Assembly (NCBI RefSeq): GCF_003018115.1
Contig: NZ_CP027457.1
Length of the DNA: 64,000 nt
DNA from: Escherichia coli
GTDB taxonomy: Bacteria > Pseudomonadota > Gammaproteobacteria > Enterobacterales > Enterobacteriaceae
Reading direction: 5' to 3' (one strand)
Within the stretch, counting starts at the first letter, position 1; every line of letters begins with the position of its first letter. The notes under the pieces were generated by a model. That model made no database searches. It had not been told where the DNA came from and was given only the letters and a program-made list of their open reading frames with translations. Below, piece after piece: positions 1 through 64,000 of this stretch. A program made the translations under genes and the position numbers.

Positions 1-1388
1 CAATGCGTTTCGAAGCTTACGGCTGGCACGTTATTCGCGACATCGACGGCCATGACGCAGCATCCATCAAACGCGCAGTTGAAGAAGCGCGCGCAGTGAC
101 TGACAAACCGTCCCTGCTGATGTGCAAAACCATCATCGGTTTCGGTTCCCCGAACAAAGCCGGTACCCACGACTCCCACGGTGCGCCGCTGGGCGACGCT
201 GAAATTGCCCTGACCCGCGAACAGCTGGGCTGGAAATACGCGCCGTTCGAAATCCCGTCTGAAATCTATGCGCAGTGGGATGCGAAAGAAGCAGGTCAGG
301 CGAAAGAATCTGCATGGAACGAGAAGTTTGCTGCTTACGCCAAAGCTTATCCGCAGGAAGCTGCTGAATTCACCCGTCGTATGAAAGGCGAAATGCCGTC
401 TGACTTCGACGCGAAAGCGAAAGAGTTCATTGCTAAACTGCAGGCTAATCCGGCGAAAATCGCCAGCCGTAAAGCGTCTCAGAATGCTATTGAAGCGTTC
501 GGCCCGTTGTTGCCGGAATTCCTCGGCGGCTCTGCTGACCTGGCACCGTCTAACCTGACCCTGTGGTCTGGTTCTAAAGCAATCAACGAAGATGCTGCGG
601 GTAACTACATCCACTACGGTGTTCGCGAGTTCGGTATGACCGCGATTGCTAACGGTATCTCCCTGCACGGTGGTTTCCTGCCGTACACCTCCACCTTCCT
701 GATGTTCGTGGAATACGCACGTAACGCCGTACGTATGGCTGCGCTGATGAAACAGCGTCAGGTGATGGTTTACACCCACGACTCCATCGGTCTGGGCGAA
801 GACGGCCCGACTCACCAGCCGGTTGAGCAGGTCGCTTCTCTGCGCGTGACCCCGAACATGTCTACATGGCGTCCGTGTGACCAGGTTGAATCCGCGGTCG
901 CGTGGAAATACGGTGTTGAGCGTCAGGACGGTCCGACCGCGCTGATCCTCTCCCGTCAGAACCTGGCGCAGCAGGAGCGTACTGAAGAGCAACTGGCAAA
1001 CATCGCGCGCGGTGGTTATGTGCTGAAAGACTGTGCTGGTCAGCCGGAACTGATCTTCATCGCCACCGGTTCTGAAGTTGAACTGGCGGTTGCTGCCTAC
1101 GAAAAACTGACTGCCGAAGGCGTGAAAGCGCGCGTGGTTTCCATGCCGTCTACCGACGCATTCGACAAGCAGGACGCGGCTTACCGTGAGTCTGTCCTGC
1201 CGAAAGCGGTTACTGCACGCGTTGCGGTGGAAGCGGGTATTGCTGACTACTGGTACAAGTATGTTGGCCTGAACGGTGCTATCGTCGGTATGACCACCTT
1301 CGGTGAATCTGCTCCGGCAGAGCAACTCTTTGAAGAGTTCGGCTTCACCGTTGACAACGTTGTTGCGAAAGCAAAAGAACTGCTGTAA
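1..1388 (+). CDS. tktA: transketolase 1, C-terminal 461 codons; 5-prime end lies upstream of the window
   Basis: ORF 3..1388 is open to the window edge; translation has the transketolase motif region ([12 protein letters not shown]) and C-terminal domain, matching E. coli TktA; hairpin terminator follows the stop. Confidence 0.95.
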
Positions 1389-1402
1389 TTAGCATTTTGG
1401 GT

Positions 1403-1430
1403 AAAAAGGTCGCTTCGGCGACCTTTTTTA
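1403..1430 (+). terminator. intrinsic terminator downstream of tktA
   Basis: GC stem aggtcgc/gcgacct with ttcg loop followed by a T-run. Confidence 0.7.
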
Positions 1431-1701
1431 TTACCTTGACATGTCCGTTTTCGGACGAGCAATAGATAAAGCGTGTTGTAGATCACAAATATTTATATGC
1501 AATAAATATCAATTATGTAATATGCATCACGATATGCGTGTTGACATTTGTTGTTATATCTATAACTCAATGTTATATAAGAAATTAATAATTCACTGTT
1601 TTCAAAACACCGGTTTCCCTGCTCAATTGCTTTCATTAAACCGCACGAGTATTTTATTTTTACCGCCGGACGGTACCCTAAAAATAAAATAAGGATAATT
1701 T

Positions 1702-2145
1702 ATGCGGCTTAGTGATTATTTTCCAGAATCATCAATCTCAGTTATACATTCAGCAAAAGATTGGCAGGAAGCTATCGATTTCTCGATGGTATCATTGCTG
1801 GATAAAAACTATATCAGCGAGAATTACATTCAGGCAATTAAAGATTCCACCATTAACAATGGCCCTTATTATATTCTCGCACCAGGCGTGGCAATGCCTC
1901 ATGCGCGACCGGAATGTGGGGCGCTTAAAACCGGGATGTCTTTGACATTACTTGAACAAGGTGTTTATTTTCCGGGGAATGACGAACCAATTAAATTACT
2001 CATCGGACTCTCTGCTGCCGATGCCGATTCGCACATTGGCGCTATTCAGGCGTTAAGTGAATTACTGTGCGAAGAAGAAATACTCGAACAACTCTTAACA
2101 GCATCATCAGAAAAACAATTAGCGGACATTATCAGCCGCGGATAA
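1702..2145 (+). CDS. cmtB: PTS enzyme IIA component, mannitol-type, cryptic (147 aa)
   Basis: ATG at 1702 preceded by aaggataa SD; length and sequence match recalled CmtB; lies directly upstream of an EIICB gene. Confidence 0.85.
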   Translation: MRLSDYFPESSISVIHSAKDWQEAIDFSMVSLLDKNYISENYIQAIKDSTINNGPYYILAPGVAMPHARPECGALKTGMSLTLLEQGVYFPGNDEPIKLLIGLSAADADSHIGAIQALSELLCEEEILEQLLTASSEKQLADIISRG

Positions 2146-2172
2146 TTACTCTCTCCTCTACAGGATAATATT

Positions 2173-3561
2173 ATGGAAAACAAGTCTGCTCGTGCAAAGG
2201 TCCAGGCTTTTGGGGGCTTTTTGACTGCAATGGTCATCCCCAATATTGGTGCTTTTATTGCCTGGGGTTTTATTACTGCGTTATTTATTCCCACCGGTTG
2301 GCTGCCTAACGAACATTTCGCCAAAATTGTCGGCCCGATGATTACCTATTTATTGCCCGTGATGATTGGTTCTACCGGTGGTCATCTGGTCGGCGGTAAA
2401 CGCGGCACGGTCATGGGCGGAATAGGTACTATTGGTGTGATCGTCGGCGCAGAGATCCCGATGTTCCTTGGCTCAATGATTATGGGGCCGCTCGGTGGGC
2501 TGGTCATAAAATATGTCGATAAGGCACTGGAAAAACGCATACCTGCTGGTTTTGAGATGGTTATCAATAACTTCTCATTAGGTATCGCGGGGATGCTCCT
2601 TTGCCTGCTGGGTTTTGAAGTGATCGGCCCGGCGGTGTTAATTGCCAATACTTTCGTCAAAGAGTGTATTGAGGCGCTGGTACATGCGGGTTATCTGCCT
2701 CTGCTGTCAGTCATCAATGAACCGGCGAAAGTGCTTTTCCTTAATAATGCGATCGATCAGGGCGTCTATTATCCGCTGGGAATGCAACAGGCTTCGGTTA
2801 ACGGTAAATCCATCTTCTTTATGGTGGCCTCTAACCCAGGTCCGGGCCTGGGGCTGCTGCTGGCGTTTACCTTGTTTGGTAAAGGGATGAGTAAACGTTC
2901 TGCGCCCGGGGCGATGATTATTCACTTCCTCGGTGGGATCCACGAACTGTATTTCCCATATGTGCTGATGAAGCCGCTGACTATTATTGCCATGATTGTG
3001 GGCGGTATGTCTGGCACCTGGATGTTTAACTTACTGGACGGTGGTCTGGTGGCTGGCCCAAGTCCGGGGTCTATCTTTGCTTACCTGGCGCTGACGCCGA
3101 AAGGTTCGTTCCTGGCGACAATTGCCGGTGTTACGGTAGGTACCCTGGTGTCCTTTGCTATCACTTCGCTGATACTGAAGATGGAAAAAACGGTGGAAAC
3201 GGAGAGCGAAGATGAGTTTGCTCAGTCAGCCAATGTGGTTAAGGCGATGAAACAAGAGGGTGCATTCTCGTTAAGCAGGGTTAAGCGTATCGCCTTTGTT
3301 TGCGATGCGGGGATGGGCTCCAGTGCGATGGGCGCGACCACCTTCCGTAAACGCCTGGAAAAAGCGGGGCTGGCAATTGAAGTAAAACATTACGCCATAG
3401 AAAACGTGCCTGCGGATGCGGATATCGTCGTTACTCATGCCAGTCTGGAAGGGCGCGTGAAACGTGTGACGGATAAACCACTGATATTGATTAATAACTA
3501 TATTGGCGATCCAAAACTCGACACTTTATTTAATCAATTAACCGCCGAACATAAACACTGA
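2173..3561 (+). CDS. cmtA: PTS enzyme IICB component, mannitol-type, cryptic (462 aa)
   Basis: Polytopic membrane protein with EIIC-like hydrophobic core and C-terminal EIIB-like domain (FVCDAGMGSS); length matches CmtA. Confidence 0.85.
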   Translation: MENKSARAKVQAFGGFLTAMVIPNIGAFIAWGFITALFIPTGWLPNEHFAKIVGPMITYLLPVMIGSTGGHLVGGKRGTVMGGIGTIGVIVGAEIPMFLGSMIMGPLGGLVIKYVDKALEKRIPAGFEMVINNFSLGIAGMLLCLLGFEVIGPAVLIANTFVKECIEALVHAGYLPLLSVINEPAKVLFLNNAIDQGVYYPLGMQQASVNGKSIFFMVASNPGPGLGLLLAFTLFGKGMSKRSAPGAMIIHFLGGIHELYFPYVLMKPLTIIAMIVGGMSGTWMFNLLDGGLVAGPSPGSIFAYLALTPKGSFLATIAGVTVGTLVSFAITSLILKMEKTVETESEDEFAQSANVVKAMKQEGAFSLSRVKRIAFVCDAGMGSSAMGATTFRKRLEKAGLAIEVKHYAIENVPADADIVVTHASLEGRVKRVTDKPLILINNYIGDPKLDTLFNQLTAEHKH

Positions 3562-3575
3562 TTACAGAGGTAAAA

Positions 3576-4853
3576 ATGAAAACCAAAGTTGCTGCTATTT
3601 ATGGCAAGCGGGATGTCCGTCTGCGCGAATTTGAACTACCAGAAATTACCGATAATGAATTACTGGTGAGTGTGATTTCTGACAGCGTCTGTTTATCCAC
3701 CTGGAAAGCGGCGTTACTCGGTAGTGAACATAAACGCGTACCCGACGATTTAGAAAATCATCCGGTCATTACCGGGCATGAATGTGCCGGGGTTATTGTC
3801 GAAGTGGGTAAAAATCTCACTGGCAAATATAAAAAAGGCCAGCGTTTTGTATTGCAACCGGCGATGGGATTACCAAGCGGATATTCAGCGGGCTACAGCT
3901 ACGAATATTTTGGCGGCAATGCCACTTATATGATTATTCCCGAAATCGCCATTAATTTGGGCTGCGTATTACCGTATCACGGCTCTTATTTTGCTGCGGC
4001 GTCGCTGGCAGAGCCTATGTGCTGCATTATTGGTGCTTATCATGCCAATTATCACACCACGCAATATGTTTATGAGCATCGCATGGGCGTCAAACCTGGC
4101 GGCAATATTGCGCTACTGGCGTGTGCAGGTCCGATGGGCATTGGCGCTATAGATTACGCCATTAACGGCGGCATACAACCGTCGCGGGTGGTGGTGGTCG
4201 ATATCGACGACACACGTCTGGCGCAGGTACAGAAGCTGCTGCCGGTGGAACTGGCGGCCAGTAAAGGCATTGAGCTGGTGTATGTGAATACCAAAGGGAT
4301 GAGCGATCCTGTCCAGATGCTGCGGGCGCTGACAGGAGATGCCGGGTTCGATGACATTTTTGTTTATGCGGCGGTGCCTGCTGTCGTTGAGATGGCTGAT
4401 GAATTACTGGCGGAAGATGGCTGTCTGAACTTCTTTGCCGGGCCGACGGATAAAAACTTCAAAGTGCCGTTTAATTTCTACAACGTTCATTACAACAGCA
4501 CGCACGTCGTCGGTACATCCGGCGGTTCAACGGACGACATGAAAGAGGCGATTGCCCTTAGCGCCACTGGGCAGTTACAGCCGTCGTTTATGGTGACCCA
4601 TATCGGTGGCCTGGATGCGGTGCCAGAAACCGTGCTCAATCTGCCGGATATCCCTGGCGGTAAAAAACTCATTTATAACGGCGTGACCATGCCGCTCACT
4701 GCCATTGCCGATTTTGCCGAAAAAGGCAAAACCGATCCGCTGTTTAAAGAGTTGGCGCGGCTGGTTGAGAAAACGCACGGCATCTGGAATGAACAGGCCG
4801 AGAAATATCTGCTGGCACAATTTGGCGTTGATATCGGGGAGGCCGCGCAATGA
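3576..4853 (+). CDS. yggP: putative zinc-binding medium-chain dehydrogenase (425 aa)
   Basis: GHECAGVIVEVG zinc-ADH-like motif and a Rossmann-like GPMGIGAID stretch; position between cmtA and yggF. Confidence 0.75.
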   Translation: MKTKVAAIYGKRDVRLREFELPEITDNELLVSVISDSVCLSTWKAALLGSEHKRVPDDLENHPVITGHECAGVIVEVGKNLTGKYKKGQRFVLQPAMGLPSGYSAGYSYEYFGGNATYMIIPEIAINLGCVLPYHGSYFAAASLAEPMCCIIGAYHANYHTTQYVYEHRMGVKPGGNIALLACAGPMGIGAIDYAINGGIQPSRVVVVDIDDTRLAQVQKLLPVELAASKGIELVYVNTKGMSDPVQMLRALTGDAGFDDIFVYAAVPAVVEMADELLAEDGCLNFFAGPTDKNFKVPFNFYNVHYNSTHVVGTSGGSTDDMKEAIALSATGQLQPSFMVTHIGGLDAVPETVLNLPDIPGGKKLIYNGVTMPLTAIADFAEKGKTDPLFKELARLVEKTHGIWNEQAEKYLLAQFGVDIGEAAQ

Positions 4854-5815
4854 TGTCCCTGGCGTGGCCATTATTTCGCGTTACGGAACAGGCAGCGTTG
4901 GCTGCCTGGCCGCAAACCGGATGTGGCGACAAAAATAAAATTGATGGCCTGGCGGTCACCGCGATGCGCCAGGCATTAAACGAAGTCGCTTTTCGTGGAC
5001 GAGTGGTTATCGGCGAAGGAGAAATTGACCATGCGCCGATGCTGTGGATTGGAGAAGAGGTGGGCAAAGGCGATGGGCCAGAAGTCGATATCGCGGTTGA
5101 TCCCATTGAAGGCACGCGGATGGTGGCGATGGGGCAGAGCAATGCGCTGGCGGTCATGGCTTTCGCCCCTCGAGATAGCCTGTTACATGCGCCCGATATG
5201 TATATGAAAAAGCTGGTTGTTAATCGACTGGCTGCCGGGGCGATTGATCTGTCTTTGCCTCTGGCGGACAACTTGCGTAACGTGGCGCGGGCGTTAGGTA
5301 AACCGCTGGACAAGCTGCGCATGGTTACGCTGGATAAACCGCGTCTGAGTGCCGCGATTGAAGAAGCAACACAGCTGGGCGTGAAGGTTTTTGCCCTGCC
5401 GGATGGCGATGTCGCCGCCAGCGTGCTGACCTGCTGGCAGGATAATCCTTACGATGTGATGTACACCATCGGCGGTGCGCCGGAAGGCGTGATTTCTGCC
5501 TGTGCCGTTAAAGCATTAGGCGGGGATATGCAGGCCGAGCTGATTGACTTTTGTCAGGCTAAAGGGGATTACACGGAAAATCGGCAGATTGCAGAGCAGG
5601 AGCGCAAGCGTTGCAAGGCAATGGGCGTTGACGTTAACCGTGTGTACTCGCTCGATGAACTGGTGAGGGGGAACGATATCCTCTTTAGCGCTACGGGCGT
5701 GACGGGCGGTGAGCTGGTGAACGGTATCCAACAGACGGCGAATGGGGTGCGGACGCAGACATTACTGATCGGCGGCGCGGACCAAACGTGTAATATAATA
5801 GACTCCCTGCATTGA
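4850..5815 (+). CDS. yggF: class II fructose-1,6-bisphosphatase paralogue, GlpX-like (321 aa)
   Basis: Start overlaps yggP stop as ATGA; sequence resembles GlpX-family FBPase; length matches YggF. Confidence 0.8.
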   Translation: MMSLAWPLFRVTEQAALAAWPQTGCGDKNKIDGLAVTAMRQALNEVAFRGRVVIGEGEIDHAPMLWIGEEVGKGDGPEVDIAVDPIEGTRMVAMGQSNALAVMAFAPRDSLLHAPDMYMKKLVVNRLAAGAIDLSLPLADNLRNVARALGKPLDKLRMVTLDKPRLSAAIEEATQLGVKVFALPDGDVAASVLTCWQDNPYDVMYTIGGAPEGVISACAVKALGGDMQAELIDFCQAKGDYTENRQIAEQERKRCKAMGVDVNRVYSLDELVRGNDILFSATGVTGGELVNGIQQTANGVRTQTLLIGGADQTCNIIDSLH

Positions 5816-5836
5816 TGGTGATCTATCGGAAGACCA

Positions 5837-6346
5837 ATGGCGACGCTGACAGAAGATGATGTGCTTGAGCAACTGGATGCACAGGACAATTTATTTTCAT
5901 TTATGAAAACGGCGCATTCTATTTTGCTCCAGGGGATACGCCAGTTTCTACCGTCGCTGTTTGTCGATAACGATGAAGAGATCGTCGAATATGCAGTGAA
6001 GCCGTTACTCGCCCAAAGCGGCCCGCTTGACGATATTGATGTTGCGCTGCGTTTGATTTATGCGCTGGGGAAAATGGATAAATGGCTGTACGCCGATATC
6101 ACGCACTTTTCCCAGTTCTGGCATTACCTGAACGAACAGGATGAAATGCCCGGATTTGCCGATGACATGACCTGGGATTTTATCAGCAACGTCAATAGCA
6201 TAACCCGCAATGCGACGCTCTATGACGCGTTGAAAGCGATGAAGTTCGCCGATTTCGCCGTCTGGTCAGAGGCGCGTTTTAGCGGGATGGTCAAAACGGC
6301 GCTGACGCTGGCAGTAACGACAACCTTAAAGGAATTAACGCCGTGA
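5837..6346 (+). CDS. yggD: MtlR-like small regulatory protein (169 aa)
   Basis: ATG at 5837; 169 aa; position and size match YggD. Confidence 0.75.
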   Translation: MATLTEDDVLEQLDAQDNLFSFMKTAHSILLQGIRQFLPSLFVDNDEEIVEYAVKPLLAQSGPLDDIDVALRLIYALGKMDKWLYADITHFSQFWHYLNEQDEMPGFADDMTWDFISNVNSITRNATLYDALKAMKFADFAVWSEARFSGMVKTALTLAVTTTLKELTP

Positions 6347-7056
6347 AAATTGAATTAACGGTGAATGGTCTGAAGGTACAGGCACAGTACCATGATGATG
6401 AGATAGAAAATGTACATAAACCGTTGCTGCGCATGTTGGCGGCCTTACAGACGGTAAATCCGCAGCGGCGTACGGTAGTTTTTCTTTGCGCTCCGCCGGG
6501 GACGGGGAAATCTACCCTAACCACCTTCTGGGAATATCTCGCACAACAAGACCCGGAACTACCCGCTATTCAGACGCTCCCGATGGATGGTTTTCACCAT
6601 TACAATAGCTGGCTGGATGCGCATCAATTGCGCCCCTTCAAAGGCGCACCAGAGACATTTGACGTTGCGAAACTGGCGGAAAATCTGCGCCAGGTAATGG
6701 AAGGGGATTGTACGTGGCCACAGTACGATCGACAAAAGCATGATCCTGTTGAAGATGCGTTGCACGTTACCGCACCACTCGTCATCGTCGAAGGAAACTG
6801 GTTGTTGCTGGACGACGAGAAGTGGTGCCAGCTTGCGCAATTTTGTGATTTCTCGATCTTTATCAACGCGCCAGCTACTGCGTTGCGGGAACGACTGGTG
6901 GGGCGCAAGCTGGCGGGAGGGTTATCGCTGGCAGACGCAGAAGCCTTTTATGACCGTACCGATGGGCCGAATGTTCGCCGGGTGCTGGAAGAGAGTCTGC
7001 CTGCACATTTGACCTTAATAATGACCGCTACGGGTGAATATCGTCTGGTGGATTAA
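6343..7056 (+). CDS. yggC: P-loop nucleoside/pantothenate-kinase-like protein (237 aa)
   Basis: GTG start overlapping yggD stop as GTGA; Walker A motif APPGTGKST; 3-prime end overlaps the convergent ATPase gene. Confidence 0.8.
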   Translation: MKIELTVNGLKVQAQYHDDEIENVHKPLLRMLAALQTVNPQRRTVVFLCAPPGTGKSTLTTFWEYLAQQDPELPAIQTLPMDGFHHYNSWLDAHQLRPFKGAPETFDVAKLAENLRQVMEGDCTWPQYDRQKHDPVEDALHVTAPLVIVEGNWLLLDDEKWCQLAQFCDFSIFINAPATALRERLVGRKLAGGLSLADAEAFYDRTDGPNVRRVLEESLPAHLTLIMTATGEYRLVD

Positions 7057-7705
7057 CGTTCCTGATTACACCATCTTCCAGTCGCACCACCCGAGAGAAA
7101 TGACGCCGGGTAAATGCGGCGTCATGACTGATTGCTACGACGCTCGTGCCTCGCTGGCGGCACTTTTCCAGCCAGCTTTCAAACACGCTCATCCAATTTT
7201 CGTCAAAATCCCGACTCGGCTCGTCCAGCAGCAATAGCGGCGGAGAGAGTGCTTCCAGGCAGGCGACGGCGACCATCCGTCGCTGCGCACTATGCAGATC
7301 TAACGGATGCGCGCTGGCAGTGTCTGCTAACTGACAGCATTGCAGGGCAGCATGGGTACGTTGAGTGATTTCATCCGCCGGGCATTTTTGCAGTTTCAAA
7401 CCAAATGCGATCTCGTCGGCGACGGTGCTGTGAAAAAGCTGGTTTTCCGCTTCCTGAAACAGTACGCCAATCTTTGCTGCACGTTGGCGGTTTTTCAGGT
7501 TTTTCATCGCCTGTTGTTGCAATATAACCGTACCGGTTGTGGGCGTAAGAAGACCTGCCATTACTCGTAACAGCGTCGATTTTCCCGCGCCATTGTCGCC
7601 GGTCAGCGCCAACCATTCACCTTGTTTGAGTTGCAGAGAAATGTCGCAAAGACAATCCGTTGCCGCGCCAGGCCAGCGATAAGTTATCTGATTTAACGTT
7701 AGCAT
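7028..7705 (-). CDS. ABC-type ATPase (225 aa) with a degenerate signature motif; putative EcfA-like subunit 2
   Basis: Walker A GDNGAGKST, Q-loop FQEAE, Walker B LLLLDEPS, H-loop ISHD, but signature is LHSAQ instead of LSGGQ; its ATG overlaps the stop of the upstream ATPase (ATGCTAA). Confidence 0.8.
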   Translation of the reverse strand: MLTLNQITYRWPGAATDCLCDISLQLKQGEWLALTGDNGAGKSTLLRVMAGLLTPTTGTVILQQQAMKNLKNRQRAAKIGVLFQEAENQLFHSTVADEIAFGLKLQKCPADEITQRTHAALQCCQLADTASAHPLDLHSAQRRMVAVACLEALSPPLLLLDEPSRDFDENWMSVFESWLEKCRQRGTSVVAISHDAAFTRRHFSRVVRLEDGVIRNVNPPDDIHP

Positions 7706-8376
7706 AGTGGCTGGAGCGCTCCGTTTTGCAATTGCCAGGCTTGCTGGCAGTAGTTCAGGAAAGGTGTGCGATGACGTTCAAAAAGAATAATCAGCGAACC
7801 ACGTTCAAGCGCCCAGTGTTGTAAGCGCTGCAACAGCATTTCGCTGGCCTGCGGCGTCAGGCGACTAAAGGCTTCATCAAGTATTAAGAGCTTTGGCTGC
7901 ATCGCGATGGCGCAGGCGATGACCACGCGCTGTGTCTCTCCACCGGAGAGTGTTGCCGGGTGACGATGGCGCAACGGCTGGCACTCGGTCAGAGTCAGGG
8001 CGGCATCAATCCGCGCCATAATCTCTTCTTCAGCAAGACACAGATTTTCTGGCCCAAAGGCAACTTCTTCTTCCACGCTAAAGGTACAGCCGGAGAGCTG
8101 CAAATAGGGCGATTGCTGAACGAGCTGGATGGTGGCGGATTGTTCATTAAGCGGGAGATGCCCAATGGGCGTACCGAGAAGCGTCCCCGTGCCGGTTATC
8201 TCTCCTGGCAGAAAGTCCGGATACCAGCCCGCCATCAGCTGTGCCAGCGTACTTTTGCCACTGCCGTTGTCACCAAAGATGGCGACCATCCCCGGTTTGA
8301 CATAGTGAAAGTCATAACAGAACGGAGGATGCGTTGAGTGTGTCGGGCAATAACGGAACTGTTCTAACGTAACCAT
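7699..8376 (-). CDS. ABC-type ATPase (225 aa from ATG 8376; alternative GTG start at 8382) with canonical motifs; putative EcfA-like subunit 1
   Basis: Walker A GDNGSGKST, Q-loop QQSP, signature LSGGETQRV, Walker B LLILDEA; GGAG SD 7 nt upstream of the 8376 ATG. Confidence 0.8.
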   Translation of the reverse strand: MVTLEQFRYCPTHSTHPPFCYDFHYVKPGMVAIFGDNGSGKSTLAQLMAGWYPDFLPGEITGTGTLLGTPIGHLPLNEQSATIQLVQQSPYLQLSGCTFSVEEEVAFGPENLCLAEEEIMARIDAALTLTECQPLRHRHPATLSGGETQRVVIACAIAMQPKLLILDEAFSRLTPQASEMLLQRLQHWALERGSLIILFERHRTPFLNYCQQAWQLQNGALQPLC

Positions 8377-9071
8377 ATCCACGCTCCGAATTCTGTCAGC
8401 ATCAGCAAGATCATGGTGTAACGCGCTACGCGTTGTAGGGTGCTATCGGCTGGTGCCCACAACGTTGTTCGTCGGTTGTGGATCCGAAATGCCCGCATAT
8501 CCAGCGCCGCACCACGGACAGCAAGATTGTTTAGCGCATTGTGTGTTAGCGGAATAATTAACGCGGGCATCGCACGTAAACGCTGATACCAGCCCTCATC
8601 CAGCGGCACGCCGCGGGCACGCTGCGCTTCATGAATAATCGCTAATTGCCGTTTTAACTGCTCAACGACCAATAACGGCCCGGCAAACAGATAAGCGACG
8701 CCTGGCGGCAGGCGAGAAGCAAACAGAGCGCGGATAAAACATTGCACGGGGACGTACTGCATCCACAACTGTGAGGTTGAAACAATCGCCAGAATCCGCA
8801 ACCAGAGCGTAATAGCATGCGTCCAACGCTCCGGCGAACGCGGCGTGCCGCTTAGCCATTCTGTTAGCCAGCCACCGTGTACCAGCCACAGCCCGGCTCC
8901 CAGCGAGAACATCAGCCAGACGACATATTTTGCCCGCCGCCGCGTGGCCTTTAGCGCAATAAGGCAGAAAAAGGTCGCCGCGCTATAGACTGGCAGTATT
9001 GTCTGTGTGGGCAGGATAAGCGTGGTGCAGGCCGCCAATGCCCATAGTGTTAATGAGGTAAATGGATGCAT
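8364..9071 (-). CDS. EcfT/CbiQ-like transmembrane component (235 aa)
   Basis: Polytopic hydrophobic protein containing an EAQRARGVPLD stretch resembling the CbiQ/EcfT coupling motif; its ATG directly abuts the stop of the upstream gene (TAAATG). Confidence 0.7.
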   Translation of the reverse strand: MHPFTSLTLWALAACTTLILPTQTILPVYSAATFFCLIALKATRRRAKYVVWLMFSLGAGLWLVHGGWLTEWLSGTPRSPERWTHAITLWLRILAIVSTSQLWMQYVPVQCFIRALFASRLPPGVAYLFAGPLLVVEQLKRQLAIIHEAQRARGVPLDEGWYQRLRAMPALIIPLTHNALNNLAVRGAALDMRAFRIHNRRTTLWAPADSTLQRVARYTMILLMLTEFGAWIWLR

Positions 9072-9650
9072 TTAGCGCACGGCAGCCATTGCCGGAAAAT
9101 GGCGCGTGGTGCGAATCGGCAGCTGGCGCAGTAAAAGCCAGACAATCACCGCTGTAAGAGTTTTATCGACCAGGTTCGCGCCTATCACCGTAATCGCCAC
9201 CGACTCCACCAGGTTTTGCCCCATCGAGTGCATCCAGGCAACGAACAAATCGGCTCCGCTACCGGTGACACCGCCGAACAGCGCAGTACGCAGCGGTACA
9301 GCGACGACCGTTACCGCAAGCGTAATAATCACGCCGCTGACAACGACTTTTGGCAGGGTGCGAAACCAACCCGCTCGCGCCAGCCAACCGGCGACCAGGC
9401 CGATGACCATCGCGACGGGTGCAAATGCGGCGGCGATCGGGTCGGTCAGCAATCCCCAGAGTAAATTGGTCAGTAAGCCGGTCAGCATTCCGATCACCGG
9501 ACCAAGCAGTACCGCGCTAATAAGTGTGCCGATGGAGTCGAGAAATATAGGTAATTTGACCATGCTGGCCAGTTGCCCGCCGATCATATTGATGGCGATA
9601 GATATAACGATCAACACCAGTGCCTGACTGGAAAAGTGGCTACGCGCCAT
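9072..9650 (-). CDS. ECF-transporter S-component-like small integral membrane protein (192 aa from ATG at 9650; ORF track extends to a TTG at 9749)
   Basis: About six predicted TM helices with an N-terminal FLDSIGT motif; GAGAGG SD upstream of the 9650 ATG. Confidence 0.6.
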   Translation of the reverse strand: MARSHFSSQALVLIVISIAINMIGGQLASMVKLPIFLDSIGTLISAVLLGPVIGMLTGLLTNLLWGLLTDPIAAAFAPVAMVIGLVAGWLARAGWFRTLPKVVVSGVIITLAVTVVAVPLRTALFGGVTGSGADLFVAWMHSMGQNLVESVAITVIGANLVDKTLTAVIVWLLLRQLPIRTTRHFPAMAAVR

Positions 9651-9672
9651 AAGAAAACCTCTCTGAAAGTAG

Positions 9673-10104
9673 TTATTTAACGGGGGAAATATGCAACTCG
9701 TCGTAACCAGAAAGCGCGCAAGGTTGGCGGCTAAACGCCAGTTCCTCAAGGCTACCGATCACCAGTTCAAGCGTGGTCCGCACGGTACAGCCGGGCATCA
9801 TATGACCGCCAAGCATCGTGCCGTGTGGATCGGAAACGCAGAGATGAAGATGCTCACCACTCTGTTCCAACGTGCCGTTTAGTGAGATCACTTCGAATGT
9901 ACCGTTCAGGAGCGTGGTGCCTTCTTGCCCGGCATAGCGCAAGGCGATGTCAGTCAGGCTACCGGTACAGCCTGCAATCCAGGCGGCATGAAGTTGCTGC
10001 TGCTGTGCAAAAGCGTGTAGCTGGGAAAAAACTTCCTGCCCGGGGAGGAGGCGCAGTGCGTAAAAGCGTGCGGAGGAAGAATATGGGTAGGGCAATGTCA
10101 TCAT
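9673..10104 (-). CDS. PPC-domain (DUF296) protein, function unknown (143 aa); first gene of the transporter operon
   Basis: 143-aa soluble protein with a His/Cys-rich stretch (HLHLCVSDPHGTMLGGHMMPGC) that I recognise as PPC/DUF296-like; GGAG SD upstream of ATG at 10104. Confidence 0.6.
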   Translation of the reverse strand: MMTLPYPYSSSARFYALRLLPGQEVFSQLHAFAQQQQLHAAWIAGCTGSLTDIALRYAGQEGTTLLNGTFEVISLNGTLEQSGEHLHLCVSDPHGTMLGGHMMPGCTVRTTLELVIGSLEELAFSRQPCALSGYDELHISPVK

Positions 10105-10475
10105 TGGAGTACTCCGAAACTCGGACGTATTGCGGATAATATCGACGCTGCATCAGTCATATTCTGATATAAGTCAGGGTTTGTGACGGCACAACGAAAA
10201 GATTTTGCTACGCTTATTCGTGATTCTGCAAAGTGGAATAAATTCCACAGGGGCGGGGCTGAAAACGTGACGTAAGTCAGATATTTGTTTTCTTTGACTG
10301 GACAATCATTCCTTTTATTCCACGTTTCGCTTATCCTAGCTGAAGCGTTTCAGTCGATTAAATGTTCGACAATTAACCAATCAGTCGCAGTTTGCGACAG
10401 GTAAGGTTTCCCCGGACGATTTGCTGGATTACTCTGTCTGGCAAATTTGCTCAGGGAAAACCTTGCAGGAGATCT

Positions 10476-11495
10476 ATGACCGTACGCGTAGCGATAAATG
10501 GCTTCGGTCGCATCGGGCGTAATGTGGTTCGTGCTTTGTATGAATCCGGACGCCGGGCGGAAATTACCGTGGTGGCAATCAACGAACTGGCGGATGCTGC
10601 GGGCATGGCGCATTTGTTGAAATATGACACCAGCCATGGCCGTTTTGCATGGGAAGTACGACAGGAACGCGATCAACTTTTTGTTGGTGATGACGCCATC
10701 CGCGTATTGCATGAACGTTCACTGCAATCGCTCCCCTGGCGTGAACTTGGCGTTGATGTAGTCCTCGACTGCACCGGCGTATATGGCTCCCGCGAGCATG
10801 GCGAAGCGCATATTGCCGCCGGGGCCAAAAAAGTGCTCTTTTCACATCCTGGCAGTAACGATCTCGACGCGACCGTTGTTTACGGCGTCAATCAGGATCA
10901 ACTTCGTGCGGAACACCGCATCGTTTCTAACGCTTCCTGTACCACGAATTGCATAATTCCCGTCATCAAATTGTTAGATGATGCGTACGGTATTGAGTCC
11001 GGCACTGTGACCACAATTCACTCCGCCATGCACGATCAACAGGTTATTGATGCATACCATCCTGACCTGCGTCGCACCCGGGCAGCCAGCCAGTCGATCA
11101 TTCCGGTCGATACTAAACTGGCCGCCGGTATCACACGATTTTTTCCGCAATTTAACGATCGCTTTGAAGCGATTGCGGTACGTGTGCCAACCATAAATGT
11201 GACGGCAATCGATTTAAGCGTGACGGTGAAGAAACCTGTAAAAGCCAATGAAGTCAACCTGTTGCTGCAAAAAGCAGCACAAGGTGCATTTCATGGTATA
11301 GTTGACTATACGGAATTGCCGTTGGTCTCTGTAGATTTTAACCACGATCCGCACAGTGCCATTGTCGATGGCACCCAAACCCGGGTCAGTGGCGCACACC
11401 TGATCAAAACGTTGGTCTGGTGCGATAACGAATGGGGCTTTGCTAACCGAATGCTCGACACGACGTTAGCTATGGCTACTGTTGCTTTCAGGTAA
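10476..11495 (+). CDS. epd: D-erythrose-4-phosphate dehydrogenase (339 aa)
   Basis: [16 protein letters not shown]-terminus and GAPDH-family fold with catalytic SNASCTTNC; true ATG at 10476 inside the longer TTG-initiated ORF. Confidence 0.95.
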
Positions 11496-11544
11496 GACGC
11501 AAGCAGCGTCTGCAAAACTTTTAGAATCAACGAGAGGATTCACC

Positions 11545-12708
11545 ATGTCTGTAAATAAGATGACCGATCTGGATCTTGCTGGGAAACGTGTATTTATCCG
11601 TGCGGATCTGAACGTACCAGTAAAAGACGGGAAAGTAACCAGCGACGCGCGTATCCGTGCTTCTCTGCCGACCATCGAACTGGCCCTGAAACAAGGCGCA
11701 AAAGTGATGGTAACTTCCCACCTGGGTCGTCCTACCGAAGGCGAGTACAACGAAGAATTCTCTCTGCTGCCGGTTGTTAACTACCTGAAAGACAAACTGT
11801 CTAACCCGGTTCGTCTGGTTAAAGATTACCTCGACGGCGTTGACGTTGCTGAAGGTGAACTGGTTGTTCTGGAAAACGTTCGCTTCAACAAAGGCGAGAA
11901 GAAAGACGACGAAACCCTGTCCAAAAAATACGCTGCACTGTGTGACGTGTTCGTAATGGACGCATTCGGTACTGCTCACCGCGCGCAGGCTTCTACTCAC
12001 GGTATCGGTAAATTCGCTGACGTTGCATGCGCAGGCCCGCTGCTGGCAGCTGAACTGGACGCGCTGGGTAAAGCACTGAAAGAACCTGCTCGCCCGATGG
12101 TGGCTATCGTTGGTGGTTCTAAAGTATCTACCAAACTGACCGTTCTGGACTCCCTGTCTAAAATCGCTGACCAGCTGATTGTTGGTGGTGGTATCGCTAA
12201 CACCTTTATCGCGGCACAAGGCCACGATGTGGGTAAATCCCTGTACGAAGCTGACCTGGTTGACGAAGCTAAACGTCTGCTGACCACCTGCAACATCCCG
12301 GTTCCGTCTGATGTTCGCGTAGCAACCGAGTTCTCTGAAACTGCACCGGCTACCCTGAAATCTGTTAACGATGTGAAAGCTGACGAGCAGATCCTGGATA
12401 TCGGTGATGCTTCCGCTCAGGAACTGGCTGAAATCCTGAAGAATGCGAAAACCATTCTGTGGAACGGTCCGGTTGGCGTGTTCGAATTCCCGAACTTCCG
12501 CAAAGGTACTGAAATCGTGGCTAACGCTATCGCAGACAGCGAAGCGTTCTCCATCGCTGGCGGCGGCGACACTCTGGCAGCAATCGACCTGTTCGGCATT
12601 GCTGACAAAATCTCCTACATCTCCACTGGCGGCGGCGCATTCCTCGAATTCGTGGAAGGTAAAGTACTGCCTGCAGTAGCGATGCTCGAAGAGCGCGCTA
12701 AGAAGTAA
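11545..12708 (+). CDS. pgk: phosphoglycerate kinase (387 aa)
   Basis: [26 protein letters not shown]-terminus; ATG 11545 with GAGAGGA SD. Confidence 0.95.
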
Positions 12709-12716
12709 AAAATCAC

Positions 12717-12745
12717 AGGGCAGGGAAACCTGCCCTTGTTTCAGC
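12717..12745 (+). terminator. stem-loop between pgk and fbaA; likely partial terminator or processing site
   Basis: 8-bp stem agggcagg/cctgccct with GAAA loop followed by a T-rich stretch. Confidence 0.45.
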
Positions 12746-12922
12746 GCGCTTTTAGAGCACGCATTTTTTCATACTCTAAATAATTCGAGTTGCAGGAAGG
12801 CGACAAGAGAGTGAATCCCCAGGAGCTTACATAAGTAAGTGACTGGGGTGAGCGAACGCAGACGCAGCACATGCAACTTGAAGTATGACGAGTATAAGGC
12901 CCGACGATACAGGACAAGAGAC

Positions 12923-14002
12923 ATGTCTAAGATTTTTGATTTCGTAAAACCTGGCGTAATCACTGGTGATGACGTACAGAAAGTTTTCCAGGTAGCAAAA
13001 GAAAACAACTTCGCACTGCCAGCAGTAAACTGCGTCGGTACTGACTCCATCAACGCCGTACTGGAAACCGCTGCTAAAGTTAAAGCGCCGGTTATCGTTC
13101 AGTTCTCCAACGGTGGTGCTTCCTTTATCGCTGGTAAAGGCGTGAAATCTGACGTTCCGCAGGGTGCTGCTATCCTGGGCGCGATCTCTGGTGCGCATCA
13201 CGTTCACCAGATGGCTGAACATTATGGTGTTCCGGTTATCCTGCACACTGACCACTGCGCGAAGAAACTGCTGCCGTGGATCGACGGTCTGCTGGACGCG
13301 GGTGAAAAACACTTCGCTGCTACCGGCAAGCCGCTGTTCTCTTCTCACATGATCGACCTGTCTGAAGAATCTCTGCAAGAGAACATCGAAATCTGCTCTA
13401 AATACCTGGAGCGCATGTCCAAAATCGGCATGACTCTGGAAATCGAACTGGGTTGCACCGGTGGTGAAGAAGACGGCGTGGACAACAGCCACATGGACGC
13501 TTCTGCACTGTACACCCAGCCGGAAGACGTTGATTACGCATACACCGAGCTGAGCAAAATCAGCCCGCGTTTCACCATCGCAGCGTCCTTCGGTAACGTA
13601 CACGGTGTTTACAAGCCGGGTAACGTTGTTCTGACTCCGACCATCCTGCGTGATTCTCAGGAATATGTTTCTAAGAAACACAACCTGCCGCACAACAGCC
13701 TGAACTTCGTATTCCACGGTGGTTCCGGTTCTACTGCTCAGGAAATCAAAGACTCCGTAAGCTACGGCGTAGTGAAAATGAACATCGATACCGATACCCA
13801 ATGGGCAACCTGGGAAGGCGTTCTGAACTACTACAAAGCGAACGAAGCTTATCTGCAGGGTCAGCTGGGTAACCCGAAAGGCGAAGATCAGCCGAACAAG
13901 AAATACTACGATCCGCGCGTATGGCTGCGTGCCGGTCAGACTTCGATGATCGCTCGTCTGGAAAAAGCATTCCAGGAACTGAACGCGATCGACGTTCTGT
14001 AA
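12923..14002 (+). CDS. fbaA: fructose-bisphosphate aldolase class II (359 aa)
   Basis: MSKIFDFVKPGVITGDD N-terminus; ATG at 12923. Confidence 0.95.
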   Translation: MSKIFDFVKPGVITGDDVQKVFQVAKENNFALPAVNCVGTDSINAVLETAAKVKAPVIVQFSNGGASFIAGKGVKSDVPQGAAILGAISGAHHVHQMAEHYGVPVILHTDHCAKKLLPWIDGLLDAGEKHFAATGKPLFSSHMIDLSEESLQENIEICSKYLERMSKIGMTLEIELGCTGGEEDGVDNSHMDASALYTQPEDVDYAYTELSKISPRFTIAASFGNVHGVYKPGNVVLTPTILRDSQEYVSKKHNLPHNSLNFVFHGGSGSTAQEIKDSVSYGVVKMNIDTDTQWATWEGVLNYYKANEAYLQGQLGNPKGEDQPNKKYYDPRVWLRAGQTSMIARLEKAFQELNAIDVL

Positions 14003-14026
14003 GTCATTCCTTTCTGCTTATCTCAA

Positions 14027-14052
14027 GGCCCGCTCTGCGGGTCTTTTTTTTG
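14027..14052 (+). terminator. intrinsic terminator after fbaA
   Basis: cccgc-tct-gcggg hairpin followed by an 8-T run. Confidence 0.7.
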
Positions 14053-14066
14053 CCAAAAGAAAAATT

Positions 14067-14167
14067 GCCTGATGCGCTACGCTTATCAGGCCTACACGTA
14101 TCCTGCAATATATTGAATTAGCAGGTTTTTGTAGGCCGGATAAGGCGTTCACGCCGCATCCGGCATG
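14067..14167. repeat. BIME: two REP palindromic units in inverted orientation
   Basis: gcctgatgcgctacgcttatcaggcctac and gtaggccggataaggcgttcacgccgcatccggcatg match the REP consensus. Confidence 0.8.
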
Positions 14168-14194
14168 ACAAAGCGCACATTGATATCTGTCTGA

Positions 14195-14219
14195 GCCCCG
14201 CTCTGCGGGTCTTTTTTTC
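14195..14219 (+). terminator. second copy of the fbaA-type terminator hairpin, direct repeat of 14027..14052
   Basis: ccccgctctgcggg hairpin plus T-run, nearly identical to the first copy. Confidence 0.6.
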
Positions 14220-14360
14220 GCCAAAAGCAAGGTGATACAGATGAGAAATCTGTGATCTATTTGGCAAAATTATGCTTTATTGTTTACCCTTGTCAGACTG
14301 CCCGTCATAAGGCGGCGGAGTGTATTTCTCCATTTTGAGTCAGTTGAAAAGGAATATTGA

Positions 14361-15221
<861 letters not shown>

Positions 15222-15229
15222 TCAACGCT

Positions 15230-15272
15230 GAGGCCAGATAATACTCTCTGGCCTCTCTCTTATTATTTTTTC
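15230..15272 (+). terminator. intrinsic terminator after mscS
   Basis: gaggccaga/tctggcctc stem followed by a T-rich tail. Confidence 0.65.
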
Positions 15273-15359
15273 TGATTGCCAATTAATATTATCAATTTCC
15301 GCTAATAACAATCCCGCGATATAGTCTCTGCATCAGATACTTAATTCGGAATACCAAAC

Positions 15360-15995
15360 GTGTTTTCTTATTACTTTCAAGGTCTTGCACTTGGCGCAGC
15401 TATGATCCTACCGCTCGGTCCACAAAATGCTTTTGTGATGAATCAGGGCATTCGTCGTCAGTACCACATTATGATTGCCTTACTTTGCGCTATCAGCGAT
15501 TTGGTCCTGATTTGCGCCGGGATTTTTGGTGGCAGCGCGTTATTGATGCAGTCGCCGTGGTTGCTGGCGCTGGTCACCTGGGGCGGCGTAGCCTTCTTGC
15601 TCTGGTATGGTTTTGGCGCTTTTAAAACAGCGATGAGCAGTAATATTGAGTTAGCCAGTGCCGAAGTCCTGAAGCAAGGCAGATGGAAAATTATCGCCAC
15701 CATGCTGGCAGTGACCTGGCTGAATCCGCATGTTTACCTGGATACTTTTGTTGTACTGGGCAGCCTTGGCGGGCAGCTTGACGTTGAACCAAAACGTTGG
15801 TTTGCGCTCGGGACAATTAGCGCCTCTTTCCTGTGGTTCTTTGGTCTGGCTATTCTCGCAGCCTGGCTGGCACCGCGCCTGCGCACGGCAAAATCACAGC
15901 GCATTATCAATCTGGTAGTGGGATGTGTCATGTGGTTTATAGCCTTGCAGCTGGCGAGAGACGGTATTGCTCATGCACAAGCCTTGTTCAGTTAG
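15360..15995 (+). CDS. argO: arginine exporter, LysE family (211 aa)
   Basis: GTG start; [24 protein letters not shown]-terminus. Confidence 0.9.
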
Positions 15996-16087
15996 GCGCT
16001 ATCTGATGGAAAAATAAAACAGAGGCGCTAAGCTTGCCTCCAGAGGTCCTGAATTTTGGGCAAGTCAATTAACACGGAGAGACTAAC

Positions 16088-16828
16088 GTGAAGTTCAAAG
16101 TTATCGCCCTGGCGGCATTAATGGGTATTAGCGGGATGGCAGCGCAGGCTAACGAATTGCCGGATGGACCGCATATTGTCACCTCCGGTACGGCAAGTGT
16201 GGATGCGGTGCCAGACATTGCCACTCTTGCGATTGAAGTTAACGTGGCCGCGAAGGATGCCGCTACAGCCAAGAAACAGGCAGATGAGCGCGTCGCACAA
16301 TACATTTCCTTCCTTGAACTCAATCAGATCGCGAAAAAAGATATCAGCTCAGCGAATTTACGCACCCAGCCAGATTATGATTATCAGGATGGTAAAAGTA
16401 TCCTTAAAGGCTACCGCGCTGTGAGAACGGTGGAAGTCACGCTCCGTCAGTTAGACAAACTGAATTCCTTGCTGGATGGCGCGCTGAAGGCGGGTCTTAA
16501 CGAAATTCGTTCTGTGTCGCTGGGCGTGGCGCAGCCGGATGCCTATAAAGACAAAGCGCGTAAGGCAGCGATTGATAACGCGATTCATCAGGCGCAGGAA
16601 CTGGCGAACGGCTTTCATCGTAAACTGGGGCCGGTATATAGCGTGCGCTACCATGTTTCCAACTATCAGCCCAGCCCAATGGTGCGGATGATGAAAGCCG
16701 ATGCCGCGCCGGTGTCCGCCCAGGAAACTTACGAGCAGGCCGCTATTCAGTTTGATGATCAGGTCGATGTGGTCTTCCAGTTAGAACCTGTGGATCAACA
16801 ACCCGCTAAAACACCTGCAGCACAATAA
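16088..16828 (+). CDS. yggE: DUF541/SIMPL-family periplasmic protein (246 aa)
   Basis: GTG start; N-terminal signal peptide MKFKVIALAALMGISGMAAQA. Confidence 0.85.
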   Translation: MKFKVIALAALMGISGMAAQANELPDGPHIVTSGTASVDAVPDIATLAIEVNVAAKDAATAKKQADERVAQYISFLELNQIAKKDISSANLRTQPDYDYQDGKSILKGYRAVRTVEVTLRQLDKLNSLLDGALKAGLNEIRSVSLGVAQPDAYKDKARKAAIDNAIHQAQELANGFHRKLGPVYSVRYHVSNYQPSPMVRMMKADAAPVSAQETYEQAAIQFDDQVDVVFQLEPVDQQPAKTPAAQ

Positions 16829-16834
16829 TACTTG

Positions 16835-16858
16835 TAGCCCGACGTATTCGTCGGGCTA
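16835..16858 (+). terminator. hairpin after yggE
   Basis: agcccgacg/cgtcgggct stem; weak T tail. Confidence 0.45.
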
Positions 16859-16994
16859 ATGCCTTTACCCGATATTGCCTCCTTTTTCTGTAATTTTCTG
16901 TAAAACCATGACGTAATCACCTATCTTTGCTCGCGGTTTCATCAAGGATAGGCTGACTGAAACGGTTAAGCGGACAAGGATGCGGGGGAGGGGG

Positions 16995-17891
16995 ATGGAC
17001 ATTTTTATTTCGAAAAAGATGCGCAATTTCATTTTATTAGCGCAAACCAATAATATTGCCCGGGCGGCAGAAAAAATCCATATGACGGCTTCGCCATTTG
17101 GTAAAAGCATTGCCGCGCTGGAAGAACAAATTGGCTATACGCTATTTACCCGCAAAGATAATAATATCAGCCTCAATAAAGCCGGACAGGAACTGTATCA
17201 AAAACTGTTCCCGGTTTATCAACGGCTTTCTGCGATTGATAATGAAATCCATAACTCAGGGCGTCGTTCACGAGAAATTGTGATTGGCATAGATAATACT
17301 TATCCGACAATTATTTTCGATCAGTTGATTAGTCTCGGAGATAAGTATGAAGGCGTGACCGCCCAGCCAGTTGAGTTCAGCGAAAACGGCGTTATCGATA
17401 ATCTTTTTGACCGCCAGTTAGATTTTATTATCTCCCCACAGCATGTATCTGCACGAGTTCAGGAACTGGAAAACCTGACTATCAGTGAACTACCACCGCT
17501 GCGATTAGGCTTTCTCGTTTCTCGCCGTTATGAAGAGCGTCAAGAGCAAGAGCTGCTTCAGGAGCTGCCCTGGCTACAAATGCGCTTTCAGAACCGGGCC
17601 AACTTCGAAGCAATGATTGATGCGAATATGCGACCTTGTGGGATCAATCCAACCATTATTTATCGTCCCTACAGTTTTATGGCCAAAATCAGCGCCGTGG
17701 AGCGCGGACATTTTCTGACGGTGATCCCGCATTTTGCCTGGCGACTGGTGAATCCGGCAACGCTGAAATATTTTGATGCGCCGCACAGGCCGATGTATAT
17801 GCAGGAATATCTTTATTCAATCAGAAATCATCGTTATACCGCCACGATGCTTCAGCATATTGCTGAAGATCGTGACGGGACGAGTCATTAA
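16995..17891 (+). CDS. ygfI: LysR-family transcriptional regulator (298 aa from ATG 16995; alternative ATG at 16980)
   Basis: N-terminal HTH followed by a LysR substrate-binding domain; G-rich SD before the 16995 ATG. Confidence 0.8.
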   Translation: MDIFISKKMRNFILLAQTNNIARAAEKIHMTASPFGKSIAALEEQIGYTLFTRKDNNISLNKAGQELYQKLFPVYQRLSAIDNEIHNSGRRSREIVIGIDNTYPTIIFDQLISLGDKYEGVTAQPVEFSENGVIDNLFDRQLDFIISPQHVSARVQELENLTISELPPLRLGFLVSRRYEERQEQELLQELPWLQMRFQNRANFEAMIDANMRPCGINPTIIYRPYSFMAKISAVERGHFLTVIPHFAWRLVNPATLKYFDAPHRPMYMQEYLYSIRNHRYTATMLQHIAEDRDGTSH

Positions 17892-19366
17892 CCCAGCATC
17901 GAGCCGGTTGCTATTAAATTACGGTGTAAGTCGAAGACGTGGCTAAGATCGTGGTGAATATGTCCGCCAGGCGCATTTTCCAGATAGCGATGCAGATAAT
18001 CCCGATACATAGGATGTGCACAATTATCAATGATAGTGCGGGCGCGTTGAAGCGGGGAAAGACCGCGCAGATCGGCGATCCCTTGTTCAGTGATGATCAC
18101 TTTGACGCTGTGTTCGCTGTGATCAACATGGCTGCACATTGGCACGACGGTTGAGATCTTGCCTTCTTTAGCAATCGACGGGGCCATAAAGATCGACAGA
18201 TACGCGTTGCGTTCAAAATCACCGCTGCCGCCGATGCCGTTCATCAGATCGACCCCGGCTACGTGCGTTGAGTTGGCATGCCCGTAAATATCAAACTCCA
18301 GGCCGACGTTCAGAGCGATGACGCCCAGACGACGGATGATTTCCGGGTTATTGGAAATCTCCTGCGGACGCAACACAATGCGGCTGGCAAAGTAATCCAT
18401 ATTGTCGTAAATCTTGCGCAGGGAATCGGCCGAGATTGTCAGGCTGGAGGCGCTGGCCCCGCTGATTTTGCCGGTTTCCAGTAAATGCACCACCGATTCC
18501 TGTAGCACTTCCGAATACATCATAAACGGAGGAATTTCCGGGTTTTCCCCCAGACGCGCCATTACCGCATTATTGATATTGCCCACGCCACTTTGCAGCG
18601 GCAGAAATTCCGGCGGAATACGCCCATGCGCCATTTCCTGCAACAAGAACGTGACCACGTTATCGGCAATCTGCTGGCACATGGGATTTTGCTTATCCAG
18701 CATATTACCGGCGTCGGGCAAGTTGGTTTCCACGACGGCGACAATCTTTTTCGGATCGATTTGCACATAGCGGGTACCGACGCGATCCATTGCATGGAAG
18801 ATCGACACGCTATTGCGCCGCGGTGGCGCGCCAGGAATCACAATATCTGCCAGTTCTGCAACGCGCGGATCGTGATAGTGATTAAGTTCAATGATCACTT
18901 TCTTCGCTCGCAGCAGCCAGGTCGGCGCATTACCGATCCCGCTGGTTAACCAGACTCGACCATCTGGTGCCAGTGCCGATGCTTCAATGACGGCAACATC
19001 AATGTCGCCGAAGAAACCGTAATTGACCATTTGCGCCACTTCGCTCAAATGCAGGTCAACGAAACTCACCGCGCCCTGATTGATCTTTTTACGTAAACCG
19101 GACGATGTTTGATATGGCGCACGCCAGGAAACAGCATCGGCGTCAGAAAGTACATCGTCAGCGGCGGCGCTGATTGACGCCCCCGTCAGCAGGCGAATTT
19201 GATACGGCTTTTTGGCCTCATGCTGTTCGTTAGCTCTGCGGGCAATCGCGGTGGGTAGGGCTTTCGGCGAACCCGCTGGGGTAAAACCGCTAAATGCCAC
19301 CATGTCGTTATGCTGGATAATTTCTGCCGCTTCATCGGCGGTCATCCTTGTCCACTGAGTTTCCAT
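17888..19366 (-). CDS. scpC: propionyl-CoA:succinate CoA transferase (492 aa)
   Basis: METQWTRMTADEAAEIIQHNDMVAFSGF N-terminus; acetyl-CoA hydrolase/transferase family. Confidence 0.9.
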   Translation of the reverse strand: METQWTRMTADEAAEIIQHNDMVAFSGFTPAGSPKALPTAIARRANEQHEAKKPYQIRLLTGASISAAADDVLSDADAVSWRAPYQTSSGLRKKINQGAVSFVDLHLSEVAQMVNYGFFGDIDVAVIEASALAPDGRVWLTSGIGNAPTWLLRAKKVIIELNHYHDPRVAELADIVIPGAPPRRNSVSIFHAMDRVGTRYVQIDPKKIVAVVETNLPDAGNMLDKQNPMCQQIADNVVTFLLQEMAHGRIPPEFLPLQSGVGNINNAVMARLGENPEIPPFMMYSEVLQESVVHLLETGKISGASASSLTISADSLRKIYDNMDYFASRIVLRPQEISNNPEIIRRLGVIALNVGLEFDIYGHANSTHVAGVDLMNGIGGSGDFERNAYLSIFMAPSIAKEGKISTVVPMCSHVDHSEHSVKVIITEQGIADLRGLSPLQRARTIIDNCAHPMYRDYLHRYLENAPGGHIHHDLSHVFDLHRNLIATGSMLG

Positions 19367-19389
19367 TTTTACTCCTTCGTTCGCAGGGA

Positions 19390-20175
19390 TTAATGACCAA
19401 CGAAATTAGGTTTACGTTTTTCGAGGAAAGCGTTCATCCCTTCCTGGTAATCTTCGCTGTCATAAACCGCGCGGCGCATCCCCTGAATACGTTCAAATTC
19501 ATCGGAGTTCATGGTGTGTGCTTCGCCCAGTACACGCAGCTCTTCTTTGATAACGGCAATGGCTAACGGCGCTTTCTCAGAGATGTGGTGCGCCATTTGT
19601 AAGGTGAAATCTTCCAGTTCTTCCACTTCCACAACATGGTTGAGGATGCCGACAGCCAGCGCGCGCTGGGCGGTGATTGGCGAAGCGGTAAAAATCAGCT
19701 CTTTGACAATGTGGAAGCCCGCGTCGCGGGTCAGGTTGTGAATGCCGACCAGGTTATACGGGACGCCGAGGTTTACAGGCGTCATTGAGAAGGTTGAGGT
19801 ACTGGCGGCGATGATCAGATCGGAACTCATGATCATTTCAAATGCGCCACCCCAAACACTACCTTCCACCATCGAAATGATCGGTTTCGGGAATTTTTGG
19901 ATCATGCGGGTGATTTGACGCAACGGATCATCATAGGAGAGCGGATCGCGACCGCCAGACGGCAGTTCGTGAATATCGTGACCTGCGGAGAAGACTTTGG
20001 ATCCACTCGGCGCGCGCAAAATGATACAGCGAATTTCCGGCCGGTTGAGATCGCTTAACGCCTGCATAAGATCATCAATAAAGACTTTACTTAAGGCATT
20101 AAGTTTTCGGCCATAGTTAAACTCAATGACCGCCACTTTGTTGATAGTGGCAACGTTCACATACTGATAAGACAT
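19390..20175 (-). CDS. scpB: methylmalonyl-CoA decarboxylase, crotonase family (261 aa)
   Basis: MSYQYVNVATINKVAVIEFNYGRKLNAL N-terminus; enoyl-CoA hydratase fold. Confidence 0.9.
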   Translation of the reverse strand: MSYQYVNVATINKVAVIEFNYGRKLNALSKVFIDDLMQALSDLNRPEIRCIILRAPSGSKVFSAGHDIHELPSGGRDPLSYDDPLRQITRMIQKFPKPIISMVEGSVWGGAFEMIMSSDLIIAASTSTFSMTPVNLGVPYNLVGIHNLTRDAGFHIVKELIFTASPITAQRALAVGILNHVVEVEELEDFTLQMAHHISEKAPLAIAVIKEELRVLGEAHTMNSDEFERIQGMRRAVYDSEDYQEGMNAFLEKRKPNFVGH

Positions 20176-20185
20176 AAAAATTCCT

Positions 20186-21181
20186 TTAATCAAAATATTG
20201 CGTCTGGATAAATTCACTGAGCTGCCGCAGGCCGGTGCGCGGTGAGAGCGTATTGTTTTTGACCGCTAAAAGCGTCTGGCGGTAATAGCGATCGAAATCT
20301 TCATTCGCGAACAGGTGATTCAGTACTTCTTCTTCGGTCTGCTTACGCAGCCATTCCACCGATTGTTGTTGCCGCACTTGTTGTAAACGACCACTGGCAG
20401 TTAGCGCGGTTTTGAAGTCGATGATGGCGTGCCAGATCTCATCGATTCCACGTTTTTCCAGTGCGCTACAAGTCAGAACCCGTGGCTGCCATTCGTCGTA
20501 TTTACGTCGCAGAATATGCAGGGCACTCTCGTACATATGCCGGGCAATGGCGACATTGGTATGGTTATCGCCATCGTCTTTGTTGATAACGATCAGATCA
20601 GCCACTTCCATCAGCCCTTTTTTAATGCCCTGCAGATCATCGCCGCCACCGGCAATTTGCAACGAGATAAAACAGTCCACCATGCGGGCGACTTCCGTTT
20701 CCGACTGCCCGACGCCAACCGTTTCGACAATCACTACGTCATAACCCGCCGCTTCGCATAACAGCATTAATTCCCGCGCTCGCTGACTGGCACCGCCCAG
20801 ATGACCGGAGGATGGTACCGGGCGAATAAACGCCGTCTCGGCACGCGCCAGGTCATTCATGCGGGTTTTATCCCCGAGAATGCTACCGCCAGTGACCGGA
20901 CTGCTGGGATCGACCGCAATAACCGCAACCTTTAATCCATCACGAATCAACAACATGCCAAAGGCTTCAAGAAAGGTACTTTTCCCCGCGCCGGGTGTGC
21001 CGGTAACGCCCAGTCGCAGGGCGTTACCGCAGTACGGCATAATGGCATCAAGCAGTTGCGTACTTAGCGCCTGATGACGCGGGTGACGGCTTTCCACCAG
21101 CGTCATGGCCTGGGCGAGTGTGGCACGCTCACCCTGACGTAAGCGGCGAATACTTTCTGCCAGCGTGGCTTCATTAATCAT
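20186..21181 (-). CDS. argK: methylmalonyl-CoA mutase-associated GTPase, MeaB-like (331 aa)
   Basis: P-loop [13 protein letters not shown]; start overlaps the sbm stop. Confidence 0.9.
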
Positions 21182-23318
21182 GATGCTGGCTTATCAGATT
21201 CAGTACGTCGCGCACACTGTCGAGCATAGGTGTACCTGGACCATAAATCGCCGCCACGCCGCGCTCTTGCAGGAAGGCGTAATCCTGCGGTGGAATGACG
21301 CCACCGGCGACTACGCAGATATCTTCGCGTCCCCATTTTTTCAGCGCTTCGACCAGTTCCGGGATCAGCGTTTTATGACCGGCAGCCAGTGAGGATGCGC
21401 CCACTACGTGAACGTCATTTTCTACTGCCAGGCGGGCGATCTCTTCAGGTGTAGAGAACATCGGGCTTAAATCTACGTCGAAACCGAGATCGGAATAGGC
21501 GCTGGCGATCACTTTCGCGCCGCGATCGTGCCCATCCTGGCCCATTTTGGCGATCAGAATGCGCGGGCGACGACCATTGTCGGCAAGGAACTGCTCCGTT
21601 TGCGCAACAATGGCATCGAACTCCGAGGCCGATTTCTCAGATTGATGATAGCTTTGCGCAATCACGCCGGTAACACACTGGCTTGGCACCAGATAACGGT
21701 CGAAAGCGGCTTCCAGCGCATCGGAAATTTCACCCAGGGTGGCGCGAACGCGAGCGGCATTAACAGCGGCAGCCAGCAGGTTTTCGTTATGCTGTGCGGC
21801 GTGAGTCAGGGCGTTCAACGCGGCGGTTACGGCGGCATCATCACGGGTGGCGCGAATGCGTTCCAGCGAAGCAATTTGCTCGTTACGCACCATCACGTTG
21901 TCGATCTCAAGTACATCGGTTTCGTCTTCGTGATCCAGTTTGTACTTGTTGACACCAACGATGACACGCTTGCCCTGGTCGATCAGCGACTGTTCGCGCG
22001 CTGAGGCCTCTTCGATCATTCGTTTTGGCAGACCTGCTTCGATCGCTTTCGCCATGCCACCGGCTTCGTCGATCTGTTGGATAATAGCTCTGGCTTGTTT
22101 GACGATTTGATCGGTCAGCGACTCAATGTAATAGGATCCGGCCAGTGGATCGACGGTGCGGCAGAGTTCTGATTCTTCCTGGATGATGATCTGGGTGTTG
22201 CGGGCAATGCGTGCGGAGAAATCGGTAGGCAAACCAAGCGCTTCGTCAAAGGCGTTGGTATGCAGTGACTGAGTACCGCCCAGCGTCGCAGCCAGTGCTT
22301 CAATGGTGGTGCGGATAACGTTGTTATACGGATCCTGTTCAGTCAGGCTCCAGCCTGAGGTCTGGCAGTGGGTACGCAGCGCCAGTGATTTCGGGTCCTG
22401 TGCGCCAAATCCACTGACCGCTTCGCTCCATAAATAACGTGCCGCACGCAACATGGCGACGTTCATAAACAGATCCATGCCGATGCCGAAGAAGAACGAC
22501 AGGCGAGGAGCGAAGTCATCAATTTTCAGTCCGGCAGAGATTGCTGCTTTGATGTACTCAATCCCATCAGCGAGCGTAAATGCTACCTGCTGCACGCAGT
22601 TGGCACCCGCTTCACCCATGTGGTAACCGCTGATACTGATGGTATTAAATCGCGGCATGTTGCCGGAACACCAGGCGATGATGTCGGCGATAATGCGCAT
22701 TGACGGTTTTGGCGGGTAAATATAGGTGTTGCGGCAGAGGTACTCTTTGAGGATATCGTTCTGAATGGTGCCGGTCAGTTTATCAGGTGTAACACCTTGC
22801 TCTTCCGCGGCGACGATATAAAACGCCAGTACTGGTAGCACTGCGCCATTCATGGTCATCGAAACCGACATTTTATCCAGCGGGATCTGGTCGAACAGGA
22901 CTTTCATATCTTCCACGGTGTCGATAGCGACGCCCGCTTTGCCGACGTCGCCCGCCACGCGCGGGTTATCGGAGTCGTAGCCTCGGTGGGTGGCAAGGTC
23001 AAACGCAACGGAAAGACCTTTTTGCCCGGCGGCCAGGTTACGGCGATAAAAAGCGTTGGACTCTTTTGCTGTTGAAAAACCAGCATACTGACGGATGGTC
23101 CACGGTTGGGCGGTATACATAGTGGCACGCGGGCCACGAACGTAGGGCGGCAAACCAGGAAGGGTACCTGTCACCTCCAGATTATCGAGATCGGCTTCGG
23201 TATACAGCGGCTTGATGGCGATCCCTTCCGCGGTTTGCTGAACCAGCGAGTCGACAGTTTTCTCCCGACGGCTCAATTCCTTGTTGGCAAGCTGTTGCCA
23301 CTCCTGCACGTTAGACAT
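21174..23318 (-). CDS. scpA: methylmalonyl-CoA mutase, B12-dependent (714 aa)
   Basis: [26 protein letters not shown]-terminus; mutase catalytic and C-terminal B12-binding domains. Confidence 0.9.
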
Positions 23319-23487
23319 TATTTGCTCCGTAAAACGCAATCAAAATGAGGGTATTTGCGCCTACGGTGAGCTTTTTACGTGGGTTTGTCGCCAGCAAAAA
23401 AAATGCATTCAGACGTCGTTTTTTGCCGCCTGAGATTTGTCTATTTTGTGATGTGATTCAAGGAATACAAAAAGAAGTGAGGACAAC

Positions 23488-23508
23488 GCCTGATATGTGC
23501 TATCAGGC
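23488..23508 (-). terminator. hairpin downstream of argP
   Basis: gcctgata/tatcaggc 8-bp stem with U-rich tail on the minus strand. Confidence 0.45.
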
Positions 23509-23521
23509 ATTATTTGATGGA

Positions 23522-24415
23522 TTAATCCTGACGAAGGACTTTGTGACCATAATCGAGTAACGCATCAGTGACTTTACGCATCATGCGGCTTTCAGGAGCA
23601 AAGCGGTGCCAGTAGAGCATCCGTCGTTGAAATAGCCCAGGCGTTAAGTCAATCAGTTCACCGCTGGCCAGCTCTTTCTCGATTTGCAGGTGCGGGATCA
23701 TACAGCAGGTGGTGCCCTGGCGAGCAAGTTGTACGAACGCTTCTGAAGAATTAACGATATGGCAGGGCACGCTGCCTGGAGGCAGATCGAAGTTTTGCTG
23801 CAAAAAGGCCTGGTGCATATCGTCAAGATGGTCAAACGCGACCACTGGCGCTTTCAGTAATGCCGAACGCGTTACGCCGTTAGGGAAATATTTTTCGGCA
23901 AAGGGTTTTGAGCTGACGAACAGATAGTCGAGCGCACCAAGTTTATCGACAAGACAACTCGGCAGCGCCTGATGTTGAATACTCACCGCGCCGACCACTT
24001 CGCCGCGGCGCAGACGTTCCTGAGTGCGGGTTTCATCTTCTACCTGCAAGTTGAGGCGGATAGGCGAATCAGCCAACACAGGAGCCAGTGCAGGAAGCAA
24101 CCACGTCGCCAGACTGTCGGCGTTGACCGCCAGTGAAAGCAGCAGCGGAGTCGAACCGGTTTGTTCATCGCCCAGCCACTCTTCTTCCAGCAACTCCACC
24201 TGGCGCAGCAGTGCCAGCAGTTTTTGACCTTGTTCCGTTGGGCGCGGCGGTACGGTACGCACTAACAGCGGCTGCCCGAACATATTTTCCAGTTGCTTAA
24301 TGCGCTGTGAGACGGCTGATTGTGTAATGCACAGCTTTTGTGCCGCGCGCTCAAATCCTCGTTCACGTATCACCGCATCCAGTGCCTGTAATGTTCTGTA
24401 GTCCGGGCGTTTCAT
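23522..24415 (-). CDS. argP: LysR-family regulator ArgP/IciA (297 aa)
   Basis: [44 protein letters not shown]-terminus. Confidence 0.9.
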
Positions 24416-24556
24416 TGCTGTTGTCTGCTCCTGGTAAATGCTTTTTCCTGCACTATGACACAATTTTGTGTCAGGTTGCATATACCGAAGCCGTCGGCGG
24501 GTAACATTTGTATTCGTGGTTAAACGCGCAGCTTAAAAGATCAGGGATTTGCGCTA

Positions 24557-24787
24557 ATGCATTTCGCTCAGCGAGTTCGCGCCCTGGTTGTGTTGAATGG
24601 CGTGGCGTTATTGCCTCAATTTGCCTGTAAACAGGGGCTTGCGAACGGTGAACTGGTGCGCCTGTTTGCACCGTGGAGCGGCATACCCAGATTGTTGCAT
24701 GCCTTATTTGCGGGGCGAAAGGGGATGCCTGCCATTGCGCGATATTTTATGGATGAGTTAACCACGCGGCTTGCCAACGGGGTCTGA
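24557..24787 (+). pseudogene. yqfE: C-terminal fragment of a LysR-family regulator
   Basis: 76-aa ORF resembling only the extreme C-terminus of a LysR substrate-binding domain, with no HTH; lies between argP and rpiA. Confidence 0.55.
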
Positions 24788-24842
24788 ATCGCTTTTTTTG
24801 TATATAATGCGTGTGAAATTTCATACCACAGGCGAAACGATC

Positions 24843-25502
24843 ATGACGCAGGATGAATTGAAAAAAGCAGTAGGATGGGCGGCACTTCAGTATGTTCAGC
24901 CCGGCACCATTGTTGGTGTAGGTACAGGTTCCACCGCCGCACACTTTATTGACGCGCTCGGTACAATGAAAGGCCAGATTGAAGGGGCCGTTTCCAGTTC
25001 AGATGCTTCCACTGAAAAACTGAAAAGCCTCGGCATTCACGTTTTTGATCTCAACGAAGTCGACAGCCTTGGCATCTACGTTGATGGCGCAGATGAAATC
25101 AACGGCCACATGCAAATGATCAAAGGCGGCGGCGCGGCGCTGACCCGTGAAAAAATCATTGCTTCGGTTGCGGAAAAATTTATCTGCATTGCAGACGCTT
25201 CCAAGCAGGTTGATATTCTGGGTAAATTCCCGCTGCCAGTAGAAGTTATCCCGATGGCACGTAGTGCAGTGGCGCGCCAACTGGTGAAACTGGGCGGTCG
25301 TCCGGAATACCGTCAGGGCGTGGTGACCGATAATGGCAACGTGATCCTCGACGTCCACGGCATGGAAATCCTTGACCCGATAGCGATGGAAAACGCCATA
25401 AATGCGATTCCTGGCGTGGTGACTGTTGGCTTGTTTGCTAACCGTGGCGCGGACGTTGCGCTGATTGGCACACCTGACGGTGTCAAAACCATTGTGAAAT
25501 GA
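24843..25502 (+). CDS. rpiA: ribose-5-phosphate isomerase A (219 aa)
   Basis: [32 protein letters not shown]-terminus; ATG at 24843. Confidence 0.95.
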
Positions 25503-25505
25503 TCT

Positions 25506-25525
25506 GACGGGGGAACCTCCCCCGT
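25506..25525 (+). terminator. hairpin immediately after rpiA
   Basis: acggggg/cccccgt stem; followed by an A-run then a T-rich stretch. Confidence 0.4.
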
Positions 25526-25757
25526 TAAAAAAATTCTCTTCATTAAATTTGGTGACATGTGTCACGCTTTTACCAGGCAATTGTCGATTGCTCTAAATAA
25601 ATCCTCTAAACCAGCATATTCATCCAAGAATTACCTTTGCGTGATATTTCCTCAACATCGCGACGCAAACGTTCATATTGCCGCAATATTATTTTTTGAT
25701 ATGTTGAAAGGCGGATGCAAATCCGCACACAACATTTCAAAAGACAGGATTGGGTAA

Positions 25758-26990
25758 ATGGCAAAGGTATCGCTGGAGAAAGACAAGATTAAGTTTCTGC
25801 TGGTAGAAGGCGTGCACCAAAAGGCGCTGGAAAGCCTTCGTGCAGCTGGTTACACCAACATCGAATTTCACAAAGGCGCGCTGGATGATGAACAATTAAA
25901 AGAATCCATCCGCGATGCCCACTTCATCGGCCTGCGATCCCGTACCCATCTGACTGAAGACGTGATCAACGCCGCAGAAAAACTGGTCGCTATTGGCTGT
26001 TTCTGTATCGGAACAAACCAGGTTGATCTGGATGCGGCGGCAAAGCGCGGGATCCCGGTATTTAACGCACCGTTCTCAAATACGCGCTCTGTTGCGGAGC
26101 TGGTGATTGGCGAACTGCTGCTGCTATTGCGCGGCGTGCCGGAAGCCAATGCTAAAGCGCACCGTGGCGTGTGGAACAAACTGGCGGCGGGGTCTTTTGA
26201 AGCGCGCGGCAAAAAGCTGGGTATCATCGGCTACGGTCATATTGGTACGCAATTGGGCATTCTGGCTGAATCGCTGGGAATGTATGTTTACTTTTATGAT
26301 ATTGAAAACAAACTGCCGCTAGGCAACGCCACTCAGGTACAGCATCTTTCTGACCTGCTGAATATGAGCGATGTGGTGAGTCTGCATGTACCAGAGAATC
26401 CGTCCACCAAAAATATGATGGGCGCGAAAGAAATTTCACTAATGAAGCCCGGCTCGCTGCTGATTAATGCTTCGCGCGGTACTGTGGTGGATATTCCGGC
26501 GCTGTGTGATGCGCTGGCGAGCAAACATCTGGCGGGGGCGGCAATCGACGTATTCCCGACGGAACCGGCGACCAATAGCGATCCATTTACCTCTCCGCTG
26601 TGTGAATTCGACAACGTCCTTCTGACGCCACACATTGGCGGTTCGACTCAGGAAGCGCAGGAGAATATTGGCCTGGAAGTTGCGGGTAAATTGATCAAGT
26701 ATTCTGACAATGGCTCAACGCTCTCTGCGGTGAACTTCCCGGAAGTCTCGCTGCCACTGCACGGTGGGCGTCGTCTGATGCACATCCACGAAAACCGTCC
26801 GGGCGTGCTAACTGCGCTGAACAAAATCTTCGCCGAGCAGGGCGTCAACATCGCCGCGCAATATCTACAAACTTCCGCCCAGATGGGTTATGTGGTTATT
26901 GATATTGAAGCCGACGAAGACGTTGCCGAAAAAGCGCTGCAGGCAATGAAAGCTATTCCGGGTACCATTCGCGCCCGTCTGCTGTACTAA
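25758..26990 (+). CDS. serA: D-3-phosphoglycerate dehydrogenase (410 aa)
   Basis: MAKVSLEKDKIKFLLVEGVHQKALESLRAAGY N-terminus; NAD-binding GYGHIGTQ; C-terminal ACT domain. Confidence 0.95.
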   Translation: MAKVSLEKDKIKFLLVEGVHQKALESLRAAGYTNIEFHKGALDDEQLKESIRDAHFIGLRSRTHLTEDVINAAEKLVAIGCFCIGTNQVDLDAAAKRGIPVFNAPFSNTRSVAELVIGELLLLLRGVPEANAKAHRGVWNKLAAGSFEARGKKLGIIGYGHIGTQLGILAESLGMYVYFYDIENKLPLGNATQVQHLSDLLNMSDVVSLHVPENPSTKNMMGAKEISLMKPGSLLINASRGTVVDIPALCDALASKHLAGAAIDVFPTEPATNSDPFTSPLCEFDNVLLTPHIGGSTQEAQENIGLEVAGKLIKYSDNGSTLSAVNFPEVSLPLHGGRRLMHIHENRPGVLTALNKIFAEQGVNIAAQYLQTSAQMGYVVIDIEADEDVAEKALQAMKAIPGTIRARLLY

Positions 26991-27010
26991 TTCCCCTTCT
27001 CTGAAAATCA

Positions 27011-27042
27011 ACGGGCAGGTCACTGACTTGCCCGTTTTTTTA
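27011..27042 (+). terminator. intrinsic terminator after serA
   Basis: acgggca/tgcccgt stem followed by a 7-T run. Confidence 0.7.
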
Positions 27043-27174
27043 TCCCTTCTCCACACCGTTGCCGCGTTGCGCATTCTACTTTGCGAGTCTGCTCCAGAAA
27101 ATAAATCAAAGTCAGATCAATGCGTTGTGTTTATTTAATGGGGATTTACGATGGCAGGACAGCATAGGGCTGTA

Positions 27175-27330
27175 ACGGTAAAGCCCTCACCGAAGCGAGG
27201 GCTTGAAGGAGAAGGGTTATGATGCGACTTGTCATCATACTGATTGTACTGTTACTCATAAGTTTCCCAGCTTATTAACAGTCAGTCTCAGGGGAGGAGT
27301 CATCCTCCCTTACCCTTACTCACTAAATTA
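27175..27330 (-). ncRNA. sibC: Sib-family antisense RNA (antitoxin) opposite ibs copy 1; ends approximate
   Basis: Inferred from the conserved Ibs/Sib architecture (antisense RNA spanning the whole toxin ORF and its SD); flanking hairpins at 27181..27204 and 27289..27310; ends not determinable from sequence alone. Confidence 0.4.
27219..27278 (+). CDS. ibsC: Ibs-family type I toxin peptide, 19 aa (MMRLVIILIVLLLISFPAY), copy 1
   Basis: ATG ATG start with GAAGGAGAAGGG SD; 19-codon hydrophobic ORF matching the Ibs family; below the ORF-track size threshold. Confidence 0.7.
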   Translation: MMRLVIILIVLLLISFPAY

Positions 27331-27359
27331 GGTCAAAGAATCAACGATGTCAATCAGGG

Positions 27360-27427
27360 CGATGCGGGATGTATCGCCCTGAACCGATCATTTGGATGCG
27401 GGATGTATCGCCCTGAACCGATCATTT
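27360..27427. repeat. 34-bp perfect tandem duplication carrying a hairpin
   Basis: ggatgcgggatgtatcgccctgaaccgatcattt occurs twice head to tail; unit contains the inverted repeat agggcgat..atcgccct. Confidence 0.85.
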
Positions 27428-27600
27428 GATAGACACTTCATCGCCCACGTTTACTGCCGTAATTAATCCCTTATCCCTGCAATGTGTGTCTGTCTTACAT
27501 GACGTTTTACGAGTGCGCTCGAAGAAAAAATTTAAAGGTAGATCAATGCATTGTGCATATTTAAAGAGAGTTTACGATGGCAGGGCAGCATGGGGCTGTA

Positions 27601-27756
27601 ACGGTAAAGCCCTCACCGAAGCGAGGGCTTGAAGGAGAAGGGTTATGATGCGACTTGTCATCATACTGATTGTACTGTTACTCATAAGTTTCAGCGCTTA
27701 TTAACAGTCAGTCACAGGGGAGGAGCAATCCTCCCTTACCCTTACTCACTAAATTA
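27601..27756 (-). ncRNA. sibC: Sib-family antisense RNA opposite ibs copy 2; ends approximate
   Basis: Paralogous to the copy-1 region at about 90 percent identity; same inference. Confidence 0.4.
27645..27704 (+). CDS. ibsC: Ibs-family type I toxin peptide, 19 aa (MMRLVIILIVLLLISFSAY), copy 2
   Basis: Same SD and ORF structure as copy 1, 426 bp downstream; peptide matches IbsC as I recall it. Confidence 0.7.
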   Translation: MMRLVIILIVLLLISFSAY

Positions 27757-27804
27757 GGTTAAAGAATCAACGATGTCAATCAGGGCGATGCAGGTGTGTC
27801 GCCC

Positions 27805-28353
27805 TCACCACTCCCAGACTTTCGACGGTGTAACCACCGCAGGAAGAGGGATATCCCACTCTTCAACGGGGAGTTTTTCCACCAACTGACAATCATGCGC
27901 ATAACCCACCGGTTGCATTTTATAGTGCTGCCAGTTTTGTAAGGTCCGATCATAAAAACCACCGCCCATTCCCAGGCGCTGGCCGTACTCATCAAAGGCG
28001 ACCAGCGGTGTGATCAACACGTCTAATCGGGAAAGGGGTAGCACGTCACGCACATCCAATTTTGGCTCATGGATCTTCAACCTGTTCATCACCAGTTCGC
28101 TTTGCGGATGGTAATTCAGGAACAGCAAATTACCGGCACTAAAGGGATGCAAAACTGGAAGATATACGCGCTTACCGGCGCGCCAGAGTTGTTCTATGAG
28201 TGGCTGGGTGTCGAGTTCGCCATCAAAAGAGAGGAATACAGCGACCGTATGTGCCATCACCACCGGGGGATAAGTCATCATCCGGGTAGCGGCTTGTTGA
28301 CCCATTTCCTGCTGTTGTTCCGGCGTTAACGTACGACGACGTTGCCGAATCAT
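27805..28353 (-). CDS. fau: 5-formyltetrahydrofolate cyclo-ligase (182 aa from ATG 28353; alternative upstream ATG at 28407)
   Basis: Translation MIRQRRRTLTPEQQQEMGQQAATRM...; sits immediately downstream of ssrS on the same strand; the long track ORF reading into ssrS is an artefact. Confidence 0.8.
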   Translation of the reverse strand: MIRQRRRTLTPEQQQEMGQQAATRMMTYPPVVMAHTVAVFLSFDGELDTQPLIEQLWRAGKRVYLPVLHPFSAGNLLFLNYHPQSELVMNRLKIHEPKLDVRDVLPLSRLDVLITPLVAFDEYGQRLGMGGGFYDRTLQNWQHYKMQPVGYAHDCQLVEKLPVEEWDIPLPAVVTPSKVWEW

Positions 28354-28423
28354 TTTGCGGATTTCTTGTCGGGATAATGTCAGTGGGAGTTCTGGTAGTT
28401 GCGTCATGGCTGGTGCCAGATAA

Positions 28424-28611
28424 GAAGGGAATCTCCGAGATGCCGCCGCAGGCTGTAACCCTTGAACCCTTGGTTCAAGGTGAATGTGTCGTCGCAGTTT
28501 TAAGGCTTCTCGGACGGACCGAGCATGCTCACCAACCGCGGAGCGCCACATTCTTGTGGTATGAAATATCGGCTCAGGGGACTGGCCCGCTTGCGAACAT
28601 CTCAGAGAAAT
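28424..28611 (-). ncRNA. ssrS: 6S RNA
   Basis: Minus-strand sequence reads AUUUCUCUGAGAUGUUCGCAAGCGGGCCAGUCCCCUGAGCCGAUAUUUCAUACCACAAG...GGAGAUUCCCU, matching E. coli 6S RNA as recalled; ends within a few nt. Confidence 0.9.
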
Positions 28612-28652
28612 TTTGTCTTCACGGTTACTCTACCACAGTAAACCGAAAAGTG

Positions 28653-29048
<396 letters not shown>

Positions 29049-29149
29049 CTATAGCTACCCTGATGAGAAGAGACAAGCCCTTTTCTGGTCCACCAGGGCC
29101 CAAAGTGGTAGCATATCATGAATATTCCTCCCTTTGACGACGAATGCTT

Positions 29150-29728
29150 ATGTCTATACAGAACGAAATGCCTGGTTACAACGAAATGAACCAGTATCTG
29201 AACCAACAAGGGACGGGTCTGACCCCTGCTGAGATGCATGGTTTAATCAGTGGGATGATATGTGGCGGTAACGATGACAGCTCATGGCTGCCGCTACTTC
29301 ACGACCTGACGAACGAAGGCATGGCTTTCGGTCATGAGCTGGCACAGGCACTGCGTAAAATGCACTCTGCCACCAGCGATGCCCTGCAGGATGACGGCTT
29401 CCTTTTTCAGCTTTATCTGCCTGATGGCGATGATGTCAGCGTTTTCGATCGGGCTGATGCGCTGGCAGGTTGGGTCAATCACTTCCTGCTTGGTCTTGGC
29501 GTTACGCAACCGAAGCTGGACAAAGTGACCGGCGAAACCGGTGAAGCCATCGACGATCTGCGTAACATCGCGCAGTTGGGCTACGACGAAGACGAAGATC
29601 AGGAAGAGCTTGAAATGTCGCTTGAAGAGATCATCGAGTACGTCCGTGTTGCCGCGCTGTTATGCCACGACACCTTTACTCATCCGCAACCGACCGCGCC
29701 AGAAGTACAAAAACCGACTCTACACTAA
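29150..29728 (+). CDS. ygfB: UPF0149-family protein (192 aa)
   Basis: [32 protein letters not shown]-terminus; first gene of the ygfB-pepP-ubiH-ubiI cluster. Confidence 0.85.
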
Positions 29729-29753
29729 AAACAAAAAACGTAAGGAGAGTGTT

Positions 29754-31079
29754 ATGAGTGAGATATCCCGGCAAGAGTTTCAGCGTCGCCGTCAGGCCCT
29801 GGTGGAGCAAATGCAACCCGGCAGCGCCGCGCTGATTTTTGCTGCACCAGAAGTAACACGTAGCGCCGACAGCGAATACCCCTATCGTCAGAACAGTGAC
29901 TTCTGGTACTTCACCGGCTTTAACGAACCGGAAGCGGTGCTGGTGCTGATTAAAAGCGATGACACTCATAACCACAGCGTTCTGTTTAACCGCGTTCGCG
30001 ACCTGACGGCGGAGATCTGGTTTGGCCGTCGTTTAGGTCAGGATGCCGCGCCAGAGAAACTGGGCGTTGACCGCGCACTGGCATTCAGCGAAATTAATCA
30101 GCAACTTTATCAACTACTTAATGGTCTGGATGTGGTTTACCACGCCCAGGGCGAATATGCATATGCTGATGAAATCGTGAACAGCGCGCTTGAGAAACTG
30201 CGTAAAGGTTCGCGGCAAAATCTCACCGCGCCGGCAACGATGATCGACTGGCGTCCCATTGTTCATGAAATGCGCCTGTTCAAATCGCCGGAAGAGATTG
30301 CCGTACTTCGCCGCGCGGGTGAAATCACCGCCCTGGCGCATACCCGGGCGATGGAAAAATGCCGTCCGGGAATGTTCGAGTACCACCTGGAAGGCGAAAT
30401 TCACCACGAATTTAACCGCCACGGCGCGCGCTATCCTTCCTATAACACCATTGTCGGCAGCGGTGAAAACGGCTGCATTCTGCATTACACCGAAAACGAG
30501 TGTGAACTGCGCGACGGCGATCTGGTGTTGATTGACGCGGGTTGCGAATACAAAGGTTACGCTGGCGATATTACCCGCACCTTCCCGGTCAACGGCAAAT
30601 TCACTCAGGCTCAGCGTGAAATCTACGACATTGTGCTGGAGTCTCTCGAAACCAGCCTGCGCCTGTATCGTCCGGGAACTTCCATTCAGGAAGTCACCGG
30701 TGAAGTGGTGCGCATCATGGTTAGCGGCCTGGTAAAACTCGGCATCCTGAAAGGTGATGTTGATGAACTGATCGCTCAGAACGCCCATCGTCCTTTCTTT
30801 ATGCATGGCCTTAGCCACTGGTTAGGGCTGGATGTCCATGACGTTGGCGTTTATGGTCAGGATCGCTCGCGCATTCTGGAACCGGGCATGGTACTGACCG
30901 TAGAGCCAGGGCTGTATATTGCGCCGGATGCAGAAGTGCCAGAACAATATCGCGGTATCGGCATTCGTATTGAAGACGACATTGTGATTACCGAAACCGG
31001 TAACGAAAACCTCACCGCCAGCGTGGTGAAAAAGCCGGAAGAAATCGAAGCATTGATGGCAGCTGCGAGAAAGCAATGA
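29754..31079 (+). CDS. pepP: Xaa-Pro aminopeptidase (441 aa)
   Basis: MSEISRQEFQRRRQALVEQMQPGSAALIFAAPE N-terminus; M24 metallopeptidase domain; ATG 29754 with AAGGAGAG SD. Confidence 0.95.
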   Translation: MSEISRQEFQRRRQALVEQMQPGSAALIFAAPEVTRSADSEYPYRQNSDFWYFTGFNEPEAVLVLIKSDDTHNHSVLFNRVRDLTAEIWFGRRLGQDAAPEKLGVDRALAFSEINQQLYQLLNGLDVVYHAQGEYAYADEIVNSALEKLRKGSRQNLTAPATMIDWRPIVHEMRLFKSPEEIAVLRRAGEITALAHTRAMEKCRPGMFEYHLEGEIHHEFNRHGARYPSYNTIVGSGENGCILHYTENECELRDGDLVLIDAGCEYKGYAGDITRTFPVNGKFTQAQREIYDIVLESLETSLRLYRPGTSIQEVTGEVVRIMVSGLVKLGILKGDVDELIAQNAHRPFFMHGLSHWLGLDVHDVGVYGQDRSRILEPGMVLTVEPGLYIAPDAEVPEQYRGIGIRIEDDIVITETGNENLTASVVKKPEEIEALMAAARKQ

Positions 31080-32254
31080 GCGTAATCATCGTCGGTGGCG
31101 GCATGGCGGGCGCGACGCTGGCGCTGGCTATTTCCCGGTTAAGTCACGGGGTGTTGCCGGTACATCTGATTGAAGCGATCGCACCAGAGTCACATGCCCA
31201 TCCAGGCTTTGATGGCCGGGCTATTGCGCTGGCAGCAGGCACTTGTCAGCAGCTGGCGCGCATCGGTGTCTGGCAATCTCTGGCCGATTGCGCAACCGCC
31301 ATCACCACCGTTCATGTCAGCGATCGCGGCCATGCCGGATTCGTCACTCTTGCCGCAGAAGATTATCAACTGGCGGCGCTAGGGCAGGTTGTCGAATTGC
31401 ACAATGTTGGGCAACGGCTGTTTGCGCTGTTGCGTAAAGCACCAGGCGTCACGCTGCATTGTCCGGATCGCGTGGCTAACGTTGCCCGTACTCAGAGTCA
31501 TGTTGAAGTGACGCTGGAGTGTGGCGAGACGCTAACGGGCCGCGTGCTGGTAGCCGCTGATGGCACCCATTCAACGTTAGCCACTGTGTGCGGCGTTGAC
31601 TGGCAGCAGGAGCCTTACGAACAACTGGCTGTGATTGCCAACGTTGCGACTTCCGTTGCGCATGAAGGGCGAGCTTTTGAACGCTTTACGCAACATGGCC
31701 CGCTGGCGATGTTGCCGATGTCTGACGGACGCTGTTCGCTGGTCTGGTGTCATCCACTGGAACGGCGCGAAGAGGTGCTGTCGTGGAGCGACGAGAAGTT
31801 TTGCCGTGAACTCCAGTCGGCCTTTGGCTGGCGACTTGGGAAAATTACCCACGCTGGTAAACGCAGTGCTTATCCGCTGGCGTTAACCCACGCCGCCAGA
31901 TCTATTACCCATCGTACCGTGCTGGTGGGCAATGCGGCGCAAACCCTGCACCCGATTGCCGGGCAAGGGTTCAACCTCGGTATGCGAGATGTCATGAGTC
32001 TTGCGGAAACCCTGACTCAGGCGCAGGAGCGCGGAGAAGACATGGGTGATTACGGCGTATTGTGTCGTTATCAGCAGCGTCGACAGAGCGATCGCGAAGC
32101 AACCATTGGCGTCACGGACAGCCTTGTACATCTTTTTGCCAACCGATGGGCGCCGCTGGTTGTCGGGCGCAACATCGGGCTGATGACGATGGAATTATTT
32201 ACCCCGGCACGCGATGTGCTGGCGCAGCGCACCCTCGGTTGGGTGGCGCGTTGA
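31076..32254 (+). CDS. ubiH: 2-octaprenyl-6-methoxyphenol hydroxylase, FAD-dependent (392 aa)
   Basis: MSVIIVGGGMAGATLALAIS FAD-binding N-terminus; start overlaps the pepP stop. Confidence 0.9.
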   Translation: MSVIIVGGGMAGATLALAISRLSHGVLPVHLIEAIAPESHAHPGFDGRAIALAAGTCQQLARIGVWQSLADCATAITTVHVSDRGHAGFVTLAAEDYQLAALGQVVELHNVGQRLFALLRKAPGVTLHCPDRVANVARTQSHVEVTLECGETLTGRVLVAADGTHSTLATVCGVDWQQEPYEQLAVIANVATSVAHEGRAFERFTQHGPLAMLPMSDGRCSLVWCHPLERREEVLSWSDEKFCRELQSAFGWRLGKITHAGKRSAYPLALTHAARSITHRTVLVGNAAQTLHPIAGQGFNLGMRDVMSLAETLTQAQERGEDMGDYGVLCRYQQRRQSDREATIGVTDSLVHLFANRWAPLVVGRNIGLMTMELFTPARDVLAQRTLGWVAR

Positions 32255-32276
32255 AGGCGGTTTTAAGGAATAAACA

Positions 32277-33479
32277 ATGCAAAGTGTTGATGTAGCCATT
32301 GTTGGCGGCGGCATGGTGGGGCTGGCGGTTGCCTGCGGCTTACAGGGTAGCGGCTTACGCGTTGCCGTACTGGAGCAGCGCGTACCGGAACCTCTGGCGG
32401 CGGATGCACCACCACAACTGCGCGTTTCGGCTATCAATGCCGCCAGCGAAAAATTACTCACCCGTCTTGGCGTCTGGCAGGACATTCTCTCTCGTAGGGC
32501 CAGTTGTTATCACGGCATGGAAGTGTGGGACAAAGACAGTTTTGGTCACATTTCGTTTGACGATCAAAGCATGGGCTATAGCCATCTTGGGCATATCGTT
32601 GAAAACTCAGTGATTCACTACGCGCTGTGGAACAAAGCGCATCAGTCGTCAGATATCACTCTGTTGGCCCCCGCAGAATTACAGCAGGTCGCCTGGGGAG
32701 AAAACGAAACCTTCCTGACGCTGAAAGATGGCAGCATGTTAACGGCGCGTCTGGTGATTGGTGCGGATGGCGCTAATTCCTGGTTGCGCAACAAAGCCGA
32801 TATTCCGCTGACTTTCTGGGATTATCAGCATCACGCGCTGGTGGCGACCATTCGCACGGAAGAACCGCATGATGCGGTGGCGCGGCAGGTTTTCCACGGC
32901 GAAGGCATTCTGGCCTTTTTGCCGCTTAGCGATCCGCATCTTTGCTCGATTGTCTGGTCCCTATCGCCAGAGGAAGCGCAGCGGATGCAGCAGGCAGGGG
33001 AAGGCGAATTTAATCGCGCGTTAAATATCGCTTTTGATAATCGCCTGGGCTTATGCAAGGTCGAGAGCGAGCGTCAGGTGTTCCCGCTGACGGGGCGTTA
33101 TGCGCGCCAGTTTGCCGCACATCGTCTGGCGCTGGTGGGCGACGCCGCGCATACCATTCACCCACTGGCGGGGCAGGGCGTTAATCTCGGCTTTATGGAC
33201 GCCGCAGAGCTGATTGCTGAACTGAAACGGTTGCATCGTCAGGGTAAAGACATCGGGCAGTACATTTATCTGCGCCGCTATGAGCGTAGTCGCAAGCACA
33301 GTGCGGCACTGATGCTGGCAGGTATGCAGGGCTTTCGCGATCTCTTTTCCGGCGCTAATCCGGCGAAAAAACTGCTGCGCGATATTGGTCTGAAACTGGC
33401 TGATACACTTCCTGGCGTTAAGCCGCAACTTATCCGTCAGGCAATGGGATTAAACGATTTGCCTGAGTGGCTGCGTTAA
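32277..33479 (+). CDS. ubiI: 2-octaprenylphenol hydroxylase, FAD-dependent (400 aa)
   Basis: MQSVDVAIVGGGMVGLAVACGLQGSG FAD-binding N-terminus; paralogue of ubiH. Confidence 0.9.
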   Translation: MQSVDVAIVGGGMVGLAVACGLQGSGLRVAVLEQRVPEPLAADAPPQLRVSAINAASEKLLTRLGVWQDILSRRASCYHGMEVWDKDSFGHISFDDQSMGYSHLGHIVENSVIHYALWNKAHQSSDITLLAPAELQQVAWGENETFLTLKDGSMLTARLVIGADGANSWLRNKADIPLTFWDYQHHALVATIRTEEPHDAVARQVFHGEGILAFLPLSDPHLCSIVWSLSPEEAQRMQQAGEGEFNRALNIAFDNRLGLCKVESERQVFPLTGRYARQFAAHRLALVGDAAHTIHPLAGQGVNLGFMDAAELIAELKRLHRQGKDIGQYIYLRRYERSRKHSAALMLAGMQGFRDLFSGANPAKKLLRDIGLKLADTLPGVKPQLIRQAMGLNDLPEWLR

Positions 33480-33522
33480 AAATTTCTCTTCTGCTGTTTA
33501 TTTGATACGCATCACACTTTCA

Positions 33523-33550
33523 TCTCCCGGTTTTTTCGCCGGGAGATTTT
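33523..33550 (+). terminator. intrinsic terminator after ubiI
   Basis: tctcccgg/ccgggaga stem followed by a T-run. Confidence 0.7.
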
Positions 33551-33925
33551 CCTCATTTGAAATAAACTAATTTCACCTCCGTTTTCGCATTATATTTTCT
33601 AATGCCATGATTTTTTGATTTAGTGTTTTTTGACATTTTTTTAGCTCTTAATATTGTCTTATTCAAATTGACTTTCTCATCACATCATCTTTGTATAGAA
33701 ACTGGTGTGTTTTTTGGTTTTTTATTCTGTCGCGATTTTTGCATTTTTTAACCATAAGCTAATGTGATGATCAATTTTACCTTATGGTTAACAGTCTGTT
33801 TCGGTGGTAAGTTCAGGCAAAAGAGAACGATTGCGTTGGGGACCGGGAGTGGCTCCGATGCTGGGTTTCGTGGTGATAATTTCACCATGAAAAGTTGTCA
33901 GCCCCGCTTATTCAATGAGGACAAG
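33551..33925 (+). promoter_or_regulatory. gcvTHP control region: AT-rich 5-prime leader and promoter
   Basis: About 375 bp, highly AT-rich, upstream of gcvT; GcvA/Lrp/PurR/CRP sites are expected from the literature but not mapped here. Confidence 0.5.
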
Positions 33926-35020
33926 ATGGCACAACAGACTCCTTTGTACGAACAACACACGCTTTGCGGCGCTCGCATGGTGGATTTCCACGGGTGGATG
34001 ATGCCGCTGCATTACGGTTCGCAAATCGACGAACATCATGCGGTACGTACCGATGCCGGAATGTTTGATGTGTCACATATGACCATCGTCGATCTCCGCG
34101 GCAGCCGCACCCGGGAGTTTCTGCGTTATCTGCTGGCGAACGATGTGGCGAAGCTCACCAAAAGCGGCAAAGCCCTTTACTCGGGGATGTTGAATGCCTC
34201 TGGCGGTGTGATAGATGACCTCATCGTCTACTACTTTACTGAAGATTTCTTCCGCCTCGTTGTTAACTCCGCCACCCGCGAAAAAGACCTCTCCTGGATT
34301 ACCCAACACGCTGAACCTTTCGGCATCGAAATTACCGTTCGTGATGACCTTTCCATGATTGCCGTGCAAGGGCCGAATGCGCAGGCAAAAGCTGCCACAC
34401 TGTTTAATGACGCCCAGCGTCAGGCGGTGGAAGGGATGAAACCGTTCTTTGGCGTGCAGGCGGGCGATCTGTTTATTGCCACCACTGGTTATACCGGTGA
34501 AGCGGGCTATGAAATTGCGCTGCCCAATGAAAAAGCGGCCGATTTCTGGCGTGCGCTGGTGGAAGCGGGTGTTAAGCCATGTGGCTTGGGCGCGCGTGAC
34601 ACGCTGCGTCTGGAAGCGGGCATGAATCTTTATGGTCAGGAGATGGACGAAACTATTTCTCCTTTAGCCGCCAACATGGGCTGGACTATCGCCTGGGAAC
34701 CGGCAGATCGTGACTTTATCGGTCGTGAAGCCCTGGAAGTGCAGCGTGAGCATGGTACAGAAAAACTGGTTGGTCTGGTGATGACCGAAAAAGGCGTGCT
34801 GCGTAATGAACTGCCGGTACGCTTTACCGATGCGCAGGGCAACCAGCATGAAGGCATTATCACCAGCGGTACTTTCTCCCCGACGCTGGGTTACAGCATT
34901 GCGCTGGCGCGCGTGCCGGAAGGTATTGGCGAAACGGCGATTGTGCAAATTCGCAACCGTGAAATGCCGGTTAAAGTGACAAAACCTGTTTTTGTGCGTA
35001 ACGGCAAAGCCGTCGCGTGA
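33926..35020 (+). CDS. gcvT: glycine cleavage system T protein, aminomethyltransferase (364 aa)
   Basis: [39 protein letters not shown]-terminus; ATG at 33926. Confidence 0.95.
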
Positions 35021-35043
35021 TTTACTTTTTTGGAGATTGATTG

Positions 35044-35433
35044 ATGAGCAACGTACCAGCAGAACTGAAATACAGCAAAGAACACGAATGGCTGCGTAAA
35101 GAAGCCGACGGCACTTACACCGTTGGTATTACCGAACATGCTCAGGAGTTGTTGGGCGATATGGTGTTTGTTGACCTGCCGGAAGTGGGCGCAACGGTTA
35201 GCGCGGGCGATGACTGCGCGGTTGCCGAATCGGTAAAAGCGGCGTCAGACATTTATGCGCCAGTAAGCGGTGAAATCGTGGCGGTAAACGACGCACTGAG
35301 CGATTCCCCGGAACTGGTGAACAGCGAACCGTATGCAGGCGGCTGGATCTTTAAAATCAAAGCCAGCGATGAAAGCGAACTGGAATCACTGCTGGATGCG
35401 ACCGCATACGAAGCATTGTTAGAAGACGAGTAA
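35044..35433 (+). CDS. gcvH: glycine cleavage system H protein, lipoyl carrier (129 aa)
   Basis: [34 protein letters not shown]; lipoyl-lysine context [11 protein letters not shown]. Confidence 0.95.
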
Positions 35434-35551
35434 CGGCTTTATTCCTCTTCTGCGGGAGAGGATCAGGGTGAGGAAAATTTATGCCTCACCCTCACTCTCT
35501 TCGTAAGGAGAGAGGTTCACAATTCACTGCACGTTTCAGGAACCATCGCTC

Positions 35552-38425
35552 ATGACACAGACGTTAAGCCAGCTTGAAAACAGCGGCGCTTTTATTGAAC
35601 GCCATATCGGACCGGACGCCGCGCAACAGCAAGAAATGCTGAATGCCGTTGGCGCACAATCGTTAAACGCGCTGACCGGCCAGATTGTACCGAAAGATAT
35701 TCAGCTTGCGACCGCGCCGCAGGTTGGCGCACCGGCGACCGAATACGCCGCACTGGCAGAACTCAAGGCTATTGCCAGTCGCAATAAACGCTTCACGTCT
35801 TACATCGGCATGGGTTACACCGCCGTGCAGCTACCGCCGGTTATCCTGCGTAACATGCTGGAAAATCCGGGCTGGTATACCGCGTATACTCCGTATCAAC
35901 CTGAAGTCTCTCAGGGCCGCCTTGAAGCACTGCTCAACTTCCAGCAGGTAACGCTGGATTTAACCGGGCTGGATATGGCCTCTGCTTCTCTTCTTGACGA
36001 AGCCACCGCTGCCGCCGAAGCAATGGCGATGGCGAAACGCGTCAGCAAACTGAAAAATGCCAACCGCTTCTTCGTGGCTTCCGATGTGCATCCGCAAACG
36101 CTGGATGTGGTCCGTACTCGTGCCGAAACCTTTGGTTTTGAAGTGATTGTCGATGATGCGCAAAAAGTGCTCGACCATCAGGACGTCTTCGGCGTGCTGT
36201 TACAGCAGGTTGGCACTACCGGTGAAATTCACGACTACACTGCGCTTATCAGCGAACTGAAATCACGCAAAATTGTGGTCAGCGTTGCCGCTGATATTAT
36301 GGCGCTGGTGCTGTTAACTGCGCCGGGTAAACAGGGCGCTGATATTGTTTTTGGTTCGGCGCAACGCTTTGGCGTACCGATGGGTTACGGTGGCCCACAC
36401 GCGGCATTCTTTGCGGCGAAAGACGAATACAAACGCTCAATGCCAGGCCGTATTATCGGTGTATCGAAAGATGCAGCTGGCAATACCGCGCTGCGCATGG
36501 CGATGCAGACTCGCGAGCAACATATTCGTCGTGAGAAAGCGAACTCCAACATTTGTACTTCCCAGGTGCTGCTGGCAAACATCGCCAGCCTGTATGCCGT
36601 TTATCACGGCCCGATTGGCCTGAAACGTATCGCTAACCGCATTCACCGTCTGACTGATATCCTGGCGGCAGGCCTGCAACAAAAAGGTCTGAAGCTGCGC
36701 CATGCGCACTATTTCGACACTCTGTGTGTGGAAGTGGCCGACAAGGCGGGCGTACTGGCGCGTGCCGAAGCGGCTGAAATCAACCTGCGTAGCGATATCC
36801 TGAACGCGGTTGGGATCACCCTTGATGAAACCACCACGCGCGAAAACGTGATGCAGCTTTTCAGCGTACTACTGGGGGATAATCACGGGCTGGACATCGA
36901 CACGCTGGACAAAGACGTGGCTCACGACAGCCGCTCTATCCAGCCTGCGATGCTGCGCGACGACGAAATCCTCACCCATCCGGTGTTTAATCGCTACCAC
37001 AGCGAAACCGAAATGATGCGCTATATGCACTCGCTGGAGCGTAAAGATCTGGCGCTGAATCAGGCGATGATCCCGCTGGGTTCCTGCACCATGAAACTGA
37101 ACGCCGCCGCCGAGATGATCCCAATCACCTGGCCGGAATTTGCCGAACTGCATCCGTTCTGCCCGCCGGAGCAGGCCGAAGGTTATCAGCAGATGATTGC
37201 GCAGCTGGCTGACTGGCTGGTGAAACTGACCGGTTACGACGCCGTTTGTATGCAGCCGAACTCTGGCGCACAGGGCGAATACGCGGGCCTGCTGGCGATT
37301 CGTCATTATCATGAAAGCCGCAACGAAGGGCATCGCGATATCTGCCTGATCCCTGCCTCTGCGCACGGCACTAACCCGGCTTCCGCGCATATGGCAGGAA
37401 TGCAGGTGGTGGTTGTGGCGTGTGATAAAAACGGCAACATCGATCTGGCTGATCTGCGCGCGAAAGCGGAACAGGCGGGCGATAACCTCTCCTGTATCAT
37501 GGTGACCTATCCTTCCACCCACGGCGTGTATGAAGAAACGATCCGTGAAGTGTGTGAAGTCGTGCATCAGTTCGGCGGTCAGGTTTACCTTGATGGCGCG
37601 AACATGAACGCCCAGGTTGGCATCACCTCGCCGGGCTTTATTGGCGCAGACGTTTCACACCTTAACCTGCATAAAACTTTCTGCATTCCGCACGGCGGTG
37701 GTGGTCCGGGTATGGGACCGATCGGCGTGAAAGCGCATCTGGCTCCGTTTGTACCGGGTCATAGCGTGGTGCAAATCGAAGGCATGTTAACCCGTCAGGG
37801 CGCAGTTTCTGCGGCACCGTTCGGTAGCGCCTCTATCCTGCCAATCAGCTGGATGTACATCCGCATGATGGGCGCAGAAGGGCTGAAAAAAGCAAGCCAG
37901 GTGGCAATCCTCAACGCCAACTATATTGCCAGCCGCCTGCAGGATGCCTTCCCGGTGCTGTATACCGGTCGCGACGGTCGCGTGGCGCACGAATGTATTC
38001 TCGATATTCGCCCGCTGAAAGAAGAAACCGGCATCAGCGAGCTGGATATTGCCAAGCGCCTGATCGACTACGGTTTCCACGCGCCGACGATGTCGTTCCC
38101 GGTGGCGGGTACGCTGATGGTTGAACCGACTGAATCTGAAAGCAAAGTGGAACTGGATCGCTTTATCGACGCGATGCTGGCTATCCGCGCAGAAATTGAC
38201 CAGGTGAAAGCCGGTGTCTGGCCGCTGGAAGATAACCCGCTGGTGAACGCGCCGCACATTCAGAGCGAACTGGTCGCCGAGTGGGCGCATCCGTACAGCC
38301 GTGAAGTTGCGGTATTCCCGGCAGGCGTGGCAGACAAATACTGGCCGACAGTGAAACGTCTGGATGATGTTTACGGCGACCGTAACCTGTTCTGCTCCTG
38401 CGTACCGATTAGCGAATACCAGTAA
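35552..38425 (+). CDS. gcvP: glycine dehydrogenase (decarboxylating), P protein (957 aa)
   Basis: [23 protein letters not shown]-terminus; PLP-dependent. Confidence 0.95.
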
Positions 38426-38447
38426 TTCACTGATTCGACTATCTTCT

Positions 38448-38470
38448 AAAGGCGCTTCGGCGCCTTTTTA
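38448..38470 (+). terminator. intrinsic terminator after gcvP
   Basis: ggcgc-ttcg-gcgcc hairpin followed by TTTTT; A-run upstream suggests it could act bidirectionally. Confidence 0.75.
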
Positions 38471-38544
38471 GCTTGTTAATAAAGTGCGCTTTGTGTGTTT
38501 CGGCTGAGGCGTAATATAAAATCTTGCGAGCTCAATATATTAAA

Positions 38545-38590
38545 AGAGTGCCAGGCCTGATGAGCGTATCGCATCAGGCACATCGGCTAA
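38545..38590. repeat. REP palindromic unit
   Basis: gccaggcctgatgagcgtatcgcatcaggcacatcggc resembles the REP consensus. Confidence 0.6.
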
Positions 38591-40051
<1,461 letters not shown>

Positions 40052-40068
40052 TTACAGGAAATAGTACC

Positions 40069-40380
40069 ATGCAGCCAAACGACATCACTTTTTTTCAACG
40101 TTTCCAGGATGACATTCTGGCTGGGCGTAAAACCATCACCATCCGCGACGAGTCTGAATCGCACTTCAAAACGGGTGATGTGCTTCGTGTCGGGCGTTTT
40201 GAAGATGACGGTTATTTTTGCACGATTGAAGTCACCGCAACCTCAACCGTAACGCTGGATACGCTGACGGAAAAACATGCAGAGCAGGAAAATATGACCC
40301 TGACTGAACTGAAAAAGGTCATTGCCGACATCTATCCCGGTCAGACACAGTTTTATGTGATTGAATTTAAATGTCTTTAA
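40069..40380 (+). CDS. yqfB: ASCH-domain protein (103 aa)
   Basis: [28 protein letters not shown]. Confidence 0.85.
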
Positions 40381-40540
40381 ATTGAACTCACGCCTGTTAG
40401 TTGAAATTTCGCATTTAATTTCATGATTTTTAGGGGATTAGTCTCAAATCAGAATTTATTTTAGCTAACAGGTGTTCACTGGAACTATTCTCAGTTACGC
40501 TGGAGAGGTATACATGTGCGTGTACGTTTCTCCGGAGTAA

Positions 40541-41203
<663 letters not shown>

Positions 41204-41219
41204 TGGGTATGCCTTTGTA

Positions 41220-41260
41220 GGCCTGATAAGACGCGCCAGCGTCGCATCAGGCGATAAATG
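41220..41260. repeat. REP palindromic unit
   Basis: gtaggcctgataagacgcgccagcgtcgcatcaggcg matches the REP consensus. Confidence 0.75.
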
Positions 41261-41279
41261 CGTGATGCGACACAGAGAT

Positions 41280-42260
41280 TTACTCTTCGAGCGAATACGG
41301 CAGCGGCTCGATATGCAATGTATTCGCATCGTCGCGCACGCGGAAGATGCTGTCCGGTTCCATATCGTTATTCATCACTACCTGCACCACGACCTGACCA
41401 TCTTCCAGTTTTACCGCAGCCAGCACCGTACCGGTACGACGCCAGTTCTCGCCCATTTTCAGCTCTAAGTCTTCACCAGCTTCCGGCAGTCGGCTGGCAC
41501 TACCTGTCAGCAACCAGAGCGCGCGTTTGTTGGCACCACGGAATTTTGCTCGCGCCACCATCTCTTGTCCGGTATAGCAGCCTTTCTTAAAGCTGATACC
41601 GCCCAGCGCCTGGAGGTTGGTCGCCTGTGGGATAAACTGCCCGCTGTTGGCGGCATCAATCACCGGGAAACCAGCTTCAATGTTTAATGCCAGCCACTGT
41701 TGGCTATTGTTCAGTTCCGCTTCACCGCGCAGTTTATCGGTCAGCATATTGGCAGTAGCTTCATCGGTTACGATCAGGAAACGTTCTGCCGGATGTTCAA
41801 ACCAAAGCAGAGTAGTCGCACCTTCTCTGACTACCTGCTTTTCCTTCGAAGGCAGTTCACTAAAGAGATTGGCCAGCGCGGCGCGCGCCTGAAAACCGGC
41901 AACACCAAGCAGCACACGCTCGTCGTCTGGCGCGATGGTCACTTTAGAGAACACCGCATATTTTTTCAGTTCAGTCAGCTGCGATTCACGCACGCTGCGC
42001 CGTTCAATCCATGCAAAGCCATCGCCGTCGCGGAACAGACGTAAATTGCTCCACATTTTACCTTTGGCGTCGCAATGGGCGGCCAGCAGGTGCTGATCTT
42101 CTGTCATTTGGCTGACGTCTGCTGTCACCTGACCCTGCATATATTTTTCGCTGTCCGCGCCAGTAATGGTGGCAAGCGCCCAGTCATCAAGCGTCATCAG
42201 CGTCAGCGGTAAACGGGCAGAAGCCGTAGGCTGACGGGGAGGAAAAGGTGTAAAAGCCAT
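41280..42260 (-). CDS. ygfZ: folate-binding tRNA-modification/Fe-S cluster protein (326 aa)
   Basis: [35 protein letters not shown]-terminus; GcvT-like fold. Confidence 0.9.
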
Positions 42261-42490
42261 AATAGAGTCCTGAGTTGCTTAACGGCGTATTAATGACTAA
42301 TGGTAAAAGAGCTATGAGGCAATGCAAGCGCTTTCACTACGCGATCTGTGCCTTCTGCGAGGCGACTTCCAAAAAAATGAAGCCCTTGAATTGTTGTGAA
42401 TTAATTTCGCGATCGCGATTGTGTTTACTGATATTCCCGTAAAAGAAGTCGAAAAACACGTTACAATAGCGGGGTACTGGATTTTCGTGA

Positions 42491-43157
<667 letters not shown>

Positions 43158-43196
43158 AGATGACGGCAAAGCAGATGCGCTAAGCCGTCAGTGACA

Positions 43197-43718
43197 TCAG
43201 GCGTAATGCTCTGCCATTTCGTTGAGGATTTGCTCGCACCAGCCCTGAATACGCTCGTCGCTAAGGTCATACTGGTTAGTTTCGTCCAGCGCCAGACCCA
43301 CGAACAGTTGCCCGTCAGCAATCACCGGTTTCGGGCTGGTAAATTCATATCCTTCCGTTGGCCAGTAGCCGACGAACTTCACGCCTTTGGTCGAGAGTTT
43401 GTCATGCAGCATCCCTAGCGCATCGAGGAACCACTCGCCGTATCCCAGTTGATCGCCAAGCCCATACAGCGCAACAATTTTACCTTCAAGGTTCAGGTCG
43501 TCGAGTTGATCCCAGACGGCTTCCCAGTCTTCCTGGATTTCGCCAAAATCCCAGGTCGGGATACCCAGAATGAGCACATCGTACTGCTCCATTAATTTCG
43601 GGGAGTCGTCCTTGAGGTTATGTAAGGTCACCAGTTCTGGGCCGATAATATCGCGGATTTTTTCTGCCGCCATTTCGGTGTAACAGGTGCTGGAACCGTA
43701 AAAAAGACCCATATTCAT
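43197..43718 (-). CDS. fldB: flavodoxin 2 (173 aa)
   Basis: [23 protein letters not shown] flavodoxin FMN-binding N-terminus. Confidence 0.9.
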
Positions 43719-43829
43719 AACGTAAGCTTCTCGATTCTGCTGTGGCTTTTGTGGCTAGTGTATCAGAATCGCTTTAGTCACGGCACAATAAGGCATAATG
43801 GATCAAATGAGTGACCATAAGGGGCGCAA

Positions 43830-44726
43830 GTGAAACAGGATCTGGCACGCATCGAGCAGTTTCTTGATGCTCTGTGGCTGGAAAAAAATCTGGCTGAAAA
43901 TACGTTGAACGCTTACCGTCGCGATCTGTCAATGATGGTGGAGTGGTTGCATCACCGCGGGTTGACGCTGGCGACGGCGCAAAGTGACGATTTGCAGGCA
44001 TTACTGGCAGAACGGCTGGAGGGCGGGTATAAAGCCACCAGCTCAGCGCGTTTGCTGAGTGCAGTGCGCCGATTGTTCCAGTATCTTTATCGCGAAAAGT
44101 TTCGTGAAGACGATCCCAGTGCGCATCTCGCTTCACCGAAATTGCCCCAGCGTTTGCCAAAAGATTTAAGCGAAGCGCAGGTTGAACGTTTATTACAGGC
44201 ACCATTAATTGATCAGCCACTGGAGCTACGCGATAAAGCCATGCTTGAAGTGTTGTATGCTACCGGGCTGCGTGTCTCTGAACTGGTCGGACTGACAATG
44301 AGTGATATCAGCCTGCGTCAGGGCGTAGTGCGGGTCATTGGTAAAGGCAACAAAGAGCGCCTGGTGCCGTTAGGTGAAGAGGCGGTTTACTGGCTGGAAA
44401 CCTATCTGGAACATGGGCGTCCGTGGCTGCTGAATGGTGTGTCAATTGACGTGTTGTTTCCCAGCCAGCGTGCGCAGCAGATGACGCGACAGACCTTCTG
44501 GCACCGTATTAAACATTATGCCGTGCTGGCGGGTATCGACAGCGAAAAGCTGTCACCGCATGTGTTGCGTCACGCTTTTGCCACTCATTTATTAAATCAT
44601 GGTGCGGATTTACGCGTGGTGCAGATGCTACTAGGCCACAGCGATCTCTCCACCACGCAAATTTATACGCATGTCGCTACCGAGCGTCTGCGGCAACTTC
44701 ATCAACAGCATCACCCGCGGGCGTGA
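43830..44726 (+). CDS. xerD: site-specific tyrosine recombinase XerD (298 aa)
   Basis: GTG start; C-terminal catalytic residues in HxxR...Y context (LRHAFATHLL...IYTHV); chromosomal xerD-dsbC-recJ context, not a phage integrase. Confidence 0.9.
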   Translation: MKQDLARIEQFLDALWLEKNLAENTLNAYRRDLSMMVEWLHHRGLTLATAQSDDLQALLAERLEGGYKATSSARLLSAVRRLFQYLYREKFREDDPSAHLASPKLPQRLPKDLSEAQVERLLQAPLIDQPLELRDKAMLEVLYATGLRVSELVGLTMSDISLRQGVVRVIGKGNKERLVPLGEEAVYWLETYLEHGRPWLLNGVSIDVLFPSQRAQQMTRQTFWHRIKHYAVLAGIDSEKLSPHVLRHAFATHLLNHGADLRVVQMLLGHSDLSTTQIYTHVATERLRQLHQQHHPRA

Positions 44727-44750
44727 TGTCTGAAAAGAACGGGAAGATTT

Positions 44751-45461
44751 ATGAAGAAAGGTTTTATGTTGTTTACTTTGTTAGCGGCGTTTTCAGGCTT
44801 TGCTCAGGCTGATGACGCGGCAATTCAACAAACGTTAGCCAAAATGGGCATCAAAAGCAGCGATATTCAGCCCGCGCCCGTAGCTGGCATGAAGACAGTT
44901 CTGACTAACAGCGGTGTGTTGTACATCACCGATGATGGTAAACATATCATTCAGGGGCCAATGTATGACGTTAGCGGCACGGCTCCGGTCAATGTCACCA
45001 ATAAGATGCTGTTAAAGCAGTTGAATGCGCTTGAAAAAGAGATGATCGTTTATAAAGCGCCGCAGGAAAAACACGTCATCACCGTGTTTACTGATATTAC
45101 CTGTGGTTACTGCCACAAACTGCATGAGCAAATGGCAGACTACAACGCGCTGGGGATCACCGTGCGTTATCTTGCTTTCCCGCGCCAGGGGCTGGATAGC
45201 GATGCTGAGAAAGAAATGAAAGCTATCTGGTGTGCGAAAGACAAAAACAAAGCGTTTGATGATGTGATGGCAGGTAAAAGCGTCGCACCAGCCAGTTGCG
45301 ACGTGGATATTGCCGACCATTACGCACTTGGCGTCCAGCTTGGCGTTAGCGGTACTCCGGCAGTTGTGCTGAGCAATGGCACACTTGTTCCGGGTTACCA
45401 GCCGCCGAAAGAGATGAAAGAATTCCTCGACGAACACCAAAAAATGACCAGCGGTAAATAA
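44751..45461 (+). CDS. dsbC: periplasmic disulfide isomerase DsbC (236 aa)
   Basis: Signal peptide MKKGFMLFTLLAAFSGFAQA; thioredoxin active site CGYC. Confidence 0.9.
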   Translation: MKKGFMLFTLLAAFSGFAQADDAAIQQTLAKMGIKSSDIQPAPVAGMKTVLTNSGVLYITDDGKHIIQGPMYDVSGTAPVNVTNKMLLKQLNALEKEMIVYKAPQEKHVITVFTDITCGYCHKLHEQMADYNALGITVRYLAFPRQGLDSDAEKEMKAIWCAKDKNKAFDDVMAGKSVAPASCDVDIADHYALGVQLGVSGTPAVVLSNGTLVPGYQPPKEMKEFLDEHQKMTSGK

Positions 45462-45466
45462 TTCGC

Positions 45467-47200
45467 GTGAAACAACAGATACAACTTCGTCGCCGTGAAG
45501 TCGATGAAACGGCAGACTTGCCCGCTGAATTGCCTCCCTTGCTGCGCCGTTTATACGCCAGCCGAGGAGTACGCAGTGCGCAAGAACTGGAACGCAGTGT
45601 TAAAGGTATGTTGCCCTGGCAGCAACTGAGCGGCGTCGAAAAGGCCGTTGAGATCCTTTACAACGCTTTTCGCGAAGGAACGCGTATTATTGTGGTCGGT
45701 GATTTCGACGCCGACGGCGCGACCAGCACGGCTCTAAGCGTGCTGGCGATGCGCTCGCTTGGTTGCAGCAATATCGACTACCTGGTACCAAACCGTTTCG
45801 AAGACGGTTACGGCTTAAGCCCGGAAGTGGTCGATCAGGCCCATGCCCGTGGCGCGCAGTTAATTGTCACGGTGGATAACGGTATTTCCTCCCATGCGGG
45901 GGTTGAGCACGCTCGCTCGTTGGGCATCCCGGTTATTGTTACCGATCACCATTTGCCAGGCGACACATTACCCGCAGCGGAAGCGATCATTAACCCTAAC
46001 TTGCGCGACTGTAATTTCCCGTCGAAATCACTGGCAGGCGTGGGTGTGGCGTTTTATCTGATGCTGGCGCTGCGCACCTTTTTGCGCGATCAGGGCTGGT
46101 TTGATGAGCGTAACATCGCAATTCCTAACCTGGCAGAACTGCTGGATCTGGTCGCGCTGGGGACAGTGGCGGACGTCGTGCCGCTGGACGCTAATAATCG
46201 CATTCTGACCTGGCAGGGGATGAGTCGCATCCGAGCCGGAAAGTGCCGTCCGGGGATTAAAGCGCTGCTTGAAGTGGCAAACCGTGATGCACAAAAACTC
46301 GCCGCCAGCGATTTAGGTTTTGCGCTGGGGCCACGTCTCAATGCTGCCGGACGACTGGACGATATGTCCGTCGGTGTGGCGCTCTTGCTGTGCGACAACA
46401 TCGGCGAAGCGCGCGTGCTGGCAAATGAACTCGATGCGCTAAACCAGACGCGAAAAGAGATCGAACAAGGAATGCAGGTTGAAGCCCTGACCCTGTGCGA
46501 GAAACTGGAGCGCAGCCGCGACACGCTACCCGGCGGGCTGGCAATGTATCACCCCGAATGGCATCAGGGCGTTGTCGGTATTCTGGCTTCGCGCATCAAA
46601 GAGCGTTTTCATCGTCCGGTTATCGCCTTTGCGCCAGCAGGTGACGGTACGCTGAAAGGTTCCGGTCGCTCCATTCAGGGGCTGCATATGCGTGATGCGC
46701 TGGAGCGATTAGACACACTCTACCCTGGCATGATGCTGAAGTTTGGCGGTCATGCGATGGCGGCGGGTTTGTCGCTGGAAGAGGATAAATTCGAACTCTT
46801 TCAACAACGGTTTGGCGAACTGGTTACTGAGTGGCTGGACCCTTCGCTATTGCAAGGCGAAGTGGTGTCAGACGGTCCGTTAAGCCCGGCCGAAATGACC
46901 ATGGAAGTGGCGCAGCTGCTGCGCGATGCTGGCCCGTGGGGGCAGATGTTCCCGGAGCCGCTGTTTGACGGTCATTTCCGTCTGCTGCAACAGCGGCTGG
47001 TGGGCGAACGTCATTTGAAAGTCATGGTCGAACCGGTCGGCGGCGGTCCGCTGCTGGATGGTATTGCTTTTAATGTCGATACCGCCCTCTGGCCGGATAA
47101 CGGCGTGCGCGAAGTGCAACTGGCTTACAAGCTCGATATCAACGAGTTTCGCGGCAACCGCAGCCTGCAAATTATCATCGACAATATCTGGCCAATTTAG
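45467..47200 (+). CDS. recJ: single-strand DNA-specific 5-prime to 3-prime exonuclease RecJ (577 aa)
   Basis: GTG start; DHH motifs (VVGDFDADGATS, VTDHH). Confidence 0.9.
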   Translation: MKQQIQLRRREVDETADLPAELPPLLRRLYASRGVRSAQELERSVKGMLPWQQLSGVEKAVEILYNAFREGTRIIVVGDFDADGATSTALSVLAMRSLGCSNIDYLVPNRFEDGYGLSPEVVDQAHARGAQLIVTVDNGISSHAGVEHARSLGIPVIVTDHHLPGDTLPAAEAIINPNLRDCNFPSKSLAGVGVAFYLMLALRTFLRDQGWFDERNIAIPNLAELLDLVALGTVADVVPLDANNRILTWQGMSRIRAGKCRPGIKALLEVANRDAQKLAASDLGFALGPRLNAAGRLDDMSVGVALLLCDNIGEARVLANELDALNQTRKEIEQGMQVEALTLCEKLERSRDTLPGGLAMYHPEWHQGVVGILASRIKERFHRPVIAFAPAGDGTLKGSGRSIQGLHMRDALERLDTLYPGMMLKFGGHAMAAGLSLEEDKFELFQQRFGELVTEWLDPSLLQGEVVSDGPLSPAEMTMEVAQLLRDAGPWGQMFPEPLFDGHFRLLQQRLVGERHLKVMVEPVGGGPLLDGIAFNVDTALWPDNGVREVQLAYKLDINEFRGNRSLQIIIDNIWPI

Positions 47201-47290
47201 CGTCATCTTCTCTATAAAAAAGAGCGTGGATTGGGTACAATCCCGCTCTTATCACCGCATTTTGACTAGCTCAATAAAAGAAATCAGACC

Positions 47291-48389
47291 ATGTTTGAAA
47301 TTAATCCGGTAAATAATCGCATTCAGGACCTCACGGAACGCTCCGACGTTCTTAGGGGGTATCTTTGACTACGACGCCAAGAAAGAGCGTCTGGAAGAAG
47401 TAAACGCCGAGCTGGAACAGCCGGATGTCTGGAACGAACCCGAACGCGCACAGGCGCTGGGTAAAGAGCGTTCCTCCCTCGAAGCCGTTGTCGACACCCT
47501 CGACCAAATGAAACAGGGACTGGAAGATGTTTCTGGTCTGCTGGAACTGGCTGTAGAAGCTGACGACGAAGAAACCTTTAACGAAGCCGTTGCTGAACTC
47601 GACGCCCTGGAAGAAAAACTGGCGCAGCTTGAGTTCCGCCGTATGTTCTCTGGCGAATATGACAGCGCCGACTGCTACCTCGATATTCAGGCGGGGTCTG
47701 GCGGTACGGAAGCACAGGACTGGGCGAGCATGCTTGAGCGTATGTATCTGCGCTGGGCAGAATCGCGTGGTTTCAAAACTGAAATCATCGAAGAGTCGGA
47801 AGGTGAAGTGGCGGGTATTAAATCCGTGACTATCAAAATCTCCGGCGATTACGCTTACGGCTGGCTGCGTACAGAAACCGGCGTTCACCGCCTGGTGCGT
47901 AAAAGCCCGTTTGACTCCGGCGGTCGTCGCCATACGTCGTTCAGCTCCGCGTTTGTTTACCCGGAAGTCGATGACGATATTGATATCGAAATCAACCCGG
48001 CGGATCTGCGCATTGACGTTTATCGCGCGTCCGGCGCGGGCGGTCAGCACGTTAACCGTACCGAATCTGCGGTGCGTATTACTCACATCCCAACCGGGAT
48101 CGTGACCCAGTGCCAGAACGACCGTTCCCAGCACAAGAACAAAGACCAGGCCATGAAGCAGATGAAAGCGAAGCTTTATGAACTGGAGATGCAGAAGAAA
48201 AATGCCGAGAAACAGGCGATGGAAGATAACAAATCCGATATCGGCTGGGGCAGCCAGATTCGTTCTTATGTCCTTGATGACTCCCGCATTAAAGATCTGC
48301 GCACTGGGGTAGAAACCCGCAACACGCAGGCCGTGCTGGACGGCAGCCTGGATCAATTTATCGAAGCAAGTTTGAAAGCAGGGTTATGA
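47291..48389 (+). CDS. prfB: peptide chain release factor 2 (365 aa), produced by programmed +1 frameshift: frame 0 is 47291..47365, +1 frame is 47367..48389
   Basis: Frame 0 encodes [25 protein letters not shown] then an in-frame TGA; the site AGGGGGTATCTTTGAC (SD-like element plus CTT TGA C slippery site) is intact and the +1 frame continues [11 protein letters not shown]... into the long track ORF; GGQ motif present. Confidence 0.9.
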
Positions 48390-48398
48390 GGAACCAAC

Positions 48399-49916
48399 AT
48401 GTCTGAACAACACGCACAGGGCGCTGACGCGGTAGTCGATCTTAACAATGAACTGAAAACGCGTCGTGAGAAGCTGGCGAACCTGCGCGAGCAGGGGATT
48501 GCCTTCCCGAACGATTTCCGTCGCGATCATACCTCTGACCAATTGCACGCAGAATTCGGCGGTAAAGAGAACGAAGAACTGGAAGCGCTGAATATCGAAG
48601 TCGCCGTTGCTGGCCGCATGATGACCCGCCGTATTATGGGTAAAGCGTCTTTCGTTACCCTGCAGGACGTTGGCGGTCGCATTCAGCTGTACGTTGCCCG
48701 TGACGATCTGCCGGAAGGCGTTTACAACGAGCAGTTCAAAAAATGGGACCTCGGCGACATCCTCGGCGCGAAAGGTAAACTGTTCAAAACCAAAACCGGC
48801 GAACTGTCTATCCACTGTACCGAGCTGCGTCTACTGACCAAAGCACTGCGTCCGCTGCCGGATAAATTCCACGGCTTGCAGGATCAGGAAGCGCGCTATC
48901 GTCAGCGTTATCTGGATCTCATCTCTAACGATGAATCCCGTAACACCTTTAAAGTGCGCTCGCAGATCCTCTCTGGTATTCGCCAGTTCATGGTGAACCG
49001 CGGCTTTATGGAAGTTGAAACGCCGATGATGCAGGTGATCCCTGGCGGTGCCGCTGCGCGTCCGTTTATCACCCACCATAACGCGCTGGATCTCGACATG
49101 TACCTGCGTATCGCGCCGGAACTGTACCTCAAGCGTCTGGTGGTCGGTGGCTTCGAGCGTGTATTCGAAATCAACCGTAACTTCCGTAACGAAGGTATTT
49201 CCGTACGTCATAACCCAGAGTTCACCATGATGGAACTCTACATGGCTTACGCAGATTACAAAGATCTGATCGAGCTGACCGAATCGCTGTTCCGTACTCT
49301 GGCACAGGATATTCTCGGTAAGACGGAAGTGACCTATGGCGACGTGACGCTGGACTTCGGTAAACCGTTCGAAAAACTGACCATGCGTGAAGCGATCAAG
49401 AAATATCGCCCGGAAACCGACATGGCGGATCTGGACAACTTCGACTCTGCGAAAGCGATTGCTGAATCTATCGGCATCCACGTTGAGAAGAGCTGGGGTC
49501 TGGGCCGTATCGTTACCGAGATCTTCGAAGAAGTGGCAGAAGCACATCTGATTCAGCCGACCTTCATTACTGAATATCCGGCAGAAGTTTCTCCGCTAGC
49601 GCGTCGTAACGACGTTAACCCGGAAATCACAGACCGCTTTGAGTTCTTCATTGGTGGTCGTGAAATCGGTAACGGCTTTAGCGAGCTGAATGACGCGGAA
49701 GATCAGGCGCAGCGCTTCCTGGATCAGGTTGCCGCGAAAGACGCAGGTGACGACGAAGCGATGTTCTACGATGAAGATTACGTTACCGCACTGGAACATG
49801 GCTTACCGCCGACAGCAGGTCTGGGAATTGGTATCGACCGTATGGTAATGCTGTTCACCAACAGCCATACCATCCGCGACGTTATTCTGTTCCCGGCGAT
49901 GCGTCCGGTGAAATAA
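48399..49916 (+). CDS. lysS: lysyl-tRNA synthetase, constitutive (505 aa)
   Basis: [34 protein letters not shown]-terminus; class II aaRS. Confidence 0.95.
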
Positions 49917-49930
49917 GCATTACGTTATGC

Positions 49931-49958
49931 TCACAACCCCGGCAAATGTCGGGGTTTT
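49931..49958. terminator. bidirectional intrinsic terminator between convergent lysS and idi
   Basis: aaccccg/cggggtt stem flanked by an A-run and a T-run. Confidence 0.7.
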
Positions 49959-50507
49959 TTATTTAAGCTGGGTAAATGCAGATAATCGTATTCTGGCTTC
50001 GCGATTTGTCGCCTGCATCACCATCCACGGACTGAACGCCCACGGCGTGGCATCAATACCGCGTAATACATCAGCTAAATCACACCATTGATAATCCATC
50101 ACTTCATCATCGTTGATCTGTAACGCACTGGTGGTGCGTGCGGCAAATACCGGACACACTTCATTTTCCACAATGCCATTCGGATCGGTGGCGCGATAGC
50201 GAAAGTCAGGATAGATAGATTCAGGAGGCGTAATTTCCACGCCAAGCTCATAACGGCAACGGCGGATCACCGCGTCTTCGTTGCTTTCTCCCAGTTGTGG
50301 GTGCCCACAAACCGAGTTAGTCCACACGCCAGGCCATGCTTTTTTGCTCAGTGCGCGGCGGGTAACTAATAATTGTCCTTTGGCATTAAACAGCCAACTG
50401 GAGAACGCGAGATGTAAGCGGGTGTCTGCCGTGTGTGCGGCATACTTTTCCAGCGTACCCGTGGGAACTCCCTGTGCATTCAATAAAATGACGTGTTCCG
50501 TTTGCAT
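49959..50507 (-). CDS. idi: isopentenyl-diphosphate delta-isomerase, Nudix family (182 aa)
   Basis: [41 protein letters not shown]. Confidence 0.9.
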
Positions 50508-50756
50508 AATTTCTCACATGTAATTCTGATCACTCATCATTATAGATAATTGAAGAGTGAAATGATTAACCAAGTGAGCGTTTATCGACAACCGCCCGTT
50601 TTGAGCGGATGTCGACAGGTAAAAACCATTTAAAAAAGTAGCATCATATATTTGAAGCGACTTTCAATGGCCATTGCAACACAGTCAGAAATGACAGGAA
50701 TAGAGAGAGTAAAAAGCAACAGCAGACTGAATATAGCGCGCATTAAAAAATTCATA

Positions 50757-52205
50757 TTATTCTCCATGCTCATTTTTCTTCAGCTTGCGCATCAGAAGCC
50801 ACATACGTACTGTCCTGACTTTTAAATCTTTATCAGAGACGGATTCCTTCACCAGGTCAGCATGATGCTGGTAGCCATTAAAGAAGACATTCAGCACAAC
50901 GGCGCTAAGGGTTGCGAGCATAATGCCGCTATGCAGCAGCGGTTGCAGTACGGCCGGTAACTTAGAAAAGAAATCGTGAGAGAGCGTCGGAGTCATGCCA
51001 ACGCCGAGACTGATCGCCACAATATAGAGGTTGTAACGGTTGGTGGTGTAGTTACAGCGCGACAGAATTCGAATCCCTGTCGCCAGTACCATGCCGAACA
51101 TCACCAGCCCAGCGCCGCCCAGCACAAATTGCGGAATGGAGGCTACCAGCACCGCCATTTTTGGCACCATGCCAAACAGGATTAATATAATTCCCGAAGA
51201 AATACACACCCAGCGGCTATGAACGCGCGTCACGCTAACCAGGCCAACGTTTTGAGAAAATGACGTGTGGGGGAAGCTGTTAAACGTGCCACCAATCATT
51301 GTCCCTACGCCATCGACACGCAGCCCGCGAATAATATCGTGCGAAGAGAGTTTACGACCGACTATTTCACCCAGTGCCAGGAACATCCCCATCGACTCGA
51401 TAAACACGATGATTAACACGGCAGTCATGGTCAGAATGGAAACGGGATCGAAAATCGGCATACCAAACGACATCGGCGTAACAATCGCAAACCACGAGGC
51501 ATCATGTAGCCCGGATAAATTGACTTCATTCATCATCCACGAAAGTAAAAAGCCAAATACAATCCCCAGTAATACGGCGACGTTGGACATAAATCCTTTC
51601 GCATAGCGAGTAATGAGCAAGATAAAAATTAAGACGGCAAAGGAGATACCTAAATAAACGGGATTACCATATTGCGGATTCCCTTTACCTCCGGCGGCCC
51701 AGTCAATACCCACCTGAATGATGCTAAGCCCGATAGAAGTAATAACCACACCGGTAACCAGTGGCGGAAATAAAGGCATCAAGCGACCGATAAGTGGCGC
51801 TAATAATGTGGTGATAAAACCCGCGGCGATAGTGGCACCAAATATCCCCAGCAGGCCGATATCCGGGTTCATCCCAATGGCTATCATTGGTGTTACAGCA
51901 GCAAAGGTCACCGACATAATCACCGGCAGGCGGATCCCCATAAAGCGGCCGATACCGATACATTGCAATAATGTGACGATCCCGCAGCAAAAGAGATCCG
52001 AGCTAATGAGCATCGCAATAGCATCTTTTGAGAGGCCCAGTCGGTCACCAATCATAAGAGGAACAGCGACTGCACCTGCGTACATGACAAGGACGTGTTG
52101 CAGACCGAGTATGATCAGCTTTCCTGGTGATAATATGCGGTCAACCTCATCAGTTGGGCGGTCTTGCCCAGAAGATGAGGGAAGTTGGGAATCTATGGCG
52201 CTCAT
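50757..52205 (-). CDS. uacT: uric acid/xanthine-family NCS2 permease (482 aa)
   Basis: MSAIDSQLPSSSGQDRPTDEVDR N-terminus at ATG 52205; NCS2 hydrophobic profile; the track ORF has a spurious 43-codon extension. Confidence 0.85.
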   Translation of the reverse strand: MSAIDSQLPSSSGQDRPTDEVDRILSPGKLIILGLQHVLVMYAGAVAVPLMIGDRLGLSKDAIAMLISSDLFCCGIVTLLQCIGIGRFMGIRLPVIMSVTFAAVTPMIAIGMNPDIGLLGIFGATIAAGFITTLLAPLIGRLMPLFPPLVTGVVITSIGLSIIQVGIDWAAGGKGNPQYGNPVYLGISFAVLIFILLITRYAKGFMSNVAVLLGIVFGFLLSWMMNEVNLSGLHDASWFAIVTPMSFGMPIFDPVSILTMTAVLIIVFIESMGMFLALGEIVGRKLSSHDIIRGLRVDGVGTMIGGTFNSFPHTSFSQNVGLVSVTRVHSRWVCISSGIILILFGMVPKMAVLVASIPQFVLGGAGLVMFGMVLATGIRILSRCNYTTNRYNLYIVAISLGVGMTPTLSHDFFSKLPAVLQPLLHSGIMLATLSAVVLNVFFNGYQHHADLVKESVSDKDLKVRTVRMWLLMRKLKKNEHGE

Positions 52206-52640
52206 CAGTGTTTCTCCTTTCGCCCGCCAGAGTAAAAAGCAACCGTTTACGTTAATGAAACTGTCTAAACACATGCTCGTGGAGTGCCAGTTTTTGCGAG
52301 GAAGGGGAGTTAGAGACAGGAATTGCGGAGGCAATCACATAATCGTGGTTAAACCACGAAAATGAGAAGAGAACCTGACAATGGAATTATCTGTAATTTT
52401 CTCATATTGATATTTCATTAATCATTCTGGCATGTCGCACTCTCGCATTTAATCGTTTTTATCTGGATAGCGCTCTTTTGATCGGCAATGTTGAAATAAT
52501 GAAAGCGGCATAGATTGAGGGGCAATAATTTGAACTCAGTCGCAAAATTATAATTAAAACGGTCATGCTACCTAATATATGCCCGTTTATTGCATCGCGA
52601 AATTTGAGAAGACATAACTCATTAAATGAAAGGGATGCAA

Positions 52641-54560
52641 ATGAATAAGTTTATCGCTGCTGAAGCTGCGGAATGTATAGGCTGTCATGCTTGTGAAATT
52701 GCCTGTGCGGTGGCACACAATCAAGAAAACTGGCCGCTGAGTCACAGTGACTTTCGACCACGTATCCACGTTGTAGGGAAAGGCCTGGCTGCGAATCCGG
52801 TGGCCTGCCATCACTGCAACAATGCCCCTTGCGTTACGGCTTGTCCGGTTAATGCTCTGACTTTCCAGTCCGATAGCGTACAACTGGACGAGCAAAAATG
52901 TATTGGTTGTAAAAGATGCGCAATCGCTTGCCCCTTTGGCGTCGTTGAGATGGTCGATACGATTGCGCAGAAATGCGACCTTTGTAACCAGCGCAGTTCC
53001 GGCACGCAAGCCTGTATTGAAGTCTGCCCAACACAGGCGTTACGGCTGATGGACGATAAAGGGTTACAGCAGATAAAGGTGGCCCGCCAGCGCAAAACGG
53101 CAGCAGGAAAAGCGTCATCAGACGCTCAGCCATCTCGCAGTGCAGCGTTGCTCCCCGTTAACTCGCGTAAAGGCGCAGATAAAATTTCAGCAAGTGAACG
53201 GAAAACCCACTTTGGCGAAATCTATTGCGGGCTGGATCCACTGCAAGCGACTTATGAGAGTGACCGCTGTGTTTATTGTGCCGAAAAAGCTAACTGCAAC
53301 TGGCATTGCCCGCTGCATAACGCTATTCCGGATTACATCCGTCTGGTACAGGAAGGAAAGATTATTGAAGCGGCAGAACTTTGCCACCAGACCAGTTCCT
53401 TACCAGAAATTTGCGGCAGGGTATGTCCACAGGACCGTCTTTGTGAAGGCGCATGTACTTTGAAAGATCACTCGGGCGCAGTCTCTATCGGTAATCTGGA
53501 ACGCTACATCACCGATACCGCGCTGGCGATGGGCTGGCGTCCCGATGTCAGCAAAGTTGTTCCCCGTAGCGAAAAAGTGGCGGTGATTGGCGCTGGGCCA
53601 GCAGGGTTAGGGTGTGCTGATATTCTGGCGCGCGCGGGAGTTCAGGTTGATGTCTTTGATCGCCATCCAGAAATTGGCGGTATGCTGACTTTTGGCATTC
53701 CTCCTTTCAAACTCGATAAAACGGTATTAAGCCAGCGGCGAGAGATATTCACCGCAATGGGAATCGACTTTCATCTTAACTGTGAAATTGGCCGCGATAT
53801 TACCTTTAGCGATTTAACTTCTGAATATGATGCAGTTTTCATCGGCGTGGGGACTTACGGGATGATGCGAGCAGATCTGCCGCATGAAGATGCGCCCGGT
53901 GTCATTCAGGCTCTACCGTTCCTGACTGCCCATACCCGCCAGCTCATGGGATTGCCGGAGTCTGAAGAGTATCCGCTGACGGACGTGGAAGGTAAGCGAG
54001 TCGTGGTATTGGGCGGTGGCGATACGACAATGGATTGTTTGCGGACTTCCATCCGCCTCAATGCCGCCAGCGTGACCTGCGCGTATCGTCGTGATGAAGT
54101 CAGTATGCCGGGCTCGCGCAAAGAGGTGGTTAATGCGCGCGAGGAAGGTGTCGAGTTTCAGTTCAATGTTCAACCGCAATATATCGCTTGTGACGAAGAT
54201 GGGCGTTTAACTGCGGTGGGCCTGATTCGTACCGCCATGGGTGAGCCGGGGCCGGATGGTCGCCGTCGTCCTCGTCCGGTAGCGGGTTCAGAGTTTGAAT
54301 TGCCCGCCGATGTTCTGATTATGGCCTTTGGTTTCCAGGCGCATGCCATGCCGTGGTTGCAGGGCAGCGGAATTAAACTCGATAAATGGGGCCTGATTCA
54401 AACCGGTGACGTCGGGTATTTACCTACCCAGACGCATCTGAAAAAAGTCTTTGCTGGTGGTGATGCAGTTCATGGCGCGGATCTGGTTGTCACTGCAATG
54501 GCCGCAGGAAGGCAGGCGGCGCGCGATATGTTAACTCTGTTTGATACGAAGGCATCGTGA
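52641..54560 (+). CDS. ygfT: Fe-S flavoprotein oxidoreductase: N-terminal 4Fe-4S ferredoxin domains fused to a GltD-like NAD(P)H/FAD domain (639 aa)
   Basis: Multiple CxxCxxCxxxCP clusters followed by a dinucleotide-binding motif [14 protein letters not shown]. Confidence 0.85.
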
Positions 54561-55048
54561 TGAAATCGTTAATTATCGTTAATCCGGCTGACTGTATTGG
54601 CTGCCGTACTTGTGAAGTAGCCTGTGTGGTCGCTCACCCTTCAGAACAGGAGTTGAATGCCGATGTCTTTTTACCCCGGCTGAAGGTACAGCGACTGGAC
54701 AGCATCAGTGCGCCGGTGATGTGCCATCAGTGTGAAAACGCCCCTTGTGTTGGCGCTTGCCCCGTGGGGGCGCTGACGATGGGCGAGCAGGTGGTGCAGA
54801 CCAATTCTGCCCGTTGTATTGGCTGTCAGAGTTGCGTCAGTGCGTGCCCGTTGGGAATGATCACCATTCAGTCGTTGCCGGGGGATACCCGACAACAAAT
54901 TGTGAAATGCGATCTCTGTGAACAGCGGGAAGAGGGGCCAGCCTGTGTTGAATCTTGCCCGACACAGGCGCTGCAGTTGCTTACTGAAAGAGAACTCAGG
55001 CGAGTCCGCCAGCAGCGTATTGTTGCCAGCGGTGAGAATCCTCTGTGA
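54560..55048 (+). CDS. ygfS: 4Fe-4S ferredoxin-type protein (162 aa from ATG 54560; GTG at 54557 also possible)
   Basis: Four CxxCxxCxxxCP motifs; start overlaps the ygfT stop. Confidence 0.85.
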
Positions 55049-55083
55049 AAGAAATCTCCGCGCTGAAAGGCGCGGAGAATCTA

Positions 55084-56451
55084 TTAGATTGCCCAACCAC
55101 CCGCGTAAAATGCGACCAGTGCGGCAGTAATGATCACCGTACCAATATTCAACTTTTGCCATTCGCGAGCAAAGACACGGCCTACGACCAGTGTCACAAA
55201 GCCCAGCATAATACCGGTAACGATATTACAAGTCAGAACGATGAACACGGCACACACCAGGCCAGCCATTGCGTCAATAAAATCGTTGAAATCCAGCTTC
55301 GAGACGTTACTTAACATCAGCAAACCCACGTACATCAGAGCGGGTGCAGTGGCGTAACCAGGGATCAAAAATGACAGCGGTGATAAGAACAGAATCAGCA
55401 GGAATAACGCCCCCACTACGGTTGCGGTCAACCCTGTTTTACCCCCGGCGGCGGTTCCTGCCGCTGATTCGATATAAACCGCTGCGGGCGCTGCGCCCAC
55501 CAGACCGGAGAATATTGAACTTACTGAGTCACTGGTCAGGGCTTTGCCGCCATTGATGATCTGGTTGTCTTTATCCAACAAATTCGCCTGACCGGCGACG
55601 GCACGGATGGTGCCAGTGGCGTCGAACACTGCGGTCATCACCAATGCCAGTACACTCGGAAGTACGGTTGGCTGGAGTGCGCCCATAATATCGAGGCTGA
55701 AAATCAGAGACTTACCATCTTCGCCAGTCAGACTTGGCATCGCCACCAGACCGTGGTATTTCACCGCTGGGTCAAAGATTAAGCCGATAATCGAAATTGC
55801 GATAATCACCAACAAGATCCCGCCGGGTACGCGGCACTTCTCCAGACCGAAGATGACCGCCAGCCCCAGCAAGCTCATCATCACCGGGAAGGAGGTAAAC
55901 GCACCGAGCGCCACTGGCAAGCCTTCAATCGGGTTTTTGATAACCATACCCACACCGTTAGCAGCAATCAGCAGCAGAAACAGGCCGATACCGATACCTG
56001 TACCGTGAGCGATACCCATCGGTAAATTACGTAAGATCCAGGTACGCACACCGGTTACGGAAATAGCGGTGAAGATGACGCCCATCAGAAAGACCGCGCC
56101 CAGTGCGACAGGAACGCTAATTTGTTGCCCGAGTACCAGACTGAATGCGGTAAATGCCGTCAAGGAAATCGCACAACCAATCGCCATTGGCAAATTGGCC
56201 CACAACCCCATCAGCAACGAGCCGAAGCCCGCGACCAGACAGGTGGCAACAAACACAGCTGCGGGAGGAAAACCTGCTTTGCCCAGCATTCCCGGAACGA
56301 CGATAACGGAATAAACCATGGCCAGAAAGGTCGTTAAGCCAGCCAGTACTTCCTGACGAACGGTACTGCCACGAGCGGTAATTTTAAAATAATTATCCAG
56401 CGCGCCCTGTGGCTTTGGTGCGTCCGGTGTTTGTAGGATGTCTCCAGACAT
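55084..56451 (-). CDS. ghxQ: guanine/hypoxanthine permease, AzgA-like NCS2 family (455 aa)
   Basis: [47 protein letters not shown]. Confidence 0.85.
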
Positions 56452-56486
56452 AATGATGTCCTCACGAGGATGTTAAAGTTTTATTA

Positions 56487-57806
56487 TTAGTTGCGTTCGT
56501 ACACCAGACGACCATCAACGTAGGTGCGGTAGATCGAACGGTCATCGCCCAACGTCATCATCACGAACAATTTGTCGACTAAAGAAACAGAGTTGTCATA
56601 GCGCAGCTGCTGTAGCGGAGTGGCGGTGGGTTCCATCACCACGAAATCAGCCTCTTTGCCAGGTAAAAAGTTGCCAATCAAATCGTCAAGGCCCAGAGAT
56701 TTCGCTCCGCCGAGCGTGGCCAGGTAAAACGCTTCATATGCCGAGAGGCGATAGCCTTGTAATTGCAATACTTTGTAGGCTTCGTTCAGCGTTTGCAGCA
56801 TGTTGAAAGTGGTTCCGGCACCGATATCCGTTCCCATGCCCACTTTAACTTTCTTCTGCCATGCTTTTTTCAAGTTGAATAACCCGCTGCCGAGGTAAAG
56901 GTTGGAGGTCGGACAGAAAGCAATGCTGGATTTGGTTTCGCTGAGACGATCCCACTCTTTTTCTTCGAGATGGACGCAGTGAGCAAAGACACAGTTTTTA
57001 CCGGTCAGGCCGTACTGATGGTAAACATCCAGATAACCATCATGGTCAGGATAAAGCGATTTCACCCAGGCAATTTCATCTTTGTTTTCACAGAGATGGG
57101 TATGTACCCACGTATCCGGATATTCCTCTTTCAGGCGTTGCGCCATCGCCATCTGTTCAGGAGATGAGGTAGGGGCGAATCGTGGCGTAATCGCATACAA
57201 CAGACGACCATTTTTGTGCCAGCGTTCGATCAGTTCTTTGCTTTGGTGATAGCTGCTTTCGGCAGTGTCGAGCAGATAATCCGGTGCGTTGCGGTCCATC
57301 ATCACCTTACCGGCAATCATACGCATATTGATATGACTGGCGGCTTCAAACAGCGCATCAACAGATTGCGGATGAACAGTGCCAAACACCAGCGCCGTGG
57401 TGGTTCCGTTACGTAAAAGCTGCTTGATGAAGAACGCCGACATTTCGCGGGCGTACTCTAAATCCTCATAACGACGTTCAGTAGGGAAGGTGTGTTTATT
57501 CAACCACTCCAGCAATTGCTCACCATAGGCCCCCACCATTTCACTTTGCGGATAATGGATATGTGTATCGACAAAGCCCGGTACTATCAGTTTGCCGCGA
57601 TAGTCGCGCACGCGAATGGTGTCAGGAATTTGATGCTTTCCGTTTTCCCATTCGCCAAACCATTCCACTTTTCCCTGTTTAATGAGTAATAAACCATCCT
57701 CAATAAACCGCAGCGCAGAGGCAATCTCTTCCGGGTTATCGACCGTACGGGTGACATCAATAAAACTGCCTCGTACCGCTTTTAACGTGTGTTTTCCTGA
57801 CATCAT
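56487..57806 (-). CDS. guaD: guanine deaminase, amidohydrolase superfamily (439 aa)
   Basis: MMSGKHTLKAVRGSFIDVT N-terminus; metal-binding HxH (GFVDTHIHYPQ). Confidence 0.9.
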   Translation of the reverse strand: MMSGKHTLKAVRGSFIDVTRTVDNPEEIASALRFIEDGLLLIKQGKVEWFGEWENGKHQIPDTIRVRDYRGKLIVPGFVDTHIHYPQSEMVGAYGEQLLEWLNKHTFPTERRYEDLEYAREMSAFFIKQLLRNGTTTALVFGTVHPQSVDALFEAASHINMRMIAGKVMMDRNAPDYLLDTAESSYHQSKELIERWHKNGRLLYAITPRFAPTSSPEQMAMAQRLKEEYPDTWVHTHLCENKDEIAWVKSLYPDHDGYLDVYHQYGLTGKNCVFAHCVHLEEKEWDRLSETKSSIAFCPTSNLYLGSGLFNLKKAWQKKVKVGMGTDIGAGTTFNMLQTLNEAYKVLQLQGYRLSAYEAFYLATLGGAKSLGLDDLIGNFLPGKEADFVVMEPTATPLQQLRYDNSVSLVDKLFVMMTLGDDRSIYRTYVDGRLVYERN

Positions 57807-57820
57807 TGACTCCTTTACTG

Positions 57821-59221
57821 TTAATCCATCTCTTCCGCTGAGGTAATACCAGGCAGAACGTTTTCCTGTCGGTAGCCACCAGGGAGGATAATATTTAATA
57901 AAATCGCAGTTAACCCGCCAGCACAAATAGGGTTTTCAACTAATACATAAATAGAGGCTGGCAATATTTTAAAAATTTCGGGATCGTAGGAGACGCCAAG
58001 CCCTAAACCTAAAGAAGTGGCGACAATAAGTGTTTCACGCCGCTTTAATCCGTTGGTGATGATGATGCGAATCCCAGCGATGGCAATCATGGAAAACATC
58101 AACGTCATTGCGCCTCCCAGAACTGCCGAGGGAATGGTCGTGAAGAAGCCGCCAATCATCGGAAATAAGCCGAGGATAACCAGCATTACCGCGATGGTTC
58201 GCCCGACATAACGTGAAGCGACGCCAGTCATCTGAATAACCCCATTATTTTGCGCAAACGTGGTTAATGGTAATGAACCAACAGCGGAGGCGATAACAGA
58301 AACCAGACCATCTGCCAGCACGCCGCCTTTCAGTCGGGACTGATACTCTTCCCCCTGAATGGGGCGGCGGGAAACCATTGCCGTGGCGGTGATATCGCCG
58401 ACTGCTTCCAGCACGCTAAGCAGATAAATCGTGCCAACCACCAGGAACTGATGGAAGCTAAAACTAAAGCCGTATTTGAACGGATGTGGGATGGTGATTA
58501 ACGGCAAATTGCGCATACTGCTGAAATCCACCATGCCCAGGCATAACGACGCGATATAACCGACGCATAGCCCAATGGCGATCCCTCCCATGCGTAGCAA
58601 CGGACTGCGACAGCAGTTAAAGCCGATCACCACAATCAAAACCAACAAACCAACGCCGAGATGTTCGTAATTGCCGAACGTACCGCTGCTTTTGGCAGCA
58701 AACCCACCGCCAAAATCGATAATGCCGACTTTAATCAGGCTTAAGCCGATCATCAGTACCACAATACCGCTGACGGTAGGCGTAATAACCCGACGTAAAT
58801 AGGGCAAGATAAATGAAGATCCGACAACCAGAAATGCGCCAACGAAGGAGACGCCGAGAAGCGACGACATGATTAACTCTTCGTGAAAACCGTCGCTTTT
58901 CATGCTGCTGCCCAGCGCAATCATGACCGTAACAAATGAAAAATTGACTGACTGAATTGAGAGTAGGCCAGAACCGACGATGCCGTAGCGGTTTACTTGT
59001 AACCAGGTACCAATACCAGAGGCGATCATCGCCATAGAAACAAGATAGGCGGTTGTTTCAGCGGAAAGCTGTAAGGCCGCACCCACGATTAACGCGGGGG
59101 TTACCATCGGAACGAAAATTGCCAACAGATGGGTAATGGCACCAACGAGAGCCTGATGAAAGGGAGGGCGATCCTCCAGTTCAAATATAAGGTCAGAACC
59201 TGCATGGTTTATATCAGACAT
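57821..59221 (-). CDS. xanQ: xanthine permease, NCS2 family (466 aa)
   Basis: MSDINHAGSDLIFELEDRPPFHQALVGAITHLLAIF N-terminus. Confidence 0.9.
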   Translation of the reverse strand: MSDINHAGSDLIFELEDRPPFHQALVGAITHLLAIFVPMVTPALIVGAALQLSAETTAYLVSMAMIASGIGTWLQVNRYGIVGSGLLSIQSVNFSFVTVMIALGSSMKSDGFHEELIMSSLLGVSFVGAFLVVGSSFILPYLRRVITPTVSGIVVLMIGLSLIKVGIIDFGGGFAAKSSGTFGNYEHLGVGLLVLIVVIGFNCCRSPLLRMGGIAIGLCVGYIASLCLGMVDFSSMRNLPLITIPHPFKYGFSFSFHQFLVVGTIYLLSVLEAVGDITATAMVSRRPIQGEEYQSRLKGGVLADGLVSVIASAVGSLPLTTFAQNNGVIQMTGVASRYVGRTIAVMLVILGLFPMIGGFFTTIPSAVLGGAMTLMFSMIAIAGIRIIITNGLKRRETLIVATSLGLGLGVSYDPEIFKILPASIYVLVENPICAGGLTAILLNIILPGGYRQENVLPGITSAEEMD

Positions 59222-59349
59222 CCCTTCACTCCTTTTAAAGTAAATTTGATCATCTGAATTAGTAAAATAAATTCCCACGAATTTGGGGCGCAGGACGCCT
59301 TGAGAACGGCTTATCTCATTTTCGCAGTCACTATTTAGTCATCGTTCAA

Positions 59350-59385
59350 ACAGAGAAACAGGCCGCCGAAGCGGCCATTTATTAT
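59350..59385 (-). terminator. hairpin downstream of xdhD
   Basis: ggccgc-ttcg-gcggcc stem with U-rich tail on the minus strand. Confidence 0.45.
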
Positions 59386-62256
59386 TTATATTTTTTCCAG
59401 CGCAGTGAGTATTTTCTCCGGTGTGAAATGCCATTCGCGTAACCAGATGCCGCATGCATCGTGAATTGCGGTAGCAATCGCCGGAGCTGCGCCATTTACA
59501 CCGATTTCCGAGATCGATTTCGCCCCGAACGGGCCGACTTTATCGTCGCTCGGCACCAGCACAGCGCGGAAATCACGCGGAATGTCACCAATTTTCGGTG
59601 CGCCGTAACTGCGTAAATCACGCGTTAACGGGTGACCTTCGGCGTCATAAATGATCTCTTCGCTCATACTGTGGCCGATAGCTCGCAGGGTAGCACCGTA
59701 GATTTGTCCCAATGCTAATTCCGGGTTGACCGGTGTACCGCAGTCCAGCAAGGCGTAGAATTTATCCAGGCGGATTTCACCCGTACGCGTGTTGACGGCA
59801 ACTTCAGCGAAGTTTGCGCCATACGGGAAGGCGAAATCAGGCGTGATATAACTGCCAGTTCCCACCAGTGAACCAAAGCCGGTGCCGGTTTCGCCTTTAT
59901 GGGCAATATCCCCGAAACTAACTTCGCCTTTCTTGCCGCGCACGACGCCCGGCGTTGCCAGTTGAACATCTGCCACTGCCTCACCCAACATTTGCGCGCC
60001 GTGGAACAGAATTTTCTCCCGTAGATTTTCCGCTGCCAAACGCGCCGCGTTACCCGAGAAGCAAGTACCGGACGAGGCATATGCGCCTTTATCAAACAAC
60101 GCATGATCGGTATCACCGGAGATAACATGCACGTCCTGTGGTGGGCAGTGCAGCACTTCTGCTGCCAGTTTCGTCACCACAGTATCCAGACCAGTACCAA
60201 TATCCGCACCGCCAGAATGAACAATAAAGGTGCCGTCCGATTCCAGTTTGATCATGCAGTTAGCCTGATCGATATCCGGAATACCCGATTTCTGCATGAT
60301 AATGGCGACGCCGCGACCGATGTGCCAGTCACCATTTTGCGGTTTCGGTGAAGACCATTGGATCATCTCGCGACCCTGACGCAGGATCTCTTCCAGTGCA
60401 CAGCTGGCGGCGGAAGGAACGGAGGTCGGCGCTTTACCTTCACCGATTGCACCGAGAATTTTCAGCTCTTGCCCTTCGTGTACCCGGTTACGTTCGATAA
60501 TTTCCAGTTGGTCGATCTGTAACTGTTCAGCAAGTTCCGCTAATGCCATGGTGATAGCGAAGTTACCTTTCGGTGCGCCATAACCCTGATAAGCACCATT
60601 TGGGCAAATGTTGCTGTAGTAGGTGGTGACCTGGAAATCGACGTTATCGCACGGATATAACGGCAGCGACAGCGCCGGTCCGTTACACGGTACGGTGAGT
60701 GAGTGGTTGCCGTAAGGGCCAGTGTTGGCGCGGAAATCCATCTTCACTGCCGTCAGGCGACCATCTTTTTTCGCTCCCAGTTTGACGGTGACTTTCGCGA
60801 CGTGACGAGAGGTGTTAGCAATAAACTCTTCTTCACGGGTGTAGCGGAACAGTACCGGACGCCCGGTCACGCAGGTTGCCCAGGCGCACACTTCTTCCAG
60901 CAGGATGTCCTGTTTGGAACCAAAACCGCCGCCAACTCGCTCTTTAATGACATGAACTTTATGCTGTTTCATGCCCACGAGGCGCGCGACCTGGCGGCGT
61001 AAGTGCCATGGTACCTGGGTGGAGGCGTGGATAACCAGACGATCGCCGTCCATCCGGGTAAAGCAGATATGTGTTTCAGTCGGGCACTGCTGTGCCTGCG
61101 TTGAGTTATAGGTTCGCTCAATGATCACATCGGCATCGGCAAAGCCTTTGTCCATATCGCCAATATGACCATGAATACTGGCGGCGATATTTTTGCGAGG
61201 GCGAGAACCGATCGGGAAGTTGATGATCATATGCTCGCCGCGCTGGGCTGCATGGCTGTTATCGTCTTCCAGAGTATCTGGCGCACCAGCAACATACACC
61301 ACCGGTTCATCGTGCACGACAGGCGCATCTTCCGCCATTGCTTCGTCGATCGACATTACCGGCTTAAGCACTTCATATTCAACGTCGATGAGCTTCAGTG
61401 CTTCGAGCGCAATTTCTTCACTTTCTGCGACGACCGCAGCAACACGATCGCCGACGTGACGCATTTTCTTGCCGAACATACGGCGGTCAAGCGGTGACGG
61501 TTCCGGTGCGCTCTGACCCCCCGGGGTATAGTAGATATCCGGGCAATTCAGGTGAGTAATAACGTGAACGACGCCCGGTAAGGCTTCAGCTTTGCTGACA
61601 TCCAGATGAGTAATCAGTGCGTGAGCGTGTGGGCTACGTAACATTTTAATGACGCAGGCGTCAGCCGTTACGCGGTCTTCAACATAGCAGGGTTTCGCCT
61701 GCACCATTTTCGCGGCATCAGTTTTAGGATAATGCTTGCCAATGACTTCAAGGTCGTCACGGAAAGTCGGAGCGATATCAATGGTGGCCTGCGGATTATT
61801 TTTACGTGCAACCGCCAGTTCAATGACCTGATAGTATTGTTGCCAGCCTGCATCGCGGCTGAACAAACCAGAAAGCGCGTCGTCGATCTCTTCGCGGGTA
61901 GGTGCGGCGATGCGATCGAGAAGATCGGTGATAATCAGAGCTGCAGCTGGATCGTTATAACCAGACTGCACCACGCCAACATCAACCATTGCCTGTTGAA
62001 CCAGACTTAACTCGTTCCATTTGCCCAGAGATTCTGCGGTACGAATATCTGCCTTCTCTAACTGTGCGGCAATAAGCAAGGACGCGTTAACGATATTACC
62101 GTTAAAGATTATTGCGTCAGAACCGGCAAACCCGAAGCCATCATCACTGTTGCGTACAGAGTGCATTCCCATGTTAAACAACAGCTTTTGCACGTTTTCG
62201 CCTGGATTAACGGTTAGCTCCTGAGGCGCGCCATTTAAAGTAAAGTGGATGATCAT
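59386..62256 (-). CDS. xdhD: molybdopterin-dependent xanthine-dehydrogenase-family fused subunit (956 aa)
   Basis: 956-aa ORF whose length and position (between xanQ and ygfM) match XdhD; no individual motif was checked. Confidence 0.85.
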   Translation of the reverse strand: MIIHFTLNGAPQELTVNPGENVQKLLFNMGMHSVRNSDDGFGFAGSDAIIFNGNIVNASLLIAAQLEKADIRTAESLGKWNELSLVQQAMVDVGVVQSGYNDPAAALIITDLLDRIAAPTREEIDDALSGLFSRDAGWQQYYQVIELAVARKNNPQATIDIAPTFRDDLEVIGKHYPKTDAAKMVQAKPCYVEDRVTADACVIKMLRSPHAHALITHLDVSKAEALPGVVHVITHLNCPDIYYTPGGQSAPEPSPLDRRMFGKKMRHVGDRVAAVVAESEEIALEALKLIDVEYEVLKPVMSIDEAMAEDAPVVHDEPVVYVAGAPDTLEDDNSHAAQRGEHMIINFPIGSRPRKNIAASIHGHIGDMDKGFADADVIIERTYNSTQAQQCPTETHICFTRMDGDRLVIHASTQVPWHLRRQVARLVGMKQHKVHVIKERVGGGFGSKQDILLEEVCAWATCVTGRPVLFRYTREEEFIANTSRHVAKVTVKLGAKKDGRLTAVKMDFRANTGPYGNHSLTVPCNGPALSLPLYPCDNVDFQVTTYYSNICPNGAYQGYGAPKGNFAITMALAELAEQLQIDQLEIIERNRVHEGQELKILGAIGEGKAPTSVPSAASCALEEILRQGREMIQWSSPKPQNGDWHIGRGVAIIMQKSGIPDIDQANCMIKLESDGTFIVHSGGADIGTGLDTVVTKLAAEVLHCPPQDVHVISGDTDHALFDKGAYASSGTCFSGNAARLAAENLREKILFHGAQMLGEAVADVQLATPGVVRGKKGEVSFGDIAHKGETGTGFGSLVGTGSYITPDFAFPYGANFAEVAVNTRTGEIRLDKFYALLDCGTPVNPELALGQIYGATLRAIGHSMSEEIIYDAEGHPLTRDLRSYGAPKIGDIPRDFRAVLVPSDDKVGPFGAKSISEIGVNGAAPAIATAIHDACGIWLREWHFTPEKILTALEKI

Positions 62257-63032
62257 ACGGCTTCCTCCCCAGCCTGTTGGCAGTCGGCATACAGGTCGGC
62301 TACCAGAACTCCCGTGATATAGCGTTTATAGGCTACGCTGCCCCGCAAATCTTCCTGCGGGAAAATGTCGTTGGCGACAGCCTGTTCAAGTGCATTGCCT
62401 TCCAGATTTTGTTTTTCGACATCGTGCAGACGCAGTGCTTTACTGGCGACGCCATCCAGCGCAATTCGCATACCGTCGTGGTCTGTTATTGCAACGGCTG
62501 CCGTCACGACGGTTAAACCTGCCTGAGAACGGCTAATTTTGCGGGTCGCACAGGTGCGATACGGATCTTTAATGATAATTTCGGTTAGCAGGCGATCGCA
62601 TGGGCAGGCCAGGTAGTCCTCGATTGACAGCGTTTCGCCGTTGCCAAAAACCAGTTCAGCATCCAGTGCCAGCAGGACGGGAAGCAGCACCGACTCTTCC
62701 TGGCGGGCGGCGATTTCACCACCAATGGTCGACTGATTACGAACATGGCGTGAGTAAACAAAACCGAGGGCTTCACGCAGCGCTGCAGGAATAAATCGCG
62801 CATCACGCAGTGGCTGCAAGCGAGACATTGCGCCAATCCGCAGCGCACCGTTATCCCAGTCAACCCAGTCCAGTTCCAGATCCTGTAAGGAGATGGCAAT
62901 CTTTTTATCGGTACGGGTTGGTGTAGCATTGAGTTTGCTGCCCCCGGCGAACCAGACGGCTTCATCCTGGTAGCGGCGCTTCAGTTCCAGCGCCTGTTCG
63001 ACAGAGTCGGGCCTGAAAAATTGTTCAATCAT
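62253..63032 (-). CDS. ygfM: FAD-binding subunit of a molybdo-oxidoreductase, CoxM-like (259 aa)
   Basis: Stop overlaps the xdhD start; FAD-binding PCMH-type domain. Confidence 0.85.
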   Translation of the reverse strand: MIEQFFRPDSVEQALELKRRYQDEAVWFAGGSKLNATPTRTDKKIAISLQDLELDWVDWDNGALRIGAMSRLQPLRDARFIPAALREALGFVYSRHVRNQSTIGGEIAARQEESVLLPVLLALDAELVFGNGETLSIEDYLACPCDRLLTEIIIKDPYRTCATRKISRSQAGLTVVTAAVAITDHDGMRIALDGVASKALRLHDVEKQNLEGNALEQAVANDIFPQEDLRGSVAYKRYITGVLVADLYADCQQAGEEAV

Positions 63033-63082
63033 CTTCTTTCCTTATTTAACCCTCTTCCCTGCGGGAAGAGGGCATCTGTCAT

Positions 63083-64000
63083 TTATGCCAGCGTATCCAT
63101 CCGACGCCACATACTGGCAGCGGCTTTTCTGGCTTGTGCATAAATGGAATCGCAATCGAAGTTAAACTGACGGTCTTCATAGACCATCACACCGTTGACC
63201 ATCACGCTGTGAACGCTGCCTGAGCCCATACCGAAAGCGATATGCCCGGCGATATTGTCTGCCAGCAGCGGCGTCGGTGAGTTGTAATCGCAAATGGTTA
63301 AATCAGCTTTGTAACCGGCTTCCAGAAGCCCAAATTTCGCGCCAAAGTTGCGGCTCATCAGTTCGTTACCGTTAGTCAGGGCTTTGGCAAAACTGTCAGG
63401 CCACAGCGGACCACCCGCATCGCGATGTTTAAAGAAGGCAAATTTCATCTCTTCAAACATGTCCGAACCAATGCCGTCCGTTCCCAACGCCAGATTGCGG
63501 ATGTCGCTAAGGTGATGGTTGTAGCCGACATGGTTGTTCATGTTTGAACGGGCGTTATGCACCAGGAACGCATCGCGCTGATTGAGTAGGGTGATGTCAT
63601 CTTTCGACAAGTACAGCCCATGAGCGACCAGCGTTTTGCTATCGATGAGATCGAATTGCGCTAGTCGTGCCAGCAGGTCTTTGCCGTACCAGTGGTGACT
63701 GTAGGAAACGTCGTAAAGGTCTTCCGCAGCGTGAATATGCAAACCACGGCCTGTGGCTTTCACGGCTTCACGTAGCATCTCCAGACCGGCATCCGGCACG
63801 GTAAACGGCGCGTGAGCACCGATATGTGCTTCCACCAGATACGGCTCGGTTGCTGCTTTCTTCGCCTCATCAATCTGACGGGCGAAGCGGATGTTTTCTT
63901 CTACACCTTCCTGCAACTCTTTGATGCCGTTGTTACGGTCAGTAGTTTCAAAACAGGTCATCGCGCGCAGGCCAACTTTTAAAAATGCGTCGCGCAATGT
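63083..64000 (-). CDS. ssnA: putative aminohydrolase SsnA, C-terminal ~304 codons; start lies beyond the window end
   Basis: ORF open to the window edge; assigned as ssnA from its position in the xdhD-ygfM cluster and amidohydrolase-like size. Confidence 0.8.
   Translation of the reverse strand, partial: TLRDAFLKVGLRAMTCFETTDRNNGIKELQEGVEENIRFARQIDEAKKAATEPYLVEAHIGAHAPFTVPDAGLEMLREAVKATGRGLHIHAAEDLYDVSYSHHWYGKDLLARLAQFDLIDSKTLVAHGLYLSKDDITLLNQRDAFLVHNARSNMNNHVGYNHHLSDIRNLALGTDGIGSDMFEEMKFAFFKHRDAGGPLWPDSFAKALTNGNELMSRNFGAKFGLLEAGYKADLTICDYNSPTPLLADNIAGHIAFGMGSGSVHSVMVNGVMVYEDRQFNFDCDSIYAQARKAAASMWRRMDTLA

Follow-up and report, generated by a model that had tools for sequence, protein, structure and literature searches.

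The programmed +1 frameshift site of prfB in a 64-kb stretch of an Escherichia coli genome

Programmed frameshifting in prfB, the gene for RF2, was the first such event described in bacteria and remains the best studied. Experiments summarised in PMC12421855 describe a competition between RF2-dependent release and a +1 slip, a stimulation of the slip by SD:anti-SD pairing, and the resulting feedback on RF2; frameshifting depends on that pairing, on which stop codon is present and on the concentration of RF2 (PMC12421855). The motif was found in 64% of 12,753 genomes, with AGGGGG, CTTT, TGA and the next C all classed as 'hyper-conserved' (PMC12421855). Ribosome profiling of the endogenous gene in isogenic strains gave a frameshifting efficiency of about 28% with the RF2 of K-12 and about 21% with an Ala246 RF2 (PMC5373646).

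Here we analyse a prfB locus within a stretch of 64,000 nucleotides of E. coli DNA, referred to throughout as the window. Positions 47291-48389 on the + strand are, with very high confidence, E. coli prfB with an intact, canonical autoregulatory programmed +1 frameshift site. This site is already known and already annotated, and it brings no new biology. The value of the analysis lies in annotation only, in that a gene caller without a recoding model would split or truncate an essential gene.

Reading frames and elements of the frameshift site

Read directly from the window sequence, frame 0 of prfB starts at the ATG at 47291 and runs through 25 sense codons (47291..47365, +), whose translation aligns with residues 1-25 in E. 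coli RF2 structures, before it meets an in-frame TGA at 47366-47368. The +1 frame is open for 340 codons from GAC 47367 to its stop, the TGA at 48387-48389, and supplies RF2 codons 26-365 together with the stop codon (47367..48389, +), including the SPF tripeptide, Ala246 and GGQ. Upstream, the +1 frame is closed by a TAA at 47310, and from there to 47508 it holds no ATG, GTG or TTG; its first start codon is the ATG at 47508, which is Met73 of the joined protein. Because of this TAA and the lack of an earlier start codon, the program-made list of open reading frames gives the +1 frame only as 47508-48389, and it represents the gene solely by a 25-aa ORF at 47291-47368 and a 293-aa ORF at 47508-48389. 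A naive call of prfB would consist of the 25-codon ORF plus the 293-aa ORF from Met73. The correct coding sequence is join(47291..47365, 47367..48389).

The original prediction had been made from the same letters, and its frame coordinates hold: it ended the frame of ATG 47291 at TGA 47366..47368 after 25 codons, continued the +1 frame from 47367 to 48389, recognised that the ORF track showed only the downstream part from an internal Met, and warned that naive annotation would yield a truncated or split gene. It had also placed an internal SD-like element ahead of CTT TGA C, and the 16-mer AGGGGGTATCTTTGAC at 47354-47369 has exactly this composition, AGGGGG followed by TAT, CTT, TGA and C.

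The SD-like AGGGGG (47354..47359, +) ends 3 nt before the CUU shift codon and 6 nt before the UGA. It lies exactly 3 nt upstream of the slippery run, the spacer being the Tyr24 codon UAU (TAT in the DNA; 47360..47362, +), which occupies the E site once CUU has entered the P site. The slippery run CUU-U (47363..47366, +), an element defined in PMC12421855, is made up of the Leu25 codon CUU at 47363-47365, directly 5' of the stop, and of the first base of the stop, T 47366. Codon 26 counted from ATG 47291, near the 5' end of the gene, is a premature, RF2-specific UGA, and with the C at 47369 immediately 3' of it forms the weak context UGAC (47366..47369, +; PMC12421855). In both the AGGGGG element and its spacing, the site equals the published consensus (PMC12421855). 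When duplex energies were computed against the textbook 3' tail of 16S rRNA, the pairing of AGGGGG with the anti-SD came to -12.6 kcal/mol, the strongest value among all 12-nt windows in prfB.

Could such an arrangement arise by chance? Even with a tolerance of one mismatch, the motif AGGGGGNNNCTTTGAC occurs a single time in the 64-kb window, and dinucleotide-preserving shuffles of the window contain 0.06 matches on average. The decisive argument against chance is the location of the motif inside the RF2 gene, not its count. A predicted fold of the local RNA (47340-47440) gave z = -1.24, which is not significant and supports no stimulatory structure, and Rfam returned no family at the site, either in a permissive scan of 44000-51000 or in a gathering-threshold scan of the whole window. 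The absence of an Rfam family is expected, since the prfB signal consists of a linear motif rather than a structured RNA, and the two null results fit a linear signal at this position.

Because the site is identical to the experimentally studied K-12 sequence, the slip, its stimulation by the SD-like element and the autoregulation can be transferred to the window, and we propose the following course of events. Ribosomes would initiate at ATG 47291, read 25 codons and then pause; at this point the P site would contain the CUU at 47363-47365 with peptidyl-tRNA-Leu bound to it, and the A site the weak UGA-C (47366-47369). Abundant RF2 would recognise the UGA and release a 25-residue peptide. When RF2 is scarce, the pause would last, AGGGGG would pair, three bases behind the P site, with the 16S rRNA 3' end, and the tRNA-Leu would re-pair one base forward, from CUU to UUU. 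GAC 47367-47369 would then be read as Asp26, and reading on to 48389 would give full-length, 365-aa RF2. RF2 would in this way compete with the +1 slip, and its synthesis would therefore be self-limiting. It is a matter of speculation whether the released 25-residue frame-0 peptide might have a function of its own.

One alternative is that the frame is restored not by the ribosome but in the mRNA, through slippage of RNA polymerase at a T or G run; short homopolymers, G5 and T3, do indeed exist at the site. Runs of three to five bases are, as a matter of general knowledge, far shorter than those known for productive transcriptional slippage. The published dependence on SD:anti-SD pairing, stop-codon identity and RF2 concentration indicates a translational event (PMC12421855), as does the fall in ribosome occupancy across the prfB UGA in profiling experiments (PMC5373646). 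Being implausible on runs of this length and in conflict with the dependence on RF2 concentration and the anti-SD, transcriptional slippage was rejected, and we consider it highly improbable in comparison with a +1 slip of the ribosome.

The joined product and its identity as RF2

Joining 47291-47365 to 47367-48389 yields a 365-aa protein that aligns over residues 1-365 to E. coli RF2 structures and is collinear with RF2 across the junction, with no gap at 25|26; the original prediction had staked its reading on such an alignment, and the alignment bears it out for both 1gqe_A and 1ml5_Z. The best structure matches were 1gqe_A (E = 8e-241) and 1ml5_Z with eight further entries (E = 1e-240). 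A single residue distinguishes the product from the K-12 chain in 1ml5_Z and related entries (A246 in the window, T246 in K-12), and a single residue distinguishes it from 1gqe (L298 in the window, V298 in 1gqe). The NCBIfam model TIGR00020 for prfB scored 525.9 bits against a cut-off of 370, whereas RF1 models reached about 304-306 bits, under their cut-offs of 400 and 423. The class I RF2 signature is present, with the SPF stop-codon recognition tripeptide at residues 205-207 (47904-47912, +), and so is the catalytic GGQ motif at residues 250-252 (48039-48047, +).

Since the +1 frame has its first start codon at 47508, one may consider the locus as two independent cistrons, one for a leader peptide of 25 aa and the other for an RF2 truncated by an internal start at Met73. 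The intervening residues 26-72 (47367-47507), however, are open in the +1 frame and match RF2 domain 1 residue for residue, and solved full-length RF2 structures contain residues 1-25 together with 26-72. The junction sequence GYLDYDAK is present in published E. coli RF2 structures, and RF2 homologues from elsewhere align across the junction in 114 of 114 cases among the matches listed from a pattern scan (see below). In the 1980s, Craigen and colleagues reportedly demonstrated the joined RF2 product by protein sequencing. Related work (Craigen and Caskey, 1986) is cited in PMC5373646. Since residues 26-72 are encoded, conserved and found in full-length structures alongside residues 1-25, the two-cistron model was rejected, and we give it a negligible probability.

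Residue 246 is Ala, encoded by GCG at 48027-48029 (+), in place of the Thr246 of K-12; the RF2 of the window is for this reason a different allele from that of K-12, and the window does not come from a K-12 strain. The allele with Ala246, known as 'B-type', is canonical and the more active of the two, and Thr246 of the K-12 protein is a peculiarity of the laboratory lineage (PMC5373646). As the window combines an identical site with Ala246 RF2, the more active form, it is conceivable that the autoregulatory set-point of this strain differs from that of the K-12 laboratory reference, but we regard this as very unlikely. If it were true, the pairing with Ala246 should lower frameshift efficiency and RF2 levels; a set-point effect of Ala246 RF2 has already been reported (PMC5373646).

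The locus among E. coli genomes and its surroundings

Of 5,426 complete E. coli genomes, 5,425 contain a match to the 1,401 bases around prfB, a single one in each; in several strains the identity is 100%. One genome of the 5,426 gave no match to the region, and in one further genome the match lies on a record labelled plasmid. The original prediction had proposed that the site be compared with prfB of K-12, and the 161 bases centred on it are 100% identical to those of E. coli K-12 MG1655; the same 161 nt are at least 99% identical in 5,151 of the 5,425 genomes, and in an alignment of the window with K-12, BH100 and SB0258h1 all but three of the 161 columns agree. In the RefSeq annotation of strain F9792 the identical prfB locus is a CDS in two pieces (WP_001701073.1), whose ends correspond to window positions 47291 and 48389 and which bears the note 'programmed frameshift'. 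The gene of K-12 MG1655 (b2891) is a two-piece CDS as well, with recJ and lysS as neighbours in both; Thr246 in MG1655 against Ala246 in the window sets the two proteins apart and leaves the site unaffected.

The public assembly of E. coli BH100 substr. MG2014 (NZ_CP024650.2) has AGGGG instead of AGGGGG, a G5-to-G4 deletion that brings the whole of its prfB into one frame (…LRGIFDY…), and the gene is annotated there as an ordinary single-piece CDS without a frameshift (WP_105166511.1). Either the homopolymer was misread in sequencing, or RF2 autoregulation has been lost naturally in this strain.

These comparisons bear on the possibility that prfB of the window is a pseudogene, or that its frame break is an error of sequencing or assembly. 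A naive ORF call, which yields only a 25-codon ORF and a 293-aa ORF from an internal Met, might be taken to favour such a reading, and the one-base G5 deletion in the BH100 MG2014 assembly is a reminder that homopolymer indels do occur in assemblies. Against it, K-12 MG1655 and the other genomes inspected have the identical frame break at the same base, within a 161-nt region conserved at the counts given above, and both halves of the gene encode a perfectly conserved RF2. The break falls, moreover, inside a canonical motif conserved across bacterial phyla. RF2 is essential in E. coli, no second RF2 copy is known in this species, and the search returned one match to the prfB region per genome. 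With the break common to the inspected E. coli genomes, both halves conserved and the motif canonical, a pseudogene or sequencing error was rejected and deserves practically no weight. The original prediction, which had listed the break as known recoding so that it would not be mistaken for a pseudogene, is thus upheld by the RefSeq two-piece CDS with its 'programmed frameshift' note and by the RF2-continuous product.

NCBIfam matches identify the neighbouring ORFs as DsbC (44751-45461), RecJ (45467-47200) and LysS, the lysine-tRNA ligase (lysS, 48399..49916, +), which starts 9 nt past the prfB stop. The gene order xerD-dsbC-recJ-prfB-lysS-idi is the standard one in E. coli, and the RefSeq annotation of the identical locus agrees with the order recJ-prfB-lysS. 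A terminator-like hairpin with a T-run follows lysS on its 3' side (49935-49956); prfB and lysS are probably in one operon, as the 9-nt gap and the hairpin after lysS fit such a unit. No sigma-70 consensus promoter was found in the 90-nt spacer between recJ and prfB. Within this spacer, a terminator-like hairpin, GGATTGTACCCAATCC, was called on the - strand at 47228-47243. On the + strand it sits just past the recJ stop and forms part of a longer inverted repeat (AAGAGCG…CGCTCTT, read by eye); it may be the recJ terminator. The initiation region of prfB (47271-47290) has almost no SD complementarity, with a best anti-SD duplex of -1.3 kcal/mol compared with -6.3 kcal/mol at the lysS start.

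Elsewhere in the window, a sib/ibs type I toxin-antitoxin unit is tandemly duplicated at 27080-27794, between serA and fau/ssrS. Two SIB RNAs (27203-27353 and 27629-27779, -) are full matches to Rfam RF00113 with 137.6 and 134.6 bits, and the repeats consist of two direct 289-nt copies that are 90% identical and 426 nt apart. Between the units lies an exact 34-nt tandem duplicate, GATGCGGGATGTATCGCCCTGAACCGATCATTTG, in two copies at 27361-27428. At the serA-fau site F9792 and K-12 have one copy of the unit, and O157:H7 TR01 appears to have none; among 5,425 complete E. coli genomes, only NZ_OZ547461.1 matched the whole 971-bp sib query at 99% identity or more. Although sib loci are known to differ in copy number, two units at the serA-fau site look uncommon among complete E. 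coli genomes, most of which have one.

Collinearity of the window with F9792 was rejected on account of the duplication, a 426-bp tandem repeat at 27.1-27.8 kb that is present in the window. Left of sib (positions 1-27380), identity to F9792 is 99.93%, with 16 mismatches in 27.4 kb; right of it (27506-64000), identity is 99.33%, with 241 mismatches in 36.5 kb. This shift at the sib locus suggests a recombination mosaic. Despite the lower identity on the right side, the 1.4 kb around prfB are 100% identical to F9792. Two further RNA matches are ordinary E. coli features, the 6S RNA ssrS (28428-28611, -; 139.8 bits in Rfam) and a short match to the ES036/CssrF sRNA (14088-14130, -; 40.0 bits against a gathering score of 37.6).

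The motif in other bacteria and its relation to other recoding systems

How specific is the motif to this position? A DNA-pattern scan with AGGGGGNNNCTTTGACNNNGA over about 100,000 species-representative genomes returned at least 120 matches, for each of which the 25 frame-0 codons before the stop were joined to the +1 frame after it and the product was compared with the RF2 of the window; with the motif itself as its seed, the scan reveals where this sequence lies and not how frequent motif-bearing prfB genes are. Among the matches listed, 114 of 120 are RF2 homologues, with a median protein identity of 54%. Their alignments span the junction in all 114 cases, in 103 of them at exactly the same offset. 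Six of the 120 listed matches have no RF2 similarity, some being cut by locus ends. The remaining non-RF2 matches fit chance occurrence, because a pattern of 15 specified bases would be expected a few hundred times in about 6e11 positions.

The spacer codon among the matches listed is most often TAT, as in the window (53 of 120), followed by TCT (31) and TAC (13), and the taxa represented among them include Gamma-, Beta-, Alpha- and Deltaproteobacteria, Bacillota, Bacteroidota, Fusobacteriota and others. We consider the motif close to diagnostic for this position in prfB. Compared with other bacterial prfB sites, for which the consensus AGGGGG-NNN-CTT-TGA-C has been published (PMC12421855), the site of the window has the same elements, spacing and stop and the same position near codon 25. 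Variation among these sites is confined to the spacer and the flanking codons.

Within E. coli, dnaX resembles prfB in that recoding takes place in an essential gene and is stimulated by an upstream internal SD-like element. The dnaX event is a -1 shift on an A AAA AAG heptamer with a downstream stem-loop, and it gives two products with no feedback loop. Unlike dnaX, prfB shifts by +1, does so at a stop codon and has no significant predicted structure downstream (z = -1.24, as above). The eukaryotic antizyme (OAZ) differs from prfB in its effector, polyamines, in its stimulator, which is a downstream pseudoknot or upstream sequence, in its unrelated protein and in its eukaryotic ribosome; like prfB, it makes a +1 shift at an in-frame UGA the sensor for negative feedback.

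Follow-up and report, generated by a model that had tools for sequence, protein, structure and literature searches.

A candidate bidirectional sigma-54 control module and a proposed formate electron input at the uacT/ygfT-ygfS locus of Escherichia coli

The window that we analyzed, a 64,000-nucleotide stretch of Escherichia coli DNA, carries at 50757-64000 the uacT / ygfT-ygfS / ghxQ-guaD-xanQ / xdhD-ygfM-ssnA part of the purine and urate island, the half of the anaerobic purine/urate catabolic island of E. coli that lies on the uacT side. The genes are ordinary and the cluster is already published; the conserved layout of regulator sites in the spacer between uacT and ygfT is so far undescribed. 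We favor, with moderate confidence, a combined model that joins a bidirectional sigma-54 module in this spacer to an FdhF-YgfS/YgfT electron input. The 435-bp spacer would serve as an enhancer-promoter module for both directions, in which YgeV would bind a central dyad pair (52400-52432) and loop to divergent -24/-12 promoters of uacT (52290-52274) and ygfT (52578-52594); CRP-type sites about 68 bp upstream of the predicted starts would confer glucose sensitivity and probably supply a DNA bend, and hypoxanthine or guanine would exert further repression, in Escherichia and Citrobacter, through a PurR operator in the leader of uacT. YgfS and the HycB-like N-terminus of YgfT would dock on formate dehydrogenase H (FDH-H), formate electrons would reach the GltD-like FAD/NAD(P) domain in YgfT along [4Fe-4S] chains, and XdhD-YgfM and YgfK would draw on the NAD(P)H regenerated in this way. 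The spacer layout is drawn from comparative analysis only.

Genes of the locus and the urate pathway

RefSeq annotation of an E. coli chromosome with 99.4% identity, the ORF list and Pfam domains served to check the coordinates, and all named genes were found intact at the positions given here; the gene identities and the divergent arrangement reported in the initial annotation are correct by RefSeq annotation and Pfam. The urate importer UacT, a urate:H+ symporter of the NAT/NCS2 family, is encoded by an intact ORF on the minus strand (uacT or ygfU, 50757..52205; RefSeq; Pfam PF00860, E=1e-123). On the plus strand, ygfT (uacF, 52641..54560; Pfam Fer4_11, Fer4_20 and Pyr_redox_2; PDB matches GltD, NfnI and HycB) is followed by ygfS (54560..55048; Pfam Fer4 families; PDB 7Z0S_B), which encodes a HycB/HydN-like 4x[4Fe-4S] ferredoxin. 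All others lie on the minus strand: the xanQ-guaD-ghxQ group (55084..59221; RefSeq, PF00860 twice plus Amidohydro_1), made up of the guanine/hypoxanthine permease gene ghxQ (55084-56451), the guanine deaminase gene guaD (56487-57803) and the xanthine permease gene xanQ (57821-59221); xdhD (59386-62256) and ygfM (62253-63032), for the Mo/2x[2Fe-2S] and FAD subunits of urate reductase (Pfam Fer2_2, Ald_Xan_dh_C, MoCoBD_1, MoCoBD_2 and FAD_binding_5 for the pair); and the amidohydrolase gene ssnA (63083..64000; RefSeq, Amidohydro_1), of which the 3' two-thirds are present and the rest lies beyond the window end. Two groupings made earlier hold in part: within the supposed molybdo-oxidoreductase module xdhD and ygfM belong together, whereas SsnA is an amidohydrolase outside the molybdenum enzyme, and within the supposed Fe-S flavoprotein pair YgfT has both Fe-S and FAD domains, whereas YgfS is a pure 4x[4Fe-4S] ferredoxin without a flavin domain.

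The locus is present in 5373 of 5426 complete E. coli genomes (the uacT-ygfT spacer in 5315), with a nucleotide identity of 95-99.4% to thousands of them. The reductive (2,8-dioxopurine) uricolytic cluster of E. coli (Iwadate & Kato 2019; Liu et al. 2022/2023; Li et al. 2025) is this very locus, with identical gene content and order; the cluster runs xdhABC-ygeV-ygeWXY-hyuA-yqeA ... ygfK-ssnA-ygfM-xdhD ... ygfT-uacT; there is no difference at the gene level, and the window spans only the uacT-to-ssnA part. Most of the urate pathway has now been solved: with NADH, the urate reductase XdhD-YgfM converts urate to 2,8-dioxopurine, after which YgfK and SsnA dearomatize and then open the ring, SsnA being the amidohydrolase that opens it once YgfK has reduced the substrate (10.1101/2025.05.19.654654). 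XanQ, GhxQ and GuaD account for xanthine, guanine and hypoxanthine import and guanine deamination. The published work on the cluster describes neither the cis-elements of the uacT-ygfT spacer nor a biochemical role for YgfT/YgfS.

YgfT, YgfS and the electrons for urate reduction

YgfT, which RefSeq names formate-dependent uric acid utilization protein, combines a HycB-like 4x[4Fe-4S] N-terminal domain with a GltD/NfnB-like domain (2x[4Fe-4S], FAD and an NAD(P)H site). Residues 176-631 match GltD (E=8e-108, PDB; further PDB matches NfnI and HycB), and the C-terminal part carries Fer4_20, Pyr_redox_2 and Rossmann motifs. Compared with other GltD-like proteins (the glutamate synthase beta subunit, NfnB, the N-terminal module of dihydropyrimidine dehydrogenase and the paralogue AegA), YgfT shares the match to GltD and differs by its extra N-terminal polyferredoxin domain; we know of no partner catalytic subunit for it. 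YgfS has 16 Cys in four motifs, its best PDB match is the formate hydrogenlyase subunit HycB (7Z0S_B, E=7e-31), and it is 45% identical to YgfT(1-157); for both, the closest HycB-type relative of solved structure is HycB, the FDH-H partner. The ygfS start overlaps the ygfT stop by 1 nt (TGATG), so that ygfS is probably translationally coupled to ygfT. The gene is missing in Citrobacter sp. R56 and is therefore dispensable there.

In Klebsiella aerogenes, Salmonella enterica arizonae and Intestinirhabdus alba, fdhF directly adjoins uacT-ygfT-ygfS. This neighboring fdhF is about 90% identical to E. coli FDH-H; its codon 140 is an in-frame TGA, and its SECIS element scores 84 bits. The presence of a selenocysteine fdhF beside uacT-ygfT-ygfS supports a formate-oxidizing FdhF-YgfS/YgfT electron input module as a candidate arrangement. 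The likeness is to the FdhF-HycB input module of formate hydrogenlyase (PDB 7Z0S), to whose HycB both YgfS and the YgfT N-terminus are nearest, with four [4Fe-4S] motifs each, and the shared features extend to the fdhF neighborhood of ygfT-ygfS in the three genera; the proposed difference is that the acceptor would be a GltD-like FAD/NAD(P) domain and not a hydrogenase. YgfT (UacF), together with AegA, is reported to be genetically needed for formate- and FDH-H-dependent urate degradation. Two results on AegA count against the proposed module: a two-hybrid test detected no interaction of AegA with FdhF, and the dye activity of FDH-H was unaffected by AegA. The initial annotation held that the electron path from YgfT/YgfS to XdhD is not established, which is still so: YgfT/AegA 'await further experimental work' (PMC8097209), and the 2025 urate-pathway papers do not address YgfT.

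It is possible, but not probable, that YgfT/YgfS instead give formate-derived low-potential electrons directly to the Fe-S clusters of XdhD (or YgfK), as a dedicated ferredoxin-type donor that bypasses free NAD(P)H; YgfT would then have its NAD(P)H site as a side entry or as part of an electron-bifurcating system. The xanthine/urate couple lies at about -360 mV, lower than NAD+/NADH, which counts for such direct donation, as do the requirement of the clostridial enzyme for an artificial donor in vitro (the physiological donor is not known) and the PDB matches of YgfT to NfnI and Stn-type subunits. AegA/YgfT has been suggested to act in bifurcation like NfnAB (PMC8097209), and YgfK alone gave no detectable product, for which the authors suggest unfavorable thermodynamics with NAD(P)H as a possible reason (10.1101/2025.05.19.654654). 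E. coli XdhD-YgfM, however, runs on NADH in vitro and brings an FAD subunit of its own, YgfK likewise contains an NAD(P)H/FAD module (10.1101/2025.05.19.654654), and Klebsiella-type clusters keep a FAD_binding_5 domain on Xdh. Our preferred reading remains the regeneration of NAD(P)H by YgfT.

Regulatory elements of the uacT-ygfT spacer

The spacer (52206-52640) is exactly 435 bp long and has a GC content of 39.1%, whereas the window as a whole has 51.8%. Across six genera, eight orthologous spacers align with a mean column identity of only 55%, yet with discrete invariant islands; these phylogenetic footprints bear out the earlier assignment as a control region, and on sequence conservation the spacer is just that, not AT-rich filler. 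A motif search of 52206-52640, proposed with that assignment, found two predicted divergent sigma-54-type promoters, dyads, CRP-like sites and a PurR-type operator.

The sigma-54 activator YgeV (PAS, sigma-54 AAA+ and Fis-type HTH domains) has an iModulon comprising ygfT, uacT, xdhABC, ygeWXY, hyuA, ygfK, ssnA, ygfM and xdhD (PMC10602906, PMC12133099). Dyad 1 (TCTCATATTGATA, 52400..52412), a proposed YgeV UAS common to both promoters, is invariant across genera in the eight-orthologue alignment and is the sole zero-mismatch match to TMTCANNNTGAKA in the 64-kb window. Dyad 2 (AATCATTCTGGCA, 52420..52432), a degenerate second proposed UAS 20 bp from dyad 1, keeps its TCATT-TG core in all eight orthologues; its counterpart in Klebsiella, Salmonella and Intestinirhabdus is TCTCATTTTGGTA, 22-23 bp from dyad 1. 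The dyad consensus is TMTCA-N3-TGAKA, and because the central pair recurs upstream of ygfK, ygeW and xdhA, we propose it as the YgeV enhancer. The exact 12-mer CTCATATTGATA occurs three times, once each in the uacT-ygfT and ygeV-ygeW spacers and upstream of xdhA, about 0.15 one-mismatch matches being expected per sequence; in L014 there are seven one-mismatch dyad matches against 0.62 expected, a count reached in 0 of 100 shuffles. Four genera have a perfect dyad upstream of ygfK, zero-mismatch dyads are concentrated in sigma-54 spacers in all genera, and in each genus the proximal dyad precedes the uacT start by 142-152 bp.

The dyads might belong to another regulator (a urate/purine-responsive repressor or a nucleoid protein), with YgeV binding elsewhere, which we consider unlikely. 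The literature searched yielded no published YgeV site, the dyad on a reading of its sequence resembles the WATCAA core of IHF sites, and perfect dyads also occur inside the ygeX and yqeC coding sequences; but no full IHF consensus was found, the Fis-type HTH of YgeV is typical of dyad-binding activators, and each of the five sigma-54 promoters in the YgeV iModulon has dyads upstream of it, at distances typical of enhancers (-130 to -235) and often in pairs 20-23 bp apart.

The proposed enhancer would serve two predicted promoters. The -24/-12 element of uacT (CTGGCACTCCACGAGCA, 52274..52290, minus strand; predicted start near 52263) keeps TGGCA(-24), GC(-12) and their spacing in all orthologues examined while its flanks diverge; its score is weak (7.5 bits), and it is absent from the published sigma-54 ChIP-seq table (PMC4591121). 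The ygfT-ygfS element (TATGCCCGTTTATTGCA, 52578..52594, plus strand; predicted start near 52605) is the published ChIP-seq site OS32, with a weak peak (FAT 3; PMC4591121); its -12 element TATTGCA is invariant in the eight orthologues, and its -24 element is non-canonical (TG for GG; 7.0 bits). Both scores fall below the training minimum (8.0 bits) of the position weight matrix (PWM), which was built from ChIP-seq sites, and such matches occur about once per 2 kb in the window; the critical dinucleotides and spacing of both elements are kept across six genera. Back-to-back -24/-12 promoters around a central activator-binding region are likewise found at hycA/hypA (FhlA) and zraP/zraS (ZraR), both paired sites in the ChIP-seq table (PMC4591121). 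The uacT/ygfT promoters differ from these in that both elements are off consensus and each is paired with a CRP-like site fixed at -68. To our knowledge, such a fixed site is not a described feature of the hycA/hypA or zraP/zraS systems.

The low PWM scores, the emphasis of Bonocora et al. that many sigma-54 sites are not promoters (PMC4591121) and the inferential nature of the iModulon assignment to YgeV would fit a spacer driven by ordinary sigma-70 promoters, with non-functional -24/-12-like elements and a weak ChIP signal from non-productive sigma-54 binding. We judge this quite improbable: a promoter scan found no sigma-70-like hexamer pair within 52206-52640, the GG/GC (uacT) and TTGCA (ygfT) cores are invariant in six genera at fixed distances to the start codons and the -68 sites, and ygfT expression is reportedly ygeV-dependent, being lower in a ygeV mutant.

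Along with the predicted sigma-54 promoters, each side of the spacer has a CRP-like site centered 68.5 bp upstream of the predicted start. The uacT site (TGTGA-N6-CCGCA on the minus strand, 52324..52339) occupies the same position in every genus, with conserved half-sites and a variable N6 spacer, and is near-consensus (TGTGA-N6-TCACG) in Klebsiella, Salmonella and Intestinirhabdus. The CRP/FNR-like site of ygfT (TTTGAACTCAGTCGCA, 52529..52544) is conserved as TTTGA-N6-TC(G/A)CA in all eight orthologues, at -67.5 or -68.5 wherever the two-mismatch scan passed. Sites at -67.5 or -68.5 are found at uacT, ygfT, ygfK and xdhA, and in five other taxa the position is the same at all uacT and ygfK promoters examined and at four of five ygfT promoters. 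Many of the left half-sites are degenerate, and the bound protein could be CRP, FNR or another. Glucose represses urate degradation, and a Crp site has been reported in the ygeV-ygeW spacer.

The predicted uacT leader contains, at +12 to +27, a PurR-type box (ACGTAAACGGTTGCTT, 52237..52252, minus strand; 19.0 bits) that is the best match in the 64-kb window outside the training set of a PurR PWM built from 26 ChIP-chip sites. Escherichia and Citrobacter share this box, which four other genera lack, and we regard it as a strong candidate PurR operator. PurR ChIP-chip enrichment extends over 1 kb adjoining this box and ends about 90 bp short of it, with no reported change in expression (PMC3159470). 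The motif assigned to that region, 'ygfT-ygfS', is an intragenic box within ygfT (GGGCAAGCGATTGCGC, 52918..52933, minus strand; 14.2 bits; PMC3159470); it overlaps the codons of the Fe-S motif CAIACP, and coding constraint there may account for its conservation. The PurR-repressed permease genes xanP, adeP/yieG and ghxP/yjcD likewise have a 16-bp box with a central CG near an NCS2 permease promoter, but theirs lie over sigma-70 -35/-10 elements, whereas the candidate box of uacT lies downstream of a predicted sigma-54 promoter.

Extent of co-regulation

Co-regulation of ygfT-ygfS with the purine genes, as first supposed, applies to part of the region: ygfT, which is strongly induced by urate (10.1101/2022.07.24.501321), shares the YgeV iModulon with uacT, xdhD, ygfM and ssnA, whereas xanQ-guaD-ghxQ is not in the iModulon list. 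Motif and PWM scans upstream of xanQ found no dyads, no PurR box and no strong sigma-54 match; with this group not listed in the iModulon and none of the regulon's cis-elements found upstream of it, the 13-kb region is therefore not a single regulatory unit. That ygfT-ygfS lie beside purine genes by coincidence and have an unrelated redox function, as the name 'glutamate synthase small chain' given to YgfT in many genomes might suggest, is highly improbable and already effectively refuted by published genetics, given the reported genetic requirement, the urate induction of ygfT, and a divergent uacT-ygfT-ygfS arrangement kept in Escherichia, Klebsiella, Salmonella, Trabulsiella and Intestinirhabdus, always within the urate cluster.

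A terminator scan found two hairpins. A GC-rich hairpin in the convergent ygfS/ghxQ gap (55055..55078; 9-bp stem with 7 GC pairs, then a T-run) is likely a bidirectional terminator, and a second (GGCCGCCGAAGCGGCC, 59361..59376; found on both strands), directly 3' of xdhD, is the likely terminator of the ygfK-ssnA-ygfM-xdhD operon.

The urate cluster and its published regulon

The 13.2-kb stretch is matched in 5373 of 5426 complete E. coli genomes, with the best matches 99.4% identical over its full length. The gene coordinates of the initial annotation agree exactly with the RefSeq annotation of a 99.4% identical E. coli chromosome: uacT (50757-52205, - strand), ygfT (52641-54560, +), ygfS (54560-55048, +), ghxQ (55084-56451, -), guaD (56487-57803, -), xanQ (57821-59221, -), xdhD (59386-62256, -), ygfM (62253-63032, -) and ssnA (from 63083, -, truncated at the end of the window). 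All of the cluster's open reading frames are intact, and each carries the expected Pfam domains. UacT, XanQ and GhxQ are NAT/NCS2 nucleobase permeases with full-length matches to PF00860 (Xan_ur_permease; 413, 370 and 272 bits, respectively, against a cut-off of 27); XdhD is a molybdenum hydroxylase of the xanthine dehydrogenase family (PF01799, PF01315, PF02738 and PF20256, with 2Fe-2S, a/b hammerhead and MoCo-binding domains), and YgfM is the separate FAD_binding_5 subunit (PF00941) of XdhD-YgfM. Two small annotated open reading frames, yqfH and yqfG, lie at 50562-50756, an AT-rich interval (39-43% GC) between idi and the 3' end of uacT, and a weak match to an sRNA model (50584-50686), at chance level (E=0.4), falls in the same stretch. 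An Rfam scan of 49500-64000 (E<=1) returned three chance-level matches only, none of them in the uacT-ygfT spacer.

These genes form the distal half of the anaerobic urate island of E. coli, a cluster known at textbook level and recently characterized; what we add is a cis-regulatory map of the uacT-ygfT spacer and a hypothesis concerning FdhF (FDH-H) and YgfS/YgfT. XdhD co-purifies with YgfM and converts urate to 2,8-dioxopurine using NADH, after which YgfK and SsnA dearomatize the ring and then open it (Li et al., 10.1101/2025.05.19.654654, PMC12507026). Because YgfK and SsnA act jointly after the XdhD-YgfM reduction, SsnA, which the initial annotation had included in a molybdo-oxidoreductase module, is to be reassigned as a partner of YgfK rather than of the Mo enzyme.

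Urate strongly induces ygfT and ygfK (Liu et al., 10.1101/2022.07.24.501321); the YgeV iModulon of PRECISE-1K (YgeV being a sigma-54 activator) comprises ygfT, uacT, xdhABC, ygeWXY, hyuA, ygfK, ssnA, ygfM and xdhD; and a ygeV mutant reportedly expresses less ygfT. Expression data had been named as the means of refuting co-regulation of ygfT with the purine genes, and since iModulon membership and urate induction are both published, that comparison has in effect already been run: ygfT and uacT share the YgeV iModulon, and ygfT responds to urate. Co-regulation holds for ygfT, uacT, ssnA, ygfM and xdhD; xanQ-guaD-ghxQ are not listed in the iModulon, and regulon-type cis-elements were looked for upstream of xanQ and none was found.

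Proposed promoter and enhancer elements of the uacT-ygfT spacer

The 435-bp spacer separating the divergent uacT and ygfT genes (52206-52640) is indeed AT-rich (39.1% GC, compared with 51.8% for the window) and carries no annotated feature among the matching E. coli genomes listed. From its sequence we infer two sigma-54 promoters with phased CRP-like sites, an enhancer of the YgeV type that both promoters would share, and a PurR operator. For comparison we used orthologous spacers from three other Escherichia lineages, two Citrobacter, Trabulsiella, Klebsiella aerogenes, Salmonella enterica arizonae and Intestinirhabdus alba; the divergent uacT / ygfT(-ygfS) layout is retained in all of the orthologous loci collected, and an eight-sequence alignment of the spacer has a mean column identity of 55%, with sharp invariant islands.

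One predicted sigma-54 element of the -24/-12 type, CTGGCACTCCACGAGCA, faces uacT (52290-52274, - strand). Its GG and GC are exactly 10 bp apart (TGGCAC-N5-TTGC type), and neither its TGGCA and GC cores nor their spacing vary in any of the orthologues examined. The flank of the -12 motif, GAGCA, is poor, the position weight matrix (PWM) score of 7.5 bits is below the training range, and the element is absent among the intergenic sigma-54 ChIP-seq sites of PMC4591121. The predicted ygfT element, TATGCCCGTTTATTGCA (52578-52594, + strand), is identical to ChIP-seq site OS32 (FAT 3; Bonocora et al., PMC4591121); its -12 motif, TTGCA, is the consensus, the canonical GG at -24/-25 is replaced by TG in E. 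coli and by CG in other genera, and its PWM score is 7.0 bits. Both scores are under those of almost all ChIP-derived training sites, and equally good matches occur about once per 2 kb, so that by PWM score alone neither element stands out; the case for them is one of conservation, position and published ChIP data. An RpoN ChIP-exo paper and a 2010 sigma-54 microarray paper make no mention of uacT or ygfT. Given these low scores, the TG/CG substitution and the absence of the uacT element from the ChIP-seq table, our regulatory model rests on conservation, geometry and published expression. A scan for sigma-70-like promoters and terminators found no hexamer pair within the spacer, and its total count equalled the shuffle expectation. 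Two other candidates were discarded: TGGCATGTCGCA at 52429, as a sigma-54 promoter, has the wrong spacing and is not conserved in Citrobacter R56, and the perfect 15-bp palindrome CGTGGTTaAACCACG (52344-52358) was dropped as a regulator site because its conservation already fails within Escherichia and Citrobacter.

Between the two predicted promoters lies a pair of inverted repeats, TCTCATATTGATA (52400-52412) and AATCATTCTGGCA (52420-52432). The dyad TMTCA-N3-TGAKA has a single zero-mismatch occurrence in the 64-kb window, and this is in the spacer; elsewhere in the E. coli island, perfect dyads are found upstream of ygfK and in the ygeV-ygeW spacer. The exact 12-mer CTCATATTGATA has three copies in the 92 kb searched (uacT-ygfT spacer, ygeV-ygeW spacer and upstream of xdhA). 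With the stricter form TATCA-N3-TGATA, L014 (the E. coli locus holding the rest of the urate island) contains seven one-mismatch matches against 0.62 expected, a number reached in 0 of 100 shuffles. Perfect dyads recur in the uacT-ygfT spacers of Trabulsiella, K. aerogenes, I. alba and Citrobacter R56 (with one mismatch in S. arizonae), and also upstream of ygfK in K. aerogenes, S. arizonae and I. alba. The dyads, often paired with 20-23 bp between members, stand at -131 to -234 relative to five sigma-54 promoters (uacT, ygfT, ygfK, ygeW and xdhA); these positions fall within the 100-250 bp upstream of each promoter expected of an enhancer for a sigma-54 activator, and such dyads are also present in five other taxa. 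We propose that the dyads are the YgeV enhancer, because they lie upstream of all five promoters and YgeV (PAS, sigma-54 AAA+ and Fis-HTH domains) is the sole sigma-54 activator linked to these genes; no published YgeV binding site was found in the literature searched. The distance from the proximal dyad to the start is 142-152 bp for uacT in all genera, but 163-257 bp for ygfT, and from this near-constant distance on one side and variable distance on the other, the enhancer seems to be placed for uacT and to reach ygfT through a looser loop. Perfect dyads also occur inside coding sequence, at L014:11690-11702 in dpaL/ygeX and L014:5076-5088 at the yqeC end (TATCAAGATGATA and TCTCAATGTGAGA), where they could be either chance matches or internal enhancers acting, for instance, on yqeB.

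A CRP-like site (TGTGA-N6-TCACA with at most two mismatches) accompanies each promoter. The transcription start was taken as 12 nt downstream of the -12 GC, which gives predicted starts near 52263 (- strand) for uacT and 52605 (+ strand) for ygfT. On this basis the E. coli sites are centred at -68.5 for uacT and ygfT, at -67.5 for ygfK and xdhA, and at -77.5 for ygeW; ygfK has an extra near-consensus site at -97.5 or -98.5. The uacT-side site (52324-52339) reads TGTGA-N6-CCGCA on the uacT (-) strand, and TGTGA-N6-TCACG in Klebsiella, Salmonella and Intestinirhabdus; the ygfT-side site is TTTGAACTCAGTCGCA (52529-52544). Both have two mismatches in E. coli and one or two in orthologues, with half-sites conserved and the sequence between them variable. 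Among Citrobacter R56, Trabulsiella, K. aerogenes, S. arizonae and I. alba, the -67.5/-68.5 position is retained at every uacT and ygfK promoter examined and at four of five ygfT promoters (in Trabulsiella, three mismatches put the ygfT-side site below the scan cut-off). By our own estimate, the chance of such a match at one chosen position is about 4e-4 for random sequence, or about 4e-3 at the density seen in these AT-rich spacers; because these per-position odds are small, finding it at four of the five promoters, and again in other genera, goes far beyond chance. CRP is the obvious candidate to bind these sites, given that urate degradation is subject to glucose repression and that the ygeV-ygeW spacer reportedly contains a Crp site. 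The ygfT-side site, the left half of which is TTGA, may instead be bound by FNR or another family member; a consensus scan gave only one FNR-like match, at xdhA, and no IHF match.

PurR-type boxes and the uacT leader

A PurR-type box, ACGTAAACGGTTGCTT (52237-52252, - strand), lies on the uacT side of the spacer. It departs by one mismatch from the 16-bp consensus palindrome ACGNAAACGTTTGCNT and keeps the central CG, as expected of a predicted operator, and a PWM derived from 26 published PurR sites (training range 12.3 to 25.2 bits) gives it 19.0 bits, the top score in the 64-kb window outside the training set. The box is kept in Escherichia and Citrobacter and missing from other genera. The PurR ChIP-chip region 'ygfT-ygfS' corresponds to window positions 52344-53380 and ends about 90 bp from the ACGTAAACGGTTGCTT box; its authors assigned the region to a weaker intragenic motif at 52918-52933 (PMC3159470), a stretch that doubles as coding sequence for the Fe-S motif CAIACP. 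PurR-type boxes occur at uacT, within ygfT, ahead of ygfK and in the ygeV-ygeW spacer, which suggests that PurR touches the whole urate regulon. The last of these, ACGAAAACGTTTGGCT (L014:13424-13439), is strong (17.2 bits) and is not in the published PurR ChIP-chip table. Elsewhere in the window, its best sigma-54-type match, CTGTCGCGATTTTTGCA (33727-33743, + strand; 15.0 bits), sits about 90 bp away from AAGAGAACGATTGCGT (33821-33836), the PurR box known for gcvT.

The uacT leaders of K. aerogenes (L016:5469-5590), S. arizonae (L017:5496-5610) and I. alba (L018:5451-5565; all - strand) have no PurR box. These predicted leaders of 111-113 nt share the invariant stretches GGGAGGC..GCCUUCGAAUCGUAAC and GUCGUA-AGGAGA, as well as a hairpin with compensatory substitutions in its stem (five pairs in three sequences), and may be an undescribed cis-regulatory RNA. 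Rfam, run on these Klebsiella-type loci, gave no riboswitch match in the uacT leader and only the fdhF SECIS element.

YgfT, YgfS and a proposed electron input

YgfT is a GltD-like Fe-S flavoprotein (Fer4_20 followed by Pyr_redox_2; Pfam 124 and 94 bits), whose residues 176-631 make up a module of the GltD/NfnB type that holds FAD, an NAD(P)H site and two further clusters (PDB GltD, E=8e-108). YgfS (162 amino acids) is 45% identical to YgfT residues 1-157, and its start overlaps the ygfT stop codon (TGATG). YgfS and the YgfT amino terminus each have 16 Cys in four [4Fe-4S] motifs of the HycB/HydN type, and the closest solved relative of this type for both is HycB (7Z0S_B; E=7e-31 and 4e-30, respectively), the docking subunit for FDH-H in formate hydrogenlyase.

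A 715-codon gene directly adjoins uacT-ygfT-ygfS in K. aerogenes, S. enterica arizonae and I. alba; it encodes a protein with about 90% identity to FDH-H of E. coli, and has an in-frame TGA at codon 140 together with a SECIS element (84 bits). These compact urate clusters run in the order Xdh plus a 2Fe-2S subunit, fdhF, uacT, ygfT-ygfS, ssnA-ygfK, with a fused Xdh of 1071 amino acids (Mo and FAD domains). There ssnA-ygfK directly follows ygfS, and the ghxQ-guaD-xanQ-xdhD-ygfM block that parts ygfS from ssnA in E. coli is absent.

That no electron path from YgfT/YgfS to XdhD had been established was rightly remarked in the initial annotation: a 2021 review states that AegA (the YgfT paralogue) and YgfT 'await further experimental work' (PMC8097209), the 2025 pathway papers do not treat YgfT, and a 2025 commentary counts the physiological donor of electrons to the initiating Mo enzyme among the open questions. 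Urate degradation requires aegA, ygfT, ygeV, formate and FDH-H, according to Iwadate and Kato (2019) as relayed by Liu et al. (10.1101/2022.07.24.501321). Given this formate and FDH-H requirement, the fdhF neighbourhood and the fact that XdhD-YgfM and YgfK depend on NAD(P)H, the simplest model would be that FdhF oxidizes formate, that electrons run through the [4Fe-4S] chains of YgfS and the YgfT amino terminus to the YgfT FAD, where NAD(P)+ would be reduced to NAD(P)H, and that NAD(P)H would feed both reductases, XdhD-YgfM and YgfK. A serious rival to this NAD(P)H shuttle is that electrons are delivered directly from one Fe-S cluster to another, or by a bifurcating mechanism. Two observations count against the proposed FdhF module. 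A two-hybrid test gave no interaction between AegA and FdhF, and in Citrobacter sp. R56 (L004:4001-7339) ygfS is absent and ghxQ begins 63 bp after ygfT, indicating that the separate ferredoxin is dispensable in at least one lineage.

A more far-reaching reading would be that the urate regulon of enterobacteria has an unusual promoter design, in which each sigma-54 promoter (uacT, ygfT, ygfK, xdhA and ygeW) combines a YgeV dyad with a CRP-type site about 68 bp upstream, CRP acting as an obligatory DNA-bending co-activator that replaces IHF; that the spacer is a single bidirectional module; and that FdhF-YgfS-YgfT is a previously unrecognized soluble formate:NAD(P)+ (or formate:urate-reductase) oxidoreductase. 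We hold this combination tentatively, at a little under an even chance. Were the oxidoreductase real, the long-unknown role of the AegA/YgfT family would be explained, and the fdhF neighbourhood already offers a concrete, testable hypothesis for the biochemical role of both proteins. A defined YgeV site would likewise let the regulon be searched in other genomes. Anaerobic urate-degrading gut bacteria lower host urate, an ability for which E. coli Nissle is being engineered; in the engineered strain the ygeV-ygeW promoter was the only one replaced. If uacT and ygfT-ygfS are served by promoters of their own, gated by YgeV, CRP and PurR, then urate uptake and formate electron supply may stay glucose- and purine-repressed in such strains, and these two promoters would be the obvious next engineering targets.

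YgfT (80-93% identity) and YgfS (82-91%) diverge faster than the flanking permeases and GuaD (93-99%). In Buttiauxella sp. A111 (L012:1454-5911), a YgfT/AegA-like gene (58% identity) is divergent from a gene for an XdhD-like molybdenum enzyme (27% identity), giving another pairing of this Fe-S flavoprotein family with a Mo hydroxylase, outside the urate cluster.
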